A stretch of 64,000 nt of DNA from Escherichia phage PGN829.1. A model generated the notes under the pieces. The model had not been told where the DNA came from, ran no database searches, and saw only the letters and a program-made list of their open reading frames with translations. The DNA lies in sequence record NC_070871.1; one strand, written 5' to 3'. The translations under genes and the position numbers were made by a program. Shown in pieces: positions 1 to 64,000 of the stretch. How positions within the stretch are numbered: the stretch's first letter is position 1; each line of letters starts with the position of its first letter.

Positions 1-342
1 GTACAAACGGATGAACTTGTCATGCTCACTCTCTTGGTTAAGGTGGCGATTATTATATGCCTCCAGAATCAAGTCTCTTACATATGAGCGAATCTCATAA
101 GCTGGACCAACTTGTTCTGATAGCCAATCTGCCACATGGGTTGGTAAAGGACGTAATACGTTTTCCATGAACGTCCGACGTGTGTCGGCTGGTTCAATGT
201 TTAAAGAACGCAATCGCAAAGTAACCGTAGTGGGGTGAACCCCCAACGTCTTAGCGATAGTTGCGAGGGACAGCCCAACAGCATTCATACGAATGATGTC
301 TTCATCAGTTGCTTTGCGATTACTTCTGAATACTTTACTCAT
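1..342 (-). CDS. helix-turn-helix DNA-binding protein, partial (N-terminal 114 aa; gene continues beyond window start)
   Basis: Own minus-strand translation from ATG (rc of 340-342): MSKVFRSNRKATDEDIIRMNAVGLSLATIAKTLGVHPTTVTLRLRSLNIE..., open to position 1; GGAGG SD 9 nt upstream; HTH-like segment. Not in ORF track because truncated. Confidence 0.45.
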   Translation of the reverse strand, partial: MSKVFRSNRKATDEDIIRMNAVGLSLATIAKTLGVHPTTVTLRLRSLNIEPADTRRTFMENVLRPLPTHVADWLSEQVGPAYEIRSYVRDLILEAYNNRHLNQESEHDKFIRLY

Positions 343-404
343 AGTACAATTCCTCCTCAAAATTACCCTCACTTTATTACAAGTGAGGGCATTTGAACAG
401 GCTA

Positions 405-2465
405 TTACTTAACTGCTTTAACCAGCTTGGTAGCTAATTTAGCTTCTTCTTCAGTCAGACCCATTGCAGTGAATGACTTCTTAGCATGACGTTTATAGTC
501 TTGCAGAGCATGGCCTTTCTGATAGTCAGAATATGACGTATCGTTCAGGATGCTACGCAGATTATCAACGTGTTTACCAGAAGGAGCTACTTTAGAAGCA
601 GCAGCAGAACGTGTAGGTTTAACTGTCTTATCCTGCTTAACAGCTTTAGGTTTACCAATAGGCTTAGTTGTATAGGTAGCACGTACATCAGCAATCTTAG
701 CTACCACGTCACTACCTACATCAAATGCAGCCCAAGGCTTACGAGCTTTGGAACGCAGTTCTACCAGAAGGTCAGCAGCAGCTAACTTATCTTCTGGTGT
801 TGTTGCATTAAGGAACTCTTTAACCAGTTCCTGGATTTGTTCTTTCACAGTAGGAGCCTTCTTAATAACGGGTTTAAGGTCAGTAGCCTTCACTGGTTCA
901 GCAGCTACAGCTTCATTCAGTGACTCTTCCATGTCCAGTGCTTCTTTGCTAGCAACTGTACGGAATTGTTCTACAGAACCAGATGTGAGATTGGTGTATT
1001 TGAGGTTAGCACCACGATGTCCACCAACCATAATAAGTGTGGTAGGTGAACTATGGTTCCCAACGATGGCATCATTAAGTAGTTTCTTACCTACTTCAGT
1101 TTTAGACAAATAGATACCACTGTTAACGTTATTACGTTCCTCTTCCGACAGTTCAGCAATAATGTGATACGCAGATACACGCATCTTATTAGTGCTGTAC
1201 TGAGGAACAGCAAATACATCTTCTGGTGCTACTTTACCAAGGATAGTTACGTTACCACCGAAGCTACGAATATAGCTCATGGATGCTACATGCAGACCGT
1301 TAGAACAGTCCTGACGACGGTCAGGATCTACCAGGTCTTCCCGTACCTGCACTTTACAGCCTACCCACTGTTTGATGTTACCTGAGTGACAGTCAACGAA
1401 TACACGTTTACCATCTTCTTTCCCTTTATACTGAAGGCGTTTAAGGAACAGGATTGAACCATCATCAGCGATAGGCAATTCAGCAGTTTCCATGAACTTC
1501 ATCAGGTCTTCTACTGAGTGCAGACGGTCTTTAATAACCGGAGCCAGACGCTCAAGGAACTTAGTAAAGCCCTTGTAGTCTTTCAACTTGGCAGACTGAC
1601 GTAAGTGACGTTGCAGGTTCTCAACTCCGGGGATAACCCCATCGTTGGTAACAGCAACAACCACTTCATCTTCCTTCACATCAGTGTGAAAGTTAGCGTT
1701 ATCAGTACTAATAGCACCTAATGCAGCTAATTTCTCGGATGCAGCAGCCAGCTTATCCTGGTTCGTAGTTTTAGCTACTTCAATGTAAGGCAGTGGTGTT
1801 TGTTCTCGGTTGGTAAATACAAAATGTACGCCTTTGATGTTCTTGGCTTGTTTAGCAAACTCACCCATTTCATCATCGGATACTGCACGAATGGCAATAG
1901 GCCATTCCTGTCTAAGTACAGTGACAGTAAGATCAGAATTCCCCCACAATACGTCTTTAATAAAACGAATTAGTGCAGGATGGTTATGGTCTTTGTCCCA
2001 GCCAATAACCCACATCAGGTTGTCACGCTTGTCATAAAAACCATCTGTTACTGTTACTTCTGGTTCATTAGCCTGTATAGCCAGGAAGGTATCCATAGCT
2101 TTAGATACTAATGTCTTAGTAGGATTGCCCAGCTTAATATCAGAAACGATACGAGCTGGTGGAACACCTGTACCATCCTGAAAGAACTCTTTGAGTTTAG
2201 CTTTAGCGACCTTGAAGAAACGGACAAATCCATTAGTGTTCTTCTCTGCTTCCAGATACTCAGTACGTAGTGATACTTCTGGTGCAATGTTTACTTCTAT
2301 CAGGTCTTTGGTAATTCCCAAGCCTTTGGTTTGTGCTTCAGATACAATACGAGCAACCCGTGGGTCGCTCTGAGGATATACAATTGTGGAGCCATCGGGC
2401 TTCCACAGTGTAAGGTTACGACTGTCAACTGCCAGTGCGATGATAGAAATCAGTTCGATTTTCAT
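405..2465 (-). CDS. rIIB-like protein (by position; large conserved early-region protein)
   Basis: 686-aa ORF co-oriented with and 4 nt downstream of the GHKL-ATPase rIIA-like gene; order matches rIIA-rIIB pairs; no motif verified. Confidence 0.4.
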   Translation of the reverse strand: MKIELISIIALAVDSRNLTLWKPDGSTIVYPQSDPRVARIVSEAQTKGLGITKDLIEVNIAPEVSLRTEYLEAEKNTNGFVRFFKVAKAKLKEFFQDGTGVPPARIVSDIKLGNPTKTLVSKAMDTFLAIQANEPEVTVTDGFYDKRDNLMWVIGWDKDHNHPALIRFIKDVLWGNSDLTVTVLRQEWPIAIRAVSDDEMGEFAKQAKNIKGVHFVFTNREQTPLPYIEVAKTTNQDKLAAASEKLAALGAISTDNANFHTDVKEDEVVVAVTNDGVIPGVENLQRHLRQSAKLKDYKGFTKFLERLAPVIKDRLHSVEDLMKFMETAELPIADDGSILFLKRLQYKGKEDGKRVFVDCHSGNIKQWVGCKVQVREDLVDPDRRQDCSNGLHVASMSYIRSFGGNVTILGKVAPEDVFAVPQYSTNKMRVSAYHIIAELSEEERNNVNSGIYLSKTEVGKKLLNDAIVGNHSSPTTLIMVGGHRGANLKYTNLTSGSVEQFRTVASKEALDMEESLNEAVAAEPVKATDLKPVIKKAPTVKEQIQELVKEFLNATTPEDKLAAADLLVELRSKARKPWAAFDVGSDVVAKIADVRATYTTKPIGKPKAVKQDKTVKPTRSAAASKVAPSGKHVDNLRSILNDTSYSDYQKGHALQDYKRHAKKSFTAMGLTEEEAKLATKLVKAVK

Positions 2466-2469
2466 CAGA

Positions 2470-5037
2470 TTAGTTACCTTTCAGTTTATTTAGACGATTA
2501 CGGTAGAGGGACTTAAACCCAGGAATATCCTCTGGATTCTTCTTAAGGTGTTTGACCAAACTGCCCAAGTCCAGCGTCTGTAAGATGTCATTTTTATCCC
2601 AGCTATAGCTGAATAATTCTTTGTAACCATTAAGTATTTCAAAGTACTTATGGTTACGTGGATTAGTCATCACTATATATGGCTCTAGGTCATCTACTGA
2701 CTTAATGCAACCCATTTCAACAAGTTTTTCTTTGTTGTCATGTGGTCTATTCCGTAGAAAGTCGTATGCCCATTCATACTCTGGTTTAAAAATCAGATTC
2801 TGTAATGGTTTGAACGTTAGACCCAGTATGCCAAGGATTTCCCAATACTCTCTGTCATCCAGTCCTATGTATTCCAGAATACCGATGCGATGTTCAGTAA
2901 CATATTTCTTGAAGTCCTTACTGGTAATAACAGACATCAACTCATTAAAGCGAACATCATCAATGTGGATAGCACCTCGCCGTTTGGCCTTATTAGCTTC
3001 GATTTGATTGCGACAGACAACAGTATCTTCTTTCATCTCATCAGATAGCTCATACCATTTCCACATGGTTCCAATTCTGGCAGTTAATGGACTACCAGAA
3101 CCAACCTGATTAGCCAGTACATAGTACTTAGGATGCTCTACTTCAACGAAACCATACTTTTCATGACGACTTGGGTCAGCAAACTCCTTCTGAATATACG
3201 GCTTAGATTCCCAATCACCGTTTTTATTACGTACAGGAGTAGTACCAAGAACTGCATTCAATGAAATCAGAGCATTAGTTTTACCCCCTGCTTTGGTTTT
3301 ATTGGCAGCTATTGTCTTAGCCCGTTTCTCAGCAGCTATCTTAGCCTGCTCTCTGCGGTAGTTGGTTGGTTTGTCCCACTCATTATATTGAGTAAGGTCA
3401 ATCACCCGATAACCCATAGCAGTGAACTTAGCTACAGCTTCTTCTGCTGCACCCTTCTTAGGACCAACTAAGTGAACAAAAGCTGTACGCTCCAGGTCAC
3501 CTCGGTTGTATTCTGGGAAGTATGAGAAAGAGTCTGCACAATCAGATAAACGTCGGGTAACTACAACGTTCTTGGTAGTGAATATGCCAATACTCTGATG
3601 AGAGTTATGGAATATCCTAAAGTAGTCAGCGAGTTTACCCTTCTCCAAGTCAACACTGTTACCCTGGTTCACTATGTAACCAGACCACTTAATACCAGTA
3701 GCTTTTAAAGCAGCAAGCTGAGGTAAGTGTAGATGACGATATACTAATTCATGGAATGGGGAGTATGTACTTTCTTCGCGAGTATCCTTAAGAGCACGCA
3801 TAGCCTTACCATACAGCTTCTTAAGACCTGTATATTCAGGACGAGCTAATAATGCTTTATTGGATAGATTACGCCAATGCTTGATGTGATGCTTACGTTG
3901 CTTAGCCCACAAACTAGAGGACATATAACGTTGAACGATTCTGTCTGTAACAGCAAGCAGGAAAGGTGGATATTCCCAAAAGCGGGTAGAGGATTTAGAA
4001 GCATATTCCTCAACCTGCTTAATAGCTTCAGGAATCTTAGCCTTAATTTCCTTCTCCATACGGTCTACTAAATCTACACATAGAGTAGTAATACCATCGT
4101 CGGTTAACTTCTGGTTAGACAGTGTTTCTCGACTAGGAGCAATAGCTAGTGTATCTGGTGCAGCCTGAACTACTAAATTATCAGCACCAATGATATTCAT
4201 GAAGTTGAGAATAAGACCAACAGCCTCTTCACTAGCTGGGCTAGATACTATTGGGTACATTACGTTACCGTAACGAACAAATAAGTTACTGTTACCCATA
4301 TAGCCTTGATACCAGCTATCAGACATGTCATATGAACCAGGTTCAAATGACATACCTAACGTATTCAGTAAAGTGTAGTCACCCTGGTGAATACTATTAC
4401 CTTCCTCTGTTCTAACGAGTTTAGGAATACTAAGCTCAGCTTTAATCTCACCGTTAAATACAATAGATGTAATGTAATGCACAAAGGTATTTACATCATG
4501 CTTACCTAGCTGGAATTTAACTTCCAGACCAGATTCCTCAGTAGGAATATTAGTAACAATAGGAACAATACCCGGTTTACCATCGTTCTCAATTGCAGCT
4601 TTAGCTACGTTATATACCGACATCTTTCCTTGGTTCCATGAAGTAACCTGGAAGCTATCCGTATAAGCGAATGGAGATTTACATCCCAGACCAAAACCAC
4701 CAGTAACACTACTGTTGGACTTCTTAGTAGATGCACCATAGACACCATAAATGGAACCAATGAGTTCATCAGGGATGCCATTACCGAAGTCACGGAAGGT
4801 AATAAAGTTGTCAGTATCAATAGTGATACGAATAGGGGTATCAGTCTTACCTGCTTCAATATGAGCATCCCAACTGTTACAGATAGTCTCACGGACTACT
4901 GCCAGAGTAGGATTGTTATATAAGGAAGTACTTAATACGTGAAAGAATGCCGGGTCATCAGAGATGCCAAAGGCAATTGTTTCTTTGCCACCCAGTGTCG
5001 CTGAGGTAGCTACTTCATTGGTATCTGCAACTAACAT
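2470..5037 (-). CDS. rIIA-like protein with GHKL (Bergerat-fold) ATPase domain
   Basis: 855 aa; N-terminal GHKL motifs read in translation: N-box ETICNSWDAH, G1 box DFGNG, G2 box GGFGLG. Confidence 0.6.
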   Translation of the reverse strand: MLVADTNEVATSATLGGKETIAFGISDDPAFFHVLSTSLYNNPTLAVVRETICNSWDAHIEAGKTDTPIRITIDTDNFITFRDFGNGIPDELIGSIYGVYGASTKKSNSSVTGGFGLGCKSPFAYTDSFQVTSWNQGKMSVYNVAKAAIENDGKPGIVPIVTNIPTEESGLEVKFQLGKHDVNTFVHYITSIVFNGEIKAELSIPKLVRTEEGNSIHQGDYTLLNTLGMSFEPGSYDMSDSWYQGYMGNSNLFVRYGNVMYPIVSSPASEEAVGLILNFMNIIGADNLVVQAAPDTLAIAPSRETLSNQKLTDDGITTLCVDLVDRMEKEIKAKIPEAIKQVEEYASKSSTRFWEYPPFLLAVTDRIVQRYMSSSLWAKQRKHHIKHWRNLSNKALLARPEYTGLKKLYGKAMRALKDTREESTYSPFHELVYRHLHLPQLAALKATGIKWSGYIVNQGNSVDLEKGKLADYFRIFHNSHQSIGIFTTKNVVVTRRLSDCADSFSYFPEYNRGDLERTAFVHLVGPKKGAAEEAVAKFTAMGYRVIDLTQYNEWDKPTNYRREQAKIAAEKRAKTIAANKTKAGGKTNALISLNAVLGTTPVRNKNGDWESKPYIQKEFADPSRHEKYGFVEVEHPKYYVLANQVGSGSPLTARIGTMWKWYELSDEMKEDTVVCRNQIEANKAKRRGAIHIDDVRFNELMSVITSKDFKKYVTEHRIGILEYIGLDDREYWEILGILGLTFKPLQNLIFKPEYEWAYDFLRNRPHDNKEKLVEMGCIKSVDDLEPYIVMTNPRNHKYFEILNGYKELFSYSWDKNDILQTLDLGSLVKHLKKNPEDIPGFKSLYRNRLNKLKGN

Positions 5038-5080
5038 TTATTTACTCTCCAGATTAAATGTTGCTTCTTGGTTATGACTA

Positions 5081-5347
5081 TTAAGAATCTAATGCTGATT
5101 TACAGGCTTCAAAGATTACTTTACGTAATTCCCGTTCTTTTTCTGGTTCCTCGTGGGGACTGTAACCAAAAGGACTGTTTTGCATAAAACTAGTCAGAAT
5201 TAGTAAATCTTCTTCAGATAGACCATCAATAGTGATGGAGTATTGGTTTTTGCTTTTTACTGTAGCGTTAGCCATTTCGTTTCCCCGCCATTGCTTGTAG
5301 TACGAATACAGCCAGGTCTGCTGCTTGGTCATCACTAACTGGATCAT
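5081..5347 (-). CDS. hypothetical protein
   Basis: 88-aa ORF in co-oriented gene string. Confidence 0.3.
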   Translation of the reverse strand: MIQLVMTKQQTWLYSYYKQWRGNEMANATVKSKNQYSITIDGLSEEDLLILTSFMQNSPFGYSPHEEPEKERELRKVIFEACKSALDS

Positions 5348-5597
5348 TACCGTGCCCTAATTGAATGTGACCTTCATCATCCCATTCATCAAGTATACGT
5401 TGTACTTCAGACAAACCGGCTTGGATCATTTCTTTACTTGGTTCCAGCCATAACTTACGTTCCTCTGCCAGCGCAGCAATGCACATACATAGAGAAGCAA
5501 TATTTGCAGGGCAAGCAGCAATATCACCCGTAACTGCAATCTCACTAAGTGGAATAGCCTTACCGGTTTTACTATGAATTACTTCAGGATTAATCAT
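5268..5597 (-). CDS. hypothetical protein
   Basis: ORF 5268-5645 trimmed to internal ATG (MINPEV...) whose start overlaps the stop of the upstream gene (ATGA coupling). Confidence 0.35.
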   Translation of the reverse strand: MINPEVIHSKTGKAIPLSEIAVTGDIAACPANIASLCMCIAALAEERKLWLEPSKEMIQAGLSEVQRILDEWDDEGHIQLGHGNDPVSDDQAADLAVFVLQAMAGKRNG

Positions 5598-5814
5598 GAA
5601 TTTGCTCCAGGTTGTGGGCAGGAATAGGGAAACATGGATAGTCACCGGTAGGGTCCAGTGTCACTGATACATGCAGTGTATTTGTCATCTGGGTTAACAT
5701 CAGAGCAGCATTGAAATCATCCTGGGTACAGGCATACACAATGTCACCCTTCTCACCCTCACACATTACAGGTGTGTCTTTGATACGGTATTTAGCAGGC
5801 ATATGCCCTCCCAA
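5590..5814 (-). CDS. hypothetical protein
   Basis: 74-aa ORF; first gene after the terminator at 5829-5858. Confidence 0.3.
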   Translation of the reverse strand: MGGHMPAKYRIKDTPVMCEGEKGDIVYACTQDDFNAALMLTQMTNTLHVSVTLDPTGDYPCFPIPAHNLEQIHD

Positions 5815-5828
5815 AAGAGTTAATTGAA

Positions 5829-5858
5829 ACCAAAAAAAGACCTCCCGGAGGAGGTCTT
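5829..5858 (-). terminator. intrinsic terminator (minus strand)
   Basis: 9-bp stem AAGACCTCC/GGAGGTCTT with 4-nt loop, followed on minus strand by a T7 run; just downstream of the stop at 5871. Confidence 0.6.
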
Positions 5859-5870
5859 AGGTTTACTGTA

Positions 5871-6815
5871 TCATTCAGTAATAGTTTCACCGGGGATTAA
5901 CTTACGGAATTGAATAAAGTGAAGCAGATTACCTGAGTACAGATTCCCTTCTTTATCCATGGATGTAACACCTTGTTCCCATGTAACTGGGTTCATGTTA
6001 TTCACGTACTTTTCACCAAGGTTCATAGGCGTAGCCTGATGCTCAGTAGGTGAAGCATGAATTGGTTGTTTTTCTACCAACTTAGCAAACAGGTCAAGGT
6101 CATCGCTGATAGTAGATGGCTTACCTTCGAAGTTGTTATAAGAAGCACGGGCACAGCGAGCAGCAGAGACTTTAAGCAGCAAGCCTAAAATCTCTTCATT
6201 ACTTGGTTCATCACGAGTAATTCGTTGATATTTGCAATGATTGTAAGCATTAGCACAATCAACACTACGAATATAAGGCAGATGCCAGTCACCTTTCTTG
6301 AGCTTTTGCGGAACAGATTCTTCATGAGCCTTCTTCATGGCCTGAGCCAGTAAACGGATTTCCGGTTGAGCATCCTCATGGTCACGCAATCCATAGAAAT
6401 TAGCCCAACTTGTTGAAGTTACCACTACACGGATATGTGTGAATGGTTCCAGAATACGGTTAACAATTTGCTTATGTACTTGCCCACGTCGTAGCTGTTC
6501 AGCATACACAGCAGCAGCAGATGCAGCGTTATCCCAGATAAACTTAGCATCCTCAATCTCCATGGGAGTGAGTTCTTCGTCTGCTTGCATACCTTTCTGG
6601 TTCTTACCCCAGTGACTTGGCATCACTGGTTCATTACGAACTTGTTCGATGAACTTAGCTGTGGGAATAGCACGACTGCTTGAAGCATTACGGTTGAATA
6701 CTCGGTGGGTCATAAACTCACTGTGAATGAATCGGGGATAAACCAATTCAAAGGTAGTAATACGAGTTCCTGTTTCTGGGTGAACGGAATCTGCAATGAC
6801 AGTTGCCTTAATCAT
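5871..6815 (-). CDS. ThyX-like flavin-dependent thymidylate synthase family protein (divergent)
   Basis: 314 aa; segment FMTHRVFNRNASSSRA resembles the ThyX RHR-x7-S-x-R-Y signature with substitutions; sits with dCTP deaminase in a nucleotide-metabolism block. Confidence 0.45.
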   Translation of the reverse strand: MIKATVIADSVHPETGTRITTFELVYPRFIHSEFMTHRVFNRNASSSRAIPTAKFIEQVRNEPVMPSHWGKNQKGMQADEELTPMEIEDAKFIWDNAASAAAVYAEQLRRGQVHKQIVNRILEPFTHIRVVVTSTSWANFYGLRDHEDAQPEIRLLAQAMKKAHEESVPQKLKKGDWHLPYIRSVDCANAYNHCKYQRITRDEPSNEEILGLLLKVSAARCARASYNNFEGKPSTISDDLDLFAKLVEKQPIHASPTEHQATPMNLGEKYVNNMNPVTWEQGVTSMDKEGNLYSGNLLHFIQFRKLIPGETITE

Positions 6816-7258
6816 TAGAATGACCTTAGATAGTTGGTGATACCACTACGGTTTTCTGTAATCTTCTTAACCTGAACATATACCAGCTTAAACTCACTAC
6901 GGGGTAGTTCCTGTAATACTGCTATACCTTCGGTAAGGGCCACAGAGCACGCTACAGCGGTTTCTTTTTTAAAGGAGTACAAGTCTTCATACATAAGGGC
7001 TTCATACTCCCTACGAAGCATACAGAGAGCATCTCTTGCCTTATCACTTACTTCTTGTGAACCAGCAGACATAGCTAAGCTGTATATGATAAAGACTTGC
7101 TCAAAAACAAAGTCCAATAACCTATCAGGGTTGTTAGACCCCATGAATAATTTTGTTGTGTAGGAACGAGCTTTACGGTTGAGTTCATACTCATCCTCTA
7201 TGCCTTTATTATAAAGAATAGGATTTCGTTCCCTTTTCCGTAGGAATGGGATACGCAT
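6815..7258 (-). CDS. hypothetical protein
   Basis: 147-aa ORF abutting the upstream gene. Confidence 0.35.
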   Translation of the reverse strand: MRIPFLRKRERNPILYNKGIEDEYELNRKARSYTTKLFMGSNNPDRLLDFVFEQVFIIYSLAMSAGSQEVSDKARDALCMLRREYEALMYEDLYSFKKETAVACSVALTEGIAVLQELPRSEFKLVYVQVKKITENRSGITNYLRSF

Positions 7259-7656
7259 TAGTATTTACTACCTCTTCTATACCAGGGGTAATGATGAGTA
7301 GTGCTCTTTCCTTTGAATACATCCTTAGTACGTGGATTCTTTTGTATTTGAGCCAGGTAAAGTTGTGTATCATCGCCGCATGGGTTAAGCCAGAACTTAT
7401 CTATGATCCTGTCTACCTTAGATTTCAGATGAGGTTCCGGGGGAATGTAAGTATCAACAAATACCTGCCTACCTGACCATCCATGAATTAATGTTTGTTT
7501 CATCTTGGAGAGCATATTCTCCAGATTCTTTAATTCAACCTTAGAAACAGTAACATCTACTGAGTCATGAATGCCTGCGTGTGCAATTAGCCTTTCTTCC
7601 AGCTTACTAAAGTCCATATCATGTAGGACTGATTTACCTCGTCTATTTTGAAACAT
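7258..7656 (-). CDS. hypothetical protein
   Basis: 132-aa ORF in co-oriented string. Confidence 0.35.
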   Translation of the reverse strand: MFQNRRGKSVLHDMDFSKLEERLIAHAGIHDSVDVTVSKVELKNLENMLSKMKQTLIHGWSGRQVFVDTYIPPEPHLKSKVDRIIDKFWLNPCGDDTQLYLAQIQKNPRTKDVFKGKSTTHHYPWYRRGSKY

Positions 7657-7670
7657 AACAGTACCTGTAA

Positions 7671-7698
7671 ATAAAAAAGCCCACGGGTTAGGTGGGCT
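7671..7698 (-). terminator. intrinsic terminator (minus strand)
   Basis: Stem AGCCCAC/GTGGGCT with 7-nt loop, then T-run (TTTTTTAT) on minus strand; downstream of the stop at 7772. Confidence 0.5.
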
Positions 7699-7771
7699 TG
7701 GGTTAGGAGATGGATAAGCAATGAGCTGGAAGTAACTTCCAGAAGTACCCTCTTAGGGATACTTCGGTTAG

Positions 7772-8050
7772 TTACTCTGCTTTACTGCCACCATTGGTTT
7801 GAACAACAGTTACGTTTGTAACTTGGTTCTGCCCTTTGTTGGACAGTGACCAAATGAGTGCTACTACCCAGAAGACTAAAGACCAGCCTAATACAATATT
7901 GAGCACACCAATTCCCCACTTGGAGGCATGGCCTCGTGCAAAAGCAATGATAGTAGGTATGAGGTATACAGATAATATGAATAAGAAAACAAGGATTGCT
8001 GCTAAAGATTCCATGATGGTTCCTATGTGAGGTTGAGTTAGTTTCTTCAC
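7772..8050 (-). CDS. superinfection-immunity (Imm-like) small membrane protein
   Basis: 92 aa, two hydrophobic helices; motif PTIIAFARGH..KWGIGVLNIVLGWSLVFWVVALIWSL matches the recalled Imm_superinfect family pattern. Confidence 0.45.
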   Translation of the reverse strand: MKKLTQPHIGTIMESLAAILVFLFILSVYLIPTIIAFARGHASKWGIGVLNIVLGWSLVFWVVALIWSLSNKGQNQVTNVTVVQTNGGSKAE

Positions 8051-8087
8051 AAATAGCCCAACTATGCTGGGCTATTTAGGCAGCTAC

Positions 8088-8294
8088 TTACTCAGCATCT
8101 TTGCTTGCAGGAGCAAGAGCTTTCTTCAGGTAATTACGTACCGAACGATAGGTTTCTTTGGTAATTACTACATCACCACCTACGGTAGTAATAGCAGAGT
8201 TACCTGCGGTAAGTTCTTGCACTGCAATTACTTGGTTCGCATTAAGGGTCAGGCGAATACCAGTATTTTCTTGTGTTACTTGAAATACAGACAT
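8088..8294 (-). CDS. hypothetical protein
   Basis: 68-aa ORF. Confidence 0.3.
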   Translation of the reverse strand: MSVFQVTQENTGIRLTLNANQVIAVQELTAGNSAITTVGGDVVITKETYRSVRNYLKKALAPASKDAE

Positions 8295-8324
8295 GAGTTT
8301 TCCTTAATTAAGCCGGATAGCCTT

Positions 8325-8831
8325 TTATTTTGAAGGTCTAGCAGCTACTGGTTTGTTTTCCTGGTTCTGATACTTGCCATTGTAATTAGCAGGTTCCTGA
8401 ACCAGATGAAATAATACTTGAGCTATCCCAGCACCAGCCGGGATATGCAATTTCTTACGACCGTGATGGACCAGTTCGAGGGTAAGATACCCTTTCCATC
8501 CTGGTTCTATTACGGTATTGAACACTGATAATGCACGTCTTGCCCATGTAGACTTATCGTGAACGATTGCTACACAGGACGGGGACATGTTGAACTTCTC
8601 AATTGCTGAGGCCAAGGCGAACTTACCGAGATGGCGTGATACTTGATTTCCATCAACGACTTTCACCATTGGAATCAACCCAAATAAGCGATAGAAGGTA
8701 ATATCTTGTTTGATACGAATATCATAACCAGCTTCACCTAATCCATAACTTACACCATGCTCGGATACCTTACGGTCTGGGATATCCAGCAACTGAGATG
8801 AACGGTATAGAGAATTACCATTAACAACCAT
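8325..8831 (-). CDS. dcd: dCTP deaminase-like (dUTPase superfamily)
   Basis: 168 aa; C-terminal IEPGWKGYLTLEL...GAGIAQVLF matches the Dcd/dUTPase beta-clip signature. Confidence 0.55.
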   Translation of the reverse strand: MVVNGNSLYRSSQLLDIPDRKVSEHGVSYGLGEAGYDIRIKQDITFYRLFGLIPMVKVVDGNQVSRHLGKFALASAIEKFNMSPSCVAIVHDKSTWARRALSVFNTVIEPGWKGYLTLELVHHGRKKLHIPAGAGIAQVLFHLVQEPANYNGKYQNQENKPVAARPSK

Positions 8832-10006
8832 TATTTCATTCCTTTAGGGATATGAACTACCTCCCCAAAAGGTACGGTAGCATTGGGATTATTCAGAACA
8901 CACCAGATGATAGGAATATCAAATGGTAATTCTTCCATTGGACGAACATACATATCGGAGAATATGATTGCAGCGGTTGGTTTATTCTTAATAATCCACT
9001 CGCGTACTGGTTCCAGGTTTGTACCACCACGACCAGTAATCTTAATCTCTTCAAAAGTATCTTCTTCAGTGATGTCTATCTCTTCTTGAATAATATCGTC
9101 GAAGGTAATTAGGGACATCTTCTTAGGATTGAACTGGCTCTTGACGTAGGCAACCTCTGAGTTAAATCGCAGAGAATCTGCACTACTAATAGAACCAGAT
9201 ACATCCTCAAAGTAGGCTAAGTGTCGTAAGCGTCCTTCATCATCTTCCATGGAAGGTAGATAGATGTCAGTAAAACGACGGTTAGGTCTGGCCCACGTAT
9301 AATGAGTATCGTCAATGTCGGTAAAGAAGTTCATGAGGACTTCCTGCCATGGAACCACTGGTTTAAGGAATTGGGTAATAACCTCTTCCATACGACCAGC
9401 ACCCTTACCAGGCATTGTTCCACCAGCCATTTTCTGGCTCTGCATTGCTCGTACTACGTTGTTGACGACAGCACCCTGGGACTGCCCCGAAGTGGGGGAT
9501 TTCATGTCGCCAGCAAGACCTGCTCCAGCACCCCCTGACGGCTTCTGCCTTTTCTGAGGGTTCTTCATCAGGTCATCGTAGATGTCTTCTTCGACCCATC
9601 CTTTATATTGAGGGTCTTTGCAAATACCTTTATCAATGCCAGTGAACTTATAACCATCTTCTTCTAACTGAAGGTTAATGAAGTGGTCACACGCCTGGTT
9701 CCAGATTTCTGGGTCACGGCTTCCACGACGGATGCCATGCAGATATGCCACATGCCAAAGTTCATGCATTAACACTGTTTCTCTGGCATCTGGACACATC
9801 CAGATAAAGAAATCTGGATTGAAGTGAAGTTCTATCCCATCAGTACATGCAGTGGGACAATTCTCACGTTTCCATGAGAACTTAAGACTACATAGTAATG
9901 AACCAAAGAACGCAGCACTGCGTCCGAGAAATGCTTGAGCCTGAATACGGTCATACTCACGCATGAGTTGTTCATCACTAAGGGAGTGCTGAGGAAATTG
10001 GTTCAT
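8831..10006 (-). CDS. VWA-like domain protein with HExxH motif (DUF2201-type partner of MoxR ATPase)
   Basis: 391 aa; HELWH (HExxH) motif; immediately downstream of the AAA+ MoxR-like gene, the typical ATPase/VWA pair. Confidence 0.5.
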   Translation of the reverse strand: MNQFPQHSLSDEQLMREYDRIQAQAFLGRSAAFFGSLLCSLKFSWKRENCPTACTDGIELHFNPDFFIWMCPDARETVLMHELWHVAYLHGIRRGSRDPEIWNQACDHFINLQLEEDGYKFTGIDKGICKDPQYKGWVEEDIYDDLMKNPQKRQKPSGGAGAGLAGDMKSPTSGQSQGAVVNNVVRAMQSQKMAGGTMPGKGAGRMEEVITQFLKPVVPWQEVLMNFFTDIDDTHYTWARPNRRFTDIYLPSMEDDEGRLRHLAYFEDVSGSISSADSLRFNSEVAYVKSQFNPKKMSLITFDDIIQEEIDITEEDTFEEIKITGRGGTNLEPVREWIIKNKPTAAIIFSDMYVRPMEELPFDIPIIWCVLNNPNATVPFGEVVHIPKGMK

Positions 10007-10010
10007 TGTT

Positions 10011-11063
10011 TTATCCGTGAATGTAGCGAGAGATATTAGCAGCAGCCTTACGCCATTCAGGAGTAGCCTGAAGTTCTGGCAATGCTCTGCCTACTGTACG
10101 GAAGTACAGAATCTTATGGGTGAACGTTTTAAAGCGTTCAATGTACTGAAGAACATCAGCGAAGTTTTCTTCAGTAGTTTTGTTAGCCAGGTGGTTAACA
10201 GTAGCCCAACACAGGTTGTTATCTTCCGGTAGTGCACAGCCCAGAGGGTCTTTGACTACTTTCTCAATCGTAATCATACGATTGTATACCTGAGTGAATT
10301 GAACAAACTCTGTAGCCTTACCGGCAGTAACATGTCCTGCGTAGTAGATAGAATCTTCATCTGGCAGAGCACCTTCAGGACGGTTCTTGAGGTCTTTGTT
10401 AACAAAGTCCCAGGTGCGTGGGCAACAGAACGTTTTGTTCTTATGGGCTGGGTCGAAGTCATGCAGATAACCTGGGTTAGCATGTAAGAATGCAACCAGA
10501 CGTTCATCCCATTCTTGTGGAATCATTACATCTTCAACAAAGATGTCGAAGTTAAGTTCCATTTCGAAGTGAACCACGCGAGACTGCATTGCAGTGCCCA
10601 GTGGGTTAACAATGGCACGGTCAGTAGCTTTGTTACCAGCACATATAATCATCACATTAGGATGGAGTTTTTTCTGACCAGTCATACGGTCCAGAATCAG
10701 TTTGTATGCAGCAGCTACTACTTCTTTTCTGGCTGAGTTGAACTCATCAAGGAACAGGAGCCAACCATTATATCCTTCCGGTATCTCATCCCCCTCAATA
10801 GGGAATAAGTCAGCGAATGGGATAAACTCTGCACGGTCACCATTACGGAATGGTAGACCAGACAAATCCTCTGGGGCAGAAGTAGACAGACGATGGTCTA
10901 TCAGTTTCATACCAAATTCTTCTGCAACAGAGCGAATAATTGCAGATTTACCCATGCCTGGTGATGAAGTCAGGAATGGTACGTTACCTGCTTGCAAGGC
11001 ACGAATAATAAAGTTACGGGCCTGACGTGTATTACATACGGTCAGTGAGTCAATGCTCGCCAT
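10011..11063 (-). CDS. AAA+ ATPase, MoxR-like
   Basis: 350 aa; Walker A SSPGMGKS, Walker B LLFLDEFN. Confidence 0.6.
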   Translation of the reverse strand: MASIDSLTVCNTRQARNFIIRALQAGNVPFLTSSPGMGKSAIIRSVAEEFGMKLIDHRLSTSAPEDLSGLPFRNGDRAEFIPFADLFPIEGDEIPEGYNGWLLFLDEFNSARKEVVAAAYKLILDRMTGQKKLHPNVMIICAGNKATDRAIVNPLGTAMQSRVVHFEMELNFDIFVEDVMIPQEWDERLVAFLHANPGYLHDFDPAHKNKTFCCPRTWDFVNKDLKNRPEGALPDEDSIYYAGHVTAGKATEFVQFTQVYNRMITIEKVVKDPLGCALPEDNNLCWATVNHLANKTTEENFADVLQYIERFKTFTHKILYFRTVGRALPELQATPEWRKAAANISRYIHG

Positions 11064-11097
11064 TTACTTACTCTCCTAAAGTTAATGGAATTACTAA

Positions 11098-11424
11098 TTA
11101 AGATTTGATACATGGGTATGCTGTATCAATAGCTAACAGAACCACGTCTGATGGCACTTTTACTGCATTAACCTTTCGGTCGTACAGAATAATAGTGGCT
11201 ACTCTGTCAAATATGGCTCCTAACTTCATATTCTCCGGTACACAATTATTTCCTGCCTCTACACCCATAGTAACCATGCCCATGAAGTAACCCTGGTTCA
11301 CAAAGTTTGCATTATTGGCTTTGTAGTCGGCAGCAGCGTCTAACAGAGTTTCACGGCTGGATGCTTGAGCATTGAATGACAGAACTGATAAAGCTACTAC
11401 AGCAACAGCAATTAAAGTTTTCAT
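11098..11424 (-). CDS. secreted/periplasmic protein (signal peptide)
   Basis: 108 aa; N-terminal MKTLIAVAVVALSVLSFNAQA signal-peptide-like segment. Confidence 0.4.
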   Translation of the reverse strand: MKTLIAVAVVALSVLSFNAQASSRETLLDAAADYKANNANFVNQGYFMGMVTMGVEAGNNCVPENMKLGAIFDRVATIILYDRKVNAVKVPSDVVLLAIDTAYPCIKS

Positions 11425-11610
11425 TTAGTTACCTTTTAACTCGTTGAGTTGAAGTACTCCGGTAGGGGTTAATGACCACCCAAGACCAGCATTAAACTGT
11501 ACTAAGCCCAGTTTCTTAAGAGACTGTGCGGTTTTATTATTACGGTTGCTGGTGGCAGAACCACCTTGAACCATGCGAAGGAAGATTGCTTGGGACTGTG
11601 TTAATTTCAA
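11425..11610 (-). CDS. hypothetical protein
   Basis: 61-aa ORF, start overlaps neighbour (coupled). Confidence 0.3.
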   Translation of the reverse strand: MKLTQSQAIFLRMVQGGSATSNRNNKTAQSLKKLGLVQFNAGLGWSLTPTGVLQLNELKGN

Positions 11611-11816
11611 AGGTAATATCCTTCCAGGTTTATTGGAGTTACAAATGTACTTGCTGATAGATAGAATGTTTTACCAGTCTCTACAGCAACAGCAGCAGGT
11701 TTACCATCGGGTAAGAGAACTTTTAGGCACACCGTCTGCATATAAATAAAACCATTGGCAGGTTGTACATCACCAAAAGTTACCTCATTGTTTCCAGAAC
11801 GATTTGTTACTTTCAC
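11607..11816 (-). CDS. hypothetical protein
   Basis: 69-aa ORF, 4-nt overlaps both sides. Confidence 0.3.
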   Translation of the reverse strand: MKVTNRSGNNEVTFGDVQPANGFIYMQTVCLKVLLPDGKPAAVAVETGKTFYLSASTFVTPINLEGYYL

Positions 11817-12073
11817 TCATCTTCTCCTTCATCTGGGAGTGGTGATAAATCTACACATAAATGCTCAAAGCGTTTTTCTAAGACAGCAATTCTCTTTTGA
11901 TAAAATGACAGCAGTTCAGGAAGTATTCTTGTACGAGCTTGCGGTCCTAAATCCGTACCATTGAATGATACTTTCACCATATGAGGTGACTTCTTCAAAC
12001 TAGCTAATTGCTGTCGGTTGTCGTTGTATTCTTCATACAATTTCTTAACCAAACGTAGATTGTGGATATTCAT
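11813..12073 (-). CDS. hypothetical protein
   Basis: 86-aa ORF, coupled. Confidence 0.3.
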   Translation of the reverse strand: MNIHNLRLVKKLYEEYNDNRQQLASLKKSPHMVKVSFNGTDLGPQARTRILPELLSFYQKRIAVLEKRFEHLCVDLSPLPDEGEDE

Positions 12074-12258
12074 TTTTTCTCCGGTACGAACTGCATTACA
12101 CAGTTTTGATTACGAGGGATATTCAATTCACATTCATGCTTGAGGGTTTGCGTTACAGAATTTGGAGTAGAACCAAAGTAGGTATTCGAAATAGCTACAA
12201 ATCCTGCACCTATCAAACCACCCAGTAAGAATGAGAAGAATGCAATCTCTTTATACAT
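12070..12258 (-). CDS. small membrane protein
   Basis: 62 aa with one hydrophobic helix (FFSFLLGGLIGAGFVAI). Confidence 0.3.
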   Translation of the reverse strand: MYKEIAFFSFLLGGLIGAGFVAISNTYFGSTPNSVTQTLKHECELNIPRNQNCVMQFVPEKK

Positions 12259-12283
12259 TTCCTGGCTCCAGAATGTTTAAGTC

Positions 12284-12313
12284 AAAAAAAGACCTCCCTT
12301 CAATAGGGAGGTC
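12284..12313 (-). terminator. intrinsic terminator (minus strand)
   Basis: 8-bp stem GACCTCCC/GGGAGGTC, 7-nt loop, then T7 run on minus strand; downstream of the stop at 12363. Confidence 0.55.
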
Positions 12314-12362
12314 AATAGATATCAAAGGAATGTCATGGGTTTTATTAACCCAAATAAAGCAA

Positions 12363-12677
12363 TCAGGATTGCGTAGCAAGCCAATCCAGATATTCTTCTG
12401 GGTCATCGAAGTATTCATTACCATCTTCATAGAACCAGTCAACCCAACGGTCTTCTAGTTCCATATCGACTAGGTCTTGGTCAGTGAGGGACTCATCCCA
12501 CATCTCAATACCGTTAGCATTAGCATAATCGCCTTTGACATTGTTCTCATACTGAAATAGGTCATAGTCTGCTAATGCATTCTTAATCTTAACAGCTTCC
12601 TGAAGACTGTCTGTTTCTACATGAAATGCCTTCATTGGCACTTGAGGAATGTGCCATACACGTAATTTTTGCGTCAT
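12363..12677 (-). CDS. acidic hypothetical protein
   Basis: 104 aa, strongly acidic C-terminal half. Confidence 0.35.
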   Translation of the reverse strand: MTQKLRVWHIPQVPMKAFHVETDSLQEAVKIKNALADYDLFQYENNVKGDYANANGIEMWDESLTDQDLVDMELEDRWVDWFYEDGNEYFDDPEEYLDWLATQS

Positions 12678-12685
12678 TTTTACTC

Positions 12686-12714
12686 TCCTATAAATACAAG
12701 AAAGCCCTCACAAG
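12686..12714 (-). terminator. intrinsic terminator (minus strand), moderate
   Basis: Stem AGCCCTC/GAGGGCT followed on minus strand by TTCTTGTATTTAT; downstream of the stop at 12743. Confidence 0.4.
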
Positions 12715-12742
12715 GAGGGCTATAACCAAATAAAGGCTACTC

Positions 12743-13576
12743 TTATTCTGCAACAGTAATAGCGATGGTTACATCGACCTTACCGTTGGTAACTACTACA
12801 GAAGTAGCTTCACCAGCAGCTACAGGTTTAACTGTTAGTACGTTACCAGCAATGGTAGCTGTAGCACGGGCAGAATCTGGAGCAGTCTTAATAGACAAAG
12901 TACCAGCAGATGAACCAACAGGCATGTTAGTAATGGTTACAGTCTTACCGGCAGCAGTATCAGCAGCAACAGACAGAGCCAGTGAATCAGGAGTAGCCAC
13001 CAGTGAGCTTGCTTCGTAATAACCTACAGCCAGCAGCGACTCATCTTCTACAGTGGTTCCATTAGCATCAGTAACAATCACTTTATAAGTACCAGCAGAA
13101 GCAGCGGTTACGTTATTAAGGGTTAATGTTGCAGTAGCAGCAGATGCGTTATCACCAGAATCAATATCAGTGAATACTGCACCAGTAGTATCAGCTTTGA
13201 ATTGCCATTTATAAGTAAATGGTGCTTTACCACCTGCTACATCAACATGCCAGTTAATGACTTCACCTTCGATAGCGGAGACTACACGAGGCAGCTTAGT
13301 AGCAATAGTCAGTCGTGGAGTAGCTTGCATATCAATAGAGATGGACTGCATATCTACGATGTTGTTAGGCCAGAAGCCTTCTTCAGATGGGTCTTTAGCA
13401 GAACGTTTATACAGCAGATCACGAACACCATGAAAAATAACTAAACTATCCGGGTAAGTGGCATCAGGATGTACAAAAGTACCTACTTCTACTGAACCAC
13501 CCGGGATAGAACCACTCGCATCCAGTACAGTTGCGACATTGGTGGTTTTGTTAAAACCTACTTTTAAAGTTGGCAT
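12743..13576 (-). CDS. Ig-like domain protein, putative capsid decoration protein (N4 gp17-like by position after RNAP II genes)
   Basis: ORF trimmed to in-frame ATG at 13574-13576 (MPTLKVGFNK...); Thr/Ala/Val-rich beta-strand repeats typical of Ig-like (Big_2-type) domains. Confidence 0.45.
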   Translation of the reverse strand: MPTLKVGFNKTTNVATVLDASGSIPGGSVEVGTFVHPDATYPDSLVIFHGVRDLLYKRSAKDPSEEGFWPNNIVDMQSISIDMQATPRLTIATKLPRVVSAIEGEVINWHVDVAGGKAPFTYKWQFKADTTGAVFTDIDSGDNASAATATLTLNNVTAASAGTYKVIVTDANGTTVEDESLLAVGYYEASSLVATPDSLALSVAADTAAGKTVTITNMPVGSSAGTLSIKTAPDSARATATIAGNVLTVKPVAAGEATSVVVTNGKVDVTIAITVAE

Positions 13577-13621
13577 ATGAATTTCCTCATAAGTAAATAG
13601 CAAGATTAGTATACATGACAT

Positions 13622-13652
13622 ATAAAAAAATAAACCCTCTGTTAAGAGGGTT
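13622..13652 (-). terminator. intrinsic terminator (minus strand)
   Basis: Stem AACCCTC/GAGGGTT then T-rich tract (TATTTTTTTAT) on minus strand. Confidence 0.45.
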
Positions 13653-13848
13653 AGTTGTTTACACAGTAGATAGCAAAAGCTATCCATCCTGCTATTACAA
13701 AGCATCCAAGTGAGTATGCTCCATAATAGTAGTAAGCAAACTTAGACTTGTGGGCACGGACTATTGTAGACAGAACCAGTACAGATAAAACTATCAGTAT
13801 TAGCTGAAAGATTACTTCAAAAGGGATTAGCATAGTTGTTACCTCCAA
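13651..13848 (-). CDS. small membrane protein
   Basis: 65 aa, two hydrophobic segments. Confidence 0.3.
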   Translation of the reverse strand: MEVTTMLIPFEVIFQLILIVLSVLVLSTIVRAHKSKFAYYYYGAYSLGCFVIAGWIAFAIYCVNN

Positions 13849-13851
13849 GCA

Positions 13852-13885
13852 AAAAATAAAGCCCCACTCCCGAAGGAATGAGGCT
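13852..13885 (-). terminator. intrinsic terminator (minus strand)
   Basis: 10-bp stem (two G-U wobbles) with CGAA loop, followed by TTTATTTTTT on minus strand; just downstream of the RNAP II gene stop at 13892. Confidence 0.5.
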
Positions 13886-13891
13886 AGTTTA

Positions 13892-15109
13892 TTAACTTAA
13901 TGCATAGTCTGTTTCGAGAATGTCCTGCCAGAGGCTGTCATCCAGCTTACCAGCAGAGAACTCTTGTCCCAGTACCTGAGACAGAATGAATCCCAGTAGG
14001 TCACTCTTAGCAATGTCAGACAGAATCTGGTTGTACTGACGACGTAAGTCATTACCGTAGTTAGGATGGCAACGGAAGCAGTCATGTACAGTCATTACAG
14101 GGAATGGTTTCTTAGGCATAGTATTGAGCATAGCCATGATTACATCTGTATCAACCAATGCAATCGTTTCTGAGTCCAGATAGTCAAAGATACGGGTAGA
14201 CAGGAAGCCAGACTTCTCATAACTAGTCCACAGTGTATTAACCATTTCATAGTTATCATCAGAACCTACCATGTAGTCACCAGTTCCTTCACAGAGGGAC
14301 TTAATATAGTTCACCTGGTTCATATCGAAGTTACAACGACGTAGCATCTCACGTACCACCATTCCATCAATAGAGTGGGTGATGTTAGCAGAGAGCATAC
14401 GGGTCTTCTCTTCAGTACCCTGAACCATACGAGTGATGTCAAATGGCTTACCTAAGAAGTTAACAGTCTGTACTTCTGGAACCATGACCTTAATGACAGC
14501 ATGGAAGTTGTCAGGTAATACCCATACGTAACGATTAGCATCCGGGTTACCACATTGCAGTAAGAACTTGTTAAGTGCCCAAGGACCACTTGCAACTGTT
14601 TCCATTACATTTTCAAAAGTCTTGAGACGGATACCATCCCCGAATACTTCTTTAGGTTTGGCTTCTGAACCGTAGAATGCAGTCATAACTGCCTGCTTGG
14701 TATCACTACGTTTAATACGGGATGCTTCCCCAAGGATGTCCAGCATCTTGTGATAGATAACTGTATAGGCATCACGACGTAATGGCTTACCATTCTCTCC
14801 CATGTAGTTAACTACGTTACACAGTTCAGCAGCAGAACGGTCACCAGTCAGGCAGGCCAGTAACTGCAAGCCTGATGATGTAGCATCCAGGGCTACGGCA
14901 TATCCGATAGGCTTACCAGCTTTCATATCTTTCCATGCGTTTATGCCAGCATAGAATAGTGCAGATTCTTCAGCTTCATCTACCAGATTAAGCAGGTTAG
15001 CTTCGTTCTCATCGAACCAAGCAATACGCTCATCCCAGGTCTTTTTATCCAGTCCGTAAGAATTCGCAATATCAATTTTTAAATACTCTTTCGGTGTGAA
15101 AATCTGCAT
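13892..15109 (-). CDS. phage RNA polymerase II large subunit (T7-like single-subunit RNAP C-terminal half; N4 gp16-like)
   Basis: 405 aa; DATSSGLQ resembles T7 RNAP motif A (DGSCSGIQ) and HDCF resembles motif C (HDSF); size matches N4 p4B. Confidence 0.75.
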   Translation of the reverse strand: MQIFTPKEYLKIDIANSYGLDKKTWDERIAWFDENEANLLNLVDEAEESALFYAGINAWKDMKAGKPIGYAVALDATSSGLQLLACLTGDRSAAELCNVVNYMGENGKPLRRDAYTVIYHKMLDILGEASRIKRSDTKQAVMTAFYGSEAKPKEVFGDGIRLKTFENVMETVASGPWALNKFLLQCGNPDANRYVWVLPDNFHAVIKVMVPEVQTVNFLGKPFDITRMVQGTEEKTRMLSANITHSIDGMVVREMLRRCNFDMNQVNYIKSLCEGTGDYMVGSDDNYEMVNTLWTSYEKSGFLSTRIFDYLDSETIALVDTDVIMAMLNTMPKKPFPVMTVHDCFRCHPNYGNDLRRQYNQILSDIAKSDLLGFILSQVLGQEFSAGKLDDSLWQDILETDYALS

Positions 15110-15110
15110 C

Positions 15111-15704
15111 TTAGGCTCCTAGTTTCCACTTATATCCGTATGCTTGTGCATACGTACCATTAATTACTTTATTAATATTAGAAGGTATACCATTAACACT
15201 TCGTGCAGCAGCACTGAGTGAATGGAACGTCTTAATGTATTCACCATCTAGTGAGTACTGCTCAACAGGTTTAGCTGATTTAGTATTGATGCCCTTGATT
15301 GCGTCGGAGTAGTACCTCTTTACGTTGGTATTAGCTGTAACAATGCGAATGTTATCCAGGGAGTAACCTTTGTAATCATCCAGTCTGTCTAAGCTAGGCT
15401 TCAAGGCAGTTGGGTAATTTTCCAATACCCACTCGTCATACAATGTGTGAAATTCTTTTCTTGAGTATACCCATTTCTCTAGCTCCTCCTTAGTGAAGGA
15501 TACAGGAGTAAATCCTTTCTTCTTGGTTCTACTAATACAGCCGGAGTACATTTGATTAATGACTCCGTGTTTTGAGCGTATAAAGCGTTTAAGGCAGTCT
15601 TTACAGTCTGCCCTTACACCTTGCTTACCTGTGGACTGTTTATTGAACATGTCCAGAGGCAAGTTCTGCTTACATACTGAACATGTCTTCATACTAATCC
15701 TCAT
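15111..15704 (-). CDS. homing-endonuclease-like protein (zinc finger + HNH-like region + NUMOD-like C-terminal DNA-binding motif)
   Basis: 197 aa; CxxC...CxxC near N-terminus; LDRLDDYKGYSLDNIRIVTANTN (HNH-like); C-terminal VEQYSLDGEYIKTFHSLSAAARSVNG...AYGYKW (NUMOD1-like). Inserted between the two RNAP II subunit genes. Confidence 0.5.
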   Translation of the reverse strand: MRISMKTCSVCKQNLPLDMFNKQSTGKQGVRADCKDCLKRFIRSKHGVINQMYSGCISRTKKKGFTPVSFTKEELEKWVYSRKEFHTLYDEWVLENYPTALKPSLDRLDDYKGYSLDNIRIVTANTNVKRYYSDAIKGINTKSAKPVEQYSLDGEYIKTFHSLSAAARSVNGIPSNINKVINGTYAQAYGYKWKLGA

Positions 15705-16512
15705 TTACTAGTTCTTTGTCTGCAAATTCGATAACAGCTTTGTTATAGGAAGTACCTGCATAATTAATATGGTAACCACAGGCATATGTACGCCCTCGTT
15801 TGTCATATTTGTGAGCCAAGGAGAAGTTATTACCTTCTTTGGTCACTAACTCCATTACTTCCTTAGCAGTACGGCTGTACTTCTCAAAGGCTTTAACACG
15901 TTTCTCATAGTCCTGACGGGTTTCGCCTTCTTTGGGCTTATCCATATTAGGACGAGAGTCTTTTACATAGTTAGCAACGTCCCAGTTGATACTTAGTCGT
16001 TGATTATTCATACGGTTGATATGGTCAAGACAGACATCCATCTCATGATGGTTCTTCTTGAGGATGATACTTCCCCTGCTCTCGTAGTAACCTGTATCAC
16101 GGTTACACAGAACAGGCTTAGGAGCACTTACGATAGGTAATGGATACTGGAATGCTTCCAGTTCCATCTGAACATCTTCACTAATCTCATAGATAACACC
16201 GAACTTGTCGATGGTGGGGTCATAGTTGAAGCAGTCATTCTCTGCCATCTTATACAGACAGTCAGCAATGTACTGAGCATCATCTGAATGGCTCATGAGA
16301 GAGCCAATCATAGTCTGAATGTCAGCACGTTTATGTAGGGCAATCTGCACCATTGCATCAATGAGCAGCTTATAATCAATTTCCAAATAGGCAGCGAATG
16401 CCTTAAAGTCAATTTCTTCGGAGTCCTCAAATTCCTTCCTCATGCGAGGCAAGAGCTGATTTTTATTGAATAGTTTTTCGAGTTGCTTCTGATGTTCAAT
16501 GGATGAGTACAT
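15694..16512 (-). CDS. phage RNA polymerase II small subunit (T7-like RNAP N-terminal part; N4 gp15-like)
   Basis: 272 aa (N4 p4A about 269 aa); DKRGRTYACGY resembles the T7 RNAP DxRGRxY region; directly upstream of large subunit apart from the endonuclease insertion. Confidence 0.6.
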   Translation of the reverse strand: MYSSIEHQKQLEKLFNKNQLLPRMRKEFEDSEEIDFKAFAAYLEIDYKLLIDAMVQIALHKRADIQTMIGSLMSHSDDAQYIADCLYKMAENDCFNYDPTIDKFGVIYEISEDVQMELEAFQYPLPIVSAPKPVLCNRDTGYYESRGSIILKKNHHEMDVCLDHINRMNNQRLSINWDVANYVKDSRPNMDKPKEGETRQDYEKRVKAFEKYSRTAKEVMELVTKEGNNFSLAHKYDKRGRTYACGYHINYAGTSYNKAVIEFADKELVNED

Positions 16513-16565
16513 CGCTTATTCTCCTAAATATTATTAATAACCAAAAGCTGCGGAGCAGCTATTAC

Positions 16566-16946
16566 CTAAAAGGTTCCCCAGTAGATATAGCCATCTCCTA
16601 GAATAGGCTTCCAGGCTTCGTCAAACATGACATTGCCTGTAGCATTAGCAAACATAGGAGCAATGTCCTCGTCCTTATACCCAGCTAACCCACAACCAAT
16701 GCGTGTTACTTTAAAGTCCCACTCTGGGTGTGCAGCTGCATATAGGATGAATGCATCTATGAATACTTTGATGTCATCCAGTTTCATAGACTTGATACGT
16801 TGATCTTTGGTTGGGATTGCATAGCTGCAACCATAATGGCCTACTCCCATACCCCAACGAGCACCGTGCTTCTTATATGCAACCTTTGCTGCACCAGCAC
16901 CATGACGGCCTGCTAAATTACTTCCGAATACAAAGATCTCTTTCAC
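16566..16946 (-). CDS. conserved phage protein (GSN-x2-G-x-HG-x-GAA motif family), function unknown
   Basis: 126 aa; FVFGSNLAGRHGAGAA...SYAIPTKD...IGCGLAG motif string recalled from many phage genomes. Confidence 0.4.
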   Translation of the reverse strand: MKEIFVFGSNLAGRHGAGAAKVAYKKHGARWGMGVGHYGCSYAIPTKDQRIKSMKLDDIKVFIDAFILYAAAHPEWDFKVTRIGCGLAGYKDEDIAPMFANATGNVMFDEAWKPILGDGYIYWGTF

Positions 16947-17125
16947 ACTAACCCCCTTACTTCTTTATAGAATTTAATAGCATCTTCCTGAGATTTAGGC
17001 TTAACCTCATAAACACAGTCAAGAGCTTGCTCATGGTCACGCTGTTCCTTCTTGGTTCGGCAATGACCACATTTACCATCCCATTGGGATACATAGCCTT
17101 TACCACATTTGCATTGTTGGTTCAT
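16943..17125 (-). CDS. small zinc-ribbon protein
   Basis: 60 aa; CKCGKG...CGHC cysteine pairs. Confidence 0.3.
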   Translation of the reverse strand: MNQQCKCGKGYVSQWDGKCGHCRTKKEQRDHEQALDCVYEVKPKSQEDAIKFYKEVRGLV

Positions 17126-17385
17126 TTAAAAGTACTCCATGGTATGGATTCTAGGTAATTAATTTTATAAATAATCTTACTTCTTATTTCTCCTCCAACA
17201 TCTTGTACATGAATTAGGTTTAACCTTTGTGCTTGGGTTATAGTAGCTGCGAGAGTTCTTCCCATAATATTTGATATTTCTATAAAAGATTTATCAGCTT
17301 CTACTAATAACTTTAAGTCAGTATTGTCTACATTGTTCCACTCTTTGGAATGGTTTTTTGGCTTATCCATTGGGATTCTCCGCAA
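17122..17385 (-). CDS. hypothetical protein
   Basis: 87-aa ORF, coupled overlaps. Confidence 0.3.
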   Translation of the reverse strand: MRRIPMDKPKNHSKEWNNVDNTDLKLLVEADKSFIEISNIMGRTLAATITQAQRLNLIHVQDVGGEIRSKIIYKINYLESIPWSTFK

Positions 17386-17743
17386 AATAGTTATACATAG
17401 CTTTTACGAGCTTCTCTTTAATAACCTCACCATGACATGGTTTCGGATAACAGAAGCACTGTAAGGCTAATCCTTTTTCATCTATTGCTTTATTACCAAG
17501 ACGATTAAGTTCATTCAGTACAACTGGATTCTTTCTCATGATTTGTTCATGAAGCCATACTCGATATTTGGTTATAACCTGTTCTCTTGAACCGTCCTTG
17601 CCAATGACAAATGGATTACCTAATGGTGAGCCACGTCCAATATACTCCCCTGATTTACCATGATGTTTATTAACAATAGTAATTGGACGAGCAGATACAC
17701 CCAGTAAAGCATTGGTGTCATCGCCTAATGTAATAGTCTTCAT
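17363..17743 (-). CDS. DUF4326-like protein
   Basis: 126 aa; YIGRGSPLGNPF and C-x-C-x-P-x-x-CHGEV motifs match recalled DUF4326 signatures. Confidence 0.45.
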   Translation of the reverse strand: MKTITLGDDTNALLGVSARPITIVNKHHGKSGEYIGRGSPLGNPFVIGKDGSREQVITKYRVWLHEQIMRKNPVVLNELNRLGNKAIDEKGLALQCFCYPKPCHGEVIKEKLVKAMYNYFAENPNG

Positions 17744-17746
17744 TCT

Positions 17747-18007
17747 TTATTTACCCTGAATTACTAAGTGAGATTCATATAGGTCAACCTTTGCAGAACT
17801 TACTACAGGAATTATTTCATCTGTCTTACTAATACGCATAGCAGAGCAACCAACCTTCATCCATAAGTAGGTATCAGAATCTTCATTTAGGAATCGAAAT
17901 ACATCACCATTTGCTAAGTCTTGAAATTGAAGCACAGGCATGGGCTTCTTCTTAATTACCTCTACTTTCATACTATTGACCTTTTGTTTTAAGTACCTGG
18001 AAAGCAA
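17747..18007 (-). CDS. hypothetical protein
   Basis: 86-aa ORF. Confidence 0.3.
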   Translation of the reverse strand: MLSRYLKQKVNSMKVEVIKKKPMPVLQFQDLANGDVFRFLNEDSDTYLWMKVGCSAMRISKTDEIIPVVSSAKVDLYESHLVIQGK

Positions 18008-18296
18008 ACACAGGACGTTTACTACGCCATTGGTTCATAGCTAGTTCACTAGTTTCAGAACCATCATGTAAGTCATAGATAAATGAGATTACATAGTCTG
18101 GTTCTTCCGGGAAGTTCTCTGTAGAGAATGGTAGACCAGACTCCTTAAGGATAGGAACTAGTGGAGATTCAGCATTGCAGTAGAGGGTAAACTCTTCATT
18201 GAATGCCTGGCTTGTCTGGGATACATAATCAATATTACGCATCATCTTATCTACATCAGTAAATGTAGAATCATGAACTACTAGAATAGTTTTCAT
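17973..18296 (-). CDS. hypothetical protein
   Basis: 107-aa ORF. Confidence 0.3.
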   Translation of the reverse strand: MKTILVVHDSTFTDVDKMMRNIDYVSQTSQAFNEEFTLYCNAESPLVPILKESGLPFSTENFPEEPDYVISFIYDLHDGSETSELAMNQWRSKRPVFAFQVLKTKGQ

Positions 18297-18547
18297 ACCT
18301 TCCTCAATGTCCCATAGATGTTATTATCGACAATACTCAAATCACAAAAACCAATCTCTTCTTGTCTCCCAGAGGATACCCAGATATTGTTTTCTGTTAA
18401 TTTAGGTTTCTTAGAGAACCCTATTAATGAGGTATTAGCACTTTTATATTGTCGTGACAATAATGCTATATACTTAACCCAGTGAGGCACTTGAATGGTA
18501 TGTTTCATATATTCCACAGTCTTACCTGTAGGATATGTAATAATCAT
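18293..18547 (-). CDS. hypothetical protein
   Basis: 84-aa ORF, 4-nt overlaps. Confidence 0.3.
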   Translation of the reverse strand: MIITYPTGKTVEYMKHTIQVPHWVKYIALLSRQYKSANTSLIGFSKKPKLTENNIWVSSGRQEEIGFCDLSIVDNNIYGTLRKV

Positions 18548-18765
18548 TTTTGATACCCCTGTATATAGTTAATACGACGTATACGTTGAGTAGATGCCTT
18601 AACAGCCATCTGTTGATTTTCTTCTTTATGCTGGTTTTCCAACAGCTTATCCCATTCTTTCTGGTTCCGTTGTTTCTGTAATATACGGCTACAACGCTTA
18701 TGATTAGCAACTCCTTTACGTTTGTTACATACAGGGCAAACACCATAATCAGTTGAGTACATCAT
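18544..18765 (-). CDS. small basic zinc-finger-like protein
   Basis: 73 aa; CPVCNKRKG...HKRC; chosen over the alternative-frame ORF 18522-18746 because it is coupled to both neighbours. Confidence 0.3.
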   Translation of the reverse strand: MMYSTDYGVCPVCNKRKGVANHKRCSRILQKQRNQKEWDKLLENQHKEENQQMAVKASTQRIRRINYIQGYQK

Positions 18766-18766
18766 T

Positions 18767-19012
18767 TTAGTTGAATCCGTAATAGTTAAAGTAAGGAGCC
18801 TTTCTGTCTTCAGTTGATTTGATAATCACTGATTCATCTAGAAAGTACATCTCATTATTAATACGTACTTCTCTGTAAGATAACTTACCAAAGTTACGTA
18901 TATATACCTTTCTAACATATACCTTACGGGTATGCTTTAGCATGAACCAGGCATACCCTTTGGGATTTACTAATATTGTTTTATCTACGATGACATCACT
19001 AAGATTGTTCAC
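18767..19012 (-). CDS. hypothetical protein
   Basis: 81-aa ORF. Confidence 0.3.
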   Translation of the reverse strand: MNNLSDVIVDKTILVNPKGYAWFMLKHTRKVYVRKVYIRNFGKLSYREVRINNEMYFLDESVIIKSTEDRKAPYFNYYGFN

Positions 19013-19313
19013 CGAGTGCCTCCATCAGTATTTTACGAATAACGTTAACATCAGATTCAGTACCAATTAAACCAACAGGTTTACCTGTACTATCAGTTAC
19101 AAAGCCAGCAATCCTTTCCATCTCTGCTGTAATTAACTTGTCACCATTAATAAGACGATTACGAAGGTAAGCCTCATAAGCTACCTCTATATCTTCTACC
19201 GTGGTTCTTTCGTTACGAGCAAATGGATTACTTAATGGGAATGGTAAATGTACCCGTATATTCCTGTCAGCTACTTTAGCTTGGTGAGGAAGTATACATA
19301 CTATTTCATTCAA
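18999..19313 (-). CDS. hypothetical protein
   Basis: 104-aa ORF. Confidence 0.3.
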   Translation of the reverse strand: MNEIVCILPHQAKVADRNIRVHLPFPLSNPFARNERTTVEDIEVAYEAYLRNRLINGDKLITAEMERIAGFVTDSTGKPVGLIGTESDVNVIRKILMEALGEQS

Positions 19314-19349
19314 GATTATTTCTCCTGTTTAAATACATATCTAACTATT

Positions 19350-19388
19350 CAAGAATAAAAAATAGGAGCCTCCTAATGGAGGACTCCT
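19350..19388 (-). terminator. intrinsic terminator (minus strand)
   Basis: About 10-bp stem AGGAGCCTCC/GGAGG(A)CTCCT with TAAT loop, followed by TATTTTTTATTCTT on minus strand. Confidence 0.5.
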
Positions 19389-19390
19389 TA

Positions 19391-19519
19391 CTATTTGACA
19401 CATGAATGATTGAAGGTAACAATCTTACGTACTGGTTCAGATGTCTTTTGCTTAGCAGCCAGACGTTCTTTCATCTTTTGTACGTCAGATTTATTACCTA
19501 AAATAAGTGATTTACGCAT
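19391..19519 (-). CDS. small hypothetical protein (42 aa), below ORF-track cutoff
   Basis: Own translation MRKSLILGNKSDVQKMKERLAAKQKTSEPVRKIVTFNHSCVK; AAGGA SD about 9 nt upstream; fills the gap before the terminator. Confidence 0.3.
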   Translation of the reverse strand: MRKSLILGNKSDVQKMKERLAAKQKTSEPVRKIVTFNHSCVK

Positions 19520-19523
19520 TATA

Positions 19524-19997
19524 TTAATCCTTACCATGATTAGAGTGGAAACCATATTCATTGTTAGCTAACTCTCTAGCTTCTACAGCTTCTTCGAAAG
19601 TGTTGAATCTACCTAAATGCTTTAGCTTACCATTAATCTTTATACGAACTCTCCATTTACCAGCTTCATATCTTACTCCCGTTGCACCTGACGTATTATT
19701 AGAAGCTCTACTTCTATTACGATTGTTATCTTGGGAAGATACTGCCCTTAGGTTTTCTAAACGGTCATCTGTTCGTATGTGATTGATATGGTCAACCATA
19801 TAACCGTCAGGCAATTTACCGTTGTGCATTTCCCAGATTATAGTAGCTGCCTTAAGATGTCGGTATTTTACTTGGACATATACATATCCACTGTACGTGT
19901 CGAAACTTCCAGCAATATCCCCACTTTTAGCTCTGCCACTACTAACCTTCCAGTAGAGTTTGCCTTCACGGTAGGAGAAGAGTTCATGCCAGTCCAT
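19524..19997 (-). CDS. HNH homing endonuclease with AP2-type DNA-binding domain
   Basis: 157 aa; YMVDHINHIRTDDRLENLR (HNH_3-type) and GVRYEAGKWRVRIKINGKLKHLGRFNTFEEA (AP2-like). Confidence 0.65.
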   Translation of the reverse strand: MDWHELFSYREGKLYWKVSSGRAKSGDIAGSFDTYSGYVYVQVKYRHLKAATIIWEMHNGKLPDGYMVDHINHIRTDDRLENLRAVSSQDNNRNRSRASNNTSGATGVRYEAGKWRVRIKINGKLKHLGRFNTFEEAVEARELANNEYGFHSNHGKD

Positions 19998-20190
19998 ATT
20001 TGGTTCCCATGATTAATGACTTACGCATGTTTAGTACTCCACATAAAGTTAAAAGGCTTGCTGTTACGTACAATTCTTACAACCATTTGATAGCCATTGA
20101 GTTGCACAACACCATAGTGTCGTTTCTGTACACCAGTGTGATATCTACGAAAGATACATTCTTCAATGGCACCTTCTATGTTAGTGAATA

Positions 20191-20409
20191 TCACTGGTTC
20201 CTCTTTGCAAACTCTTCTGCTTCTTTAGCCCATAGTTGCTTGCGTACCTCTTTAGCTACGATGGAAGCAAACAGACACTTAACGAATACAACAGGTAACT
20301 TACAGATAAGTACCAGCTTAGTTCTTACCCACTTGGCTCCATTGAGAATGTAACCACGTAGGCGATACAGCACATAACAGAGTATTACAAACGCAATGAA
20401 GTCCAACAT
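20191..20409 (-). CDS. small membrane protein
   Basis: 72 aa, hydrophobic N-terminal helix. Confidence 0.3.
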   Translation of the reverse strand: MLDFIAFVILCYVLYRLRGYILNGAKWVRTKLVLICKLPVVFVKCLFASIVAKEVRKQLWAKEAEEFAKRNQ

Positions 20410-20413
20410 AGTC

Positions 20414-20599
20414 TTACACCTTATGAAGTTTACGGATTTGTTTACGAGTAGGTTTAGCTACAAAGAAGTGGTCATGGTGCTGACCATTCTTATCTTCTAC
20501 AGATACCTGCCAACGAGCATTAAGTGATATCTTACTGCCCCAAGGTTGCAACATATTAATCATCTTCTGAGAGTTATAACGGTTACATAATGTACGCAT
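20414..20599 (-). CDS. hypothetical protein
   Basis: 61-aa ORF. Confidence 0.25.
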   Translation of the reverse strand: MRTLCNRYNSQKMINMLQPWGSKISLNARWQVSVEDKNGQHHDHFFVAKPTRKQIRKLHKV

Positions 20600-20703
20600 T
20601 GTGGTTACTCCTTCATCTAATATAAATCTATATCTATCTGGTTACTGTTTCAGTACCCTTCGTCTAAAGATACTCAAAAAGTAGAAATAGCTTATCGTCT
20701 AGT

Positions 20704-20733
20704 TAAAAATAAAAGACTCCCCGAAGGGAGTCT
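20704..20733 (-). terminator. intrinsic terminator (minus strand)
   Basis: 8-bp stem AGACTCCC/GGGAGTCT with CGAA loop, then TTTATTTTTAAC on minus strand. Confidence 0.55.
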
Positions 20734-20742
20734 TATGGTTGA

Positions 20743-21126
20743 TTAGAAAGTCAGTTTACGAGCATATTTATTCTCGTCTGCTGGGATGTCAGCAGCCTCT
20801 GCTTTCACACGACGAAGTTGAACTTGCAGGTTAATGATACCTTCTTCACCTGGTTCCAGGTTCTGAGCATATTCGATTAACTGTTCCAGCAAGTCGTTCT
20901 GTGCACAACGCATAGCACGGAAGTCAGCATTGCTGCTATTAGTAGGCAGTGGTTCCTGAGTATCCAGCGGAATACCAGTAGGCAATGAGATGAATTTCTC
21001 ATCATCAGAGCCTTCATTAGCTACATAACCAATGTTCAGCCAGAACTGAGCTTTAGGCTTATCAGCCTTAGCAGTAGAAGTAGCAGCAGCGTTAGATTGA
21101 CCGAAAGTGAATTTTTGAATAGACAT
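20743..21126 (-). CDS. hypothetical protein (127 aa from internal ATG)
   Basis: ORF 20743-21219 trimmed to ATG at 21124-21126 (MSIQKFTFG...), which has a GGAG SD; the upstream in-frame start lacks an SD. Confidence 0.35.
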
Positions 21127-21233
21127 TTTGTACTCTCCAGATTTATGTGATTTACGGGTGAACTCGTCGGTGAGAACACCCAAACAAAAGGATAAAAGTT
21201 CAATGATTAGTGGATGCATTTACATCATCCATA

Positions 21234-21248
21234 AGACGCGGAGCGTCT
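21234..21248 (-). promoter_or_regulatory. candidate hairpin promoter of the N4 virion-RNAP type (6-bp stem, GGA loop) driving minus-strand transcription
   Basis: Plus strand reads AGACGC-GGA-GCGTCT; core GCGGAGC equals the core of the N4 P2 hairpin as I recall it; in a 127-nt intergenic gap upstream of the ATG at 21126. Confidence 0.35.
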
Positions 21249-21253
21249 GGTTT

Positions 21254-21472
21254 TTAAGGCTCAAAGCCAGGTTGTAATTGATAAGGTAATTCAACAACTT
21301 TCCAGTATCTATCGTGATATTCTGGAGTGGATTCGTTGATAGCATCTGCAACCTTTTGTGCAGCTTCTTCACTGTGAAAGTAAGGGAGATTCTCTACGAA
21401 TTTCTCGTCTGGATAATCCCCATCAAAGTTGTCTGTTTGTACGATTTTAAACTGAGGCATATCTATCTCCAA
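21254..21472 (-). CDS. hypothetical protein
   Basis: 72-aa acidic ORF. Confidence 0.3.
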   Translation of the reverse strand: MEIDMPQFKIVQTDNFDGDYPDEKFVENLPYFHSEEAAQKVADAINESTPEYHDRYWKVVELPYQLQPGFEP

Positions 21473-21510
21473 AGTAGATAGTTATCTACTTTTGATTGAC
21501 TATCTAATGT

Positions 21511-21538
21511 TTATAAAAGGAGACTCCGAAGAGCCTCC
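21511..21538 (-). terminator. intrinsic terminator (minus strand)
   Basis: Stem GGAGACTC/GAGCCTCC (one G-U) with CGAA loop, followed by CTTTTATAAAC on minus strand. Confidence 0.45.
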
Positions 21539-21546
21539 TAGGTGAC

Positions 21547-21870
21547 TTAGTCTTTAGTCAGGATGTCAATTACTTTGGAATATTCTGCGTTATAGATACG
21601 AGCGTTCTCTGAATCCTTGCAGAATTCTTCAATACTTTTCTTACGCAGAGTCTCAGTCATAGCTGTTTCCTCTGCCAGTTTATTAACAAAGGTATGCATT
21701 TCTAATTTAGTACGAATGGCTTGTTTCTCTGCCATAGTACTTACATATGAATTAAGCATACCTACTGCTTTAGTTGCTGTACCGAATGTATCTGCAACAG
21801 TAGTAGCAGCTGAGTTAACAGTACCAAGTAAAGTTCCTGCGGTCATACGTACAGTAGCGGTAGTAGTCAT
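21547..21870 (-). CDS. hypothetical protein
   Basis: 107-aa ORF. Confidence 0.3.
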   Translation of the reverse strand: MTTTATVRMTAGTLLGTVNSAATTVADTFGTATKAVGMLNSYVSTMAEKQAIRTKLEMHTFVNKLAEETAMTETLRKKSIEEFCKDSENARIYNAEYSKVIDILTKD

Positions 21871-22071
21871 GATGATAGCTCCAATAGTTGATGATAGGAC
21901 GACATGTCCATAACATGCGGAGCATGTGTAACGTGTAAGGTGGGGTAGGGTAGTGGCTACACCGTCAACATACCGGGGGGGCTAGTTGAGTGTAAGGGTG
22001 TAGCCCCAGCCACAACACTGCTGCTGTACATAGTTATGACCAAAATGGTATGCAAAAATATGATAGCTATC

Positions 22072-22410
22072 CTACTTATAAGCAGTTAAATAGGAGGGAG
22101 CTTTGTTTATGAAACGTATAGTCCTGAATGAGTTACCTTCCCTCACCACACTGGCTCTTATTTTTACGGGTAAGAAGATGTGGAAGTAGTCTCCTTCCGG
22201 AGCAAGGTAACAATCATGTTCGTTGAGGATAACTATCTCAGCATTACTGTTATTAAGCAGTTTATGCCCTTGGGCAAAGTTTGCTAACTCTCCAGGTTCC
22301 ATTATTAGAGTAGGATTACCATAGGGCATAACGTGGATGATTGCTTTCTCTGGTTCAGAGGAATAGTGCAGTAAGTCTGTACCATTCATGCCTAAGAGCT
22401 TAACGTTCAT
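22072..22410 (-). CDS. early-region paralog family member (divergent)
   Basis: 112 aa; weak version of the family motif (MEPGELANFAQGHKLLNN). Confidence 0.35.
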   Translation of the reverse strand: MNVKLLGMNGTDLLHYSSEPEKAIIHVMPYGNPTLIMEPGELANFAQGHKLLNNSNAEIVILNEHDCYLAPEGDYFHIFLPVKIRASVVREGNSFRTIRFINKAPSYLTAYK

Positions 22411-22714
22411 GCTTTAATACCTGTTCAAGAATGCTATCCATGTAATAACAGTATGCTTCACTGTTACTACTGTTTACAGGCATACCAATGTAATCAAATA
22501 CCCATAAGCAGAAGTGGTTTACTTCATGGATAAGTGTCGGTAAGGGTTCTGAAAAGATACCCATAAGAACCTTATTGCCGGAGTAAGAAGTGAAACCCTT
22601 ACAACCTTCTATGTCTGGTTCGTACCCTTTGAGCTTCTTGTACTTTTTTCGGAAGACTTCTCTGTCATTAACTATCTCCAGTTGTACTGGGTATGGGGAT
22701 GTGTTTATTTTCAT
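22400..22714 (-). CDS. hypothetical early protein with HExxH-like motif
   Basis: 104 aa; TLIHEVNHF; doubtful member of the neighbouring paralog family. Confidence 0.3.
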   Translation of the reverse strand: MKINTSPYPVQLEIVNDREVFRKKYKKLKGYEPDIEGCKGFTSYSGNKVLMGIFSEPLPTLIHEVNHFCLWVFDYIGMPVNSSNSEAYCYYMDSILEQVLKHER

Positions 22715-22995
22715 TGTCTTTCCTTATATACAGGGGTGTCATCCTCGAAGGATAGGATGTACTTATCTGTATTGAGGTGCCAAGGACTAAAGCTACCTTG
22801 CCAGGACATTGGTGTTCCTGGTTCTAGTAAATGTACTACTGAATTCTTATTGCATAAGAAAAGTAATCCTTGTAGTTCATGCAAGGACTGTTCGTCTGGA
22901 ACCAGGATAAGTACATCAGCATCTAGGTTATCTACATCTTTATGGAGAATGTAATCCTCCCCATTAGGTTCTGGATAAACTTTACTGATAACCAT
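22711..22995 (-). CDS. early-region paralog family member
   Basis: 94 aa; VLILVPDEQSLHELQGLLFLCN...LLEP. Confidence 0.4.
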   Translation of the reverse strand: MVISKVYPEPNGEDYILHKDVDNLDADVLILVPDEQSLHELQGLLFLCNKNSVVHLLEPGTPMSWQGSFSPWHLNTDKYILSFEDDTPVYKERQ

Positions 22996-23315
22996 TAGAG
23001 GCTCTCGTCGCTAGATAAATATGAGGTAGAAGGGTAGAGGGTAATAAGTCTACCGGTTAGGGTAGTTACTACCATAGGCTCATTCACAGATAGTATGTAC
23101 ACACTAGTGTGTTCTGGTACTTCCACGGAATCTTCTATCTTAATAAATTTGATAGGCTGCCCCAACATTAAGCAAGTACCAATGAACACTTCTGCTTCTT
23201 CACTTGGCTCATATAGGATGGTGGTAACTCTCTCCCTACCTGCCAGGATATTATCCAGCGTATATGGGGATAGATAGCAAGTAGTGGCAAAGCTAATAAG
23301 GCAGTACGGGTGCAT
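22995..23315 (-). CDS. early-region paralog family member (divergent)
   Basis: 106 aa; ILYEPSEEAEVFIGTCLMLG. Confidence 0.35.
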   Translation of the reverse strand: MHPYCLISFATTCYLSPYTLDNILAGRERVTTILYEPSEEAEVFIGTCLMLGQPIKFIKIEDSVEVPEHTSVYILSVNEPMVVTTLTGRLITLYPSTSYLSSDESL

Positions 23316-23318
23316 AAC

Positions 23319-23633
23319 TTATTTCCTTACATAGTAGTAACGGTATTCCTCATTCTCATAATGACTATCCCACTGGTACTCATCAGATACCATCATGAAT
23401 GGTAGAGCATCATGAGCACTACTAACAGCGTATACTGATGGAGGAATGATACATATAACCTTACGGTCACTACCTGCTAAGAATAACTGACCTCTTGCTT
23501 CATGGTAGTCCTCTAGAGTAGGAACCAGGATTACACGTTGTGAGCTACTGTTCATGACTTCTTCTAAAGTGAAGTCATTTGTATACAAAGATTCCCTTTC
23601 AGCATAACTGGGGACGGTCATTATGAATTTCAT
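23319..23633 (-). CDS. early-region paralog family member
   Basis: ORF 23319-23696 trimmed to ATG at 23631-23633 (GAAGGA SD); RVILVPTLEDYHEARGQLFLAG...IIPP. Confidence 0.4.
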   Translation of the reverse strand: MKFIMTVPSYAERESLYTNDFTLEEVMNSSSQRVILVPTLEDYHEARGQLFLAGSDRKVICIIPPSVYAVSSAHDALPFMMVSDEYQWDSHYENEEYRYYYVRK

Positions 23634-23997
23634 GATTGATTTTCCTTCCTTTGGGGATAGGTCTGAAGTAAATGGAAAGTGTTTTATTAAAGACATTATG
23701 GTCAGCTATCAATTCCCAACCAGGTATTTTATAGAACCTAACACCAGGGAAAATCATACTAAAGTCGCTGTAAAAGGAGAGGTCATACACCTTTGGTTCA
23801 GTGAGTATCTTAGTATTGAGTTTCAAGTTGGATAAGAAAAGAGAACCAATAACTTCGTGGGACTCTTCACAATCAGGAAAGAATACTGATTGCCACGGGG
23901 TAATGAACTTACTTACTATCTCTGGTTCCCCAAGGTAGTAAGGTTCTTGATTACGAAGTATTCCAGTAATATCAATATCAAAAGCGTAGATGCTCAT
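23599..23997 (-). CDS. early-region paralog family member
   Basis: 132 aa; AGGAGG SD 9 nt upstream; SVFFPDCEESHEVIGSLFLSN...ILTEP. Confidence 0.4.
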   Translation of the reverse strand: MSIYAFDIDITGILRNQEPYYLGEPEIVSKFITPWQSVFFPDCEESHEVIGSLFLSNLKLNTKILTEPKVYDLSFYSDFSMIFPGVRFYKIPGWELIADHNVFNKTLSIYFRPIPKGRKINHEIHNDRPQLC

Positions 23998-24197
23998 AAT
24001 TGCATACCTCCTGAAAAAGAAATGGGGTAGAGCCTCTCGACTCTACCCCTTACCGTTTTCAATCACGGGTCAGTTCATCACCCTAGATACATGTGTATCG
24101 TTAGCCTACTAGGTAGGAAAGGAGCCGGGTAACCCTGACTGTAGAAGTTATTAACTCTTTACGAGTACCGCCACTATCTACTAGGCGGCATGACTAA

Positions 24198-24488
24198 TCA
24201 CATCGTCACCATCATCCGAACACTGTCTTTTTCTCGTCTGACGGAGACACTATGAGGTAATTTTGTGAAGAACACAAGAGATGGAATAGACTTTTCTAAA
24301 GAGTAAGTTTCTCTTGGTTCTAAGATCTTAATGCCTGGACGATTTTCTAACAGCATCATCCCAGCTAATTCGTGGTAAGTATCCTCATCGTGGGTAATGA
24401 TGATATCACCTGATAGAAAGCCAACCTTGGTGTGGTCTAGCTCAGAGTATTTATCTTCAGAGTCTTGGACTCTCATATAGATTCTCAA
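24198..24488 (-). CDS. early-region paralog family member (first gene of the minus-strand early block)
   Basis: 96 aa; TTG start with AAGGAG SD 6 nt upstream; DIIITHDEDTYHELAGMMLLEN...ILEP. Confidence 0.4.
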   Translation of the reverse strand: MRIYMRVQDSEDKYSELDHTKVGFLSGDIIITHDEDTYHELAGMMLLENRPGIKILEPRETYSLEKSIPSLVFFTKLPHSVSVRREKDSVRMMVTM

Positions 24489-24659
24489 AGGTTACTCCTT
24501 TTGGGAATAGGGTCATCGGAACATTACATACTATTTAGTATCATGAACTTTTTCTATATCATGACTAAAGTGTAACTGTATGGTATCGTTTCTTCAAGGG
24601 GTATCTCACCCCAAGAAAAGAATCTTCTTTAATAGACATAACTTTGTAGCGAGATAAGT

Positions 24660-25349
24660 ATGAGTGAACTAACTAAGCAGCAGATTGTTAATGCCCTACC
24701 TGCTAACTTCAAAAACAGTGTAACCCAGGAGTTGGTGGACACAATTAACAACATTACCCAAGACCAACTGGTTGCTGAAGCATTCCGTGAAAACTTCATC
24801 TCTTACTCTGGAGTTATGAAGGAAGGTAAGTTTAAGACACAGGACTACATGAATGCAGTTCAGTATGTGACTTATAAACACATGGGCTACTCAAACAAGG
24901 AAGCCTACTTCAAGACATTCCCTAACCGACAAGCAGAACTTGTAGCAAGGGGAACCAGTGAGAAAGACATTAGTGCTTACGTGTCTGCTTACCACAGAGG
25001 CAAGCTAGTTAACCTCATCATGGAACAAAGTTTGGTTCCAGTGTGGATTGTGAACCAGGATAATTATCAGAAAGCAATCAACGTTCAGGTTGAACTAATG
25101 ACCACAGCAGCCAGTGAGAAGGTAAGATGTGATGCAGCTAACTCTATCCTTACCCACTTGGCTAAACCAAAAGACCAGGTAACAAATATCAATCTGGACT
25201 TAAGAGAAAACTCTGGGTTGACTGACCTCAAGGCAACACTTGCTGCATTAGCTGAACAGCAAATTAATGCAATCAATAGTGGTGTACCTACCAAGGAGAT
25301 TGCTGGTTCTAAACTAGTACGTGCAAATGAGGACATTACAGATGTCTGA
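24660..25349 (+). CDS. putative terminase small subunit (by position upstream of terL)
   Basis: 229-aa first gene of the plus-strand late operon; its stop overlaps the terL start. Confidence 0.4.
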   Translation: MSELTKQQIVNALPANFKNSVTQELVDTINNITQDQLVAEAFRENFISYSGVMKEGKFKTQDYMNAVQYVTYKHMGYSNKEAYFKTFPNRQAELVARGTSEKDISAYVSAYHRGKLVNLIMEQSLVPVWIVNQDNYQKAINVQVELMTTAASEKVRCDAANSILTHLAKPKDQVTNINLDLRENSGLTDLKATLAALAEQQINAINSGVPTKEIAGSKLVRANEDITDV

Positions 25350-26931
25350 GTTAATTAAACAGGAACTAGATGAATGGCTGGACCAGGTGGATTACTCCTA
25401 CCTTAATTCATCTAACTATGTTCCTAGTCAGTTTGCTCTTACCTTTGCCAACTTTATTAAGTTGGTTAATGGTAAGGAAGGTGAATCCAACAAAACACCT
25501 CCAGTTCACTTGAAGATGTTGGATAAGATGATTAGTCCGAACCAGTATGTAGTTAACCTGTGCTTCCGTGGTGCAGGTAAGACTGCTGTGTTCATGGAAT
25601 ACTTTACTTTATTCCTGGCAGTGTTTGGTCACTTGCCCAGTCTGGGTAAAGTTGAAGGGATGATTTACGTATCCGACTCAATGGATAACGGTGCTAAATC
25701 TGCACGTAAGAATATTGAGTTCCGATATAAAAACAGTGAGTTCCTTCAGCAATGGATACCTGAAGCTACCTTTACGGATAACCTGTTAGAGTTTCGTAAT
25801 GTAGAAGGGCATCGGCTTGGCGTTAAGCTGTTTGGTGCTAAGACAGGTCTTCGTGGTACGAAGATATATGGTAAACGTCCAACACTCTGTGTATTGGATG
25901 ACTTGATTAGTGATGGTGATGCTAACTCCAAGACAAGCATGGAAGCTATCAAGGATACCGTCTATAAAGGTGTGAACCACGCCCTTGACCCAACCCGTCG
26001 TAAAGTAATTTTCAATGGTACTCCCTTTAATAAGGAAGACATTATCATTGAAGCAGTTGAGTCTGGTGCATGGGATGTCAACGTATGGCCTGTATGCGAG
26101 AAGTTCCCCTGTAGCAGGGAAGAATTTCAGGGTGCATGGGATGACCGTTTCTCATATGACTACATCAAAGCTCAATACGATATGGCAGTTAAGACGGGTA
26201 AGCTGGCAGGCTTCTATCAGGAACTTATGCTTCGTATTAGCTCTGAAGATGAGAGACTGGTTCAGGATAGTGAAATTAGATGGTATAGCAGACAGCAACT
26301 GTTAAGGATGAAGTCCTGCTACAACTATTATATTACAACCGACTTTGCTACTTCGGAGAAACAGACCAGTGACTACAGTGTCATTTCAGTTTGGGCTTAT
26401 AGTTCTAATGGAGATTGGTTCTGGGTTGATGGTGTGGCTAATCGTCAGCTTATGGATAAAAACTTTGATGACCTGTTCCGTCTGGTTCAGGAATACCAAC
26501 CACAAAACGTTGGTGTCGAAGTTACAGGTCAGCAGGGTGGATTCATTTCACTCCTTCAGAAAGAAATGATTAACCGTAATGTCTTCTTTAATTTTGCATC
26601 CTCTGAGGGTGGTAAGCCAGGCATACGTCCTGTAACCTCTAAGCTGTCACGCTTTAACCTGGTAGTTCCATGGTTCAAAGCTGGTAAGATGTACTTCCCA
26701 GAAGAGTTGAGAGATTCAACTATTATGGGTCTGTTCATGGGCCAGATTAAACTAGCTACCATTAATGGAATCAAAGGTAAGGATGACTGTATTGATACTA
26801 TCTCCATGCTGGGTTATCTCAATCCCTGGAAACCACAAGCAGGTATGACCATGGTGGATAACAAAGGTGACCCAATGTGGGATGATGAAGAAGAAGATAG
26901 TGTTAACCCACTACGTTCATACATTGTGTGA
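25342..26931 (+). CDS. terL: terminase large subunit
   Basis: Trimmed to ATG at 25342 (ATGTCTGA overlap); Walker A-like CFRGAGKTAV, Walker B-like LCVLDD; about 530 aa with C-terminal nuclease-size domain. Confidence 0.7.
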   Translation: MSELIKQELDEWLDQVDYSYLNSSNYVPSQFALTFANFIKLVNGKEGESNKTPPVHLKMLDKMISPNQYVVNLCFRGAGKTAVFMEYFTLFLAVFGHLPSLGKVEGMIYVSDSMDNGAKSARKNIEFRYKNSEFLQQWIPEATFTDNLLEFRNVEGHRLGVKLFGAKTGLRGTKIYGKRPTLCVLDDLISDGDANSKTSMEAIKDTVYKGVNHALDPTRRKVIFNGTPFNKEDIIIEAVESGAWDVNVWPVCEKFPCSREEFQGAWDDRFSYDYIKAQYDMAVKTGKLAGFYQELMLRISSEDERLVQDSEIRWYSRQQLLRMKSCYNYYITTDFATSEKQTSDYSVISVWAYSSNGDWFWVDGVANRQLMDKNFDDLFRLVQEYQPQNVGVEVTGQQGGFISLLQKEMINRNVFFNFASSEGGKPGIRPVTSKLSRFNLVVPWFKAGKMYFPEELRDSTIMGLFMGQIKLATINGIKGKDDCIDTISMLGYLNPWKPQAGMTMVDNKGDPMWDDEEEDSVNPLRSYIV

Positions 26932-26937
26932 GGAACC

Positions 26938-27648
26938 ATGCAGAAATTATCGGAAGTATACCGTGGCTTGGCACTGAGTACCTTGAAGGGTACTGGTGCA
27001 ATCACGGATGACAGATTAGATATTGAACCAGATAGTAAGCCAGAGATATTGGCTGCTATTAATGAGGGGCTGGTACGTCTGCATAGTCGTTTCCCCCTTA
27101 GAACTAATAGCTGCATTGTGGAGATGAAGGAAGGTCGTACTGATTACCCTCTTCAATCCAAATATGCTTACTCCAGATTTACTAAGCCTACTCTTGAGAT
27201 CCAATACCCATACATCATGGATGGGTTCATGAAACCTTTCCAGGATGATGTTATTAAAATCCTAAATGTGTTTGATAACTCGGGTAATCGCCGTAGACTT
27301 AACGACGACTCAGACCCTCATGCAATCTTCACTCCTCGGCCTGATACTATTCAGTGTATGCGACCTCGACACTTCGAGGCACTTAACGTAACTTATCAAG
27401 CTAAGCACCCAGTACTTACGGGTGACGAAGAACAGGAAGTTGACTTAGCAGATACACTAATGACGGCACTTCATAACTGGGTTGGTTATCGTTACCACAC
27501 TGGTTTGAATACTCCGGAAGCTAATGCTAAGGCAGCAGAGTATCTGCAAACATATGAAAGCATCTGTGGTGAGGTTGTTGATTATGACCTAGCTAATGGA
27601 AGTATTTCAATTACCGAAACTAAATTTGAACAACGAGGATGGCGATGA
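26938..27648 (+). CDS. virion structural protein (N4 gp67-like by position)
   Basis: 236-aa ORF between terL and the tail fibre gene, coupled. Confidence 0.35.
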   Translation: MQKLSEVYRGLALSTLKGTGAITDDRLDIEPDSKPEILAAINEGLVRLHSRFPLRTNSCIVEMKEGRTDYPLQSKYAYSRFTKPTLEIQYPYIMDGFMKPFQDDVIKILNVFDNSGNRRRLNDDSDPHAIFTPRPDTIQCMRPRHFEALNVTYQAKHPVLTGDEEQEVDLADTLMTALHNWVGYRYHTGLNTPEANAKAAEYLQTYESICGEVVDYDLANGSISITETKFEQRGWR

Positions 27649-30600
27649 ACGCACACAACCCCTTTGATGCAAAACAGGATTGGACCAATCCATACTGTCA
27701 AAACAGTTCCAATGACCCAATGGTAGATGCACTACTCGGTAATGCTTACCATGTGGTTCGTACTGTGTACTGCAACCTGGGTAATCTTAAACTTCTGTAT
27801 GATTTCCTGAACCAATATGGGATGGTCATCGGCGTAAACTCTGAAGAGGAGTTGAAGGCATTATCCACGCAAGTTAAATACTCTCGTATCTATGGTTTCT
27901 CTCGTGCAGGTGACCGGCAGGTAACTGACTACTTGTACGTAGAGGGTGACCGTACAGGTATTCTACCCAACGATGTTGATGCAACTGGTTCATGGATTAC
28001 TGTTGCTACTTCTGGTTCCTCTAGTGGTGGTACTTCCTCTGGAGAAGGTGCTTATATTCCTTGGGTATACAGCAATGGTTCTGCTACTGGTGGGGAAACC
28101 ACAATCAATGTACCGGATGGTACGGTGGGTGTACCATTTATCATTATTAATGGTGATATGCAGTATGTAGGACGTGGTTTTGAGTTTGATGTAGACAGTT
28201 TGTCAGTAACTCTGGCTCAGCCTCTAGAAGAAGGTGATGAAGTGGTATTCCTTCTGACTGGAGTTCCTGCTGTACCAGATAATCCTAACATTAATGACTG
28301 GATTCAGATTAATTGGTTGTACAACAATGGTGCTGCTGTAGGTGGTGAGCAGGCTATTACTATTCCTTATACCTTCCAGTCTATTCCGGCTGTGTATAAG
28401 AACGGTCTTCGTTTGTATAAAGGATTAACTACTGAGTCTTATACTGCTGACCCGGATAACCAACGTATTTTTCTTACCGAACCACTGACAACCAATGATC
28501 GCTTGATAGTACAGATTGGTGGTGAAGCACGAGTATTAGAAGCAACGGATCGTACCATACAGGAAGTGGCTCGTGCGGCTAATGTAAAAGATTCTGAAGT
28601 TATTCTCAGTACTGATACAGTACATTCCTTGAATAACAAAAAAGTCATTTATAATCTTGATAATCAGCAGATTTACGTTATTCCAGAATTACCAACTAAT
28701 GTATATATATCCAGCGTAGCTGGTAATATACTTACATATATTCCGGGTAACATTCAGGTTAAGTTACTAACCAAAAAAGAAACTGACCAAATTACCCTAT
28801 GGCGGGATGCCGGGGATGTGCGGGGATGGGGCGCTAAGGGTGACGGAGTAACAGACAGCACTGCTGCATTCTTGAGCGCGTTAGCAAATCACAACAGAGC
28901 TTATGTCCCGGATGGTACTTTTTTAGTGGATACGACTGCTATTGATATCAATCTGGTTCATGGCGAAGGCTATATTCTGACAAATGCTGGCATTCGAATT
29001 TCGGTTCAACAATTTCGTCATCAGATGAAAATGGTACAGGCCAAGCTGATGGTGCCAAATTTCGGCTTTGACAACGGCACTACAGATACATCAATTTACC
29101 CTGGTGCAAGGAACGCTCTACAAGGAATAGCCGTCGTCGAAGTAAATGGGGTCACAAAACTCTTTATGTCGCAGCGTGTTGCTGGCGGTTCATGGACAGC
29201 AACCACACGTTGCAGAATTGTTGAGTGCGAACTGGTTGTCGATGGCTCTACAGTTCCACTTGTGACGTACTCAGGATTGCTTAACATTGGGCATGGTATT
29301 GATCTAACGGCTCGCATCGAGAATGGCGAAGTTTACCTTTATTCCTCACAGTCTGTTGATCCGGCCTATCCTGACGATAAGGCGGGTAAGGGTTACAGTC
29401 GCATTCACTGGCGTGGTTCACTGACCAGTCAGGCGGATGTTGAATCATTCGCACTGTGGGGGCAGGTAGGTAGCGGGCATCGTTTTGAGAAATACAACCG
29501 CGCCTGCGTTAAAATTTCTGACGATGGGAAATTTCTCATCATGGCCTCCTCGCCGGTCAATGCAGGGGCCAAGCGTCAGATCTTCGTCTACGACTTTAAG
29601 GAAGTACAGAACGCTTCGGACAAATTGTCTGTGGGACCTAAATACATTACCGAGTACTCGGTACCGAGTGAGCAAAACTCCAACGTTCTGCAGGGCATCA
29701 TGTCGGATGGGCGCACATTGACCATCAACATGGGTGGAACCGTGACCTTGAGTCCAAACTACATCATAGATGTAGGTTTCGACGGAACCACAGAAGTTCG
29801 CCAGGAGTACGAGGGTGCGCTAGACCAGTATGGGCTTTCTGGAATACTCAATAACCCAACTCAGGGCCATCCATGGCGTTTTGAACCAGAGGGAATCTGC
29901 TCATATAAAGGTGGGCGACTTGTCTCCATTGCAGAGGGCTGGTATGCAACTGCAAAAATAGTTTCATGGGAAGGGGCTAACTGGGCGTGCATTACGCCGA
30001 AAGATACAACTGGTGTCCCACCATCGAACGGTTCGTACTGGATAAAGACAACAAAGGCCGCGACTGAGGGTGCCTGGAGTTCAGCCGTCAACTATGCAAA
30101 CACAGCTGATTTCTCTCATGAAGTGAAGACTATCTACTACATTGGGCCATCACTTGGTTTGCCACAGGAAAAGCCGCTTACCAGTGGGATTAATAACAGA
30201 CCTGACCCGTCGCAGGTTCCAACCGGGCAGGGATCTGGTGCTACATCTATCGGCTTCCAGTGGCGTAATATACTCACAATCAGAGGATGGGCGGCAGCGA
30301 TAAACCGGTACTTTGATGCGTTACAATACGACAATTCATCGAGGTTAAGAATTTATGATTCCCAGGAAGGAGCTGACAATACCCAGTATGTATCAGTACA
30401 GGCCCTCTTTAATAGTACAATCAAGGCATTAATCCTCAGAGCGGGCGGCGCCAGTGTAACTGATAGTGCAGCCATGCGCTTACACAAGCGAGATGATCCC
30501 ACGTATCCTGGTTATATCGTAGAGAGCACGCGAGCAACTGGTGAGTTTTCCAGGGAAACCAATGATTCTGGGGCGACTAGGTTTGCATCTGCTGCTGGCA

Positions 30601-30818
30601 GTACGCCAGTAACAGCTTGCCGTCCCGATGATGGGATGATGTATGGATTCGAAAAAAGCAGGAATGTAAATCTCTGGGGGATCTATCGCGGGATAGGTTC
30701 CCCAGAAGGGGTGATTACGGCACCTCGTGGCTCTCTATATGTGGCAGCAACAGGCGCCCCGGCAACGTTATACGTTAAAGAATCTGGCTCAGGAAATACA
30801 GGATGGGTGGCAAAATGA
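27639..30818 (+). CDS. tail fibre/tailspike protein with conserved N-terminal virion-attachment part and GC-rich, probably exchanged, C-terminal receptor-binding/enzymatic module
   Basis: 1059 aa; GAKGDGVTDSTAAF (pectate-lyase-superfamily N-cap motif) at about aa 395; abrupt shift to GC-rich codons from about nt 28795. Confidence 0.6.
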   Translation: MAMNAHNPFDAKQDWTNPYCQNSSNDPMVDALLGNAYHVVRTVYCNLGNLKLLYDFLNQYGMVIGVNSEEELKALSTQVKYSRIYGFSRAGDRQVTDYLYVEGDRTGILPNDVDATGSWITVATSGSSSGGTSSGEGAYIPWVYSNGSATGGETTINVPDGTVGVPFIIINGDMQYVGRGFEFDVDSLSVTLAQPLEEGDEVVFLLTGVPAVPDNPNINDWIQINWLYNNGAAVGGEQAITIPYTFQSIPAVYKNGLRLYKGLTTESYTADPDNQRIFLTEPLTTNDRLIVQIGGEARVLEATDRTIQEVARAANVKDSEVILSTDTVHSLNNKKVIYNLDNQQIYVIPELPTNVYISSVAGNILTYIPGNIQVKLLTKKETDQITLWRDAGDVRGWGAKGDGVTDSTAAFLSALANHNRAYVPDGTFLVDTTAIDINLVHGEGYILTNAGIRISVQQFRHQMKMVQAKLMVPNFGFDNGTTDTSIYPGARNALQGIAVVEVNGVTKLFMSQRVAGGSWTATTRCRIVECELVVDGSTVPLVTYSGLLNIGHGIDLTARIENGEVYLYSSQSVDPAYPDDKAGKGYSRIHWRGSLTSQADVESFALWGQVGSGHRFEKYNRACVKISDDGKFLIMASSPVNAGAKRQIFVYDFKEVQNASDKLSVGPKYITEYSVPSEQNSNVLQGIMSDGRTLTINMGGTVTLSPNYIIDVGFDGTTEVRQEYEGALDQYGLSGILNNPTQGHPWRFEPEGICSYKGGRLVSIAEGWYATAKIVSWEGANWACITPKDTTGVPPSNGSYWIKTTKAATEGAWSSAVNYANTADFSHEVKTIYYIGPSLGLPQEKPLTSGINNRPDPSQVPTGQGSGATSIGFQWRNILTIRGWAAAINRYFDALQYDNSSRLRIYDSQEGADNTQYVSVQALFNSTIKALILRAGGASVTDSAAMRLHKRDDPTYPGYIVESTRATGEFSRETNDSGATRFASAAGSTPVTACRPDDGMMYGFEKSRNVNLWGIYRGIGSPEGVITAPRGSLYVAATGAPATLYVKESGSGNTGWVAK

Positions 30819-31024
30819 AAATGATGAAAGTTATTCGTGATGAAACCGGCGCAGTAATAAACATCGGCGAATGGGATTACGTTTATGCAGAATCTGAGCC
30901 GGGTAAGGGGATAGTCGCCACCAACCCGCTACCAGATGGATCAACGGAAAGCGAAGAAGAGGTGGTCAATGGCTGGGATGGCGGACTTTATGTTAAAGGT
31001 GATCCGAGGGCAAATGGGGCTTAA
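30815..31024 (+). CDS. small protein linked to the tail fibre C-terminal module (possible fibre assembly chaperone)
   Basis: 69 aa from ATG at 30815 overlapping the upstream stop (ATGA); shares GC-rich composition with the adjacent C-terminal fibre module; function inferred from position only. Confidence 0.3.
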   Translation: MKMMKVIRDETGAVINIGEWDYVYAESEPGKGIVATNPLPDGSTESEEEVVNGWDGGLYVKGDPRANGA

Positions 31025-31163
31025 TAGTTATTTTCTATACCCTGAATAGTAGACAGAGTAACTATTATGGTAACGACTATGGCAAGGATGCCAGTAATTA
31101 TAAACACGAAAATTCCTTAAACCCCTCTTCGGAGGGGTTTCCCAGAAAAACAAAGAGGTTTAC

Positions 31164-33050
31164 ATGAACGAATTATTCTCACAAGGTGGTAAAGGCTCTA
31201 CTGGTATTCTTACCAATAAACAAGCCATTGCCCGTAAGTTTGGTGTTAAGCAGAATGAAGTAGTCTACTTTTCTGTAGGTGTAGACTTGGGGGGTTACAA
31301 AGTCATTTATGACAAGACTACTCAGCGTGCTTACTCTTTGCCCGTACTCCCGGTAGGAACCACTGCTGTAAGCCTGAATGAACAAGCAATCCTGGTTCAT
31401 TCAGCAGGTACTGTTGATTTGGGGGAACTTGGGAAAAGCAGGGGGGAGTATACTACCCTACCTGGCACGTTCTCCACCGGTTCCATAGTAAATACTAAGA
31501 ATGACATACTCGTTTACAATGATACTGGATACACCTACCAGGGTGCACTACCCGTTACTGTAGCTCCTGGATCATCCCCTGTTGGGGATGCTAATTGGGT
31601 TGCTATATCCGACGCATACCTGAAAGAGGAACTACTTAATAAGTATATACACTATGTTACCCCGCAAGTATTTGGTGCTATGGGGGATGGTGTTACTGAT
31701 GATACTGAAGCCATTCAAGCAGCAATGGATTACTGTCAACTGAATCGAACTAAGTTGGTGATTCCATCCAAGAAGTACATTATTACTAAACCCTTGTTGT
31801 ATCGCAATTTAGGCTTTTATAACTATGAAATTGAAGGACAAGGTGGTAATGCAATTATTGAATTAACTACCTTAGCTAAGACAGGTATAACTGAGCCAGA
31901 TGCTTACGGGGTGGATGTTAACGTAAATGCTGCTATTGTTGTATTAACAGATACTAATCAGAGTAAGTATGCTCGTATTTCAGGTATTCGCTTTACAACT
32001 ACAGTCAATGCTGACTACGGTATCTATTTTAGTATAACGGAGAACAGTTACGTATCAGATTGCCTCTTTGAAGGTTATAAGTTTGGTATATTTGATAAAG
32101 GTTCATGGATTCAACGTATATCCCGGTGTATTGCTCGTAACTGTACGGATACCGGGTTCTATATCCAAGACGGTACTAGTACCTACATAAAAGAATGCTA
32201 TGTTGATTATGCTAATCGTGGTTACTACTTAGCTAGTGGCTATAGTTCGATTATTGATTGTGCATGCGACCATACTACCCGCTGGAGCTATGTATTTGGC
32301 GGTGGTTCCGGTGATAACGCTACTACAGATACCCGAAGCATTAGTATGCATAATTGTGGTTCTGAAAATACAGGAACGGGTTCTGCTATCTACATAGATG
32401 GTAGGGTTGCATTAGGTATTTCTAATTATCATGCGGGTAATTACCCTCCATACCAAACAGCCAATACCCCCTATCTTGTAGATGTTTCAAGTAAGGGTTC
32501 AGATTCTCAAATTACTATGAGTAATGTGCGATGTGTTAACTTCTCTTACCTTATTAATGATGCCAGCAGCTCTAATAACTATTTTGACCTTACTAACGTT
32601 ACCTGTCGTAGTACATTAACTGGTAAATACAGTCTGGCTTCTGGAACCAGGGTACTAGAAAGAACCAAGGAAGGTGGTGTACGAATCATTACTAATACTG
32701 ATTTAACTGGTATTGGTATTGTTGCTGGGGATATTGTGGACTCACTCTCCGATAACACCACTTTATCTGGTTTGCGTAATGGGCAATTCATCTATCGTAA
32801 GGGTATATCTATCACCCGCTCTACTGGTTCCGCTGGTAGTACTGAAGTAACACTACCTATTAACTTACTGGATTATCGTGTAGCCGTAACCTTTAATGGG
32901 GGTATTGGTGCATTGCAGAGTATTGCCCCTGTATTTAGCGTTACTAACCAAACCCCTTCTGGGTTTACGGTTAACTGCGCAAGTTCTCGTGGTGACGAAG
33001 CGTGGACTACATTAGGTGCAGATATTATTGTATATGGCTTGAAGCAGTAA
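31164..33050 (+). CDS. second tailspike, pectate-lyase-fold (beta-helix) depolymerase-like
   Basis: 628 aa; GAMGDGVTDDTEAIQAAMDY motif then repetitive Asn/Gly/Thr-rich beta-helix-like segments. Confidence 0.55.
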   Translation: MNELFSQGGKGSTGILTNKQAIARKFGVKQNEVVYFSVGVDLGGYKVIYDKTTQRAYSLPVLPVGTTAVSLNEQAILVHSAGTVDLGELGKSRGEYTTLPGTFSTGSIVNTKNDILVYNDTGYTYQGALPVTVAPGSSPVGDANWVAISDAYLKEELLNKYIHYVTPQVFGAMGDGVTDDTEAIQAAMDYCQLNRTKLVIPSKKYIITKPLLYRNLGFYNYEIEGQGGNAIIELTTLAKTGITEPDAYGVDVNVNAAIVVLTDTNQSKYARISGIRFTTTVNADYGIYFSITENSYVSDCLFEGYKFGIFDKGSWIQRISRCIARNCTDTGFYIQDGTSTYIKECYVDYANRGYYLASGYSSIIDCACDHTTRWSYVFGGGSGDNATTDTRSISMHNCGSENTGTGSAIYIDGRVALGISNYHAGNYPPYQTANTPYLVDVSSKGSDSQITMSNVRCVNFSYLINDASSSNNYFDLTNVTCRSTLTGKYSLASGTRVLERTKEGGVRIITNTDLTGIGIVAGDIVDSLSDNTTLSGLRNGQFIYRKGISITRSTGSAGSTEVTLPINLLDYRVAVTFNGGIGALQSIAPVFSVTNQTPSGFTVNCASSRGDEAWTTLGADIIVYGLKQ

Positions 33051-33055
33051 ATTTA

Positions 33056-33086
33056 GGTAGTGGGGTAAATTTAGTACCCCACTACC
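33056..33086 (+). promoter_or_regulatory. perfect 12-bp hairpin just downstream of the tailspike stop (no U-tract)
   Basis: GGTAGTGGGGTA-AATTTAG-TACCCCACTACC; candidate RNA-stability or processing element rather than a classical terminator. Confidence 0.35.
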
Positions 33087-33308
33087 AAACCCATTAGTGT
33101 TTGCTGATTCCATTGCTCTAACTGTAAAAATGGTTAGGGTAACTCTCCCCCATAGGGTATTGAATATATCCAATGATGCCCTTTCTACAAAGCACAGGTT
33201 TTGCTCGTCTCTTTGTCTGGATGTATTTCAGCATACTAAGTATTATCTAAGAGTCATCTTATGATACGACCCCATTGGGGTTCCTAACTTCGTAACTACG
33301 GTAATAAT

Positions 33309-33638
33309 ATGAATGAATCGGGTGAACTGCTTCTAGTCAGACTGGAGGAACGATTGAAGACTCTGTTTGAGAACCAGACAAGGGACAGACAGGACCGTGA
33401 GAAACTGGAGGAAACTCTGGGAGAACTACGGGATTCAATCAATGACATAGGTAATAGACTAAAAAATGTGGAGGATAGCTTAGCTAAGAATGAACCTACT
33501 ATTGAAGAGTTCATCACTATTAAGCATAAAGTCGTTGGTGCTGGAATTTTTGGTAAGTGGGTGTGGGCTGGGGCAGGTGCAATTATTGGTGTATTGGCTG
33601 CTGCAAGACGGGAGATATTCGCATGGTTCGTAGGCTAA
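33309..33638 (+). CDS. lysis-cassette membrane protein (holin/antiholin candidate), coiled-coil N-terminus and C-terminal TM helix
   Basis: 109 aa; C-terminal hydrophobic GAGIFGKWVWAGAGAIIGVLAAA; directly upstream of holin-like and endolysin genes. Confidence 0.35.
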   Translation: MNESGELLLVRLEERLKTLFENQTRDRQDREKLEETLGELRDSINDIGNRLKNVEDSLAKNEPTIEEFITIKHKVVGAGIFGKWVWAGAGAIIGVLAAARREIFAWFVG

Positions 33639-33883
33639 AAAGAAAGATTGAGTTAGTACCTAACTGGAAAAGATGCTGGAAGTGGGCATCCGTTCAGATT
33701 AGTACATTTGGTTTAATTTTATTCTCTGCTGTAGATATCATCCAACCAATGGTGACAGGATTACCTCGTCACATCCTGGAAGATATTCCCCATGGTTCCA
33801 ATATTGCAATCGCACTGTTTGCCTTAAACATCATAGGCAGATTAATACGGTTCCGTCCAAAGGAAAATTCTCATGAAAGCTAA
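33623..33883 (+). CDS. holin-like small membrane protein (two TM helices)
   Basis: ORF trimmed to ATG at 33623 (MVRRLKRK...); two hydrophobic helices; stop overlaps endolysin start. Confidence 0.4.
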   Translation: MVRRLKRKIELVPNWKRCWKWASVQISTFGLILFSAVDIIQPMVTGLPRHILEDIPHGSNIAIALFALNIIGRLIRFRPKENSHES

Positions 33884-34508
33884 ACAGAAACTTGCTGCAA
33901 AAGGTGGTGCAGTGGGAGGGGTTGTCGCTGCTATCCTGGGGGCAGTGTTCTATATGGAAGGGGGTTATGTAAACAATCCTCGTGACCCAGGTGGGGAAAC
34001 TAATCATGGTATTACCCAATCGGTAGCTAAGTCTCATAAGGAGGTTCTGGCTACTGAATATGGTTGGGATGGTTCTATGAAAGGTTTATCTAAGGAGATG
34101 GCTGCTGAGATATACATTGATGACTACGTACTTAAGCCTAACTTCGTAGCCTTCGCTGATATATCTCCTGCTGTAACGCATAAGCTGGTAGATGCTGGTG
34201 TTAATACTGGTGTAACCCGTCCGGCTAAGTGGTTGCAGTTATCCCTTAATGAAATGTCCCGTGATGGCAAAGACTACCCTAAAATACAGGTTGATGGTAA
34301 AGTCGGTGCAAGTACTGTTAATGCTTATAAAGCATTACAGAAAAAACGAGGCAAAGTTGCAGCATGTCAGGTAATGATTAAGCTGCTTGATGCTAAACAA
34401 CTAAACCACTATACCTCATTAAACATGCCAGACTTTACGTATGGTTGGGTAGCTAACCGAATAGGCAATGTGCCACTGGAGGCATGTAATGAAGATGCTA
34501 ATCTCTAA
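33873..34508 (+). CDS. endolysin, GH108 N-acetylmuramidase with PG-binding domain and N-terminal signal-anchor-like segment (N4 gp61-like)
   Basis: 211 aa; EGGYVNNPRDPGGETNHGIT matches the GH108 catalytic motif; N-terminal GGAVGGVVAAILGAVF hydrophobic stretch. Confidence 0.7.
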   Translation: MKAKQKLAAKGGAVGGVVAAILGAVFYMEGGYVNNPRDPGGETNHGITQSVAKSHKEVLATEYGWDGSMKGLSKEMAAEIYIDDYVLKPNFVAFADISPAVTHKLVDAGVNTGVTRPAKWLQLSLNEMSRDGKDYPKIQVDGKVGASTVNAYKALQKKRGKVAACQVMIKLLDAKQLNHYTSLNMPDFTYGWVANRIGNVPLEACNEDANL

Positions 34509-34995
34509 AGGTTGGCCTTATCTTCTGGTGGTGGTCCTTGGGGCCACCATTTACTTTTGGGGCAATTCCAATGGACAGTCTACTGTTCAAAAGAAATGGG
34601 ATGCCCAAAAGGTCGAAGACCAAAGGGCAACACAAAAATTACAGGACAAATACAATGCTCTCCAAAGAAACCATAGTTATGAAGTCGGGTTACTCACTTC
34701 TCGGTTGCAGACGGCTGAGAGTAATTACGCAAGCGAGCTTGCTCGCGTTAGTAGTGATTATGACAGCCGGATGCAACAGTCTGAAAGACGGGCATCGGTA
34801 TATAAACGTCAAGCCGAAGCCGGAACCCTTGAGTGCAGAAGTCTTGCAAGCCATGCAGCCAAACTCGACAGCAGTCTTGAAGAAGGCAGACGTTTGGTTG
34901 AAGAACTCCGGGCAACTGTTAGACTCCGTGACAGCCAACTAATTGAGTTGGGTAAACAGATTCAGGCTGACCGTAAACTTTTTGAACAGGAATAA
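34489..34995 (+). CDS. i-spanin (Rz-like inner-membrane spanin)
   Basis: Trimmed to ATG at 34489 (GGAGG SD 6 nt upstream); N-terminal TM then coiled-coil periplasmic domain; follows endolysin. Confidence 0.5.
34679..34942 (+). CDS. o-spanin (Rz1-like lipoprotein) embedded in the +1 frame of the i-spanin gene
   Basis: Alternative-frame ORF inside 34489-34995; signal peptide ending in lipobox-like IMTAGC; Pro-rich mature part (KPKPEPLS); start codon uncertain. Confidence 0.4.
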   Translation: MKSGYSLLGCRRLRVITQASLLALVVIMTAGCNSLKDGHRYINVKPKPEPLSAEVLQAMQPNSTAVLKKADVWLKNSGQLLDSVTAN

Positions 34996-34997
34996 CT

Positions 34998-37268
34998 ATG
35001 GAACACCAAGACACTTTTAAGCCTTTACCAGACCCGGCTCAATCAGAGAAGTTAACGGACTGGAAGAAAGAACCAAGTATCCAATTACTGAAAGGTGATC
35101 TGGAATCAGCTAAACCTGCTCACGATGCAATCATGGCTCAGATTCGTGAGTGGAATGACTTGATGGAAGTTAAGGGTAAGGCTAAACCACCCAAAGTTAA
35201 AGGACGTTCGCAAGTTCAACCTAGACTGGTTCGCCGTCAGGCAGAGTGGCGTTATGCACCATTGTCTGAACCATTCCTCTCGTCTAATAAACTCTTTAAA
35301 GTAACTCCTGTTACTTTTGAAGATGAATTAGCTGCACGTCAGAATGAATTAGTTCTTAACTACCAATTCCGTACTCAGCTTAATAAAGTAAAACTGGTAG
35401 ATGATTACGTGCATAGTGTCGTAGATGACGGTACTGGTATTGCTCGTATCGGTTGGGAACGTAAGACTGTTAAGATTAAGACAGAAACCCCAGTCTTCCA
35501 GTTGTATCCAATTGAGAACCAGGAACAAGCAGATGTTCTTCAACAGGCTTTGCAGCTTCAGGCAGAGAATCCCCGTGAGTATGATGAAACAATGCCGGAA
35601 GATATTAAGGAAGCTGTTAACTACTTCAATGAAACTGGAGAAGCTACATATGCAATCCAGACCGGTGTTACTGAGGTAGAAGTAGAGAAAGCACTGGTTA
35701 ACAGACCTACCGTTGAAATGCTTAACCCCAATAACGTAGTTATTGATCCAAGCTGTAATGGTGATTTGGATAAGGCTTTGTATGCAGTCATTTCGTTTGA
35801 GACATGCAAAGCAGACCTCATGAAGAACAAAGACCGTTATCACAACCTGGATAAGATTGACTGGGAAAGTTCCAGTCCTATGACTGACCCAGACCATGAA
35901 AGTAAAACTCCTGGTGACTTCCAGTTTAAGGATGCACTTCGCAAGAAAGTAATTGCTTATGAGTATTGGGGATTCTACGACATTAACGATGATGGTTCAC
36001 TGGAACCAATTGTTGCTACCTGGATTGGCTCTACTCTTATTCGTATGGAGAAGAATCCATTCCCTGATGGTAAGTTACCGTTGGTAGTTGTTCCCTATAT
36101 GCCTCGTAAACGTGAACTCTATGGTGAAGCTGATGCTGAATTGCTAGGAGATAACCAAGCAATTCTTGGTGCAACCATGCGTGGGATGATTGACCTGTTG
36201 GGCCGAAGTGCAAATGGTCAACGTGGTTATCCTAAAGGGATGTTAGATACCCTGAACCGTCGTCGATACGATGATGGACAAGACTACGAATATAACCCAA
36301 TGCAGGGCAATCCTAGTCAGGCCATTATGGAACACAAGTTCCCTGAGTTACCCCAGTCGGCAATAGTAATGACTCAGATGCAAAACCAGGAAGCAGAAGC
36401 ACTAACGGGTGTTAAAGCATTCTCGGGTGGTGTAACTGGTGAAGCTTACGGAGATGTAGCTGCTGGTATTCGTGGTGTACTAGATGCAGCATCCAAACGT
36501 GAGATGGCAATCCTTCGTCGATTAGCTAAGGGTATGGCAGACATTGGTACTAAGATTTGTGCAATGAATGCTGTGTTCTTATCTGAGAAAGAAGTAGTAC
36601 GTATTACTAACGAGCAGTATGTAGAAATTAACCGAGAAGACCTTAAGGGTAACTTCGACATTGAGGTTGATATTAATACTGCTGAGATTGATAACCAGAA
36701 ATCCCAGGACTTGAGCTTCATGGTTCAAACGTTAGGTAATACGGTTGACCAAACTATTACGCTATCTCTTGTAGCTAAGATTGCAGAACTTAAACGTATG
36801 CCAGACCTTGCTCATGAGTTACGTACCTGGAAACCACAGCCAGACCCTATGGAAGAACAGCTTAAGCAATTGGCAATTCAGAAAGCACAGCTTGAGAATG
36901 AAGAGTTGCAAAGTAAGATTGCACTCAATATGGCTAAGGCTAAAGAGGCTGCTTCTAGTGGTGACCTTAAAGACCTGGATTATCTGGAACAGGAATCTGG
37001 TACTAAACATGCTCGTGACATGGAAAAACAAAAAGCACAATCTCAAGGAAACCAGAACCTTCAGATAACTAAGGCGTTGACAACACCTACTAAAGAAGGT
37101 GAAACTACCCCCAACATATCTGCTGCTGTTGGATATAACGCTTTGACTAATGGGAACTCTATACCAGAACGTGACTTAGCTGCACAACAAGACCCAGCTT
37201 ATTCACTTAGTTCCCAATTCTATGACCCTAGCCAAGACCCAGCATCGGCTCTTGGCATGAACTTGTAA
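34998..37268 (+). CDS. portal protein (N4 gp59-like)
   Basis: 756 aa; between lysis cassette and scaffold/MCP as in N4-like phages; size matches. Confidence 0.55.
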
Positions 37269-37281
37269 GGCAGACCTTCAC

Positions 37282-37626
37282 ATGAGTAAAGAATCAACAA
37301 TCACTGGACTGGAACATCGACTGGAAGCTGCTAAAGGTGCAGTTGCACATGCAGAAGATGTACGTAAACTTCTGGAGAATCCACTGTTCCGTAAAGTAAT
37401 TCTTCGTCAGTTCTGTGTGGAAGATTGTGCACGTTACGTGCAGGAGTCTGGTGACCCACTGCTTGAACCTAATAACCGTGCAGATGCATTGAACATGGCT
37501 CAAGCTGCTGGTCACTTACGTCGTTGGCTCGACCTCGCCATTCGTATGGGCGAAAACGAAGCTGATGTTATTCTTCAGGTAGAAGAAGAACTCGATGCAG
37601 TTCGTGCTGAACCTGAAGACGAATAA
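37282..37626 (+). CDS. hypothetical virion-assembly protein
   Basis: 114-aa ORF between portal and scaffold. Confidence 0.35.
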   Translation: MSKESTITGLEHRLEAAKGAVAHAEDVRKLLENPLFRKVILRQFCVEDCARYVQESGDPLLEPNNRADALNMAQAAGHLRRWLDLAIRMGENEADVILQVEEELDAVRAEPEDE

Positions 37627-37645
37627 TTAACCGGAGATATTTCCT

Positions 37646-38866
37646 ATGACTACGGAAGCTGCAACCACAGCTTCCGACATTCTCGCAATGTCGGATGATG
37701 AGATTCTGAATATGGAAGCCCCAGCAGTTATCGCTGAGGGAGATACTTCCACTCAGAACAACCCAGAAACCAACGGCGTACAGGCTCCTGATGAAGAAGT
37801 TGACACCTCTGCTGTTGAAGACCTACCAACCGAAGAAGCCTCCCCTGAAACCGAACCAGTTGAAGAAGATGAAGCAAATTCTTTAACTTCTGATAAAGTT
37901 GATGATAAAGTTGTTGACACAGAAGTTGATAGTAACGGTAAGCCGATTACTAAAGCTGAACCTTCTACTGCTGAACCAGGCCAGGAACAGAAAGAAGAAG
38001 GCAAACAGTCTGAAGGTCTGCCTGCTGACTTCAACTATAAGGAAGGTTACGAGAAGTTGATGGCTCCTTTTAAAGCTAACGGCAAAATGATTACTCCCCG
38101 TTCACCGGAGGAGGCCATTAGCCTAATGCAGATGGGTGCTAACTATACTCGCAAAATGCAAGAACTACAGCCATACCGTAAGGTAATGCTGATGTTACAG
38201 AACAACGGTTTAATGGATGAGGACAAACTTTCTTTCCTGATTGACCTGGATAAGAAGAATCCTGAGGCTATTAAGAAGTTGCTCAAAGACTCTGGTACAG
38301 ACCCTCTGGATTTTAACCCAGATGAGGAAATTAACTACCAGGGTGGCAATCACCGTGTTACCGACACCGAAGCAGATTTTGCAACCGAAATTGACGACTT
38401 AAAGTCTACTCAAGAAGGACAAGCTACATTAGGTGTTATTGGCTCGACATGGGATGCTGCCAGTAAAGATGCTCTTTATCAGAATCGTGGCTTACTCCAT
38501 ACGATTCACGAACAGCGTGAGAATGGTATTTATGACACCATTGCTAACGAAGTGAATCGTCTTCAAATGTTAGGTCAGATTCCGGTAGGTACTCCGTTTA
38601 TTCAGGCTTATAACTACGTTGGTAATCTCCTTGCACAACAGGGAGCATTTAACCAAGTAGCTAAGCCTGAACCGGTACAAGCAGTTAAACCAGCAGTTCA
38701 GCCGGTAGTGCGTGTAGCACAACCTAAGCAGACTCTGGCTAACAACGAGCAAGCTAAAGCAGCTTCCCTTAATCGGGCTGCTACACGCAAAGCAACACCT
38801 ATTGTAAACCCACTCGCCATGAGTGATGAAGATTTCGCTAAACTCCCAGTACCGGGTAGTCTTTAA
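37646..38866 (+). CDS. putative scaffolding protein
   Basis: 406 aa; very acidic N-terminus (PETEPVEEDEANS...); directly upstream of MCP. Confidence 0.45.
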   Translation: MTTEAATTASDILAMSDDEILNMEAPAVIAEGDTSTQNNPETNGVQAPDEEVDTSAVEDLPTEEASPETEPVEEDEANSLTSDKVDDKVVDTEVDSNGKPITKAEPSTAEPGQEQKEEGKQSEGLPADFNYKEGYEKLMAPFKANGKMITPRSPEEAISLMQMGANYTRKMQELQPYRKVMLMLQNNGLMDEDKLSFLIDLDKKNPEAIKKLLKDSGTDPLDFNPDEEINYQGGNHRVTDTEADFATEIDDLKSTQEGQATLGVIGSTWDAASKDALYQNRGLLHTIHEQRENGIYDTIANEVNRLQMLGQIPVGTPFIQAYNYVGNLLAQQGAFNQVAKPEPVQAVKPAVQPVVRVAQPKQTLANNEQAKAASLNRAATRKATPIVNPLAMSDEDFAKLPVPGSL

Positions 38867-38882
38867 ACAGGAATAATACGAT

Positions 38883-40085
38883 ATGTTAAACTATAACGCT
38901 CCAATTGACGGTCAGAAATCTAGCATTGATGGTGCTGGTTCCGATCAGATGAATACCTTTTACTGGCTGAAGAAAGCTATTATTCAGTCTCGTAAAGACC
39001 AGTACTTCATGCCACTGGCTAACACCATTAACATGCCGAAGAACTACGGTAAGACTGTTAAGGTGTATGAGTACGTTCCTCTGCTCGACGATAAGAACAT
39101 TAACGACCAGGGTATTGATGCTAATGGTGCTACCATCGTTAATGGTAACCTGTATGGTTCTTCTAAAGACGTTGGTAACATCACTTCCAAACTGCCTCTG
39201 CTGACAGAGAACGGTGGTCGTGTTAACCGTGTAGGCTTTACCCGTCTGTCTCGTGAAGGCTCCATCCATAAGTTCGGTTTCTTCTACGAATTTACCCAAG
39301 AGTCCCTGGACTTTGATTCCGATGACCAACTGAAAGAACACCTGTCCCGTGAACTGATGAATGGTGCTGTACAGTTGACTGAAGCTGTTCTCCAGAAAGA
39401 CCTGCTGGCTGCTGCTGGTACTGTACTGTATGCTGGTGCTGCTACCTCTGATGCTACCATCACTGGTGAAGGTTCTACCCCGTCTGTAGTTTCTTATAAG
39501 AACCTGATGCGTCTTGACCAGATTCTTACTGAGAACCGTACCCCGACTCAGACCACTATCATCACTGGTTCTAAACTGACCGATACCAAAGTACTTGGTG
39601 GTACTCGTGTAATGTACGTTGGTTCTGAACTGGTTCCAGAACTGAAAGCGATGAAAGACCTGTTCGGTAATAAAGCATTCATCGAAATTCAGCATTATGC
39701 TGATGCCGGTACTCTGATGAATGGTGAAGTTGGTTGTATCGACAAGTTCCGTATTATCCAGGTTCCTGAGATGCTGCATTGGGCAGGTGCTGGTGCTCAG
39801 GCTACTTCTAACCCGGGCTACCGTTCTTCTATGGTTGATGGTCAGGAACACTACGACGTATTCCCGATGCTGGTAGTTGGTGATGACTCCTTCTCTACCA
39901 TTGGCTTCCAGACTGATGGTAAGTCTGTTAAGTTCTCCATCATGACTAAGATGCCTGGTAAAGAAACTGCTGACCGTAATGACCCGTATGGTGAAACTGG
40001 TTTCAGTTCTATCAAGTGGTACTACGGTATTCTGGTTAAACGTCCAGAACGTCTGGCTCTGATTAAGACTGTTGCTCCTCTGTAA
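38883..40085 (+). CDS. major capsid protein (N4 gp56-like)
   Basis: 400 aa (N4 MCP about 401 aa); host-optimised codon usage suggesting high expression; strong terminator immediately after. Confidence 0.65.
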
Positions 40086-40103
40086 TAGTCCGAAATAAAA
40101 CAA

Positions 40104-40128
40104 GGGGGACATTAGTCCCCCTCTTAAT
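40104..40128 (+). terminator. intrinsic terminator after the major capsid gene
   Basis: 7-bp stem GGGGGAC/GTCCCCC, ATTA loop, then TCTTAATAAAA. Confidence 0.5.
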
Positions 40129-40152
40129 AAAACTAAATGAACCACAGGAAAT

Positions 40153-40794
40153 ATGAACATGAGCATTAACGATAAACCGACCGCTGACGTAGAAGTAAAC
40201 GTACAGGGCAACGAAGATACCGTTAACGATATTGCAATGCCTAGTGAACTTGAAGTTCTTAAGCAACGTGCAACGTTGATGAATATCAAGTTCTCTAACA
40301 ACATCTCCGTTGAAAAACTTCGTGAAAAAATTGAAGCAGCACAAGTAAAAGATGAACCAGTAGTAGAAGAAGCTGCTGTTAATCCGCTTGGTGAAAAACA
40401 GGAAGCTGGTGTTAAGAAGATGACTCTTGGTCAAAAGATTCGTGCAGAACAGACTCGACTGATTCGTGTACGTATCCAGAACCTTGACCCTAAGAAGAAA
40501 GACCTACCAGGTGAGATTATCACCGTAGCTAACGAATATATGGGTACTGTGCGTAAGTTTGTTCCATTCGGTGAAGTAACCGACAATGGTTATCACATTC
40601 CGTATTGTATCTACGAGTTCCTTAAAGAGCGTAAGTTCATCAACATTACGACCCGTAAAGGTAAGAATGGCTTACCGGATATTCGTGCAACTGAAGCACG
40701 AGAGTTCTCCATTGAGGTACTGCCTCCGTTGACTGAAGCTGAATTAGCTCAACTAGCTCAGGCACAGATTGCTGCTGGTAGCCTGAACGATTAA
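40153..40794 (+). CDS. virion structural protein
   Basis: 213-aa ORF downstream of MCP. Confidence 0.35.
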   Translation: MNMSINDKPTADVEVNVQGNEDTVNDIAMPSELEVLKQRATLMNIKFSNNISVEKLREKIEAAQVKDEPVVEEAAVNPLGEKQEAGVKKMTLGQKIRAEQTRLIRVRIQNLDPKKKDLPGEIITVANEYMGTVRKFVPFGEVTDNGYHIPYCIYEFLKERKFINITTRKGKNGLPDIRATEAREFSIEVLPPLTEAELAQLAQAQIAAGSLND

Positions 40795-40864
40795 CGTATA
40801 AGCTACAGTTCAACACGGCTCACTGGGGTAACTCCGTGGGCCGTTTCTTTTTGAACCAAGAGGA

Positions 40865-41707
40865 ATGATTATGTCTTGTTCTGCTGAGGTAGAAGCTAAC
40901 CGACTCCTAGAAGAGTTGACTAAGGGTGATGACTTTACCCTTCCCGATGTTGATATGACTGGTCCCGAATGGGATATCCCAGGTGGGGATGATTCTCCAA
41001 TCTTTGGTGCTATTGATAAAATATCCAATGAATCCCTTACTACCCGTGAAGTAGGTGGTAGTGGTACGTTTGATGCATTAATGGAATCTGCACATAATCA
41101 CCTTAAAGCTGAGTTTAAAGCTAACCGTATTACCGGTGGTGAATATACCAAAGCATACATTGCTATGATGGAATCTTGCATGAGCAATGCTGTTCAGTTC
41201 TTACTTGGTCGTGACCAGGCATACTGGGCTGCTGCTATGGCACAGATTCAGGCAGTTACTGCTCGTGTTCAACTGGCAACTTCTAAGGCACAGTTTGTGC
41301 TGGCTAAGATTCAGGCACTGTCTGCTAAGAGTGAATATGCTCTTACTAAGATGAAGATTGCTACTGAGTCTGAAACATACTGTGCTGCACTGTTTAATGC
41401 TAACCAGATGTTACCTCAACAGCTTAAATTGCTTACTGAGCAGACTGAAGCACAACGTGCACAGACACTTGATACCCGTAGTGATGGAGCTACTGTTACT
41501 GGTTCTGTAGGTAAACAGAAAGAGTTGTACTCACAACAGATTACTTCTTATCAACGTGATGCAGAGGTTAAAGCATCTAAGCTGTTTACTGATGCATGGA
41601 TTACTCAGAAGACTATTGATGAAGGCTTGAATCCACCAAATGGTTTCACTAACGCAAGTATTGATACCATTCTGACCAAGCTGAAGTCTAACAACGGGCT
41701 GAACTAA
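40865..41707 (+). CDS. virion structural protein
   Basis: 280-aa ORF, coiled-coil-rich (AQ-rich heptads). Confidence 0.35.
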
Positions 41708-41708
41708 T

Positions 41709-44363
41709 ATGGGCTTATTCAGTGGGAAGACCAAAGTATACGTAGCATCCTCTGTCTATAACATGGCAGGGGATATACATAAACGCCCTAACTATATGAA
41801 GACTGTAGTTATAGGTAATATTGTTTCCAATACAGGATTCACTATGGCAGATACTATCTCTGATAGTTATCTGAATGGGCCAGGTATTCGTATGCGACTG
41901 TTCTCCAGCTGGAGTAAGAACCACTATGATTCAGTAGTTGGTATGGCTGGTTCTTCATTGGGTGTATTGGCTAAGATTGACCCTACCGTTATAGAGGGTC
42001 AAATTACACCCCCTGCTGGTGAATCAGTCTATGTTCAGGCAGCAGAGATTGGCTTTGCTGACTTTGAGCAATGGTGTGACCAGTATCTTTATGAGAATGC
42101 TCCAAGTCGAATCATGGAACGATTCGACATAGATATTGATGAAGATACTAATGAAATCACTATGACCTCCTTAGATGGAGGCTCTACTATTACATTCACA
42201 CCTACTAACTTTGAACCAGGTGCTTTATATCTCTATGCTGATTACTCATTCTATAAGTCCCCTTCTACTAATCCTCCGGTAGTAGGACCGACTACTGTCT
42301 ATGATGATGAGGATGACTTACCTTCCACTTTGTTATGGACTACCGTCTCAAGTGATACGACGGCTAACACAACCAATCTTACTAAGACTATACATACTCA
42401 TTCTGTTTACTCTGATGGCAGACCGGATGAAGACAGTACTGTCACAGAACCAAGTGTGGATAACTGGAACTCTTACGTTAAAGTTTATCGTAGAGGATTC
42501 ACTGAGAAACCCGATGATGTGACTGTAGTTGTATCTGACAGGGTAATGACTCATACAAAATTTGGTGAGATTCAATCCAGTACTTCTGTAACTACTAATG
42601 TGGTTGATATAGGTGGAGGTGTTACTCGTACAGATACAATCACTACAACCACAGAGACACTGGTTCGTAAGTACTCATCCCAGACTACCCGTACTGATAC
42701 CGAGATGACTGCTGTTAGTACACCTAAAATGCTTATTTATAAGCAGAACTCCGGTAACGTTGCACTGGATTCTTTGTTCGAGACTGAAGCTACTGATAAC
42801 CGATTCTACCCATTCATTCCAATCAGGAATGATAAACAATGGGTAGAGAATGACCCAATCTACCCTCACTGTAAGAAAGCCCTTTATAAAGCTACTGGTG
42901 GAAAAATTGATAAAGTAGTCACAGAGCTTAAGAAGAATGATGATATAGGAGATATTCAGTACATCTATGGTTCATTCGGTGTATCCCTTAATACTCCTGA
43001 GGATACTGCTAAGGAATATATCTACCGTTTCTTTCAGATGGCTACTGAAGCATTCCCACCTGACCCAACCTACCCAACACTGGAAGCAGTGATTGCAGGC
43101 TATCAGGCAGCAAACGATGCAGTTGATGCATACGTAGAATGGTGGAACAGGCAGGAAGGTCAGATTGTTGGAACACCTCCACCATTACCAGAATACCCAG
43201 TCATACCTAAGCGTGAGTTTAGGGTACATAGTAATAAGCAATACAAGTACGATATGACTATTGGCTGGAACTATGTATCTGAAACTACCCATTCAGGACA
43301 AGCATGGTCTGGTGCTAAGCAAGGACAACTTCGAGCCAGATATGCGGGAGATATAACGCTTACTCGTAAGAACATACGTACTGCTAGTAACTCTGGTTCA
43401 GTTAAGAAGTTGGAAGTTACTACTACATTTTACTCTATGCAGGAGTATGAGTTACTTTGGCAGGATGGTAATGACACTTACCGTAAACTTAGAGTATTGG
43501 GTCTAAACCACAATAACAGGGTATATAAGAATAAGTCAGTGCATATTGACGTTGCCGAAGCAATGGGGGATGCAGAGGAGAGTGGGTTCATTATCCCGCT
43601 GCACACCAATATTTACCGTTCAATGTCACTGGTTCGTAGTACACAGCTGTCTACTGCCTGTTCCTACTTAGTGATGAACTCATATAAGAAAGTTAAGCAG
43701 AAGTGGTACACAACATCTGCCTTTAAGATTGTGGTTGTTGTAGTTGCTGTCGTTGTATCTGTATTTACTATGGGTGCTGGTGGTGCAGGTATTCTTGGGG
43801 CATACGGTGCAGTTGGTGCATCCCTGGGTTTTGTTGGATTAGCTGCTGTAATAGTTGGTGCTGTAGCAAACGCAATTGCTGCAATGATTCTGGTATCTAT
43901 TATCACAAAAGTATCCACTTCATTGTTCGGTGATAAGCTAGGTTTTATCATTGCTGCTATTGCCTCAATGGTAGCCATGAACGTTGGTACTGCTTTGTCT
44001 ACTGGTACATCCTTATCCTCCCTAGCTGGTGAAATGATGAATGCTCAAAACATCATGCAGCTTACCAGTTCGGTAGGTAATGGTATTAGTCAGTATATTA
44101 ATGCATCCACGGCTGCTACTATTCAGAAAGCAGAGAATATAATGCAGCAGTACAATACTGATATGATGGCAATCAATAAGCAGTATGAAGAAATGTTTGG
44201 TACTGCTGGACAGGGTGTGATTGACCCCATGCAATTCGTGTCAATGGAGTCGTTGGATTCATTCTTGTCACGTACTCTCATGACTGGTTCAGATATAGCT
44301 GACTTGTCCTTAGACATGGTTGGCAACTACTCTGATATGACTCTTAATACTGACCTTGTTTAA
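41709..44363 (+). CDS. large internal virion protein with C-terminal multi-helix Gly/Ala-rich membrane region (candidate ejection/channel protein)
   Basis: 884 aa; C-terminal VVVVVAVVVSVFTMGAGGAGILGAYGAVGASLGFVGLAAVIVGAVANAIAAMILV... hydrophobic bundle. Confidence 0.4.
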   Translation: MGLFSGKTKVYVASSVYNMAGDIHKRPNYMKTVVIGNIVSNTGFTMADTISDSYLNGPGIRMRLFSSWSKNHYDSVVGMAGSSLGVLAKIDPTVIEGQITPPAGESVYVQAAEIGFADFEQWCDQYLYENAPSRIMERFDIDIDEDTNEITMTSLDGGSTITFTPTNFEPGALYLYADYSFYKSPSTNPPVVGPTTVYDDEDDLPSTLLWTTVSSDTTANTTNLTKTIHTHSVYSDGRPDEDSTVTEPSVDNWNSYVKVYRRGFTEKPDDVTVVVSDRVMTHTKFGEIQSSTSVTTNVVDIGGGVTRTDTITTTTETLVRKYSSQTTRTDTEMTAVSTPKMLIYKQNSGNVALDSLFETEATDNRFYPFIPIRNDKQWVENDPIYPHCKKALYKATGGKIDKVVTELKKNDDIGDIQYIYGSFGVSLNTPEDTAKEYIYRFFQMATEAFPPDPTYPTLEAVIAGYQAANDAVDAYVEWWNRQEGQIVGTPPPLPEYPVIPKREFRVHSNKQYKYDMTIGWNYVSETTHSGQAWSGAKQGQLRARYAGDITLTRKNIRTASNSGSVKKLEVTTTFYSMQEYELLWQDGNDTYRKLRVLGLNHNNRVYKNKSVHIDVAEAMGDAEESGFIIPLHTNIYRSMSLVRSTQLSTACSYLVMNSYKKVKQKWYTTSAFKIVVVVVAVVVSVFTMGAGGAGILGAYGAVGASLGFVGLAAVIVGAVANAIAAMILVSIITKVSTSLFGDKLGFIIAAIASMVAMNVGTALSTGTSLSSLAGEMMNAQNIMQLTSSVGNGISQYINASTAATIQKAENIMQQYNTDMMAINKQYEEMFGTAGQGVIDPMQFVSMESLDSFLSRTLMTGSDIADLSLDMVGNYSDMTLNTDLV

Positions 44364-44820
44364 CAGGAGAATCCCCATGGATTTGTCATTCTTAACAGGC
44401 AACCCAACTCCACAGCCAGCTGCTATGTCTTGGATGCCTAATAACAATCAGAACTTTAATACCCCGACTATGAACTATAACCCAGGTGCAACTATTGGTA
44501 TGGGGGCAAATACAGGAGTAGCCTCCCCTACTTCTTTCCTGTCTGGTTCAGCTGATCAGTTGGGATTGAATGTACCTACCTTCCAGTTAGGCTTGGGTGC
44601 ACTTGGTTCATTAGCTAATATCTACAGTGGTTTCCAGGCTAATAAGTTAGCCAAAGACCAGTTGAACTTTACCAAAAGTGTTACTAACACTAACCTGAAT
44701 AACCAGATTAAGTCTTATAACACTGCACTGGAAGACCGTGCTCGTAGTCGTGCTACGGCAGAAAACCGTGACCAGTCTACTGCTGATGCTTATATTGCAG
44801 CTAATAAACTAACTCGTTAA
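44356..44820 (+). CDS. virion protein
   Basis: 154-aa ORF overlapping the upstream stop by 8 nt. Confidence 0.35.
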   Translation: MFNRRIPMDLSFLTGNPTPQPAAMSWMPNNNQNFNTPTMNYNPGATIGMGANTGVASPTSFLSGSADQLGLNVPTFQLGLGALGSLANIYSGFQANKLAKDQLNFTKSVTNTNLNNQIKSYNTALEDRARSRATAENRDQSTADAYIAANKLTR

Positions 44821-44892
44821 TAGGAAACCATCATGGCTCATTGAGTTTTGGGTATTGTTTAGTTAGTATGTGCCAATACTAGGAGAACTGCT

Positions 44893-45429
44893 ATGAAACA
44901 ATATCCAAACTCAAATATTAACGTTCAGTGGAAACCTGCTCATATGGTTAATTCTGGCTGCAAATTTTCTACTAAAACCGAAGATGGTAGTAAGACATGC
45001 TCTGCATACATAAGATGGTGGGGTATGTTTATGCGGTGTTACAATCCTACCAATCCTGGTTATCCTCAATATGGTGCTAAAGGAGTTGTTGTTAGCAAAG
45101 AGTGGGGTAACTACCAAGACTTTGCTCAATGGTACTATGATTCCTGTTTTCTTTTAGGCATTGATCCGGAAAACAATAACTTCCAACTGGATAAAGATAA
45201 TGGGCCTGTCCCTGAGTATAGTCCAAAAGTTTGTAAACTAGTCCCAGTGTCTGACAATGTAGCTAAGGCTAATAGTAAATCACACTGGTACATAAACCCC
45301 AATGGTGACATTGTGGAAATCATTAATTTAAACAAATTCTGCCGTGAGCATGGGTTAAGTCGCAAACAAATGTATCGTTTGCGGGATGGAACTTGTGAAT
45401 CTCACCGAGGATGGAGGCTTTACGTATGA
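44893..45429 (+). CDS. homing-endonuclease-like protein (paralog of the 15111-15704 product) inserted in the late operon
   Basis: 178 aa; shares W..M.RC, F..W and LDKDN...P.NCK-like motifs with the 197-aa product; Cys/His-rich. Confidence 0.4.
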   Translation: MKQYPNSNINVQWKPAHMVNSGCKFSTKTEDGSKTCSAYIRWWGMFMRCYNPTNPGYPQYGAKGVVVSKEWGNYQDFAQWYYDSCFLLGIDPENNNFQLDKDNGPVPEYSPKVCKLVPVSDNVAKANSKSHWYINPNGDIVEIINLNKFCREHGLSRKQMYRLRDGTCESHRGWRLYV

Positions 45430-47390
45430 GTCAGATAACCTGGCGTAATGTTGATGCACCTAACTTTTCTGGAGTTGGTGACAGCATTCGCACATTTGGC
45501 AATATGATTGGTAACGCTACCTCCGGCTTAAGTGATGCACTGGGTAATTTCCAGAACGCTGCTAAGCAGGAGGCTGGCAATGCCGTCATGATGAATGCTA
45601 TGCAATACCAAGACCCTACTGAGTATCGTAATGCTTTGGCATCTGGTGCATTGTTCCAGGGGGTTGACCCTTCACTTGTAAGTCAACGCACTCTCCAGAA
45701 TCTGGATGAGCGAGCAGGTACTCTTCTGACTCAGCAAGGTCAGCAGGGAGCCAATGACTACAATGCTTATCGTTTTGGTCGTTTACAGGACACTGACTCT
45801 GCATTAGATAATGCATCCCCAGCTATTCGTTTATTGTCTGAGGCTTATCAGTCTGGTGACCAGAATCGTATTAATGCTGCACTGGGTCAGACACGAGAGG
45901 CATTATCGGCACTCCCTGCTGACCAACAGTTGGAGATGTTAGGACGTCTTCAAGGTCAAGGTGGTGCTGCTATTAACCAAGCACAAAACCGTTTTGATTT
46001 GGGTGTGGCTCAACGTAACGATGCGGATAGTCAGGCTGCTTTAGGTGTAATGTCACAAATTACCCGTGGTGCTGAGAACCCCAATGATGCTCGTTTGTTG
46101 GCAGAAGCATATAGTAAGAACCTTTCCCCTGTTGCACAGGCACGTTTACAGGAAATGCTTGCTCGTGCATACCCGGGTGTTTACGGCAATAATGTTGGTG
46201 CTACATCCGCTCCCGGTACTGCTGGTACTCGTCAGGGTTCTCCTTATGATGTTACTTATCAGTTTGCTGGTACATCTACCCCTATTACTCAAATGAGTAT
46301 TGGTGATGTAATTAAACATCAGGACGTTATGAAGACTAATCAGGGTGCTTCACCTGTTGGTGCATTCCAGATTAACCAAGCTACTCTGCAAGACTTTGCC
46401 CCCAAAGTTCTTGGTTCAGATTGGAAGAATCAGCCTCTTTCCCCTGAGAACCAGGAGAAGATTGGTAAGGCTATCTTCGAGGCTCGTAAGAACGGCAATC
46501 TTAAAGATACCTGGGCTGCTTTACCTAACTCTACCCCAGGTGCTTATAAGGATATGACTTGGGAACAGATTAAACCTGTTATTGCCCAAGCTGAAGTAGG
46601 GGCTGACCCATTTAATCTGACTCAGAATAGTCAAGGGAATCAGGCAGTATCTACCTTGGCTCAGGGTATGATTGGTACTCGCTCTATGCAGGATAATACC
46701 GGTAGTCTTAATACCGATTTCCTGGGTACTGTCACCGATAATACTCCAGTAGGTGAGATTGCTAATCGTCTGCTGGATGGTGACTTTAAGGGTGCTGACC
46801 GTAACTGGGTACTTAACAGATTAACTGATATTTCTCAACGTGGGAATATGTCACCAGCTATGGCTGCTGCTGTTATGCAACGTGCACAGACCGGTGTACC
46901 AGAAGGATACATTAGCCGTGCTATTGATGCGGTTAACCCATTCATTACTAATGAAGCCGGTAATGGTATGCGTCTTAATGACCGTCTGGTAGATCAGTTA
47001 ATTGAGGGTGTACAACGAGGTGAACCACTGGAAGGAAGTGTACGTAATCTTGGGCGTGCTCAAGCTATGCAGAACATTCAGGCAGCACAGACTGCTTATG
47101 ATGCTGCTGTAGCTGCACTGACAAATACCCAGAACAAGATTAACACTGGACAAACTGGACTTACTGCATTGTTACCTGCACGTCAGGAAGCTGTTACTAA
47201 AGCTGCTGCAATGCTTCAAGCTGCACAAGCCCAGGTACAAGCAGACCCAGCTAATCTGGCTCCAAGAGGTTTTCGGTCACAGGCTAGCGTGGACAGAGCA
47301 CGAGCCAAGGAAGATGAAGAACGTGCTGCACGTTACCTACGTCAGGCACAAGGTTTGCCTGAGTATATGCAACCAAGACAAAATCGGTAA
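45426..47390 (+). CDS. internal virion protein (N4 gp51-like by position, immediately upstream of vRNAP)
   Basis: Trimmed to ATG at 45426 (GGAGG SD); Ala/Gln-rich, likely co-injected protein. Confidence 0.4.
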   Translation: MSQITWRNVDAPNFSGVGDSIRTFGNMIGNATSGLSDALGNFQNAAKQEAGNAVMMNAMQYQDPTEYRNALASGALFQGVDPSLVSQRTLQNLDERAGTLLTQQGQQGANDYNAYRFGRLQDTDSALDNASPAIRLLSEAYQSGDQNRINAALGQTREALSALPADQQLEMLGRLQGQGGAAINQAQNRFDLGVAQRNDADSQAALGVMSQITRGAENPNDARLLAEAYSKNLSPVAQARLQEMLARAYPGVYGNNVGATSAPGTAGTRQGSPYDVTYQFAGTSTPITQMSIGDVIKHQDVMKTNQGASPVGAFQINQATLQDFAPKVLGSDWKNQPLSPENQEKIGKAIFEARKNGNLKDTWAALPNSTPGAYKDMTWEQIKPVIAQAEVGADPFNLTQNSQGNQAVSTLAQGMIGTRSMQDNTGSLNTDFLGTVTDNTPVGEIANRLLDGDFKGADRNWVLNRLTDISQRGNMSPAMAAAVMQRAQTGVPEGYISRAIDAVNPFITNEAGNGMRLNDRLVDQLIEGVQRGEPLEGSVRNLGRAQAMQNIQAAQTAYDAAVAALTNTQNKINTGQTGLTALLPARQEAVTKAAAMLQAAQAQVQADPANLAPRGFRSQASVDRARAKEDEERAARYLRQAQGLPEYMQPRQNR

Positions 47391-47398
47391 TACTAATA

Positions 47399-47421
47399 AA
47401 AGCCCTTCGGGGCTTTTTTCT
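47399..47421 (+). terminator. intrinsic terminator/attenuator between internal-protein gene and vRNAP gene
   Basis: Stem AGCCC/GGGCT with TTCG tetraloop followed by TTTTTTC. Confidence 0.5.
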
Positions 47422-47466
47422 TACACAGGCTTACTGTAGAGTAAGCTTCCTATATACGATATAAGT

Positions 47467-50400
47467 TTGAACAGGAAACATGCTATGTCAACATTTGACC
47501 GTCTGGCAGGTTTCGCAGACAGCATCACTAATGCTAAGCAAGTCGATGTCTCTACTGCAACCTCTCAGAAGCAAGCTGCACAAGGGCAAAGCCCTTTCCA
47601 ATTAACCCCAGAGAATGCTTACAATCTCCAAACTGGTCGTGTAGGTAATCTTGGAATTGGTGCATTCGAACCAGGTTCACTTCAGGCAGATTTCACTCAA
47701 GCCTCCCCATTAGAAATCCTTAATAAATACGGTAATGAGCAAGGTCTACAGATTATTAATAGCCGAGCTAATGCTGCTGATGTTGTACGTCAGGACTTAT
47801 CTAAACAACGTACTAACGCGGAAGCATTTGGTGATACTCTTTCTGGTGTTGGTCTTGGTGTTGCTAATACCCTTGGGGGCATTGCTGCTCTTGGTACAGG
47901 TCTGGTCAATGATAATGCCGGAGCATCCATTGCTTCCGGGATGGATTGGCTGAATGAAGGTGTACACAATTTACAGTCTGATGCACTGAATGCTACCCGT
48001 AAGGTTGTTCAGAATCAGAACCAGATTTCTGCACAAAAGAACCAGAAGCTCTATGAAGAAGATATTAAAAATGGGGAGAGCAGTTTGGTTGCCTCCCTGT
48101 CTCGCATTGGTCGTGATGCTTTTGATTCTGTTGCTAATACACTTGATAATGGTATGGCTGCTACCGATGGGCTGAGTGAAGGTGTTGGTTCTCTCTTTAC
48201 TGGTGGTCCATTAATTCGTGGTGTATCCGCACTCGGTAAAGTAATGGTAGGTGGAGATAAAGCCGTTAAAGGTATTACCCTAGCTGCTGAGTTAGGTTCA
48301 CGTCCTGCACAGATTGCATTGTCTGCTGGTCGTGTTGCTGCACCTGCTATTGCAATTGGTGGTATGGAAGCTGGTGGTGCATACCAGCAGACTGCTTCTG
48401 AAATCATGAAGATGTCCCATCAAGAATTGGCAAGTAAGTCTCCTGTTTATCAACAACATATCGCTGATGGTTTATCTCCTGATGAAGCACGTCGTCAAAC
48501 TGCATCTGAAACGGGTATCATTGCTGCTAGCTTAACTGCTCCAGTTGCTGCTGCTACTGGTCCACTGGTATCTAAGTTTGAACTTAACCCACTTAAGGTA
48601 GGTTCACTGGCTGGTGCTGGCTCTAACATGCTTCGTGAAACCGTAGAAGAAGGTATTCAGTCTGGTACAAGTCAGTTTGCACAGAACAAGGCAATTCAGG
48701 GTAATGTAGATGCTAAGCGTGATCTGCTTAAAGGTGTCGGTGAGCAAGCAGGTCTTGGTGCACTCTATGGCTTCGGTAGTGCTGGTGTTTCTCAGGCTCC
48801 TGGTGCAACTGTTAAAGCTGTTGGTGCTTCTGCTGGCCCTGCTCTTCGTACTACCCTGGCTGGTGCTTCTCTGGTTGGTAGTGCATTAGCAAAAGCTGCT
48901 TCTCCTATTACTAACATCCTGGTTCAACGTGGTGAAGAAGTTGCTAAGCGTAATGAACAAGCATCCCCTGTATCTGATGCCACTGTTAATGCTGCTGCAC
49001 AAGAAGCTACTGCTCAGGCAGAACAAGCACAAGCAACTGTACAGGAAGCAGTAGATGCAATGGATATTTCTCCTGAAGAGAAAGCTGCTGCTACTCAGTA
49101 TGCTGCTGACTTAACTCAGGCAATGAAGTTTGACCCAGTAGAGTTAGAGCAAGCTAATCCAGCAATCCGTGAAGCCGTTTCTGGTTCCACTAACCGTGTT
49201 GAAGCTATTCAGAAGATGGCTGACCTGGTTAATACTGCCGAAGACCCTAACGTTCAAATGGAAGCTGCAATCCAGATGTATGACAATATCATGTCTATGG
49301 ATAGCTTCATTAACCGTGACCCAGGTGCTCTGGCTAACCTGGAACAAGGTTCCCCTGCTGCTGCAATCGTTGACCAGTTCTCTGGTCTGATGGCTAACGT
49401 TCAGAATACACCTAAAGTACTTCGTGCATTCCGTGCTATTCATTCTATGATTCAGGAACAGGCTGAAGCAGGTAAACTGAAAGCTACTGAAGAAGCCAAC
49501 CAAGCCCAAGCAAACAATATTGCTATGGCTGCTGATATGTCTCCAGAAGTACTGGATGCTGATTCAGTGAACATGATTCTGAAACATGCAAGTGAAGGTA
49601 AGATTACACTGGGGAATCATCAGCGTGCTGCCCTGCAATCGGCTGCTGCCTTGTTACAGGGTGCACGAGAATTTGATGCTAAAGCAGAAGAACTAGGCTT
49701 ACGTCCTCAAGACATTGTTAGTAAACAGATTAAAACCGACGAGTCTCGTTCTAATGAAGGTCAGTACTCTGCGTTGCAACATGCTAAACGCATTCGTTCT
49801 GCGTACAACTCTGGTAATTTCGATTTGGCTTCCGCTTACCTCGACGACTTTATGAAGTTCGCCCAGCACATGCAGAATAAGGTCGGAGCGTTGAATGAGC
49901 ATCTGATTTCTGGGAATGCGGATAAGAATAAGTCTGTCCATTATCAGGCTCTTACTCCCTCCCGTGAATGGGTACGTAGTCGTACTGGTCTTGGTGTCAA
50001 TCCGTATGATACCAAGTCGGTTAAGTTTGCCCAGCAAGTAGGACTGGAGGCCAAAACCGTAGCTGATATTGCTAACGCACTTGCTACGGCTTACCCGGAG
50101 CTTAATGTTTCTCATGTGAAGGTTACTCCATTAGATTCACGTCTGGACAAGCCTGCTGCCCAGGTAGTTAAAGAGTTCCGTCAAGGTGGTCTTGATGCCA
50201 CTCAGTCTCAACAGACCAATGAACCAGTGAATCAGGTTGATGAAACTCCTGCACCAGCGCAAGAGACTACTACTACTGTACAGCCTAAAGCTAAACCAGT
50301 GGTAGAAAATAAGACTGTTCCTGTTAAAGAGGCTAGTTCAAAAGCAGAAGAAGTCTCTACTACTAAGTCTGAAACAGTAGATGCTACCCTCACCAATGAG

Positions 50401-53400
50401 GATACCACTCAAAAAGTAGCTGAAACTAAAACGGAAATGGAAACAGTTTTCCCTGTCTATAACAATGACAAGACACCGAACCAGTTCCTGAAATCATTTA
50501 CCCTGCCGGAAGAACCTAAGTCTCGCACCATTGGTTCTGAATCCCCTTTGACTGATATTAAGCAAGCACTGTCTTCTACTGCACGCTTTGAAGCATTCAC
50601 TCAAAAAGAAAATAACGCTCTCACAAGTGATGTGATTAAGCGTTATCAGGACTTAATGGGCTTTGGTGAAACTCTGAAGACTACTCTGTCTGATCGTCTG
50701 GCTAAGTTTCTTGCTAATAAGAACGTTGGTAAACGCTTTGCAGAAGGCACAGAGGCTAACCGTTGGGTAGGTGGTAAGTTACTTAATATCGTAGAGAAAG
50801 ACGGAGACACCTTTAAGTTCAATGACCAGTTGTTAGAGACTGCTGTACTTGCTGGTCTGCAATGGCGACTGACTGCTACACAGAATGCTGCTGTTAAAGA
50901 CATGAAAGATGTAGCTGCTATTACTGGTGTAGAGGCATCTCTGTTACCTGAAGGTATTCTGGCTGACTTCGAGAATGCTCAGACTCTGGTTGAAGCTACT
51001 AACTCACTGGCTCAAAAGATTGAATCTTACTGGGGTTTGAATCGCAATCCAAATGCACCACTGGGTTATACCAAAGGTATCCCAATGGCAATGGCTACGG
51101 AGATTCTGTCTTCTTTCATTGAGATGGGTGAAGTTAAAGAATCTATGCTGGATGTGTCTGAGTTTGACCCAGACTCTAATAAGACCGTCGGTCTGTATAC
51201 CATTGAGAAGCTGGATGATAACGATGCCATTAACAAGTTCCCTACTGCTATCGAGGAAGCTGTTCTCGTAGAACCAGAAGAGAAAATGTACTTTGGTGAT
51301 GATATTCCTTCCGTGGCTCAAACTCAGTTACGTAACCCTGCTGTTAAGAATACCCCAGAGCAGAAAGCTGCTCTTAAAGCAGAACAGGCTACCGAGTTCC
51401 GTGTACACATGCCGATGGTTAACTTCTATGAAGCATTAGGTCGTGACAACATTCTGGAACTGATGGGTGCTGGTACTCTTAATCCTGAACTGCTGAACGT
51501 GAACACTGCTAAGTCACTGGAGGGTAAAAACCTGTCAGTGTCTATGGCATATGATTCCCTGTTCGGTGTAATCAACCAGTTACAGGAACAGGAGAATGGT
51601 CTGGATACGCCTATTCACTATGGTTACAACATGACCCGTGTAGGTCGTATGCAGATGTTAGGTAAGAACAACCCACAATCCAGTAAACTGGTTCGTGAAG
51701 CAATTCTGCCAACCTTCTCTACTATTGACTTGAGTAATGAAAATAGCCAAACATTCTCTGACTTCCAGCTAGGACTGGCTCAGGCATTGGGTATCAAGGT
51801 ACATAACATGTCCCGTGAAGCTATGTCTGAAAAGTTGACCAAGGCTCTGGAAGGTAATCTGAAACCTGCCGTTGATATGGTGGTTGAGTTTGATAAGTCT
51901 GGTCACTTACCAGCTAATGCAGTGGATATTCTGAAAACATCTCTGGGCGGCGATAAATCATTCGTAGCTCTTATGGCTCTTATGGAATATGCCCGTTACC
52001 TGAACAGTGATGACCGTGCCAACTTTAATACCCCTCTGTACGTTGAAGCCGATGGTGTAACTAACGGACCAATCAACGCAATGGTATTAATGACCGGTGG
52101 TAAGTTCACTTCAGACTGGGTTAAGAATACTGCTAAAGGTGGCTTGTTCTTCGGTAAAGCTGGTAAGACTATGAATGAACATCGTTCACAGGATGACAGT
52201 GTTGACCTGTATGAAGCATCTACCAATGGTCTGCAACAAGCACTTAATGAGTTACGTACTACTTACCGTAACAACGTTCCGGTTATGAACCAAATGAATC
52301 ATCTTCAGAAGTTAATGGACCTGTTTATTAAAGACTTTAACCTGAATGAAGACGGTACTCTGGACCTGAAACGTGGTATCGCTAAAAACCCACTGACTAT
52401 TACCATCTATGGTTCTGGTGCTCGTGGTATTGCTGGCAAGATGGTTAGTGCAATTACTGACACCATCTATGAACGCTTCAGTGATGTTCTGCAAGCTCGT
52501 GCTGCTGACCCTAGCATTTCCCCAGCTATGGCAATGTTTGGTAAGGAGGCTGCGTCTGAGGCTGATGCTCAGGCTATGCTGGATACTTTCCTTACTTCTA
52601 TGGAAGCACTGACTGGTAATGTTCCAGTTATGCGTAAAGGTGAACTGTCTATTCAACAGGTAGAAGGTGCTCTGACTGGTAAGTTAGACCCTCAGAAGTT
52701 TACCGTATCAGGAAATGCTCTGAAGAACTTACAAGAGAACATGCTTCACCTGTTCGTTGAACCAATGCGTACTGGTATCCGTAATACTGTTGGTGAAGGT
52801 CTGATGCATTCTACTGAGAACTTGCAGAAGGCTACCCAGATTCAGTCACTGGTATTGCAGGATATGTTCCAGCAACGTGTCCAGGAGAAGCTAGCAGAAA
52901 AAGAAAAAGACCCAACATGGAAAAAGGGTGATTTCTTAACACAGAAAGAACTGAATGAAATCCAGGAATCATTATCCCCACTAGCTCCAATGATTGAGAC
53001 TGGTTCACAGACTTTCTACATTGCTGGCAGTGAAAATACTGATGTTGCTAACCAAGTTCTGGCTACCAACTTAGATGATCGTATGCGTGTGCCAATGAGC
53101 ATCTATGCTCCTTCACAGGCAGGTGTTGCAGGTATTCCTTTTATGACCATTGGTACTGGCGATGGCATGATGATGCAGACCCTTTCTACTATGAAAGGTG
53201 CTCCGAAGAATACCCTGAAAATCTTTGATGGTATGAACATTGGTATCAACAACATCACTGATGCAAGTCGTAAAGCTAATGAGGCTGTATACACTTCCTG
53301 GCAGGGTAACCCTATCAAGAATGTCTACGACTCCTTCTCTAAGTTCATGAAGAATGTAGACTTCAGCAAACTGTCTGATGAAACCAAACAGGCTATCGCT

Positions 53401-56400
53401 AAATCTGCTCTGGAATATGACCAGCGTGAAGGTGCTACCGATGACCTGTTACGTGTTGGTGCTGAACAGATTGAACGTAACCTGCGTAATATTGCTCTGG
53501 GTGTAGATATTCGTCACAAAGTAATGAACCAGGTACAGACTACTGTTGACCAGATGGCTGCTGTTGGTGCTCCTTATGTGAACAACGGTAAAATCTCTCT
53601 GGAAGGTCTGACCGTAGACCAACAAGTAGCTAAGCTAAATGAACTGTTCGATGCTGAATTAAACAAACGTCGTGATGCAGTACGTGCTGCTAAAGTAGAA
53701 CCAGTGAAAGAAGTGCCAGCAATGGAACAGGTTGGTCGTGTACTGAAGTCTGGTGTACGCCTACTGTCTAATACTGCTATCTCTAAGCTGGCTAAAGAGA
53801 TGTCTCCGGAACAGCAAGCAGTACTGAAAGAAGTACAGAAATCCCTTGCTGCTAAAGACTATAAGGTTGTTTACGGTACACCTTCCCAACTGGATGCTTA
53901 TGCTATTGAGAAGAATATTACTCGCCCAGCACCAGAAGATATTGAAGCTGCTGAAGCTGGTAATGCGTATGGTTGGACTAACTTTGAAGATAAGACCATC
54001 TACTTAGTTACCCCTTCCTTAGAGACTCTGGTTCATGAATTGGTGCATGCTTCTACTTTTGAATCTGTACTGGCTCACTATGAGGGTACTCCTAATGAAG
54101 CGGTCCAGAACATTGAAGACCTGATGAACCAGTTCCGTGCTCTGGATGTTAAGGATGAATCCCCGGCAGTTCGGGAAGCATATGCAGATGCTCTTAATAC
54201 TATTAACGGTCATTTATCTAATGGCTTTATTGAGCCAGCAATGGCTAAAGCTGCTGCACTGAATGAGTACATGGCATGGGGTTTAACCAACCGTGAACTG
54301 ATTAGTAAGCAGAAGAAAACCACTGCACTTAAGACTATGGTTCAGGCTGTATATGAAGCAATTAAACGTCTGGTATTCGGGCGTAAGAAAGCACCAGCTA
54401 ATGCAGATGATATGTTCTCTGGCTTACTGTTTAACTCGTCCGTAGTTATGCGTGGGCAAGCTCCTACTGCTGCTGTAGTCAAAGATACTACTCTGTTCCA
54501 TAACAAAACGTATGGTGACAATACTCGTCTGGAAGAGCTAGGGAAAACCTTCGATAAACTGATTACTGACTACATTGGTTCTGAACCAGTACAGCAAGTA
54601 ATTCGTAAAGGTAAGTTCTCTGATGCAGTGGTTAATGCGACTAAAGTAACTCGTGATGTTCAGGCTCATGGCTTCACTATGAATATGCAGGAACAACGTC
54701 TCTTTACTAACATTGTTGCTGCTCTGGCTACTGAGGCTGCTATTAATCCTGCTGCTCTGGCTCGTGCGCAGGAATACTACACACATGTTACTAAGAACCT
54801 GACCGTTGAGTCATTCATGACTGACCCAGATAGTACTAACCCTGCTGACCGTTACTATGCACAGCAGAAGTTCGATACCATCATGGGTGCTAACAACATT
54901 GAGTTTGATTCACAAGGTCGTTCCTCCTTACTGCCTACCTTTATTGGTCTGGCGATGGTAAGTGAAGAGGTACGTAAAGTGCTGGCTGATATTCCAGTTA
55001 TGAAAGTAGACAAGAAATCTGGCAATACCGCTGATGCAATGCTGACTAACATCGGTACTGCTGCAATGGCTAGTCTGAATGCTCGTGTAGCAGGAGATAC
55101 TAAAGCTACCAACGTACAGGAAGGTATGGATGCACTGGCTCAGACAATCATGCAGACCAGTCTTAATGCACAATCCTTCTATGATTCCGTTGCTACTCCT
55201 ACGGGTAATGCTATTGATCGTGCTAACCAGTATCTGGTGGACTCTATTGATGTACTGTCTACCCGTGCTTTAGAAGGTGCTCGTGAAGTTGCAGCTAATA
55301 CCAAGAACCCGTTGGTTAAAGGTGCTGCCCATGCTGCACAATTAATAGCTGCTATTGCTACAGAGAAGAATGGTGCAATCGTAGCCGAAGGTGTTATGGC
55401 TGCAATGAACCAAGGTAAAGTATGGCAACCCTTTCACGATCTGGTTAATGACTTAACTGGTCGTACTAAGAGTAATGCTTCTGTATATGATTTGATTAAG
55501 GCAGTGCGTGCCCAGGTACAGGCTGACCGTCAACAGTTCCGTGAACATCTGCCCACCACTATCGCATCTAAGTTCAGCCGTAAGCTGACTAATGATGAGT
55601 GGAAAGCAATGCATACCGGTATGGGTAAAACCGACTTAGCTGTTCTGCGTGACACTATGTCTCTGGCTGAAATTCGTGACCTGCTGACTGACCAGAAGAT
55701 TGTTGACCGTGAGGTTAATAAACTGGAAGCAGATTTGCAGAAACAAGCTGGTCGTAACTGGCCTTTGATTAACCGTAAATCTAAGCAACTGGCTCAGTAC
55801 ATGATTAATGGAACAGTTGGTAATAACCTGCTGCGTAATGCTACAGCAATCTCTCGTATGCTGGGTGAACGTCAGGCTGCACGTTCTACTGTAGACGTAG
55901 CTCAACTGGATAAACTGATTACTCTGTATGCACTGGAAGCAATGAGTAAAACTGACCGCGAGGTGTTATCTTCACTGGCTCAGACAGAGATTGAAGGCAT
56001 GGACTTCGCTACTTCTTATCTGGTTGGTCAGCGTAAAGATGAAATGGCTAAAGCCAAATCTGATACTCGTGCAACTCTGAACCAGTACAAAGGGTATATT
56101 CCTGGTGAGACTAAACAGGGTGTTAACTTGATAGTTGCTGAAGATAGTCAGTTTGCTGATTTGATTGAGAAGTCCTATGTACGTCTGGGTACTTATCAGG
56201 GTAGCTCTGCTAATCGTGGTCCAGCACGTAGCTACTACTTTGCACCGGTACAGGCACAGGCTCCATTCTCGCAAGGTATCTTACAGAACGTTCGCAATAC
56301 TGCTGGTGGTGTAGACCTTGGTACAGGCTTTACGATGGGTACAATGGTAGCTGGTCGTATCACTGACAAGCCTTCTGTAGACCGTATCACTAAAGCACTG

Positions 56401-57837
56401 GCTCGCGGTGAACGTGGTAATGAACCACTGCTGCCTGTATATGATGATAAAGGCAATGTGGTTGCTTATGAGCAATCTATTGACCCTAACATGCTGAAGC
56501 ACATTGAGGGTGAGAACCATCTCGCTCGTGCAATCGGTGTATGGCGTGGTCGTCAGGTAGAGGAAGCTAAGGCTCAGCGTTTCAACGATATGCTGATTGA
56601 GAACCTGCATAGCATGTATGAGAACGACATTAAGATGTCTACCTCTAATAAGTCACAGTACGTTAACCTTCTTGGTTCTAAACTGGATCCAGTAACTGCT
56701 GATGCTCTTAAACTGATGAACAGTGAAACTCGTCAGAAAGCAGAAAGTCTGTTTGGTGAAGGTGAACTGTGGGTACGTCGTGACATGCTGAATGATGCAC
56801 TGGGTTATCGTGCAGCTTCTGTAGGTGATGCCTGGTCTGGTAACTCTCGTTGGTCACCGGAAACATTGGATACCTTCAAGAAAGCTATGTTGGGTGTATT
56901 TGGCAACCGTGCTTACAAATATGTAATGGGTGGTGAGAATCTGGTTCAGAACTTAGTTAAAGAAGCCAAAACTCTGATTGTAGTTAAATCAGTAGTTGTG
57001 CCTGCTGTTAACTTCCTGGCTAACCTTTACCAGATGGTCGGTCGTGGTGTACCTGTTAAGAACATTACTAAGAGTATTCCACAGAAGACTGCTGAGATTA
57101 ATCAGTACCTGAAATCTCGTCTGCGTCAGGTAGATGCAGAAGCGGAATTACGTGCAGCTACTAACCCGAACCAGATTCGTAAACTTAAAGCTGAGATTCA
57201 GTCCATCACTGATAGCCATAAGCGTATGAGTATCTGGCCTCTGTTAGAAGCTGGTGAGTTTTCTTCAATTGCAGATGCTGGTATTGGTCGTGATGACATC
57301 CTGATTACTGAAGGTAAACTTCATGAATACATGGATAAGCTGGCTGATAAGTTACCTAAGTCTGTACGTAATGCTGGACGTTATGCACTTATCACCAAAG
57401 ATACTGCTCTGTTCCAGGGTATCCAGAAGACGGTTGAGTACTCTGACTTTATTGCTAAAGCAATCATCTATGATGATTTGACTCAGCGTAAAGGTAAGAC
57501 TCGTGAAGAAGCACTTGGACGTGTAACGGAAGAGTTCATTAACTATGACCGTCTGCCTGGTCGCTTCCGTGGGTATATGGAAAGTGTTGGTCTTATGTGG
57601 TTCTATAACTTTAAGATTCGTTCTGCAAAAATTGCAGTATCCATGATTCGTAACAACCCGGTACACGCAGCTATGGCTATGTTGGCTCCAACTCCTACCA
57701 TGTTTGGTAATGTTGGTTTACCTATTCAGGACAACATCTTCAGTATTGCTGCACAAGGCAATCTCGGTTACTCCTGGGGCTTCGGTCAGGGACTTCGTGC
57801 CCATAACCTTAACCCTTGGCTCAATCTAGCTAACTAA
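47467..57837 (+). CDS. virion-encapsidated RNA polymerase (vRNAP, N4 gp50-like giant protein)
   Basis: Single 3456-aa ORF (N4 vRNAP about 3500 aa); last gene of the late operon, converging on a bidirectional terminator. Confidence 0.9.
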   Translation: MNRKHAMSTFDRLAGFADSITNAKQVDVSTATSQKQAAQGQSPFQLTPENAYNLQTGRVGNLGIGAFEPGSLQADFTQASPLEILNKYGNEQGLQIINSRANAADVVRQDLSKQRTNAEAFGDTLSGVGLGVANTLGGIAALGTGLVNDNAGASIASGMDWLNEGVHNLQSDALNATRKVVQNQNQISAQKNQKLYEEDIKNGESSLVASLSRIGRDAFDSVANTLDNGMAATDGLSEGVGSLFTGGPLIRGVSALGKVMVGGDKAVKGITLAAELGSRPAQIALSAGRVAAPAIAIGGMEAGGAYQQTASEIMKMSHQELASKSPVYQQHIADGLSPDEARRQTASETGIIAASLTAPVAAATGPLVSKFELNPLKVGSLAGAGSNMLRETVEEGIQSGTSQFAQNKAIQGNVDAKRDLLKGVGEQAGLGALYGFGSAGVSQAPGATVKAVGASAGPALRTTLAGASLVGSALAKAASPITNILVQRGEEVAKRNEQASPVSDATVNAAAQEATAQAEQAQATVQEAVDAMDISPEEKAAATQYAADLTQAMKFDPVELEQANPAIREAVSGSTNRVEAIQKMADLVNTAEDPNVQMEAAIQMYDNIMSMDSFINRDPGALANLEQGSPAAAIVDQFSGLMANVQNTPKVLRAFRAIHSMIQEQAEAGKLKATEEANQAQANNIAMAADMSPEVLDADSVNMILKHASEGKITLGNHQRAALQSAAALLQGAREFDAKAEELGLRPQDIVSKQIKTDESRSNEGQYSALQHAKRIRSAYNSGNFDLASAYLDDFMKFAQHMQNKVGALNEHLISGNADKNKSVHYQALTPSREWVRSRTGLGVNPYDTKSVKFAQQVGLEAKTVADIANALATAYPELNVSHVKVTPLDSRLDKPAAQVVKEFRQGGLDATQSQQTNEPVNQVDETPAPAQETTTTVQPKAKPVVENKTVPVKEASSKAEEVSTTKSETVDATLTNEDTTQKVAETKTEMETVFPVYNNDKTPNQFLKSFTLPEEPKSRTIGSESPLTDIKQALSSTARFEAFTQKENNALTSDVIKRYQDLMGFGETLKTTLSDRLAKFLANKNVGKRFAEGTEANRWVGGKLLNIVEKDGDTFKFNDQLLETAVLAGLQWRLTATQNAAVKDMKDVAAITGVEASLLPEGILADFENAQTLVEATNSLAQKIESYWGLNRNPNAPLGYTKGIPMAMATEILSSFIEMGEVKESMLDVSEFDPDSNKTVGLYTIEKLDDNDAINKFPTAIEEAVLVEPEEKMYFGDDIPSVAQTQLRNPAVKNTPEQKAALKAEQATEFRVHMPMVNFYEALGRDNILELMGAGTLNPELLNVNTAKSLEGKNLSVSMAYDSLFGVINQLQEQENGLDTPIHYGYNMTRVGRMQMLGKNNPQSSKLVREAILPTFSTIDLSNENSQTFSDFQLGLAQALGIKVHNMSREAMSEKLTKALEGNLKPAVDMVVEFDKSGHLPANAVDILKTSLGGDKSFVALMALMEYARYLNSDDRANFNTPLYVEADGVTNGPINAMVLMTGGKFTSDWVKNTAKGGLFFGKAGKTMNEHRSQDDSVDLYEASTNGLQQALNELRTTYRNNVPVMNQMNHLQKLMDLFIKDFNLNEDGTLDLKRGIAKNPLTITIYGSGARGIAGKMVSAITDTIYERFSDVLQARAADPSISPAMAMFGKEAASEADAQAMLDTFLTSMEALTGNVPVMRKGELSIQQVEGALTGKLDPQKFTVSGNALKNLQENMLHLFVEPMRTGIRNTVGEGLMHSTENLQKATQIQSLVLQDMFQQRVQEKLAEKEKDPTWKKGDFLTQKELNEIQESLSPLAPMIETGSQTFYIAGSENTDVANQVLATNLDDRMRVPMSIYAPSQAGVAGIPFMTIGTGDGMMMQTLSTMKGAPKNTLKIFDGMNIGINNITDASRKANEAVYTSWQGNPIKNVYDSFSKFMKNVDFSKLSDETKQAIAKSALEYDQREGATDDLLRVGAEQIERNLRNIALGVDIRHKVMNQVQTTVDQMAAVGAPYVNNGKISLEGLTVDQQVAKLNELFDAELNKRRDAVRAAKVEPVKEVPAMEQVGRVLKSGVRLLSNTAISKLAKEMSPEQQAVLKEVQKSLAAKDYKVVYGTPSQLDAYAIEKNITRPAPEDIEAAEAGNAYGWTNFEDKTIYLVTPSLETLVHELVHASTFESVLAHYEGTPNEAVQNIEDLMNQFRALDVKDESPAVREAYADALNTINGHLSNGFIEPAMAKAAALNEYMAWGLTNRELISKQKKTTALKTMVQAVYEAIKRLVFGRKKAPANADDMFSGLLFNSSVVMRGQAPTAAVVKDTTLFHNKTYGDNTRLEELGKTFDKLITDYIGSEPVQQVIRKGKFSDAVVNATKVTRDVQAHGFTMNMQEQRLFTNIVAALATEAAINPAALARAQEYYTHVTKNLTVESFMTDPDSTNPADRYYAQQKFDTIMGANNIEFDSQGRSSLLPTFIGLAMVSEEVRKVLADIPVMKVDKKSGNTADAMLTNIGTAAMASLNARVAGDTKATNVQEGMDALAQTIMQTSLNAQSFYDSVATPTGNAIDRANQYLVDSIDVLSTRALEGAREVAANTKNPLVKGAAHAAQLIAAIATEKNGAIVAEGVMAAMNQGKVWQPFHDLVNDLTGRTKSNASVYDLIKAVRAQVQADRQQFREHLPTTIASKFSRKLTNDEWKAMHTGMGKTDLAVLRDTMSLAEIRDLLTDQKIVDREVNKLEADLQKQAGRNWPLINRKSKQLAQYMINGTVGNNLLRNATAISRMLGERQAARSTVDVAQLDKLITLYALEAMSKTDREVLSSLAQTEIEGMDFATSYLVGQRKDEMAKAKSDTRATLNQYKGYIPGETKQGVNLIVAEDSQFADLIEKSYVRLGTYQGSSANRGPARSYYFAPVQAQAPFSQGILQNVRNTAGGVDLGTGFTMGTMVAGRITDKPSVDRITKALARGERGNEPLLPVYDDKGNVVAYEQSIDPNMLKHIEGENHLARAIGVWRGRQVEEAKAQRFNDMLIENLHSMYENDIKMSTSNKSQYVNLLGSKLDPVTADALKLMNSETRQKAESLFGEGELWVRRDMLNDALGYRAASVGDAWSGNSRWSPETLDTFKKAMLGVFGNRAYKYVMGGENLVQNLVKEAKTLIVVKSVVVPAVNFLANLYQMVGRGVPVKNITKSIPQKTAEINQYLKSRLRQVDAEAELRAATNPNQIRKLKAEIQSITDSHKRMSIWPLLEAGEFSSIADAGIGRDDILITEGKLHEYMDKLADKLPKSVRNAGRYALITKDTALFQGIQKTVEYSDFIAKAIIYDDLTQRKGKTREEALGRVTEEFINYDRLPGRFRGYMESVGLMWFYNFKIRSAKIAVSMIRNNPVHAAMAMLAPTPTMFGNVGLPIQDNIFSIAAQGNLGYSWGFGQGLRAHNLNPWLNLAN

Positions 57838-57844
57838 ATGAAAA

Positions 57845-57873
57845 AGCCCCTCATTAGAGGGGCTTTAATTTTT
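57845..57873. terminator. bidirectional intrinsic terminator between convergent vRNAP and DUF2829 genes
   Basis: 8-bp stem AGCCCCTC/GAGGGGCT with ATTA loop, A-run upstream and TTTAATTTTT downstream. Confidence 0.65.
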
Positions 57874-57874
57874 A

Positions 57875-58375
57875 CTAAACTAACACCCAGTCTTCAGCTA
57901 ATATATCTGATTGGGATGGGACCCAAGGCATAAACTGGTTATCAACAGTTTTGATTCCTAACCATGGACGAGGTTTCAATTCATCAGCAAGTCCTGGACG
58001 CTCTAAGCTACTGCTATTCCATTCTTGAGCAGCAACGTACTCAATGTACATTCCTTTACCATTCCAGCCTTTACGGGCTAGTTTGAAGCCGGATTTGAGA
58101 AGCTCTACTGCATGACCAAAGGTGCAACCTTTTTCTACGTCATGGTACGCAGTTTCAAATGCAGATTTAGGTGACCAGCTAATATAGCCACGGAACTGAG
58201 GATGGTTAGACTTAGAGTCTGGGTACTCTACTAAGTAACCTTCTTCTAATGGGTCCTCATTAGCAGGTACATCCCAGCCACGAAGTTTGCAGTATGTTTC
58301 TTTGTTCATTCGGAAACCATTTACACACTTGGTTCCGATATAATTGGTAAAATGGACTTTAATTTCTTCTGACAT
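57875..58375 (-). CDS. DUF2829-domain protein (Tad2-like candidate cyclic-nucleotide sponge) with extra N-terminal domain
   Basis: Trimmed to ATG at 58373-58375 (GAGG SD); C-terminal half FGHAVELLKSGFKLARKGWNGKGMYI...PWVPSQSDILAEDWVLV matches recalled DUF2829 signature. Confidence 0.5.
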   Translation of the reverse strand: MSEEIKVHFTNYIGTKCVNGFRMNKETYCKLRGWDVPANEDPLEEGYLVEYPDSKSNHPQFRGYISWSPKSAFETAYHDVEKGCTFGHAVELLKSGFKLARKGWNGKGMYIEYVAAQEWNSSSLERPGLADELKPRPWLGIKTVDNQFMPWVPSQSDILAEDWVLV

Positions 58376-58393
58376 AACTACCTCAAATGAGAA

Positions 58394-58425
58394 AGCCCTC
58401 ACTAGGAGGGCTTGTTTTGTTTTGG
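58394..58425. terminator. hairpin with T-tract (terminator-like), between DUF2829 gene and upstream gene
   Basis: Stem AGCCCTC/GAGGGCT with 5-nt loop; TGTTTTGTTTT on plus strand, weaker TTCTCATTT on minus strand. Confidence 0.35.
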
Positions 58426-58493
58426 CTTCATGAGCCTTACCACATGTCGGGTAGTTCAGTACCTTTCGGTAAAAACTACCTTACACTTTTGAA

Positions 58494-58886
58494 TCAGATT
58501 GTACAACCACCACCATCACAGGTGTTGTTTTCTGCAAAGGAAGCCAGAGCTTTAGCAGTCTCTTCTTTCTCATGCAGTACCTGACGTAGCAGGTAACCTT
58601 CTAATTCCCAAATCTTATTGAATGCATTTTCATATGCATACTGACGGCCTTTTTGCTCATCATAGATAGCTGGGTCAACACAGGCAGATACACCTTCAAC
58701 TTTGAAGCCATTTTCCAAGATGATAATGCAATAGGTTATCAGACCCAGGTTAGCCAAATCATCTGCCGGGAGTGCAGATGGATCAACAAATGCAGACTTC
58801 ACTGCATCAGCTCCATTAAAATAGTAGACGCTCTTAATCTTAGCTTCGATTGCTTCTTTACTTACTGTTGCCATTATTAGCCTCAT
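58494..58886 (-). CDS. hypothetical protein
   Basis: 130-aa ORF (possibly starting at internal ATG 58874); no family recognised. Confidence 0.35.
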   Translation of the reverse strand: MRLIMATVSKEAIEAKIKSVYYFNGADAVKSAFVDPSALPADDLANLGLITYCIIILENGFKVEGVSACVDPAIYDEQKGRQYAYENAFNKIWELEGYLLRQVLHEKEETAKALASFAENNTCDGGGCTI

Positions 58887-59016
58887 AGAGTGGTTTGAGT
58901 TTGTACTTAAACATGACTGCGTTGTTATAGGCTACGCTACCTGCAAACACCAAAGACTTGCGTCCTCGATTATCCGTTACCTCATAGGCATACGGGGTTG
59001 AGATTAGGTCAATCAT
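58858..59016 (-). CDS. small hypothetical protein (weak)
   Basis: ORF-track ORF uses TTG start inside the terminator; internal ATG at 59014-59016 gives 52 aa; no good SD. Confidence 0.2.
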   Translation of the reverse strand: MIDLISTPYAYEVTDNRGRKSLVFAGSVAYNNAVMFKYKLKPLYEANNGNSK

Positions 59017-59040
59017 ATTGATTATCCAATTATTAATACT

Positions 59041-59080
59041 CAAATAAAAAAGTCCCCCAGAGTGACGGCTCCAGGGGACT
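59041..59080 (-). terminator. intrinsic terminator closing the minus-strand noncoding/tRNA-like transcription unit
   Basis: Stem AGTCCCC/GGGGACT enclosing a 16-nt loop, followed on minus strand by TTTTTATTTG. Confidence 0.55.
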
Positions 59081-59762
59081 TAGTACTATTTACCCATAGC
59101 TGGGAGGCTTTTGGTTCTTACCACGAAGACAGTCCACGCTGACCAGGCTTGGGATTGATAGTCCCGTTCCTGTGGTAATTACTCAGGCTAGGATTTAAGG
59201 AGTTCCTATTCTCCAGCGAAATTCCCGTCGAAGGGAATAACAATACAATAGCAGCCACTGGACTGTCTTACCAGTGTTGTCTTTAGAGTGCGGTGCAATC
59301 AGGACTATGTTACTGCTAAATAGGTGAGTCATGCCAGACTCTAACTGGCTCCTTCTTCGCAATCCTTACATACCCCTACATAATTATTGCGTTAAGCTTT
59401 TTTGTTTAAGTTTAAGTGAAGGCGTTCTTGCTGACTCATAATAGGGTGGGCGTTTGACGAATGACTAGTTCGTTACTACCCATTTGCCATAAGTACCTGG
59501 CGACTTGGGTTTGAGGTGGGAGTCCGAGTCCTGTACAGCCTTACCGTTAACACATTGGCAGCGTATCTAGAATTGCACTTCCGGCAACTGGATTTAACTG
59601 TTACACCTCAAATATGGTAGGGGCGTCCAGAAGTCTCATCTGGTACTTACGCCGTCGTATGGTTACGACTTACCCCCATAATTCTTCCAATTCAGAGTAG
59701 CACTGTCACGGTAGGTGCTTTAAATGCCGGGAAACATTTAAATATACAATGCTACTTTGAAT

Positions 59763-59886
59763 TGGTTATCAGTGAAGGATTCGAACCTCCGGTTGGAGTC
59801 TATAGCTTACCGCAGCAGCCCTCCAATCTAGCGGTGTCACACTTAGTCCAAACTTGAACATGTCAAGCCATCTCGTGCAACTGATA
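59763..59886 (-). tRNA. tRNA-like element 1 (acceptor stem, D-arm-like, T-arm, encoded CCA; 124 nt, no canonical anticodon arm)
   Basis: Minus-strand read: TATCAGT...GGAGG-TTCGAAT-CCTTC-ACTGATA-A-CCA; 7/7 acceptor pairing; U8, A14, G18G19 at expected positions; about 48 nt excess in the body. Confidence 0.4.
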
Positions 59887-59888
59887 AT

Positions 59889-59954
59889 TGGTTCCGGCGT
59901 CTGGACTCGAACCAGAACACTCATGCCGTGCACGGCACTAGTACCTACACCGGA
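59889..59954 (-). tRNA. tRNA-like element 2 (acceptor stem, T-arm, encoded CCA; only 66 nt)
   Basis: Minus-strand read: TCCGGTG-...-TCTGG-TTCGAGT-CCAGA-CGCCGGA-A-CCA; 2 nt from element 1; central GCCG-TGCA-CGGC hairpin instead of D/anticodon arms. Confidence 0.4.
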
Positions 59955-60135
59955 ATAAATTGCCAGGGATTCCACCTGGCTCCATCTGTTTTTAAAGTCA
60001 CTCAGATATCGTCTGGACTTGTTGTGGAGTGACGCACCACCTCACTCTTAAATGTTAACCCATTCCCAGCCCCACAACACACGCTACGGTTAAGATTATT
60101 GCGCATGGTGTATGGTCTTGCTGGTCACAACGGAA

Positions 60136-60218
60136 AGAGCACTTGCGGAGTCGAACCGCCTTGTCTTCTAGAGCTTTCGCATATAACTAATCGCTAGTCT
60201 ACGTCACCCGTAATGCTC
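60136..60218 (-). tRNA. tRNA-like element 3 (acceptor stem and T-arm, no encoded CCA; 83 nt)
   Basis: Minus-strand read: GAGCATT-...-GGCGG-TTCGACT-CCGCA-AGTGCTC-T; acceptor 7/7 with one G-U; body does not fold into a canonical cloverleaf by hand. Confidence 0.3.
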
Positions 60219-60912
60219 TTTCCTGTTATGTTCCCTGACTTATTAATCACACCTCAGGGACGCAGTGCGCCGAATTTGTTTACAAGGAATCGGAAGACCT
60301 TGCTGACTTACAGGCTATTACGCCGCCATCAGAATAACATCATCGTTTGCATTTATGTAATTGGTTCGTTTCTAAAAAACCGCATAATCGCTTACGAAAA
60401 CTATCAAAGAGTACACTAAGCACAGGTAGCTATCCTGCCGTCTTCTCTACCTACACCGGCTACAGTGTAGACCTCCGCACGTTAGCTTAATATACTCATT
60501 GATAGGATGTTATAATAGGGGAGGGAGGACGAGTCCCTCTTTACCCTATGATTTAGTTTACACGTAAGACCTAACATTTCAATGCTGGATGAATAGAGTA
60601 ATGAACTATCCGACATTAATGGTTAATGTTGTGCTCAGCATGAGCGTTAGTTGATAAGGGATCTGAAGCCTTATCCCAAAGATACTAACCTTTGGGATAT
60701 AGCCTAAGATTCAGAAATGGCCACTATAGGGAGAGGCCATTGATTAACCCGAATGTTGCTTTACATTTTCTGTGATAACCCATTCTTAAAATAGTCTGTC
60801 TGACGGATGGGGGGCCACCCCTAGCGTCAGTGCCATACGGCAAAGATTAAGTTAAGAAAGGTTATGATAGGAGTTCCTATCTCAAAGGATTCTAACAGAA
60901 CCCTTCACGATA

Positions 60913-61083
60913 TTAACTACTCTTTTTCAGTGCTTCTACTTCGCCCTCTTTATACCAAGCATATGGTATTAAGATTTTGCAGCCTTCTGATTCAATGTGA
61001 AATGCTTTCTTTCCTTCAACAGGTTCTCCACCCATGAAAGAACTAATCTTCCCATTGAGCCAGTGAATAGTAAATTTGTTCAT
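60913..61083 (-). CDS. small hypothetical protein (56 aa), below ORF-track cutoff
   Basis: Own translation MNKFTIHWLNGKISSFMGGEPVEGKKAFHIESEGCKILIPYAWYKEGEVEALKKSS; GAGG SD 7 nt upstream. Confidence 0.35.
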   Translation of the reverse strand: MNKFTIHWLNGKISSFMGGEPVEGKKAFHIESEGCKILIPYAWYKEGEVEALKKSS

Positions 61084-61314
61084 ATTAGCCTCAGTTGAAC
61101 CAATCCCCTTCGGAGAGTATTAAAGGGGACTGGTTCGGTTGTTGTTATTCTGGCGGCTTGTCACCACCGTGTTTACCACTGCATTTCCACAGGATAATGA
61201 CAGTGATGATAAAAGCTATGTATGGAGCCGACACGTCTATAATCCTGACCAGTAGTAGCATCAGGACTATAAACACTACCACACCTAGCAGCAGCTTCTG
61301 AGCCACCTACCAAA

Positions 61315-61755
61315 TTAACTACGTTTAAGGCCAGCGAACAGTGAAGGCTTAGTAGCAGGTTTCTCTGCTGGTTCTTCAGCCTTAACTTCTTCCTGCACAA
61401 CTTCTTCTTGTGCTTCTGGTTCAGTCACTGCTTCTTCTTCAGGTTCCGGCGTAGAACTCCCGTTCTGACCACCAGTAGAGGTCTGGGTTTCTTCTTCCTT
61501 TACCTCTTCAACCGTTTCTTCCGGTTCCGGTTCTACCGGACGGTGTTTGGCTTCCTGAGGATTCTTACGAGAACGGCGAGTTTTCTTCTCTACTCCCACG
61601 GGTGGAGTATCTTCATGAACCTCTTCGTTGATACCAACGGAGGCTGTACCATCTGCATTGATGACAATATTAATATCACCAGCAAGGTTGATTTGATCAT
61701 CGACATAAGCCTGTACAGCAGCTTCTACTTCGGACTGGTTCAAAATGATTTGCAT
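61315..61755 (-). CDS. acidic protein with SSB-like C-terminal tail tip
   Basis: 146 aa; Glu/Pro-rich low-complexity tail ending KPSLFAGLKRS, echoing the SSB C-terminus ...GGKSLFGKR. Confidence 0.4.
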   Translation of the reverse strand: MQIILNQSEVEAAVQAYVDDQINLAGDINIVINADGTASVGINEEVHEDTPPVGVEKKTRRSRKNPQEAKHRPVEPEPEETVEEVKEEETQTSTGGQNGSSTPEPEEEAVTEPEAQEEVVQEEVKAEEPAEKPATKPSLFAGLKRS

Positions 61756-61756
61756 A

Positions 61757-62311
61757 TTATGCCTTTAATAACTTAATGAGGTTCTGGAAAGCTGGGAGAT
61801 TTACACCAGCGTGGATTGCACCGATTGCATCTGCTAAGTGCTCATTCTTATTCAGAAGTTTGCCCTTCTTATCAGTGAGCCAGTTGGCTTCTGGATAGAC
61901 GGCATGAGCAGCACGAATCATCGTGTCCTTAGATGCAGTTTTATCACCGACCAGTGCAAGTTTGTTTTCAATTGGGGATACTTCAAAGATTGGACAACCT
62001 AATGCACGAAATGCACCTATTAATCCTACGCATACGCCATAGGATTTCATACCGTTAGCAGACTGAGAGCCTACTGGTACTTCTACGAATACTGCTTTAG
62101 CAGACCGTAACCATTCTTCACAACCAAGAAACAAATCGTGAGCGGCTTGTATATCTTTGGAGTTGGTTCGAACTTGTTTGTTGTGGTCAACTTCAGTTTG
62201 AACCAGTTTAAGTTCGACCTGCTCGAAGACGCCGGACTCAATGTCCAGCATCCCACGAGCTAAACCCCAATTGCGGAGACTAATGTCTGCACCAACAATT
62301 GGGATTTTCAT
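61757..62311 (-). CDS. RuvC-like Holliday junction resolvase
   Basis: 184 aa; N-terminal IVGADIS (RuvC GxDxGS-like), VFVEVPV, C-terminal NEHLADAIGAIHAG (RuvC H-x-AD-A motif). Confidence 0.5.
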   Translation of the reverse strand: MKIPIVGADISLRNWGLARGMLDIESGVFEQVELKLVQTEVDHNKQVRTNSKDIQAAHDLFLGCEEWLRSAKAVFVEVPVGSQSANGMKSYGVCVGLIGAFRALGCPIFEVSPIENKLALVGDKTASKDTMIRAAHAVYPEANWLTDKKGKLLNKNEHLADAIGAIHAGVNLPAFQNLIKLLKA

Positions 62312-63108
62312 TAACGTTTACCGAACAGTGATTTACCACCAGCAGGAGCAGTACCCGTGCCAGCACTTGGTTTAGGAAGCAAGCCACCTTTGCCATTAAC
62401 ACCAGCAGAACCCTTGGTCTTATCACGGGTTTTACCCTTGTTCTTTTCTAACCATGCTGCATAAAATACAGCCAGTTCTGGGGTCAGTTCTTTCTCAGCC
62501 TTCTCTGCTTCCTGAGCCTCGACGACTGTGACCAGCAGTTCCGGGTGAAACACTTTCTGAATCTCGTTTACTTCACGGGTTTCACCGGAATCAACGTAAC
62601 CGTTGTCACCCTTAACCTGCTTAGATTCCAGAACCTTTTCCAGGGCGAAGGTAACAGTCTGACCAACCAGGTCTACTGGAACCATGACAGATTTATTAAC
62701 TTCTGCTTTAGCATCGAAGTCATAGACTTTAACAATCTTCTCTTCGAAGTCAGCCTCAGGCAGTTCCGTACCGGTAGCCATCAGCATCATGTCGTTAATG
62801 ACGGTGTATCCCGGCAGGAAGTATTCTTTACCGTTCTTCTCGTAAGTAGGCTTATTGCCTTTAGAATTACCAGAAGTGAAGTACACCTGTGAACGGAACT
62901 CGCCAGCATCATTACCATCAGAACCTTTCAGGTTTTCAATGATTAACTGCATCCAGTCTGCACCAGAGTCAGCTTTACCTACGTAAGCTACTTTTACAGT
63001 ACCGGTGTAGATATCTGACTCCTTTGCACCGAAGCCACCACCACCAAGGGAGTCTTTTACAGCTTCAACGTTTTTGGTTTTTTCTTTCAAGTTACTGAAC
63101 AGTGACAT
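62311..63108 (-). CDS. single-stranded DNA-binding protein (N4 SSB/gp45-like)
   Basis: 265 aa, the size I recall for N4 SSB; Gly-rich flexible C-terminal tail; sits between RecA-fold ATPase and resolvase genes. Confidence 0.5.
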   Translation of the reverse strand: MSLFSNLKEKTKNVEAVKDSLGGGGFGAKESDIYTGTVKVAYVGKADSGADWMQLIIENLKGSDGNDAGEFRSQVYFTSGNSKGNKPTYEKNGKEYFLPGYTVINDMMLMATGTELPEADFEEKIVKVYDFDAKAEVNKSVMVPVDLVGQTVTFALEKVLESKQVKGDNGYVDSGETREVNEIQKVFHPELLVTVVEAQEAEKAEKELTPELAVFYAAWLEKNKGKTRDKTKGSAGVNGKGGLLPKPSAGTGTAPAGGKSLFGKR

Positions 63109-63148
63109 AATATTTTTCCTAATAAGTGATTAACAACCAGGCAAACGC

Positions 63149-63901
63149 TTAAGCGTAGTATTCAGCCAGATGGTCTAAGAGTTTCTGGGCATCATTATCA
63201 ATGTAAGTCTCAGACTTATCGAACATACCCATTGGGGAACGTAGACGTTTACCAACAGACTTCTTGGTTGGGCGAGTCTGGAATACGTGCTTATAACCTA
63301 AGTCACGTTCTTCTTCGGTAATTTCAAGCATCTTGTTGCCATACTTCTCCAGCTCTTTAATGTCTACACGCTCTGCGTAAACCACTGTAGAGAAGTAAGC
63401 CTCAAGACCATTGTTCTTCAGAGAACCTTTCACTGGGATGAATGTTTTAATCACACCAGCAGCTTCGTCGAGTTCATCTTTGGCATGGGCAGTAATAATT
63501 ACTGGCTTACCAAATTTAACAACTTTCTGTTGCAGCAGTATTTTAAAGAACTGTGCAAAATCTCCCCATGCCTTCTGAGTATTAGCAGATGGCAGTACAT
63601 ACTGAGATTCCAGCATATCCATCATGAAGGTAGCAGAGTCGATAATGATTCCATCAACATCGTCTGCCATTTCACCACCTGGGGATGCAACATCAAATGC
63701 TTCCCAAATCTGATATGGGTCTTCAATGTTGTAGGTATTAAACTTGTTACGGAAAGGTAGACGTTTACCTGCTTCAGTATTCAGATAGAGCCAGCGTTCC
63801 TGGTTCCTGATGTTACGCAGTGATGCTGATTTACCACTCGCTGAGAATCCTGCAATCAGGATTAGCTGAGTGTTCATATCATTGGAGATTTCTTCGGACA
63901 T
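63149..63901 (-). CDS. P-loop ATPase (RecA-fold recombination/replication ATPase, Sak4/AAA_24-like)
   Basis: 250 aa; Walker A GFSASGKS near N-terminus, Walker B-like IIIDSA. Confidence 0.5.
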   Translation of the reverse strand: MSEEISNDMNTQLILIAGFSASGKSASLRNIRNQERWLYLNTEAGKRLPFRNKFNTYNIEDPYQIWEAFDVASPGGEMADDVDGIIIDSATFMMDMLESQYVLPSANTQKAWGDFAQFFKILLQQKVVKFGKPVIITAHAKDELDEAAGVIKTFIPVKGSLKNNGLEAYFSTVVYAERVDIKELEKYGNKMLEITEEERDLGYKHVFQTRPTKKSVGKRLRSPMGMFDKSETYIDNDAQKLLDHLAEYYA

Positions 63902-63958
63902 TATTTTTCCTCGTTTAATTTAGGAGTCCTTCAAACCAAAGAAAGACTCCTGTTTACT

Positions 63959-64000
63959 TATTTGCCAGCGTAGCGTTTAGCTACAGTGACCATTACGGTT
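63959..64000 (-). CDS. 3' end of an upstream minus-strand gene (partial, last 13 codons in window)
   Basis: Own translation ...TVMVTVAKRYAGK-stop with TAA at 63959-63961; too short to characterise. Confidence 0.25.

Follow-up and report, generated by a model that had tools for sequence, protein, structure and literature searches.

An 884-residue protein of a G7C-like phage is probably the tail plug, an ortholog of coliphage N4 gp53

In this study, we identify an 884-aa protein encoded in the window (the whole stretch of DNA analysed, 64,000 nucleotides) as the probable tail plug of a Schitoviridae phage and ortholog of coliphage N4 gp53, a reading to which we give a probability of roughly 85%. 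Its gene lies at 41709..44363 on the plus strand and consists of an ATG start, 884 codons and a stop codon; coordinates, strand and length had all been given exactly by the initial annotation. The phage is a Gamaleyavirus (G7C-like Schitoviridae). The tail plug is an already known protein and not a new membrane channel.

The identity of the protein is supported by matches over its full length. With PDB 9YFT chain FA, 'Gp53' of N4, it aligns at E=0 and 1058 bits, residues 1-883 to residues 1-883. Plug residues 1-883 also match positions 1-847 of the 850 positions of phrog_2220. The plug of Pseudomonas phage DEV (PDB 9ZE4_M) was found by phmmer at E 9e-17, and an AF2 model of our protein matches the same chain in Foldseek at E 5e-18 and probability 1.00; the Foldseek library comprised releases to April 2026 and was without 9YFT. 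Sequence identity is 91% to the plug of G7C, 70% to Moo19 gp70, 58% to KP8 ORF71 and 55% to N4 gp53, to which the protein is colinear over its full length (9YFT FA; Bellis et al., Nat Commun 2026, PMC13434306). The orthologs of Shigella phage Moo19 and Klebsiella phage KP8 were published without an assigned function. N4 gp53 and the plug share an MGLFS start, the beta-feather region, the hydrophobic module and the C-terminal motif, and in both phages the gene lies between tail tube and gp52. They are 69% and 78% identical over the two hydrophobic segments (69% in aa 674-720), whereas the feather is only ~39-49% identical. In DEV gp74 (9ZE4 chain M; PMC12892993), which caps a dodecameric tube as a single copy, both the core and the C-terminal hydrophobic module are homologous to those of our protein; gp74 reaches a TM-score of 0.54 on target with the plug model, at ~12% identity in the structural alignment. 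It differs in its length of 740 aa, in being held by a gp56-gp55-gp54 receptor-binding fibre, and in having no beta-feather (PMC13434306).

The initial annotation had taken the protein for a virion component, and the orthologs bear this out. N4 gp53 was detected in virions by LC-MS and was built into cryo-EM density (PMC13434306), and Moo19 gp70 was found in virions by MS, while the Moo19 plug density was too weak for modelling (PMC11654681). The DEV plug is likewise known from the virion (PMC12892993). The GenBank records of pSb-1 and Bp4/Uz-1 have two CDS in place of one plug gene. Since the break points differ and one base is missing from the total length, these splits look like single-base sequencing errors, and for the same reasons we rejected a programmed split at the hydrophobic module.

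The surrounding genes are strictly syntenic in the order MCP, 213-aa protein, tail tube, plug, gp52, gp51 and virion RNA polymerase (vRNAP). The tail tube, an ortholog of N4 gp54 which the plug would seal, is encoded at 40865..41707 (plus strand; phrog_2050). It matches PDB 9D80_C, the Moo19 tail tube, at E 4e-148 and N4 Gp54 (9LC0, 9YF4, 9YFT) at E 6e-124, and its TAA stop stands one base ahead of the plug ATG. Downstream of the plug follows a gp52-like ejection protein at 44377..44820 (plus strand), the counterpart of the N4 outer-membrane channel, which matches PDB 9YF4_OA, the N4 16.5 kDa protein, at E 6e-46 with the alignment starting at ORF residue 8. Its start is likely ATG 44377 rather than TTG 44356; an AGGAG Shine-Dalgarno sequence is located 7 nt upstream of this ATG, and relatives are annotated with a 444-nt CDS at this locus. 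As opposed to the strong AGGAG of gp52, the Shine-Dalgarno sequence of the plug gene is weak, and its ATG is coupled to the stop of gp54, a difference that would fit one copy versus twelve or more. Next is a gp51-like ejection protein (45411..47390, plus strand; phrog_6126), corresponding to the N4 periplasmic tunnel and matching PDB 11MN_A, residues 1-359 of the N4 '66 kDa protein', at E 1e-127. The gp50 ortholog, vRNAP, is the ORF at 47467..57837 (plus strand); its start is likely ATG 47485, at the equivalent of which relatives are annotated with the beginning of a virion RNA polymerase.

With its gene beside the vRNAP cassette, the protein is part of the genome-delivery apparatus, as had been supposed. 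The ejection proteins gp14, gp15 and gp16 of T7 and gp52, gp51 and gp50 of N4 are likewise adjacently encoded, hydrophobic and involved in genome delivery. However, these are multi-copy, expelled and channel-forming, whereas the plug would be single-copy at the tube exit, as in N4, and is without sequence similarity to them. We also considered the hydrophobic module as a duplicated ejection-protein module and rejected this, as BLASTP of aa 660-884 against the gp52-like and gp51-like proteins of the window gave E values of at least 1 and revealed no relation to these neighbours.

The domain layout of the plug, all on the plus strand, starts with N-terminal helices at aa 29-56 (41793..41876), which align without offset to N4 residues 29-56, where the N4 'hydrophobic knot' has its first segment. 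AF2 predicts helices at aa 29-40 and 46-55, and the N-terminal 60 aa are among the best-conserved parts of the protein (majority fraction 0.70). AF2 strands delineate a long beta-sheet protrusion, the 'feather', at aa ~205-340 (42321..42728), with strands 211-234, 241-266, 272-302 and 305-335 predicted at good pLDDT. The feather is the least conserved segment and is missing from P0106 and P0113, two family members of ~740 aa. A kinship of the feather with aerolysin-type beta-pore-forming toxins or with ssRNA-phage maturation proteins was discarded; the Foldseek hits were weak (probability <=0.47, TM-scores <=0.13) and were judged to reflect a generic likeness of long beta-sheets. The second knot segment, aa 674-720 (43728..43868), consists of a Val-rich helix and the Gly/Ala-rich motif GxLGxxxxVGxxxGFxGxxAxIxG and aligns to N4 residues 670-716 with an offset of +4. 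Hydropathy indicates further hydrophobic helices at aa 721-770 (43869..44018; ANAxAAMIL..., GFIIAAIASMVA...). The C-terminal tail, aa 771-884 (44019..44360), is polar by composition and carries a conserved end motif, evident from invariant columns; its helices are predicted by AF2 at low confidence. In the AF2 model, pLDDT is mostly 75-95 for aa 8-670 and 31-50 for aa 688-805, where no confident fold is given, aa 688-726 lying below 50.

The hydrophobic C-terminal region described by the initial annotation is real, yet it extends over about 100 residues, aa 673-770, and not over roughly 200, the last ~115 residues being polar. The stretch quoted there, VVVVVAVVVSVFTMGAGGAGILGAYGAVGASLGFVGLAAVIV, corresponds to plug aa 675-716. 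Kyte-Doolittle 19-residue windows of >=1.6 are confined to aa 665-765. There are 48 of them, whereas 2000 shuffled versions of the protein had 2.9 on average and never more than 29, and the clustering of hydrophobicity is beyond chance. Only five charged residues occur in aa 666-790 (K673, K734, D742, K743, E775). By a crude Hessa-scale sum, aa 674-692 and 714-732 have insertion-competent values (<=0), and aa 693-713 and 744-765, though hydrophobic, are borderline. The predicted helical region aa 771-884 carries 15 charges per 94 residues. Within aa 1-650, hydropathy reveals no signal peptide and no N-terminal transmembrane (TM) segment, the highest 19-residue value being 1.17. TM helices had been expected, and TMHMM/Phobius indeed predicted four for the KP8 ortholog (58% identity; PMC6950046). 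As to the term 'glycine-zipper-like', small-xxx-small motifs are clustered in the hydrophobic region, but no Pfam glycine-zipper family matches aa 660-884 even at E<=10, and the term is descriptive only. The sole Pfam match of aa 660-884 at E<=10 is a spurious one to Chordopox_A30L (13.6 bits), and the whole plug has no Pfam match at E<=0.01.

Judged from an alignment of the plug family (77-96 sequences, identity down to 33%), the hydrophobic region is among the most conserved parts of the protein. No substitution of G697, G703 or G707 occurs in the 96 sequences, and G694, L696, V702, G710, A713, G717, N721, A722, A724 and A725 are nearly invariant in 77-96 sequences. G745 and G766 are nearly invariant, too. 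This conservation is position-specific rather than merely hydrophobic and fits tight, specific packing. The C-terminal end motif is strongly conserved as well (E847, R855, T856, G860). A phmmer search with aa 660-884 returned 843 cluster representatives, proteins of ~670-970 aa, and in all 150 matches listed the module is located C-terminally on gp53-sized proteins or fragments, with no other domain context. The module is retained in distant subfamilies, such as Salmonella SP-058 and Vibrio D520. Vibrio phage orthologs of the plug carry the name 'TMhelix containing protein'.

In N4, gp53 is a one-copy tail plug in a 12:6:1 symmetry mismatch, the gp54 tube is corked by a hydrophobic knot in which residues 29-56 and 670-716 are folded into six short helices, and the last ~160 residues are disordered in the tail lumen (PMC13434306). 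The N4 plug model stops at residue 724 (PMC12633501), equal to plug aa ~728 in our phage. Orthology to gp53, synteny and conservation were observed directly; for this G7C-like phage we infer, by analogy, an N4-like plug and knot arrangement. A single plug would cap the dodecameric gp54 tube at its distal end and keep DNA and ejection proteins inside. The N-terminal ~670 residues would form a globular core and the beta-sheet feather outside the tube, while aa 674-720 and aa 29-56 would fold together as a compact hydrophobic knot, and this knot would be wedged as a cork into the opening of the tube. The remaining ~160 residues, i.e. two more hydrophobic helices and the polar helical tail, would run up into the tail lumen, where gp52 copies would be waiting. 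Upon receptor engagement by the tail receptor-binding proteins the plug would be displaced sideways, and this would free gp52, then gp51 and then vRNAP to build the trans-envelope conduit. The N4 authors hypothesise that the luminal tail serves as a tether or 'ripcord' for gp52.

The initial annotation had proposed that the C-terminal helices are a membrane-inserting bundle, plausibly part of a trans-envelope channel; DNA and the 3450-aa polymerase would pass through it. The hydrophobic segments, three to four in number and two of them at an insertion-competent score, would agree with such a role, as would the four TM helices predicted in the KP8 ortholog (PMC6950046), the Vibrio 'TMhelix containing protein' names and the location of the gene beside the ejection cassette. 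This channel role is nevertheless very improbable. A plug present in one copy per virion, as in N4, with 3-4 hydrophobic helices cannot line a channel of ~35 Å, and the quoted segment has been solved as the knot inside the N4 tail tube, a cork and not a membrane element, in a plug that empty particles still have seated on their tails (PMC13434306). It is for gp52 and gp51 that channel activity was shown, and the channel is assigned to gp52, gp51 and gp50, whose homologs lie directly downstream of the plug in the window; no similarity links the module to the homologs of gp52 and gp51. Even less probable, to the point of being barely credible, is a function of the hydrophobic helices in assembly only, as an inner-membrane anchor in the infected cell with no role in the virion. 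Cytoplasmic synthesis of helices this hydrophobic should bring them to the membrane-insertion machinery, and N4 gp51 and gp52 do act as membrane proteins when expressed alone (PMC13434306). Yet the first hydrophobic segment is seen as a folded cork in the virion (PMC13434306), and the hydropathy of aa 1-650, with its maximum of 1.17, speaks against a signal peptide or N-terminal TM segment.

A plug that is in addition membrane-active, at the first step of infection, is quite unlikely. Here the C-terminal ~160 residues (the helices of aa 721-770 and the polar tail), perhaps along with the unfolded knot, would exit first upon unplugging, insert into the outer membrane and either anchor the tail tip or prime insertion of the gp52 channel. 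Analogies are offered by the hydrophobic loops of the phi29 tail-knob protein gp9 and by hydrophobic C-terminal portions of tape-measure proteins in siphophages. The helices past the solved knot are conserved (N721, G745, G766), the conserved C-terminal motif implies a specific partner, and the luminal position ahead of gp52 makes this part of the plug first in line for exit (PMC13434306). On the other hand, the conservation is explained just as well if this part of the plug touches gp54 and gp52 within the tube, and empty N4 particles retain a seated plug, although in that case DNA had left in vitro without a membrane. That specifically aa ~729-884 are the first polypeptide out and insert into the outer membrane, which would make the plug not only the gate but also what initiates or anchors the gp52 channel, is an unlikely proposal; the four helices scored by TMHMM in the KP8 ortholog are compatible with a later membrane-bound state.

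Under the tail plug reading that we favour, the means by which the plug is held must differ between G7C-like phages and N4. In N4, the plug core is held by domains D9-D10 of the gp65 sheath. No gp64/gp65 sheath homolog is found in the interval from adaptor (26938-27648) to portal (34998-37268), which has genes for an endolysin, a spanin and two tailspikes whose N-terminal domains are of the G7C/Moo19/CBA120 type. Thus, where N4 has its gp64/gp65 sheath, the phage studied here carries branched tailspikes. As there is no sheath gene in the syntenic interval, the N4 contact between gp53 and gp65 D9-D10 cannot exist here, and the gating contacts must be different ones. Release in G7C-like phages would have to be triggered via the branched tailspikes.

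The role of the plug in N4-like phages was settled only in 2025-26, and in this study the protein was re-identified from raw sequence. Nearly all database records of its orthologs read 'hypothetical protein', which gives the identification practical value for annotation. Moreover, it leads to two well-posed questions on the biology of these phages, namely the role of the conserved TM-like luminal tail in ejection, and the retention and release of the plug in tailspike-bearing G7C-like phages.

The product of the 884-codon ORF (41709-44363, + strand, ATG start and stop codon) is not a new protein: it is the Gamaleyavirus ortholog of gp53, the tail plug of phage N4; coordinates, strand and length agree exactly with the initial annotation. 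DNA of the region is 90-95% identical to most Gamaleyavirus genomes, and by sequence the phage is a G7C-like N4-type coliphage (Gamaleyavirus, Schitoviridae). The plug protein is 99.3% identical to its counterpart in phage VTCCBPA_322, 91% in G7C, 70% in Shigella phage Moo19 (gp70), 58% in Klebsiella phage KP8 (ORF71) and 55% in N4. Orthologs are labelled 'hypothetical protein' in nearly all records. The plug matches phrog_2220 end to end, and the match to PDB 9YFT chain FA ('Gp53', N4; E=0, residues 1-883 to 1-883) establishes orthology. A weaker match (E 9e-17) is 9ZE4 chain M from the tail-gating complex of Pseudomonas phage DEV, named 'N4 gp53-like protein', which Foldseek also finds with the AlphaFold2 model of the plug (E 5e-18). 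BFVD matches of the model are exclusively Schitoviridae-type podovirus proteins, some named 'TMhelix containing protein'. In GenBank, the plug gene is annotated as two CDS in pSb-1 (L005 301-2954) and Bp4/Uz-1 (L006 301-2954). Since the break sites differ and both spans fall one base short of the gene in the window, a genuine split was rejected in favour of single-base sequencing errors.

The N4 'tail-gating complex' was solved by Bellis et al. (PMC13434306; preprint PMC12633501). A single copy of gp53 sits on the dodecameric gp54 tube, in a 12:6:1 mismatch with the sheath, and lies mostly outside the tube as a globular core bearing a beta-sheet 'feather'. The tube base is corked by a 'hydrophobic knot', six short helices contributed by residues 29-56 and 670-716. 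The receptor-binding sheath protein gp65 binds the plug through its domains D9-D10, and empty particles retain the plug (PMC13434306). Both gp51 and gp52 form pores in lipid bilayers; the body text describes gp52 as the outer-membrane channel and gp51 as the periplasmic tunnel (PMC13434306). The abstract of the same paper assigns the reverse, gp51 to the outer-membrane complex and gp52 to the periplasmic tunnel; we followed its results, figure legends and discussion. The homologous plug of DEV, gp74, has no feather and is retained by the gp56-gp55-gp54 receptor-binding fibre (PMC12892993). Moo19 gp70 (96 kDa) is described as 'similar to N4's gp53', and the tube tip of Moo19 shows weak unmodelled density (PMC11654681). 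That the protein is part of the virion, as initially proposed, is supported by the detection of its orthologs in virions, N4 gp53 by LC-MS (PMC13434306) and Moo19 gp70 by MS (PMC11654681).

The hydrophobic C-terminal region is present, but its extent had been overstated: it comprises approximately 100 residues, whereas aa 771-884 are polar and predicted to be helical. All Kyte-Doolittle windows (19 residues) of at least 1.6 fall within aa 665-765, while the highest value in aa 1-650 is 1.17. The plug has 48 such windows, and 2000 shuffles of its own sequence gave 2.9 on average and never more than 29; hydrophobic clustering thus exceeds chance. Charged residues in aa 666-790 are limited to K673, K734, D742, K743 and E775. 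On a crude Hessa-scale sum, aa 674-692 and 714-732 score as insertion-competent and aa 693-713 and 744-765 as marginal. The TM-like helices noticed initially hold up, and for KP8 ORF71 four TM domains were predicted by TMHMM/Phobius, its authors guessing at a structural role (PMC6950046). The term glycine-zipper is not backed by Pfam, in which the plug matches no family, glycine-zipper families included.

In the phmmer alignment, plug residue 610 pairs with N4 residue 606, and N4 670-716 therefore corresponds to plug aa 674-720. The hydrophobic sequence quoted in the initial annotation is aa 675-716. By alignment, this 'glycine-zipper-like' stretch corresponds to the second half of the knot resolved in N4, where it is a tail-tube cork and not a membrane bundle. 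The hydrophobic helices of aa 721-770 and the polar tail of aa 771-884 correspond to the luminal part of N4 gp53 left unresolved in the structure.

Homologs were aligned in sets of 26 and then 96 sequences (lowest identity 33%). The hydrophobic module ranks with the most conserved parts of the plug, with majority fractions of 0.67 (aa 673-720) and 0.61 (aa 721-770) as compared to 0.41-0.57 in the central domains. The first helix (aa 674-687) exchanges V, I, L and A freely; in the motif after it, conservation is specific to individual positions. G697, G703 and G707 are invariant, and G694, L696, V702, G710, A713, G717, A720, N721, A722, A724, A725, G745 and G766 nearly so; in the C-terminal tail E847, R855, T856 and G860 are invariant. 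Such residue-specific conservation of small residues, along with an Asn amid the hydrophobic residues of a helix, is consistent with packing that is both tight and specific. Distant subfamilies, e.g. Salmonella phage SP-058 (775 aa) and Vibrio phage D520 (704 aa), retain the MGLFS N-terminus, the KWYQTGxFK lead-in with the block of about 100 hydrophobic residues, and the polar tail. An exhaustive phmmer query with aa 660-884 gave 843 cluster representatives; each of the 150 listed has the module at its C-terminal end and is a plug-sized protein or a fragment of one. Least conserved is the feather (aa ~205-340), which is missing from members of ~740 aa.

The AlphaFold2 model, built from 96 homologs (mean pLDDT 72.8), is confident over aa 8-670 and establishes the core fold, a globular core with four very long strand pairs (aa 211-335); the hydrophobic knot is not reproduced in it. 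With the feather (window 42321-42728), Foldseek gave weak matches to aerolysin-family beta-pore-forming toxins (Mpp75Aa1, parasporin-2, aerolysin, epsilon toxin) and to ssRNA-phage maturation proteins. Kinship with either was rejected because probabilities and TM-scores (at most 0.13) are too low.

Gene order from the major capsid gene through the virion RNA polymerase gene (vRNAP) is as in N4, establishing synteny. The major capsid gene (38883-40085, +) is followed by a gene for a 213-aa protein and by the tail tube gene gp54 (40865-41707; matches to PDB 9D80_C and N4 Gp54). The plug ATG lies one base past the gp54 stop (TAAtATG, 41705-41711) and has no clear Shine-Dalgarno sequence. Downstream, the gp52-like gene (44377-44820; N4 16.5 kDa protein in 9YF4) has AGGAG at the canonical distance, 7 nt upstream of ATG 44377 (44364-44379), and its mechanical ORF start, TTG 44356, is probably wrong. 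This contrast in Shine-Dalgarno sequences would fit one plug copy versus at least 12 copies of gp52, and the 1:12 stoichiometry reported for N4. The gp51-like gene (45411-47390; N4 66 kDa protein in 11MN) precedes vRNAP. Following the annotation of relatives, vRNAP most likely starts at ATG 47485 (MSTFD...) rather than TTG 47467, which gives a protein of ~3450 aa, not 3456. Directly past the gp51-like stop and ahead of vRNAP, a GC-rich hairpin is followed by a T-run (AAAAGCCCttcgGGGCTTTTTT; 47398-47487).

An HNH endonuclease ORF (44893-45429, +, 178 aa; phrog_2081, E 7e-38) sits in an extra segment of ~590 bp between the gp52-like and gp51-like genes, its 3' end overlapping the gp51-like start. 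The segment is absent from most Gamaleyavirus relatives (the gp52/gp51 gap of VTCCBPA_322 is 13 nt) and is carried, unannotated, by phage ST4; the ORF looks like a mobile homing endonuclease inside the ejection-protein cassette. Just 5' of the major capsid gene, a 406-aa protein (37646-38866, +) matches phrog_2120, whose label, 'tail length tape measure protein', is implausible for a short-tailed phage at this position; the label is probably wrong and the protein head- or scaffold-related. A 472-aa antisense ORF with ATG start (38886-40304, -) spans the whole major capsid gene; it is unusually long but most likely open by chance.

Between the head-to-tail adaptor (26938-27648) and the portal (34998-37268), where N4 has its sheath genes gp64/gp65, no such genes were found (26938-37268). 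The window phage instead encodes two tailspikes here, one of 1059 aa (27639-30818), whose N-terminus matches Moo19 and B2 tail proteins, and one of 628 aa (31164-33050) with a CBA120/G7C-type N-terminal adaptor domain; endolysin (33873-34508) and spanin (34468-34995) follow. The gp53-gp65 contact of N4 therefore cannot exist in this phage.

Tail plug is the best-supported reading of the ORF product. Membership in the delivery apparatus, as initially proposed, holds. The more specific idea of a trans-envelope channel component is not supported, because the N4 plug is single-copy, the segment in question was solved inside the tube in N4, and gp52 and gp51 are the proteins credited with channel activity; these are encoded next door, and the module showed no sequence relationship to their homologs in the window. 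The functional guess was right in its neighbourhood and wrong in its mechanism. We consider it unlikely that the luminal C-terminal part is the first to exit and then contacts the outer membrane or inserts into it; hydrophobic loops of phi29 gp9 and C-termini of siphophage tape-measure proteins would be analogies. For the tail plug, copy number, knot, luminal tail and retention on empty particles are drawn from the literature, and an N4-like arrangement in the window phage, as any role of the luminal tail, is presumed by analogy. One plug copy would cap the gp54 tube, with aa 29-56 and 674-720 as the cork and aa 721-884 reaching into the lumen beside gp52. Receptor engagement would displace the plug, and gp52, gp51 and vRNAP would be freed in turn.

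Follow-up and report, generated by a model that had tools for sequence, protein, structure and literature searches.

In the window analysed here, a 64,000-nucleotide stretch of Escherichia phage PGN829.1 (NC_070871.1), we found an open reading frame (ORF) of 178 amino acids with an ATG start (44893..45429, + strand) which, with a probability of about 0.8, represents a free-standing homing-endonuclease gene. It is part of a 593-bp cassette that is inserted in gp51 of the conserved gp52-gp51-vRNAP operon and that would home by cleavage of the cassette-free site. The assignment of the gene is based on the ORF itself, a match to PHROG 2081 (an 'HNH endonuclease' family, E 6.7e-38), homologues, dN/dS values and an AlphaFold2 model. 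Given homologues at 57-94% identity, dN/dS of 0.04-0.11 and the PHROG 2081 match, the ORF is not a chance frame, and it is real with the position and length given in the first-pass annotation. The description of its product as homing-endonuclease-like is also upheld, as PHROG 'HNH endonuclease' families match and the best structural neighbour is I-HmuI.

Insertion of the cassette at the start of gp51

The source phage of the window is G7C-like and belongs to the genus Gamaleyavirus. The endonuclease gene is preceded by the orthologue of N4 gp52 (16.5 kDa virion/ejection protein, 147 amino acids; 44377..44820, + strand), which was identified by alignment with N4 and Gamaleyavirus sequences and by PHROG 2646 (6.9e-50). 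It is followed by the orthologue of N4 gp51 (66 kDa virion/ejection protein, 654 amino acids; 45426..47390, + strand), identified by PHROG 6126 and by alignment with relatives that have the empty site (MAQITW). The true starts of these two genes are the ATG at 44377 and position 45426 (MSQITW...), respectively, and the mechanically listed TTG at 44356 and ATG at 45411 are wrong. The gene for the virion RNA polymerase (vRNAP, 3456 amino acids) lies directly after gp51, and gp52-gp51-gp50 is known as a conserved Schitoviridae operon for three ejection proteins (PMC13434306). The gp51 product is a periplasmic-tunnel ejection protein that was also the subject of a recent structural study. Comparison with N4 revealed that gp52 and gp51 are adjacent in that phage without any gene between them, in agreement with the earlier proposal of an insertion just upstream of the vRNAP-proximal genes.

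The inserted cassette (44841..45433, + strand; 593 bp net, with a junction that is ambiguous by a few bases) was delimited by its absence in relatives and by junction alignment, in which three carriers were compared with three empty sites. In the region of the old gp51 start, the empty sites read ...GGAAACCATCATGGCTCAAATTACATGG; the empty-site sequence ATGGCTCAAATTACATGGCGTAATGTTGATGC is identical in N4 and Gamaleyavirus, where gp51 starts with M-A-Q-I-T-W-R-N-V-D. On the left side of the cassette, a relic of this old start was observed (44821..44844, + strand), which comprises the old ribosome-binding region and ATG GCT CAT TGA (44833-44844). Here ATGGCTCA and the old ribosome-binding region persist in the window and now continue into a mini-ORF of three codons (ATGGCTCATTGA). 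On the right side, ATGAGTCAGATAACCTGGCGTAATGTTGATGC (45426..45457, + strand) represents the rebuilt 5' end of gp51, corresponding to the right half of the former target. The cassette sits within the first codons of gp51, at codons 3-5.

The right end of the cassette, ...GGATGGAGGCTTTACGTATGAGTCAGATAACCTGGCGTAATG..., contains GGAGG (45413..45417, + strand) inside the last endonuclease codons (G-W-R), and 8 nt later comes the new gp51 ATG, which overlaps the stop codon of the endonuclease gene (ATGA). This GGAGG may serve as the Shine-Dalgarno sequence for gp51. Equivalents of the form GGAG(G/A), built from the Trp-Arg codons of the lineage-typical G-W-R ending, were found in other alleles too. 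In all three metagenomic carriers the endonuclease stop codon overlaps or abuts the gp51 start, and equivalents of the relic mini-ORF together with a rebuilt gp51 start were present at every endonuclease-bearing locus (6/6). Relative to the empty site, codon 2 of gp51 in the carrier is changed from GCT to AGT (Ala to Ser), and three further changes are silent (CAA>CAG, ATT>ATA and ACA>ACC).

The proposed target in cassette-free alleles is a 32-nt stretch, identical between N4 and Gamaleyavirus, that is disrupted in the carrier; an intact gp51 target (33 nt) occurs nowhere in the window, even with up to 3 mismatches allowed. Conservation of the initial ~50 nt of gp51 extends as far as the N4-like phages of Klebsiella, Achromobacter and Rhizobium. 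Considering this conservation, the essential and slowly evolving start of gp51 is the kind of target expected of a homing endonuclease. In an exact search of IMG/VR, the empty-site sequence was detected in 6 contigs, and the carrier-type right junction had no exact match.

A candidate sigma-70-type promoter of the cassette (44841..44875, + strand) was suggested by positional conservation in six alleles. It consists of a -35 element TTGAGT (44841-44846), a 17-nt spacer, a -10 element TAGTAT (44864-44869) and, five to six bases downstream of it, a conserved CA (44874-44875), which is likely the transcription start. The coding DNA of these six alleles is only 60-90% identical, and in a 60-nt alignment of their leaders (from the relic to the endonuclease ATG) the TTGA of the -35 element, T1, A2 and T6 of the -10 element, the 17-nt spacing and the CA are all invariant. 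The in-frame TGA of the relic mini-ORF forms part of the -35 hexamer. The candidate scored 8/12 against a threshold of 9/12 in the generic scanner and was thus missed by the scan, and the case for this promoter therefore rests on positional conservation across alleles rather than on its score. Late N4 genes are transcribed by the host sigma-70 polymerase (PMC4496689), which makes a sigma-70-type promoter in the cassette plausible. The generic scan itself detected no terminator, and its only promoter-like site lay inside gp52, a number below that expected by chance. A Shine-Dalgarno region for the endonuclease gene (TAGGAGAAC; 44880..44888, + strand), read from the sequence, stops 4 nt short of the start codon. 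The 5' leader was also examined for a fold that would sequester this ribosome-binding site, and its folding was no better than that of shuffled sequences (z = -0.27).

A reasonable model of homing can be proposed from this arrangement. In a mixed infection, the protein would bind the first ~30-50 bp of gp51 in a cassette-free genome and cut, or more likely nick, near ATGGCTCAAATT^ACATGG, and recombinational repair from a cassette-bearing genome would then copy the cassette in. The carrier genome would be immune to its own endonuclease, because the target site is split and its right half has five substitutions. A sigma-70-type promoter and a ribosome-binding site would come with the cassette, and its final codons would give GGAGG and the ATG with which gp51 translation is restored. 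In this form the cassette appears to be self-sufficient and to do its host no harm. If so, the locus would represent a clean natural case of intronless homing across phage genera, in which the empty site and the carrier allele are defined and the target is short. It would also be of use for the engineering of N4-like phages, as the cassette site tolerates ~0.6 kb of foreign DNA inside the ejection operon. Observations counted against the homing reading are the lack of a canonical His, the lack of an HNH match in Pfam or NCBIfam, the absence of a visible long co-conversion tract and the promoter score of 8/12.

Distribution and incongruent history of the endonuclease gene

With a 2.6-kb query around the ORF, we obtained matches in 58 related records, most of which are Gamaleyavirus, and every one of them except ST4 skips the ~593-bp block. 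The block is also absent from 15 of 16 N4-species genomes, and an uninterrupted gp52-gp51 junction was detected in 70 of 88 records. No conserved orthologue is present at this position across relatives, and the earlier remark that N4-type gene order would not predict a gene here proved correct. In the protein search, only two phage records showed identity above 60%: VEc25 (94%), which is assigned to the species Enquatrovirus N4 and thus to a different genus from the window phage, and ST4 (67%). The homologue in VEc25 is annotated as 'hypothetical protein' and that in ST4 is unannotated; the literature search found no relevant paper on VEc25. Annotators may therefore find carrier genes mislabelled or missing, in addition to the wrong mechanical starts of both neighbour genes.

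The carriers comprise ST4, VEc25 and a few metagenomic N4-like contigs, and the gene is always located at the gp52|gp51 junction. Each of the three metagenomic homologues (identities of 78%, 62% and 57%) has a gp52-like gene on one side and a gp51-like gene on the other. In two of these contigs (L006 and L007) the next gene past the gp51-like gene has vRNAP Pfam domains; in L008, the third contig, the gene in that place is large, is truncated by the contig edge and had no recorded Pfam match; one of the three contigs encodes a vRNAP of 3959 amino acids. Family members at 37-43% identity occur in unrelated contexts, in Vibrio phages. Since the site is shared by all members of the clade with at least 57% identity, while the 37-43% relatives sit elsewhere, this clade appears to be a specialist of the gp51 start.

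Codon-level comparisons of the endonuclease gene and its flanks revealed strongly discordant identities. Between VEc25 and the window, the endonuclease gene is 90% identical at the nucleotide level (94% at the amino acid level), compared with 70% of nucleotides for gp52 and 58% of nucleotides (48% of amino acids) for gp51. In ST4, which belongs to the same genus as the window phage, the endonuclease gene is only 67% identical in nucleotides and 66% in amino acids, whereas gp52 and gp51 are each 90% identical in nucleotides. Amino acid identities to the window are 56% for the endonuclease, 39% for gp52 and 27% for gp51 in contig L007, and 61% for the endonuclease and 23% for gp51 in contig L008. 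Judged from these comparisons, the endonuclease gene has a history different from that of its flanks, pointing to horizontal spread, and the exchange between phage genera appears to be recent. The dN/dS of the endonuclease gene (0.04-0.11) indicates that the protein is under strong purifying selection.

Any co-converted sequence appears to be very limited. Between the window and VEc25, the shared and possibly co-converted stretch comprises only ~12 nt at the right junction (the GCT>AGT, CAA>CAG, ATT>ATA and ACA>ACC changes of gp51), and no long co-conversion tract was found in this comparison. The flanks of each carrier are of its own lineage up to the junction, and the position of the cut is thus unconstrained by the sequence data. 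High identity between the window and VEc25 at 44700-44830 was considered as a candidate for co-conversion and rejected: cassette-free genomes have the same identity, which therefore reflects ordinary conservation of the gp52 3' end.

The occupation of the same site in very divergent N4-like genomes might also suggest that the gene is ancestral at this site in N4-like phages and was lost many times, so that its distribution would reflect vertical descent and deletion. However, the gene and flank trees disagree in both directions, every loss would have to restore the exact gp51 start, which is identical in two genera, and the GC content of the cassette (0.39) is unlike that of its flanks (0.47 in gp51). 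We regard this scenario as extremely improbable.

It has also to be considered whether the gene encodes a domesticated DNA-binding protein or nuclease that benefits the phage, either by excluding or degrading co-infecting N4-like competitors (marker exclusion) or by regulating the ejection operon. Strong purifying selection and what seems to be its own promoter ahead of gp51 and vRNAP are consistent with such a role, and marker-exclusion activity has been reported for HNH endonucleases of Skunavirus (PMC12724721). On the other hand, the gene is missing from ~95% of close relatives and hence dispensable, and the absence of a PADLOC match gives no support to a role in a defence system. Domestication is thus an unlikely explanation; moreover, as exclusion is a normal by-product of homing, an exclusion role would be an addition to the homing-endonuclease reading rather than a true alternative to it.

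A His-Me finger core without the canonical histidine

In searches with the 178-aa protein, no Pfam family was detected at E<=1 and no NCBIfam family was detected, and a single-sequence search of PDB sequences gave chance matches only. An exhaustive profile search retrieved 81,544 cluster representatives at E<=1e-3, 104 of them at E<=1e-30. In many family members a C-terminal module of ~50 residues is present in multiple copies, with up to six repeats.

An AlphaFold2 model built on 61 relatives (mean pLDDT 91.5) contains, in order, two helices, a strand (97-100), a loop, a strand (115-118), a helix (119-127) and then a strand-strand-helix-turn-helix. The beta-beta-alpha topology with an omega-loop, by which a His-Me finger is recognised, is present in this model, and the nuclease core corresponds to residues 97-127 (45181..45273, + strand). 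Residues 128-178 (45274..45426, + strand) form an I-HmuI-type (NUMOD-like) strand-strand-helix-turn-helix DNA-binding module, assigned by profile match: the family profile matches residues 108-169 of I-HmuI, its C-terminal DNA-binding domain (E 2.1e-5). The top Foldseek match is likewise I-HmuI (E 4e-4), and the top fold matches comprise I-HmuI, PacI, DraIII and Gme HNH. Pfam PF22083 ('I-HmuI NUMOD-like') is matched by 14 of the 61 relatives, and the window protein alone falls below the Pfam threshold. Taken together, the model shows a protein with a beta-beta-alpha (His-Me finger) core followed by an I-HmuI-type C-terminal helix-turn-helix.

The core residues are D100-K101-D102 (45190-45198), Y109-S-P (45217-45225) and N122 (45256-45258), all on the + strand. 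At the end of the first strand, the position of the canonical catalytic His is occupied by Lys101, in 133 of ~134 relatives. Among the ~134 domain-bearing relatives, which are at most 50% identical to each other, 133-134 retain each of D100, K101, Y109 and N122. By analogy with the His-less enzyme PacI, one metal ion may be bound by D100 and N122, and the role of the canonical His may be taken by Y109 with the help of K101. The first-pass annotation had also described the protein as Cys/His-rich; this applies to Cys (7 residues, 3.9%, above average) and not to His (4 residues, 2.2%, ordinary). Only C49 and C114 are conserved family-wide, and the 178-aa protein contains no CxxC pairs.

The substitution of the His by K101 and the lack of any matching Pfam HNH model could be explained if the gene were a nuclease-dead remnant, kept only because its deletion would remove the Shine-Dalgarno sequence and start codon of the essential gp51, both of which indeed lie inside the 3' end of the ORF. 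However, the low dN/dS extends across the whole gene, beyond the 3' end; D100, K101, Y109 and N122 are nearly invariant in the ~134 relatives; the transfer between genera was recent (90% nucleotide identity in the gene versus 58% in gp51); and PacI, in which D...Y...N are arranged in the same way, is a proven enzyme despite lacking the His. A dead remnant is therefore quite unlikely, and a functional homing endonuclease is preferred. We found no member of the D-K-D family, this protein included, with demonstrated nuclease activity in the literature.

PacI lacks the His and has a single metal ion held by Asp and Asn, with a loop Tyr acting as general base or nucleophile (PMC5714182, PMC4081073). 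Alignment by eye suggests that PacI VDRSD..GYSPQN...CNRIK corresponds to LDKDN..EYSPKV...SDNVAK of the 178-aa protein, in which the D, Y and N residues would be colinear. PacI and PacI-like phage HNH endonucleases constitute His-Me finger group 20 (Jablonska et al. 2017). However, PacI differs in being a restriction enzyme that forms homodimers and in having two Cys4 zinc sites and an Arg after the Asp, whereas the 178-aa protein has Lys after the Asp, no CxxC pairs and an extra I-HmuI-type DNA-binding module. The HMM of the 178-aa family had no match to the PacI sequence.

I-HmuI of Bacillus phage SPO1 (PDB 1u3e) shows the same plan, a beta-beta-alpha core followed by strand-strand-helix-turn-helix, and this likeness suggests that the 178-aa protein is probably a monomer with a single active site. 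Considering one active site and an I-HmuI-like layout, a monomeric nicking enzyme would be expected, in line with I-HmuI and its relatives. Several differences should be mentioned: I-HmuI is intron-encoded and has a canonical D74-H75...N96, whereas the 178-aa gene is free-standing and has Lys for His; in addition, the 178-aa protein is without the long N-terminal beta-sheet domain of I-HmuI, and no Pfam HNH model matches it.

Free-standing endonuclease genes of T4-like phages are usually intergenic, often cut a neighbour gene and leave long co-conversion tracts. The 178-aa gene resembles the seg and mob genes of these phages in that it stands alone, separates two conserved genes and occurs only sporadically in relatives, and in that its spread would be expected to occur via cutting of the cassette-free allele in co-infection. 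In contrast to them, it is located within the first codons of its host gene, whose start codon and Shine-Dalgarno sequence it rebuilds from its own 3' end, and has at most ~12 nt of co-converted sequence. For free-standing genes such as seg and mob, the term 'intronless homing' is used (PMC2988022, PMC2790892).

In G7C-like phages, variable genes are often 'related to homing endonucleases' (preprint 10.1101/542787). 'PacI-like' endonuclease genes have already been recognised in Skunavirus phages, and 'PacI-like' as well as 'I-HmuI-like' genes in other phages. In view of that preprint and these recognised genes, the present gene is ordinary in kind. Less ordinary are some of its details: the His-less D-K-D/Y/N core, the gp51 start and Shine-Dalgarno sequence rebuilt by the 3' end of a selfish gene, and the very short co-converted tract.

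A broader and more tentative proposal, which we consider possible but doubtful, is that the invariant D-K-D...Y-S-P...C...N signature defines a large clade of phage homing endonucleases, in which a Lys/Tyr pair takes the place of the His general base (so far seen only in PacI, as Arg/Tyr). The lineage described here would then have specialised on the gp51 start across several Schitoviridae genera, with its own 3' end fused to the gp51 translation signals and its own promoter perhaps driving gp51 and vRNAP. The His-less D-K-D/Y/N core is kept in at least 100 clusters at 50% identity, which matters for how the 'HNH' annotations there bear on real nuclease activity.

Relation to the other endonuclease-like genes of the genome

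The first-pass annotation had regarded the 178-aa protein as a second paralog of the 197-aa protein encoded at 15111-15704, resulting from intragenomic spread of one endonuclease family. This could not be sustained. A recent paralogous origin was rejected, as pairwise comparison of the two proteins by BLASTP revealed no similarity (best E 29) and homology was detected at the profile level only, in the C-terminal ~100 residues. In this remote match, hhalign of the family profiles paired residues 77-178 (178-aa protein) with residues 89-197 (197-aa protein) at 75% probability, E 2.6e-5 and 14% identity. When the HMM of the 178-aa family was run against the 399 ORFs of the window, the 197-aa ORF was also detected (E 2e-4), the next best having E 1.2; in the opposite direction, the HMM of the 197-aa family gave no match to the 178-aa ORF. 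As for the three motif blocks that had been said to be shared, LDKDN/LDRLDD is present in both proteins and aligned by the profiles, F..W occurs as such in the 178-aa protein and is matched approximately by YDEW at the aligned position of the 197-aa protein, and W..M..RC occurs in the 178-aa protein only.

The N-terminal modules of the two proteins are different: the 178-aa protein has a helical R-C module, and the 197-aa protein has a CxxC...CxxC zinc ribbon; both this ribbon and a DRLDD..GYSLDN motif of the 197-aa protein are colinear with PacI. The 178-aa and 197-aa proteins thus appear, from these profile comparisons, to be distantly related within a single superfamily and to have a common core architecture, and neither is a copy of the other. 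The 197-aa gene matches NUMOD1 (8.5e-8) and is flanked by the RNA polymerase II subunit genes. Of 57 relatives, 5 have it, among them G7C, whose copy is annotated as 'putative HNH homing endonuclease'. A third gene, at 19524-19997, contains Pfam HNH_3 (2.9e-17) and a weak AP2 match that is below the Pfam cut-off, and this HNH-AP2 gene was detected in 3 of 55 relatives. The differing N-terminal modules and distributions of the 178-aa and 197-aa genes suggest that the three endonuclease genes were acquired independently. The genome thus carries at least three homing-endonuclease-like genes, as had been noted at first, each of them sporadic among relatives.

Putative regulatory block in the cassette leader

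In the cassette that carries the 178-aa homing endonuclease, the leader (the stretch before the endonuclease ATG) contains a block, GTTTAG-TTA-n-TATGTG-n-CA, at window positions 44858-44875 and at the aligned positions of the other carrier loci L001, L002 (phage ST4) and L006-L008 (metagenomic N4-like contigs). We read this block as a promoter plus start site. Its conservation in the window and these loci goes beyond the need of a -10 hexamer alone, and the block could also serve to bind a protein, such as the endonuclease regulating its own expression, or be recognized by a different polymerase.

Regarding the genes on both sides of the endonuclease, the mechanical ORF starts at 44356 for gp52 and 45411 for gp51 were found to be wrong and were replaced by ATG codons at 44377 (MDLSFL...) and 45426 (MSQITW...), the latter of which overlaps the stop codon of the endonuclease gene.

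Homologs in phages ST4 and pVa5

The ST4 homolog is an intact ORF of 183 aa (OM982646, 2601-3152), which overlaps the annotated gp51 start by ~58 nt and is missing from the annotation of this GenBank record. The virion RNA polymerase is mislabelled as "DNA polymerase" in the same record. Three annotated "HNH endonuclease" genes, surrounded by small genes, are clustered within 2.4 kb (2413-4753) in the N4-like Vibrio phage pVa5 (L017); one of the three is a relative of the 178-aa protein (37% identical).

Other endonuclease genes in the window

The 197-aa PacI-like/NUMOD1 endonuclease gene (15111-15704, minus strand) is directly flanked on either side (13892-15109 and 15694-16512) by the two phage RNA polymerase II subunit genes, ORFs of 272 and 405 aa that are annotated as RNAP subunits A and B in relatives. 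Homologs of the 197-aa protein are 193 aa long, so translation probably begins at its second ATG (M5). The window version of this gene was detected in 5 of 57 relatives. In the remaining records, the matched span ranges between ~1270 and ~1880 bp, and a different "HNH homing endonuclease" is present here in some of them; the RNAP II subunit locus thus appears to be a hot spot where alternative inserts occur.

A sporadic distribution was also observed for the HNH_3 + AP2 endonuclease gene (19524-19997, minus strand): a 1.5-kb query built around this gene was matched over 80% or more of its length in only 3 of 55 relatives.

Follow-up and report, generated by a model that had tools for sequence, protein, structure and literature searches.

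A gp49-type protein of an N4-like coliphage joins a Tad2-family domain to an N-terminal domain that recurs across sponge families

Introduction

The Tad2 proteins are among the closest described relatives of the protein analyzed here. Among the cyclic nucleotides tested, SPO1 Tad2 bound gcADPR alone, and the ligands of other Tad2 proteins are 3'cADPR, N7-cADPR, or cyclic dinucleotides. In HgmTad2, a 41-residue insertion (residues 32–72) between β2 and β3 forms the pocket for c-di-GMP and cGAMP, and the same interface in MoTad2 (ModTad2) binds cUMP. ModTad2 retains the canonical pocket residues. Its ligands are His-ADPR (type II Thoeris) and, at a second site, cUMP or cCMP, and it leaves type I Thoeris unblocked. 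Because ModTad2 keeps the canonical pocket and yet binds His-ADPR, conserved pocket residues do not fix the ligand.

In N4-like phages, the interval between the primase gene and the gene for the virion RNA polymerase (vRNAP) was described in a June 2026 preprint as an anti-signaling hotspot containing Tad2, Tad3, Acb4, and Sequestin (10.64898/2026.06.04.730250). PF13876 is the family of the Acb4 anti-CBASS sponges (10.1101/2024.12.30.630793), and N4 acb4 activates Panoptes according to work cited in the hotspot preprint. Neither N4 gp48 nor N4 gp49 is mentioned in two papers on Panoptes. The hotspot preprint also presented RyR Tad, gp68 of Pectobacterium phage CB1. The N-terminal domain of gp68 was described as "a fold with unknown function" and formed a dimer in the crystal by swapping of strand β1, and gp68_N (residues 1–86) alone did not inhibit type I Thoeris (10.64898/2026.06.04.730250).

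Here, we describe a gene of Escherichia phage PGN829.1 that converges on the vRNAP gene. The window refers to the whole stretch of 64,000 nucleotides of this phage that was analyzed (NC_070871.1).

Results

The gp49-type gene and its orthologs

On sequence identity, the phage is an N4-like coliphage assigned to Gamaleyavirus, Schitoviridae. The phage region was 99.6–99.8% identical to those of Escherichia phages UE-S5a, UE-M3, and PBM-2/3 and approximately 87% identical to those of PhAPEC5/7. The gene is orthologous to coliphage N4 gp49 and is called the gp49-type gene below; its features are listed in Table 1. The encoded protein fell into phrog_872 (E = 1e-65, full length) and had 1595 homologs at E ≤ 1e-3. 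Orthologs are labeled "DUF2829 domain-containing protein" in RefSeq and "anti-CRISPR protein" or "Thoeris anti-defense 2-like protein" in other records, and PADLOC and NCBIfam gave no match for the gp49-type gene or its Acb4-like neighbor. Searchable literature yielded neither a published function of N4 gp49 nor binding or infection results for N4 gp49 or the gp49-type protein.

In a mechanical list of open reading frames, the gene was prolonged to a GTG codon at 58402. Because the orthologs begin with MSEEIKVHF or MEIKVHF, the ATG at 58375 was taken as the true start. The extent given to the gene in the initial annotation agrees with this ATG, the stop codon, the GAGG sequence, and the starts of the orthologs. 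In the region around the gene, nine terminator-like sites were found, compared with 1.8 expected. The bidirectional hairpin, which starts nine bases beyond the gp49-type stop codon, is common to this gene and the converging gene for vRNAP (3456 aa), whose stop lies at 57837. The hairpin lies between the two stops, and the gp49-type gene is, as described earlier, the last of a minus-strand block facing the vRNAP terminator. The second hairpin sits between the Acb4-like gene and the gp49-type gene, and it may uncouple the expression of the two sponge genes or serve as an attenuator.

Table 1. Features of the gp49-type gene and its surroundings in the window
Feature	Coordinates	Strand	Remarks
CDS, gp49-type gene	57875..58375	-	Complete, 166 aa + stop; ATG 58375, stop 57875-57877; ORF read from sequence
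Tad2-like (DUF2829) sponge domain	57878..58123	-	aa 85-166; PF11195
Hypervariable Tad2 insertion	57965..58042	-	aa ~112-137, between beta2 and beta3
N-terminal domain	58136..58348	-	aa ~10-80; beta-beta-alpha-beta-beta-alpha; unnamed family
Shine-Dalgarno GAGG	58381..58384	-	5 nt 5' of gp49-type ATG; from sequence
Bidirectional terminator-like hairpin	57843..57866	.	10 bp, 6 GC, perfect; scores on both strands
Terminator-like hairpin	58393..58413	-	8 bp, weak T tract; 18 nt 5' of gp49-type ATG
Acb4-family neighbor, N4 gp48 ortholog	58494..58886	-	Immediately upstream of gp49-type gene; PF13876

The C-terminal domain belongs to the Tad2 family

Profile and structure-database searches placed the C-terminal domain clearly in the Tad2 family. 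It matched PF11195 (DUF2829) with an E value of 2.5e-24 over profile positions 2–73 of 73, and the score of 86.1 bits, against a gathering score of 25, was far beyond what chance would give. The previous assignment of the C-terminal ~85 residues to DUF2829 therefore stands, and the pattern on which it had been based occurs literally in the protein as FGHAVELLKSGFKLARKGWNGKGMYI and PWVPSQSDILAEDW. Sequence matches in the PDB were obtained with ModTad2 (9eib/8v3e; E = 3e-21, ~52% identity), SPO1 Tad2 (E = 1e-13), and HgmTad2/AcrIIA7 (8kbi, E = 4e-11; 9kzr, E = 7e-11). The domain has the Tad2 fold, in which a helix at the N-terminus precedes an antiparallel sheet that has an insertion after β2.

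The residues predicted to form the pocket are W104, N105, G106, I141, T143, D145, W151, S154, S156, and D157. In SPO1 Tad2, gcADPR or its waters are touched by W25, N26, I63, T65, D67, H71, W73, S76, T78, and D79 (Yirmiya et al.), whose equivalents in the gp49-type protein are, in this order, W104, N105, I141, T143, D145, M149, W151, S154, S156, and D157. Eight of the 10 residues are identical, the change of T78 to S156 is conservative, and H71 is replaced by the different residue M149. The HgmTad2 pocket residues W21, N22, G23, W87, S90, T92, and D93 are likewise identical except for T92, which corresponds to S156. The W21A/N22A and S90A/T92A/D93A substitutions of HgmTad2, which abolish gcADPR binding (Li et al.), fall on sites corresponding to W104/N105 and S154/S156/D157, respectively. 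In the family alignment, W104, N105, G106, W151, S154, and D157 were invariant, and most of the canonical pocket residues were so in 37 homologs. The conserved pocket residues, together with the Tad2 profile and the PDB matches, support the initial annotation of the gene as a candidate anti-defense sponge; neither a missing profile match nor a missing Tad2-like pocket, which would have spoken against it, was observed.

The insertion of approximately 23–27 aa is of the short type found in SPO1 Tad2 and ModTad2, and phmmer aligned only its flanks to 8kbi. Neither the long insertion of HgmTad2 nor equivalents of its R31, S47, F70, and N85 were present. Because the insertion is short and the long HgmTad2 form is missing, an ADPR-type Thoeris signal is predicted to be the main ligand.

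The N-terminal domain is joined to several sponge families

The N-terminal ~83 aa had no match in Pfam, and searches of the PDB with the single sequence and with a profile gave at best an E value of 1.1, to histamine dehydrogenase. The earlier view that the N-terminal ~80 residues form an extra, unassigned domain is consistent with these results; we call it the N-domain. No solved structural relative of the N-domain was present in the PDB searched, from which the gp68 structure was also absent. Approximately 16 positions are invariant, including G14, K16, Y28, R32, W34, P37, E40, G46, Y51, G63, Y64, S66, W67, P69, F73, and Y77, and the core motif reads IGTK...GYLVEY...GYISWSPK..FE.AY. The N-domain is net acidic, contains the conserved patch DEN..DEGYLVEY.DG, and equals the sponge domain in its degree of conservation.

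When 1.84 billion representative proteins were searched with the N-domain profile, a family of 2611 clusters was obtained, of which the best 149 were used to count architectures. Pfam partners among these 149 were Tad2 in 52 proteins, Sequestin (PF21825) in 45, Acb4 (PF13876) in 20, and the Acb2/Tad1-hairpin in one. With local HMMs, the commonest architectures in this set were N-Tad2, N-Sequestin, Acb4-N-Sequestin, and N-Acb4; CP51_007 of a Clostridium phage is an isolate example of the last. The N-domain was located at the N-terminus in 114 of its 150 occurrences in the best 149 proteins. It was essentially stand-alone in six of the 149, with some of the six resembling truncated fusions, and stand-alone N-domain ORFs were found on short contigs. 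Among the homologs tabulated in the Sequestin/Lockin preprint are fusions of the N-domain to Lockin (hhalign, 98%) and a short variant of the N-domain joined to Sequestin (hhalign, 98.6%), in which the insert carrying R32, W34, and E40 is missing. The N-domain is thus joined to at least six unrelated sponge families, namely, Tad2, Sequestin, Acb4, Lockin, Acb2/Tad1-hairpin, and RyR Tad. We found no paper noting this recurrence, and N-domain motifs were absent from all 84 sponges of the screen in 10.1101/2025.08.24.671296.

Two other identities of the N-domain were considered and rejected. BLASTP gave no alignment between it and the neighboring Acb4 domain, of which it might have been a diverged copy, and the match of both proteins to phrog_9467 was explained by that family being an N-domain-Acb4 fusion. 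It is also distinct from Lockin, which was reported to be absent from the INPHARED complete phage genomes, whereas the N-domain occurs in 121 such records; in the Lockin fusions, moreover, the N-domain is a separate segment.

The local HMMs left the C-terminal region without assignment in 42 of the best 149 N-domain proteins. In about 40 of the 149, the C-terminal regions measured 45–145 aa, had no Pfam match, and showed little mutual similarity (for example, P0122, P0147, P0191, P0213/P0260, and P0219/P0236, among others). Some of these regions were clearly truncated Tad2. Considering the sponge partners of the N-domain, such Pfam-less regions are candidates for new sponge domains.

The β2–β3 insertion is a swapped cassette

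In codon-aligned comparisons with ECBP1, N4, and PhAPEC7, DNA identity was 70–100% per 10-codon block outside the insertion but 20–50% over codons 111–140. At the protein level, residues 115–137 were 13–17% identical in relatives with 80–93% identical flanks. With respect to N4, ECBP1, and PhAPEC7, the insertion is a swapped cassette, and at least five insertion types, counted by eye, occur in the N4-like enterobacterial clade. By analogy with HgmTad2 and MoTad2, recombination may shuffle the specificity of the second pocket and leave the canonical pocket unchanged.

An N-domain-Tad2 gene with a long insertion (~45 aa), Kapi1_043 (L004 1225–1746), was observed in Escherichia phage Kapi1, a temperate P22-like coliphage, where it lies between the lysis genes and the gene for the small terminase. 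This gene indicates that N-domain-Tad2 proteins circulate in unrelated coliphage lineages with differing insertion classes.

Neighboring genes

The gene upstream of the gp49-type gene matched PF13876 with an E value of 3.2e-25 and 88.9 bits (gathering score, 27) and N4 gp48 with an E value of 8.8e-35. With the gp49-type gene, it makes up a pair of sponge genes. The Pfam name of PF13876, "N4 Gp49/Sf6 gene 66", is misleading since the family matches gp48 in the GenBank numbering, and this discrepancy invites mis-annotation. PF13876 was rejected as the family of the gp49-type gene because it matched N4 gp48 and the neighbor instead.

Farther from the gp49-type gene, the interval 59100–60900 (~1.8 kb) contained no ORF of at least 70 aa on the coding strand and no tRNA detected by ARAGORN; a tRNA is present at the syntenic spot in PhAPEC7 and ECBP1. 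The only Rfam matches in this interval were tmRNA-like and sub-threshold, at 60269–60421 on the minus strand (30.7 bits; gathering score, 47). A 184-aa gene at 61757–62311 on the minus strand had no Pfam match, and the counterpart position in PhAPEC7 is occupied by an N4 gp46-like gene. This 184-aa gene may be the RuvC-like broad-evasion gene "Bes1" of N4-like hotspots.

Discussion

Our results point to a protein that probably acts as a Tad2 tetramer sequestering TIR-derived ADPR signals, with an insertion that sets specificity, an N-domain that serves as an oligomerization module, and a partner gene of the Acb4 family. The sequence comparisons establish the family membership, the fold, the conservation of the pocket residues, the domain architecture, the mosaicism of the cassette, and the synteny; the oligomeric state, the identity of the ligand, and the role of the N-domain are what we infer here. 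The Tad2 domain would most likely build a homotetramer, as is typical for the family. The canonical pocket between non-dimeric protomers would sequester nucleotides produced by host TIR-domain (Thoeris) enzymes, likely gcADPR (3'cADPR) and/or His-ADPR, and this sequestration would keep the immune effector off. The β2–β3 insertion is expected to line the second Tad2 pocket at the intra-dimer interface and to confer, probably, a further specificity that varies from allele to allele. Together with the Acb4-family gene upstream, the gp49-type gene would constitute a two-gene anti-signaling module that ends the block of replication genes.

The N-domain is most likely a module for strand-swapped dimerization or scaffolding, by which the sponge oligomer is braced or cross-linked. 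We adopted this role from the N-domain of gp68, which is a single experimental data point. The many invariant polar and aromatic residues of the N-domain go beyond the usual need of a plain dimer interface and argue against a scaffold. They could instead indicate that the N-domain itself is an unrecognized anti-signaling module that acts as a sponge or binds a host immune protein, in which case the protein would be bifunctional, as the Acb4-Tad2 and Acb4-Sequestin fusions are, and would block two different signaling pathways. Guilt by fusion, the same logic that led to Sequestin, favors such a module in view of the sponge partners named above, and the ~16 invariant positions, K16, R32, W34, E40, Y64, W67, and Y77 among them, do so as well; the size of ~70 aa and the phage-restricted distribution would also suit a sponge. 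However, the sole homolog tested, gp68_N, was inactive against type I Thoeris, stand-alone forms are rare, and the short variant dispenses with the insert carrying three of these residues. In addition, the N-domain is net acidic, whereas the pockets of known sponges are positively charged. We regard a sponge or binding role of the N-domain as rather unlikely, and less likely than the dimerization or scaffold role.

A non-immune role acquired by drift of the Tad2 domain, such as the buffering of a housekeeping nucleotide like c-di-GMP, through which host physiology or superinfection could be modulated, is very unlikely. HgmTad2 has pM affinity for c-di-GMP, and the production of the N4 receptor glycan is described as c-di-GMP-dependent in PMC8669472. 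However, the 41-residue insertion of HgmTad2, which is required for c-di-GMP buffering, and the residues accompanying it are missing from the gp49-type protein, the insertion of which is short like that of SPO1 Tad2, and the genomic context is an anti-defense hotspot.

AcrIIA7 was scored against type II-A CRISPR-Cas, whereas the CRISPR-Cas systems of E. coli are of type I. A function as an AcrIIA7-type anti-CRISPR is extremely improbable: although AcrIIA7 is a DUF2829 protein found among the PDB matches and the orthologs of phages Mimir124 and phi1_146050 carry the label "anti-CRISPR protein", this label is a transfer by domain name with homology through DUF2829 only. Li et al., who could reproduce the inhibition of Cas9 by AcrIIA7/HgmTad2 neither in vitro nor in vivo, reassigned the protein as a Thoeris/CBASS sponge, with which Yirmiya et al. 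concur.

The identification of the Tad2 domain is correct but ordinary, since the family is known and the hotspot has already been described. The Tad2 part adds one ordinary member to the family, and it is the fused N-domain that makes the protein an uncharacterized Tad2 variant. Of the leads from this locus, the most rewarding to pursue is that the N-domain is fused to at least six sponge families; the insertion cassette comes second. The N-domain occurs in phages that infect Gram-negative hosts and in others that infect Gram-positive hosts, and its role, be it scaffolding, an increase in avidity, binding at a second site, or targeting, could explain why sponges are so frequently elaborated. 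It could also be used as a bait or handle for new sponge families, to which some of the Pfam-less C-terminal partners could belong; on the rather unlikely reading that the N-domain is a widespread anti-signaling module in its own right, its presence marks sponge genes reliably enough for this use. The clean swap of the Tad2 insertion among near-identical N4-like coliphages is a natural experiment on the evolution of second-pocket specificity. Because coliphage N4 has an ortholog, a classic model phage is available for the questions about the N-domain and the cassette.

N4 gp49 (ABK54417), with 160 aa, is likewise composed of an N-domain followed by Tad2 and occupies the same place against the vRNAP gene. 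Its N-domain is 89% identical to that of the gp49-type protein, whereas the insertion cassette differs, being TLVSGENWAMDKHENTVCMKQDW in N4 gp49 and EYVAAQEWNSSSLERPGLADELKPRPW in the gp49-type protein. ModTad2, also called MoTad2, from a Myroides odoratus prophage (PDB 8V3E, 9EIB) is a single-domain protein of 88–89 aa that has no N-domain, and its insertion sequence differs from that of the gp49-type protein. SPO1 Tad2 (gp34.65; PDB 8SME–8SMG), the founder of the family, shares the fold and a similar insertion length, but it is also a single-domain protein and its identity to the gp49-type protein is lower than that of ModTad2. RyR Tad comes from the same N4-like hotspot and has the same layout of an N-domain followed by a sponge domain. 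Its N-domain is homologous (hhalign, 96.4%; E = 1e-9; 29% identity over 65 columns) but lacks the RGW...E insert conserved in the gp49-type protein, and its C-terminal sponge domain is not Tad2 but an all-α domain resembling RyR Repeat12. The Acb4-Tad2, Tad2-Sequestin, and Acb4-Sequestin fusions, which occur in N4-like phages among others, likewise carry several sponge domains on one polypeptide (10.1101/2025.07.12.664507). Those fusions combine two proven sponges, whereas the N-domain of the gp49-type protein is a candidate.

Follow-up and report, generated by a model that had tools for sequence, protein, structure and literature searches.

Escherichia phage PGN829.1 (NC_070871.1) carries, on the minus strand of a noncoding segment near one end of the 64,000-nucleotide window that we analyzed, a tmRNA-derived RNA module whose 5' arm is complementary to the resume codon and tag-coding region of host tmRNA (ssrA). 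The best explanation, to which we give about an even chance, is that the segment yields a chain of small RNAs and that the module is an anti-tmRNA RNA that would dock on host tmRNA and substitute a tag template of its own. Bacteria universally rescue stalled ribosomes with tmRNA-SmpB, a system whose connection to phage growth goes back a long way, as with lambda-immP22 hybrids and Mu.

Positions 59044-60912 form a noncoding stretch without a credible ORF, as the original prediction had proposed; the longest ORFs are 68 aa, one per strand. The sole ORF with any match (60213-60416, plus strand; phrog_26260, E 7.5e-7, function unknown) sits antisense to a conserved RNA and lacks protein constraint. 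The segment is a stable-RNA ('tRNA') island at the 3' end of a minus-strand gene cluster in a G7C-like N4 phage (Gamaleyavirus), and the minus-strand unit with a strong terminator that had been predicted was recovered. The upstream ORF, 60913-61083(-), belongs to a real phage gene family (phrog_14773, E 7e-43), and a promoter-like site immediately 3' of the stop codon of this 56-aa gene is, judging by its consensus match, a possible start of the island transcript. Between this site and the terminator, at least nine structured RNA units make up the island as a mosaic (Table 1). The original prediction, partly supported overall, had missed both this mosaic and the tmRNA-derived module.

The island contained no canonical tRNA: ARAGORN returned 0 tRNA and 0 tmRNA genes across the whole window, and Rfam RF00005 gave no match to the island at E<=10. 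Recovery of ordinary tRNAs by this program, which detected genuine tRNAs in relatives and genuine tmRNAs in bacteria (E. coli, Rosenbergiella, and Pantoea ssrA), had been set beforehand as the refutation of the original prediction. Rfam searches of the window region and five related loci, in E-value mode, gave no match to GOLLD, ROOL, or other large phage-associated structured RNA families. Among the lesser units, 59505-59621 is also present in Pantoea and Pectobacterium Ackermannviridae, the UAUGUAGGGGUAUGUA hairpin lies at about 59390-59358 (-), the cassette at 60020..60125 recurs in Skatevirus KFS-SE2 and other siphoviruses, and the closing helix of the cassette at 59688..59765 is paralogous to the other closing helices of the island. 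Consecutive hairpins had been predicted at 60652-60741; they are stable, but fold as two rather than three. Sister phages carry genuine tRNAs at variable positions of the island (in PBM-3, Rfam tRNA scores of 61.6 and 40.7 bits). Existing annotation of island pieces varies among tRNA-Undet, tRNA-OTHER, and tRNA-Pseudo.

Table 1. Features of the RNA island, in order of minus-strand position
Feature	Position	Strand	Basis
Sigma-70-like promoter-like site, TTAATA-16-TAGAAT, TG-extended	60889..60916	-	Consensus match only
Two stable hairpins, 60741-60715 and 60710-60661	60661..60741	-	MFE -36.8 kcal/mol, z -5.4
Stem-closed cassette, variable insert	60401..60505	-	20-bp closing helix, 60505-60485 with 60421-60401; -42.8 kcal/mol, z -3.9
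Module: antisense arm, 31 nt, three blocks	60373..60403	-	Pairing energies, alignment to reverse complement of ssrA, cofold
Module: single-stranded linker, 22 nt, ending AUAAAU	60351..60372	-	U at -5 and A at -4 of resume codon
Module: tag frame GCA AAC GAU GAU GUU AUU CUG AUG GCG GCG UAA (ANDDVILMAA*)	60318..60350	-	Rfam alignments, variants among copies
Module: H5-like helix around stop codon	60303..60332	-	CUGA 60332-60329 with UCAG 60306-60303, plus inner GGC/GCC pairs
Module: pseudoknot PK-a	60270..60302	-	S1 CAAGG 60302-60298/CCUUG 60287-60283; S2 CCGA 60293-60290/UCGG 60273-60270
Module: pseudoknot PK-b	60233..60269	-	S1 CGCAC 60269-60265/GUGUG 60252-60248; S2 CCCUGA 60259-60254/UCAGGG 60238-60233
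Cassette with element 3 as cargo	60126..60230	-	12-18-bp closing helix extends 7-bp acceptor-like stem; z -4.13
Second cassette, GUUGUG...CCACAAC helix	60020..60125	-	z -1.7 only
Element 2, 66-nt tRNA-like RNA	59889..59954	-	Acceptor, A73, CCA, T arm, single hairpin; z -2.79
Element 1, 124-nt tRNA-like RNA	59763..59886	-	Acceptor, A73, CCA, T arm, three internal helices, compensatory pairs
Stem-closed cassette (AAUUCAAAGUAGCAUUG ... CAGUGCUACUCUGAAUU)	59688..59765	-	-32.4 kcal/mol, z -7.35
Further conserved noncoding units	59082..59687	-	Includes 59505-59621 and UAUGUAGGGGUAUGUA hairpin
Intrinsic terminator, end of unit	59041..59081	-	13-bp stem 59081-59050, 7 GC pairs, then T run

The module (171 nt, 60403-60233, minus strand) is the most conserved and most widespread unit of the island, and runs from the antisense 5' arm through the linker, resume codon, and tag to a stop codon in an H5-like helix and two pseudoknots. 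Linker spacing is conserved at 22-23 nt in leader form A, and the U(-5) and A(-4) before the resume codon correspond to U85 and A86 of E. coli tmRNA, which there provide the frame-setting context. The tag frame has neither an AUG nor a Shine-Dalgarno sequence, and is preceded, 7 codons upstream, by a UAG in the same frame. The Rfam models tmRNA_permuted (30.7 bits, E 9e-4, against a gathering score of 47) and beta_tmRNA (22.3 bits, E 2.5e-4, against 84) missed their gathering scores, with alignments that fell on the tag and did so again in relatives. Among 153 copies there were 40 nucleotide versions and 21 peptide variants, the latter following the pattern AN[DE]xxx[LRK]x[AV]A, and in every copy the tag was 10 codons long and followed by UAA or UGA. 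The last codon was GCN, with all four bases seen at N, and CUG and UUG were swapped at Leu7. The codon-like pattern of the tag overlaps the structural constraint of H5.

Covariation supports the fold of the module. Changes on both sides were found in 4/4 pairs of the H5-like helix; PK-a was paired in 99% of cells, with double changes in 6/9 pairs; and S1 of PK-b was 100% paired, with 2 covarying pairs. The PK-b loop, UGAUUAAUAA, was invariant, and covariation in S2 of this pseudoknot was evident by eye (GCCC/GGGC, AUCC/GGAU, GGCGGGAG/CUCCCGCC, CCCGU/ACGGG). Over the entire structure, 96% of cells were paired, compared to 26-46% in slid controls, and 12/20 pairs showed double changes (126 cells), a value reached by 0/500 shuffles. 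RNAalifold independently predicted S1 of both pseudoknots and left the leader unpaired. A tRNA-like domain (acceptor with G3:U70, T arm, and CCA) is absent from the module, neither the window nor any of 20+ related loci gave a tmRNA call by ARAGORN, and no significant sense-direction nucleotide similarity to E. coli ssrA was detected. The module family, its structure, and its codon-like constraint are directly established.

The arm is the reverse complement of host ssrA nucleotides ~68-106, a stretch that takes in the resume codon, the first six tag codons, and, before them, the 3' strand of PK1. Block 1, UAGUUUUCGU (60403-60394), pairs with ssrA 97-106; block 2, GCGAUUA (60391-60385), with 85-91; and block 3, UGCGGUUUUUUA (60384-60373), with 68-79. 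The target takes in the single-stranded MLD as well as the PK1 3' strand. Its sequence is identical in E. coli, Rosenbergiella, and Pantoea, and invariant among the Enterobacterales sampled.

Several results indicate that the complementarity of the arm to this one defined host site is extended, significant, and conserved. First, the pairing energy of the window arm with E. coli ssrA was -41.4 kcal/mol, compared to -25.1 +/- 2.7 for shuffles; alignment of the arm to the reverse complement of ssrA scored 42 versus 19.8 +/- 3.7; and the cofold ddG was -11.8 versus -3.9 +/- 2.0 with a shuffled arm. The arm was the island's only strong antisense window against ssrA (z about -10). Second, 78 unique leaders had a mean energy of -40.6, compared to -30.2 when shuffled, with ssrA ~54-107 targeted by at least 51 of them, and ten leader types scored 33-55 against the reverse complement of ssrA 60-110, where about 20 +/- 3.7 is expected. 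Block 1 formed at least 9 contiguous pairs in 75/79 leaders (shuffled median 5); blocks 2 and 3 are broken by bulges, with longest contiguous runs (medians 6 and 7) barely above shuffles. For AU-rich leaders the energy gain over shuffles was small (Sf18-type, -28.7 versus -23.6; Faunus-type, -26.7 versus -25.9). Third, the arm favored host ssrA (-32.6) over the module's own messenger region (-16.3) in 85/85 copies, and the messenger region has diverged exactly where the arm would otherwise bind, a pattern suggesting that this region must stay free of the arm. Complementarity, its conservation, and the specificity for host over self are all direct observations. As regards accessibility, the leader that RNAalifold leaves unpaired lies at the predicted 5' end, but in this window its first 3 nt fall in the upstream closing helix, where they are overlapped by the 3' strand of the helix of cassette 60401..60505. 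In KFS-SE2 and Sf18, promoter-like sites with 10/12 matches lie directly upstream of the arm.

The module was found in 513/50,697 phage records from many families, P1 and lambdoid prophages among them, and a lambdoid-prophage module was present in 145/5426 E. coli genomes; common lytic coliphages have it as well, and E. coli O26 is among the strains whose lambdoid prophages contain it. In at least nine phage groups that are unrelated to one another, its conservation extends down to about 70% identity, with the frame intact in 153/153 copies, and it carried no annotation in the records examined. Its orientation and contexts were observed directly: it always lies on the tRNA strand, within tRNA/sRNA islands. 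In lambdoid prophages it follows pR'/tR', between Q and the holin gene, and the P1 copy is part of the ban operon, which C1 represses, and comes directly after the 'dicF-like region'; these two placements imply lytic-phase expression.

These sequence facts are solid, and from them we infer that the module pairs with tmRNA in vivo, that ribosomes use the phage frame, and that the phage benefits. In the mechanism that we propose, host tRNA-precursor processing enzymes would cut the island chain into small RNAs, with RNase P acting at acceptor stems, 3' trimming halting at encoded CCA, and RNase III or RNase E cutting the long closing helices. The module retains the messenger half of tmRNA, with the 31-nt antisense arm standing where a tRNA-like half would be. 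Docking of the arm would mask the host resume codon and tag and leave about 22 nt between the duplex and the phage resume codon, so that ribosomes rescued by host Ala-tmRNA-SmpB could switch to the phage template and add the tag AANDDVILMAA in place of AANDENYALAA. Together, host TLD and phage MLD would make up a chimeric, two-piece tmRNA. Ribosomes are not known to load an MLD tethered solely by base pairing. Tentatively, and with somewhat less than even confidence, we suggest that in many phages of Enterobacterales, Vibrio, and Aeromonas a 'half tmRNA' parasite may make host tmRNA chimeric, with a phage-chosen tag, during lytic growth. Carriers in this reading include P1, lambdoid and Stx-type prophages, Kuttervirus, Felix-O1-like phages, and G7C-like N4 phages.

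The strongest competing model is a pure anti-tmRNA inhibitor, in which the arm blocks or destroys host tmRNA (for example, through RNase III) and shuts down trans-translation in lytic growth, the tag is untranslated, and the tmRNA-like remainder merely stabilizes the RNA or brings it to tmRNA partners (S1, SmpB, RNase R, ribosomes). We regard this model as unlikely, at perhaps half the weight of tag substitution. It draws on antisense evidence identical to that for tag substitution, and RNase III might do no more than cut both RNAs at an arm-ssrA duplex of ~29 bp, which would favor inhibition. Synthetic antisense oligonucleotides against the same ssrA region inhibit trans-translation, blocking release from stalled ribosomes (PMC3384345), and there is precedent in a phage TLD-only RNA of the DS6A type, a reported tmRNA inhibitor (PMC4131195). 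However, an inhibitor needs no 10-codon frame with third-position variation, maintained here through all of the peptide and nucleotide versions, and no constant stop codon, Ala/Val C-terminus, or U(-5)A(-4) frame-setting context, all of which are kept. Nor does inhibition call for a messenger region that diverged just where the arm would bind, which suggests a need for that region to stay free.

A decaying tRNA gene cluster, whose tRNA-like and tmRNA-like pieces would be pseudogene debris from recent ancestry or horizontal transfer, is highly improbable. The genuine tRNAs of sister phages, the labels that annotators have given the pieces, and the unrelated inserts that fill the element 3 slot in different phages speak for it. 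Conservation of the module across unrelated groups, with strong covariation and an unbroken frame, speaks against it, as does an arm that remains host-complementary while the module's own MLD diverges. Elements 1 and 2 bear on the same question. The original prediction had placed three tRNA-like elements of 124, 66, and 83 nt in the island, with 7-bp acceptors, 7-nt T loops, and, in two of the three, an encoded CCA; all were found there, with acceptor and T arm, and none has the D arm and 7-nt-loop anticodon arm of a cloverleaf. Element 1 (acceptor UAUCAGU/ACUGAUA, 7 bp; A73; T arm GGAGG-UUCGAAU-CCUUC) is bordered by the direct repeat ACCAAUU and separated by 2 nt from element 2 (acceptor UCCGGUG/CGCCGGA, 7 bp; A73; T loop UUCGAGU), in which a single hairpin with a 4-nt loop replaces the D and anticodon arms. 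In 7 sequence variants of each, compensatory pairs numbered 5/29 in element 1, where three adjoin one another in the acceptor stem and only 3 unpaired columns vary, and 4/22 in element 2; one T-stem pair covaried in both. These counts bear out the expectation that the elements exceed chance. Conservation of both elements in N4-like phages (68 records) and almost wholly compensatory variation mark them as functional RNAs rather than the decayed tRNA genes that had been offered as one origin. For elements 1 and 2 and the module, covariation and conservation largely refute decay.

Lacking an anticodon loop, elements 1 and 2 cannot decode. As alanine acceptors they are ruled out by the G3:U70 rule (U3-A70 in element 1, C3-G70 in element 2), and as TLD-only tmRNAs of the DS6A type they fail because they have no G3:U70 and align to ssrA no better than shuffles. 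They may be processed CCA-ending small RNAs, decoys, or processing handles; our best guess is a decoy or competitor for factors that recognize an acceptor/T minihelix or CCA end. Most module-bearing phages have neither element, and phage N4 itself carries element 2 at 97.8% without the module. On the 'half tmRNA' reading, elements 1 and 2 of the N4 group may belong with the module to one toolkit directed against translation quality control.

Element 3 parts from this class: it is tRNA-like without being a tRNA, as predicted, but comparison of related loci shows it to be variable, exchangeable cargo of a conserved long closing helix, unlike elements 1 and 2. It spans 60218-60136 (83 nt, minus strand), with acceptor GAGCAUU/AGUGCUC (7 bp), U73, no CCA, and a T arm at 60160-60144 (T loop UUCGACU), and its best Rfam signal was tRNA-Sec at 18 bits. 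The same helix encloses unrelated inserts in PD205, KFS-SE2, and ZCEC08 and a D-arm-bearing tRNA-like element in PBM-3 and ECBP1; among sister phages the inserts come with or without a T arm.

It is very improbable indeed that the phage encodes a self-contained two-piece tmRNA, with element 1 or 2 as the acceptor piece (TLD) and the module as the coding piece, independent of host tmRNA. Elements 1 and 2 are TLD-like in outline, having an acceptor/T minihelix with CCA and a helix at the position of the anticodon arm, and share one unit with the module, about 300-600 nt downstream of it. Against this idea, both elements are missing G3:U70 and show no significant ssrA similarity; P1, lambdoid prophages, Kuttervirus, Skatevirus, and Mooglevirus carry the module but neither element; N4 has element 2 and no module; and the module begins with an antisense arm and no acceptor strand. 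That 60213-60416 is a plus-strand small protein gene and no RNA is scarcely credible, for despite the phrog_26260 match, a plus strand stop-free for a median of 48 aa in 49 representatives, and hypothetical proteins annotated at the site in some records, the variable sites fall at codon position 1 (the GCN complement, NGC, giving Arg, Gly, Ser, or Cys) and the invariant ones at position 3, the alignment contains 1-nt indels, the frame is broken (<40 aa) in 13/49 representatives, base-pair covariation including two pseudoknots is unexpected for a coding region, and promoters and neighboring tRNAs lie on the opposite strand.

Phage-borne tmRNAs known so far are complete tmRNAs or a TLD-only form and no other (PMC4131195, PMC11915505). 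If the tag-substitution model is true, the module would be both the first antisense regulator of tmRNA found in nature and the first viral reprogramming of the trans-translation template, and an MLD would work when tethered by base pairing alone. An arm that carries its own tag template against the most invariant, probably accessible part of tmRNA would constitute a new viral takeover of translation quality control. With the module present in P1, lambdoid prophages, and common lytic coliphages, standard systems allow a direct test of these ideas. This unannotated RNA gene is found in about 1% of sequenced phage genomes; several annotation pipelines put spurious ORFs (phrog_26260) or pseudo-tRNAs on it, and it is carried by phage-therapy candidates (N4-like, Kuttervirus, and Felix-O1-like phages). 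With elements 1 and 2, the short list of conserved phage RNAs that end in CCA and do not decode grows by two.

Like tmRNA (SsrA; RF00023, clan CL00001), the module has a GCA resume codon whose A-rich upstream stretch includes U(-5)A(-4), a tag of 10 codons (the enterobacterial length) with an AN(D/E) start and small hydrophobic residues at its end, and a stop codon inside H5 followed by H-type pseudoknots. Unlike tmRNA, it has no tRNA-like domain or PK1, has two pseudoknots only and a 5' part antisense to tmRNA, and lies under every Rfam gathering threshold and escapes ARAGORN. It also resembles the coding piece of the two-piece (permuted) tmRNAs of alpha- and beta-proteobacteria and cyanobacteria in being a separate RNA with tag frame and pseudoknots that must base-pair with another RNA supplying acceptor and T arm, and its best Rfam match was the permuted model. 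In natural two-piece tmRNAs, both pieces come from one gene of one organism, the coding piece starts with the acceptor 5' strand, and pairing rebuilds P1 and P2. By contrast, the proposed partner of the module is intact host tmRNA, paired across its messenger region; the module contains no acceptor 5' strand, and no acceptor piece was found in the P1, lambdoid prophage, or Kuttervirus contexts.

The TLD-only tmRNA of mycobacteriophage DS6A and related engineered TLD RNAs are reported to inhibit tmRNA, with titration of SmpB proposed for DS6A (PMC4131195, PMC11915505). The module, like the DS6A RNA, would be a phage-borne half tmRNA that interferes with host trans-translation, and, as minimal acceptor/T RNAs, elements 1 and 2 find their nearest precedent in DS6A. 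However, DS6A kept the TLD, whereas the module keeps the MLD plus an antisense arm, and elements 1 and 2 have neither G3:U70 nor ssrA similarity. Synthetic anti-ssrA oligonucleotides used in ribosome display and cell-free translation cover the same tag-coding stretch as the phage arm (PMC3384345); unlike the module, they are man-made DNA without a replacement template. DicF, a trans-acting antisense RNA encoded by prophages, offers another parallel, as the module too is phage-borne, lies in a non-coding island, and is predicted to pair with a host RNA. AgvB and AsxR, anti-sRNAs of EHEC prophages, are likewise phage-borne and pair with host RNA. DicF, AgvB, and AsxR differ from the module in targeting mRNAs or sRNAs and in having no translatable template. 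Stable RNAs C and D (species 1 and 2) of the T4 tRNA cluster are non-decoding tRNA-like RNAs that are co-transcribed and co-processed with phage tRNAs. These RNAs, together with viral tRNA-like structures, may provide the closest analogy for elements 1 and 2.

The DNA belongs to a G7C-like N4 phage of E. coli (Gamaleyavirus, family Schitoviridae), an assignment based upon a 3456-aa ORF at 47467-57837(+) and upon the nearest relatives, PD205, PBM-3, CU10EC, Bp4, ECBP1, IME11, and St11Ph5, at 84–95% identity. The RNA island at 59044-60912 lies on the minus strand, convergent with this ORF, which is the virion RNA polymerase gene. As originally predicted, the island is an ORF-free segment (longest ORF at most 68 aa), is closed by a strong minus-strand terminator (a 13-bp stem plus T run at 59081-59050), and contains three tRNA-like elements whose positions and parts agreed with their description; the run of hairpins noted at 60652-60741 folded as two rather than the three that had been proposed. 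A misfolded cluster of ordinary tRNAs, the trivial outcome that the prediction had itself raised, was ruled out: ARAGORN called no tRNA or tmRNA gene in the whole 64-kb window, and Rfam in permissive mode returned no tRNA match, the best being an 18-bit tRNA-Sec over element 3. Both tools detected genuine tRNAs in relatives. GenBank annotation of Gamaleyavirus genomes is uneven, with 0 to 9 "hypothetical proteins" in the island depending on the record, inconsistent names for island tRNAs (Ile, Cys, Thr, Xle, Ala, Val, Pseudo), and the giant virion RNA polymerase gene labelled "DNA polymerase" in several records, such as those of PBM-3 and PD205.

The only notable Rfam matches were to tmRNA models, tmRNA_permuted (30.7 bits, E 9e-4) and beta_tmRNA (22.3 bits, E 2.5e-4), and both alignments were centred on a short tag frame within a 171-nt module. 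This frame, AUAAAU GCA AAC GAU GAU GUU AUU CUG AUG GCG GCG UAA, would encode ANDDVILMAA*. Two pattern scans of IMG/VR yielded 69 and at least 120 contigs, which together with other loci that we collected gave a set of 153 copies with 21 tag variants, including ANDDVVLMAA, ANDNVFLAVA, ANEEMYLAVA, ANDEQFLAVA, ANDDLMLMAA, and ANDSEMRVAA. In all 153 copies, the tag is 10 codons long and is followed by UAA or UGA; its final codon is GCN, with all four third bases represented, and the codon for Leu7 alternates between CUG and UUG.

A MAFFT alignment of 49 module representatives (<93% identity) supported four structures: an H5-like helix that encloses the stop codon, PK-a (a pseudoknot of the H type), stem 1 of another pseudoknot (PK-b), and an invariant loop, UGAUUAAUAA. 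Pairing was intact in 96% of alignment cells, compared to 26–46% when partners were slid, and double changes occurred at 12 of 20 module pairs (126 cells), a value met by none of 500 shuffles. RNAalifold independently recovered two of the module stems. In PBM-3 and phage P1, both pseudoknots have a different sequence but an unchanged topology, so that the same tag module is followed by either UGAUUAAUAA or GUAUUAG(A/G)AA; exchange of these versions between close relatives (the window versus PBM-3 and PD205) implies recombination within the module. Sense-strand nucleotide homology to E. coli ssrA, the host tmRNA gene, was not significant (score 31 versus 25.4 ± 4.2), and the kinship of module and tmRNA can be seen solely in the tag, in the structure, and in Rfam matches that fall below threshold.

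The module begins with a 31-nt arm that is, in three blocks, the reverse complement of nt ~68-106 of E. coli ssrA. Multiple comparisons support this antisense relationship. First, the window arm paired with ssrA at –41.4 kcal/mol in RNAduplex, compared to –25.1 ± 2.7 for shuffles, and 78 unique leaders averaged –40.6, compared to –30.2 for shuffles; the usual target was ssrA nt ~54-107. Second, ten leader types aligned to the reverse complement of ssrA 60-110 with scores of 33–55 (control about 20 ± 3.7), and block 1 formed at least 9 contiguous pairs in 75 of 79 leaders (shuffled median 5). Third, the motifs without variation across the aligned leaders coincide exactly with the antisense blocks. 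Fourth, the arm preferred host ssrA (–32.6) to its own messenger region (–16.3), and the host was the better partner in 85 of 85 cases. Finally, cofolding of full ssrA with the module gave a ddG of –11.8, versus –3.9 ± 2.0 with a shuffled arm. No further convincing ssrA-antisense window was found in the island, the next best having a z of about –4; a GC-rich hairpin region at 60854-60811(-) has moderate complementarity to the ssrA 5′ end (E –36.1, z about –3), which may well be chance. The three Enterobacterales ssrA genes retrieved (E. coli, Rosenbergiella, and Pantoea) do not differ in the target stretch, which explains how a single module can suit phages with many different hosts and leaves covariation between arm and host target uninformative. 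The arm of the Erwinia phage Faunus, GAAGUUUUCGU, predicts ACGAAAACUUC in the Faunus host.

Features of the RNA island, the antisense arm and related loci (positions are those of the window unless ssrA or another locus is named)
Feature	Coordinates	Strand	Description
Promoter-like site	60916-60889	(-)	
Cassette	60505-60401	(-)	paralogous closing helix, z –3.9
Module	60403-60233	(-)	171 nt, tmRNA-derived
Window pseudoknots	60302-60233		compared with PBM-3 and P1 versions
Cassette holding element 3	60230-60126	(-)	paralogous closing helix
Element 3	60218-60136	(-)	7-bp stem, U73, no CCA
Element 2	59954-59889	(-)	7-bp acceptor stem, A73, encoded CCA, normal T arm
Element 1	59886-59763	(-)	7-bp acceptor stem, A73, encoded CCA, normal T arm
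Cassette	59765-59688	(-)	paralogous closing helix, z –7.35
Arm block UAGUUUUCGU	ssrA 97-106		pairs with tag codons 3-6
Arm block GCGAUUA	ssrA 85-91		pairs with U85, A86, resume codon (first tag codon) start
Arm block UGCGGUUUUUUA	ssrA 68-79		pairs with pseudoknot 1 (PK1) 3′ strand and A-rich linker
PBM-3 pseudoknots	L001 2700-2800		second version
P1 pseudoknots	L201 1270-1370		second version
Lambdoid module	L177 3185-3425		E. coli O26:H11 prophage
Cassettes, same type	L177 3427-3490, 3672-3780		E. coli O26:H11 prophage
Cassette, same type	L201 1806-1890		P1

These features suggest a tentative model, to which we give nearly even weight, in which the module docks on host tmRNA and swaps in its own template. 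Docking with template substitution would be the simplest explanation for the combination of a host-specific arm, a free and self-immune messenger region, nucleotides that set the frame, a codon-constrained and degron-like tag, and H5 plus pseudoknots. Docking would thereby create a two-piece, chimeric tmRNA; we infer that the RNAs pair in vivo, that ribosomes use the phage frame, and that this gives a selective benefit. The main rival, pure inhibition of tmRNA by the arm, is less likely in our estimation; synthetic antisense oligonucleotides to tmRNA do suppress release from stalled ribosomes (PMC3384345).

A self-contained phage two-piece tmRNA is unlikely. The module itself lacks a tRNA-like domain (TLD). 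ARAGORN made no tmRNA call at module loci but called the true ssrA of E. coli, Rosenbergiella, and Pantoea, and no T arm lies near the module in P1 and lambdoid contexts. Three candidates for a TLD in cis were rejected: the Rfam-suggested 5′ stem GCUUA/UAAGC belongs to the upstream cassette helix, ring closure in cis through flanking helices was considered and discarded, and element 3 lacks both G3:U70 and CCA and is replaced in the same slot elsewhere by inserts without T arms. A promoter-like site (10/12 matches) that lies immediately upstream of the module in KFS-SE2 and Sf18 would place the RNA start a few nt before the conserved motif (U)AGUUUUCG. The predicted 5′ end of the module transcript is at or near UAGUUUUCG.

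It is also unlikely that the module is debris, given in the alignment its compensatory changes and in databases its wide occurrence. The module alone matched 513 of 50,697 phage records, from hosts including Salmonella (181), Escherichia (140), and Klebsiella (105), with smaller groups from Shigella, Citrobacter, Erwinia, Yersinia, Aeromonas, and others; the phages include Gamaleyavirus, Skatevirus, Kuttervirus, Mooglevirus, Carvajevirus, Faunusvirus, Roufvirus, Sashavirus, and Punavirus. Of 5426 complete E. coli genomes, 145 carry it, as do prophages in Rosenbergiella, Pantoea, Erwinia, and Pseudocitrobacter. Pattern matches in Firmicutes and Bacteroidetes were chance, not modules. The setting of the module is always a tRNA/sRNA island, in which it lies on the same strand as the tRNAs. 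In lambdoid prophages it immediately follows the pR′ promoter and tR′ terminator, between Q and the holin gene, a position from which expression would be expected to require antitermination by Q; in Stx phages, the slot after pR′/tR′ holds tRNA genes and stx. Phage P1 (NC_005856) has an unannotated module at 68791-69072 in the C1-repressed ban operon, with the tag ANDDLMMVAA, upstream of trnA and trnT and directly after the "dicF-like region", which places two putative antisense RNAs side by side. The lambdoid and P1 placements imply expression during lytic growth.

Several other readings of the module failed. An opposite-strand ORF at 60213-60416(+) matches phrog_26260, a PHROG of unknown function (E 7.5e-7), but its codon position 1 falls on the third position of the tag codons, which is variable, so it is not protein-constrained; a protein gene here is unlikely, and phrog_26260 was probably built from spurious ORF calls over this conserved RNA gene. 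Canonical translation, whether of the tag or from the +1-frame AUG, was rejected: a Shine-Dalgarno sequence is absent, and neither the AUA nor the +1 peptides are conserved. A column-pair covariation scan for a PK1-like fold or long-range leader pairing gave known helices only, and the likeness of the leader (CUUUGC) to a tRNA-Ala anticodon loop is unconserved, the sequence being UUAUGC in N4-like phages.

Elements 1 and 2, separated by 2 nt, are confined to N4-like phages (68 INPHARED records), and the labels tRNA-Undet and tRNA-OTHER are attached to them in a few records; N4 itself carries element 2. When seven distinct element 1 versions were compared, both-sided changes affected 5 of 29 pairs, including three consecutive acceptor pairs (UAUCAGU/ACUGAUA, UACCAGU/ACUGGUA, UACUGGU/ACCAGUA), and unpaired columns vary in three positions only; in element 2, 4 of 22 pairs are compensatory. 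Judged from these comparisons of sequence, elements 1 and 2 are functional RNAs. Both lack G3:U70 and an anticodon loop, and their local alignment to E. coli ssrA was no better than that of shuffles, which ruled out element 1 as a tmRNA 3′ part sharing "GACUAAG". A direct repeat, ACCAAUU, brackets element 1 (59893-59887 and 59769-59763) and is single-copy in phages without it (N4, IME11, and locus L182), which points to recombination at the CCA-AUU junction as the route of its insertion. All that we can say of elements 1 and 2 is that they appear to be conserved tRNA-like RNAs that end in CCA and do not decode; that they act as decoys or competitors is a guess.

The acceptor-like stem of element 3 is extended by a 12–18-bp closing helix (z –4.1) that in other phages surrounds unrelated inserts, with or without a T arm, including a D-arm-bearing tRNA-like insert in PBM-3 and ECBP1. 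At least two further cassettes in the window are bounded by paralogous helices of 12–20 bp that read ...AGNGCAUU / AGUGCNCU..., often followed by GUUGUGG...CCACAAC; the same cassette type recurs in the O26:H11 prophage and P1, and cargo varies even among closely related phages. These recurring cassettes look like a means of exchanging RNA cassettes or like a series of sites for processing by RNase III. Unrelated phages have island sub-segments in common in piecemeal fashion, which, with the paralogous helices and changing inserts, marks the island as a mosaic of exchangeable cassettes. A ~105-nt unit at 60020-60125 (GUUGUG...CCACAAC) is ~80–90% identical in KFS-SE2 (Skatevirus), Segz_1, HF1013, SopranoGao, and 9NA and folds weakly better than shuffles (z –1.7). 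Positions 59505-59621 have an 81–84% match in the otherwise unrelated ~150-kb Pantoea/Pectobacterium phages F5M2A and POP18. A hairpin with the motif UAUGUAGGGGUAUGUA at ~59390-59358 also occurs in the Salmonella/E. coli siphoviruses KFS-SE2 and ZCEC08, near their tRNA genes and downstream of the module (loci L003 and L004).

We found no description of a tmRNA consisting of the messenger part only or of a natural anti-tmRNA RNA in the openly available full-text literature. In the tmRNA censuses of 2014 and 2025, phage tmRNAs are confined to mycobacteriophages and Bacillus phage G, plus a form that consists of the TLD only (PMC4131195, PMC11915505).
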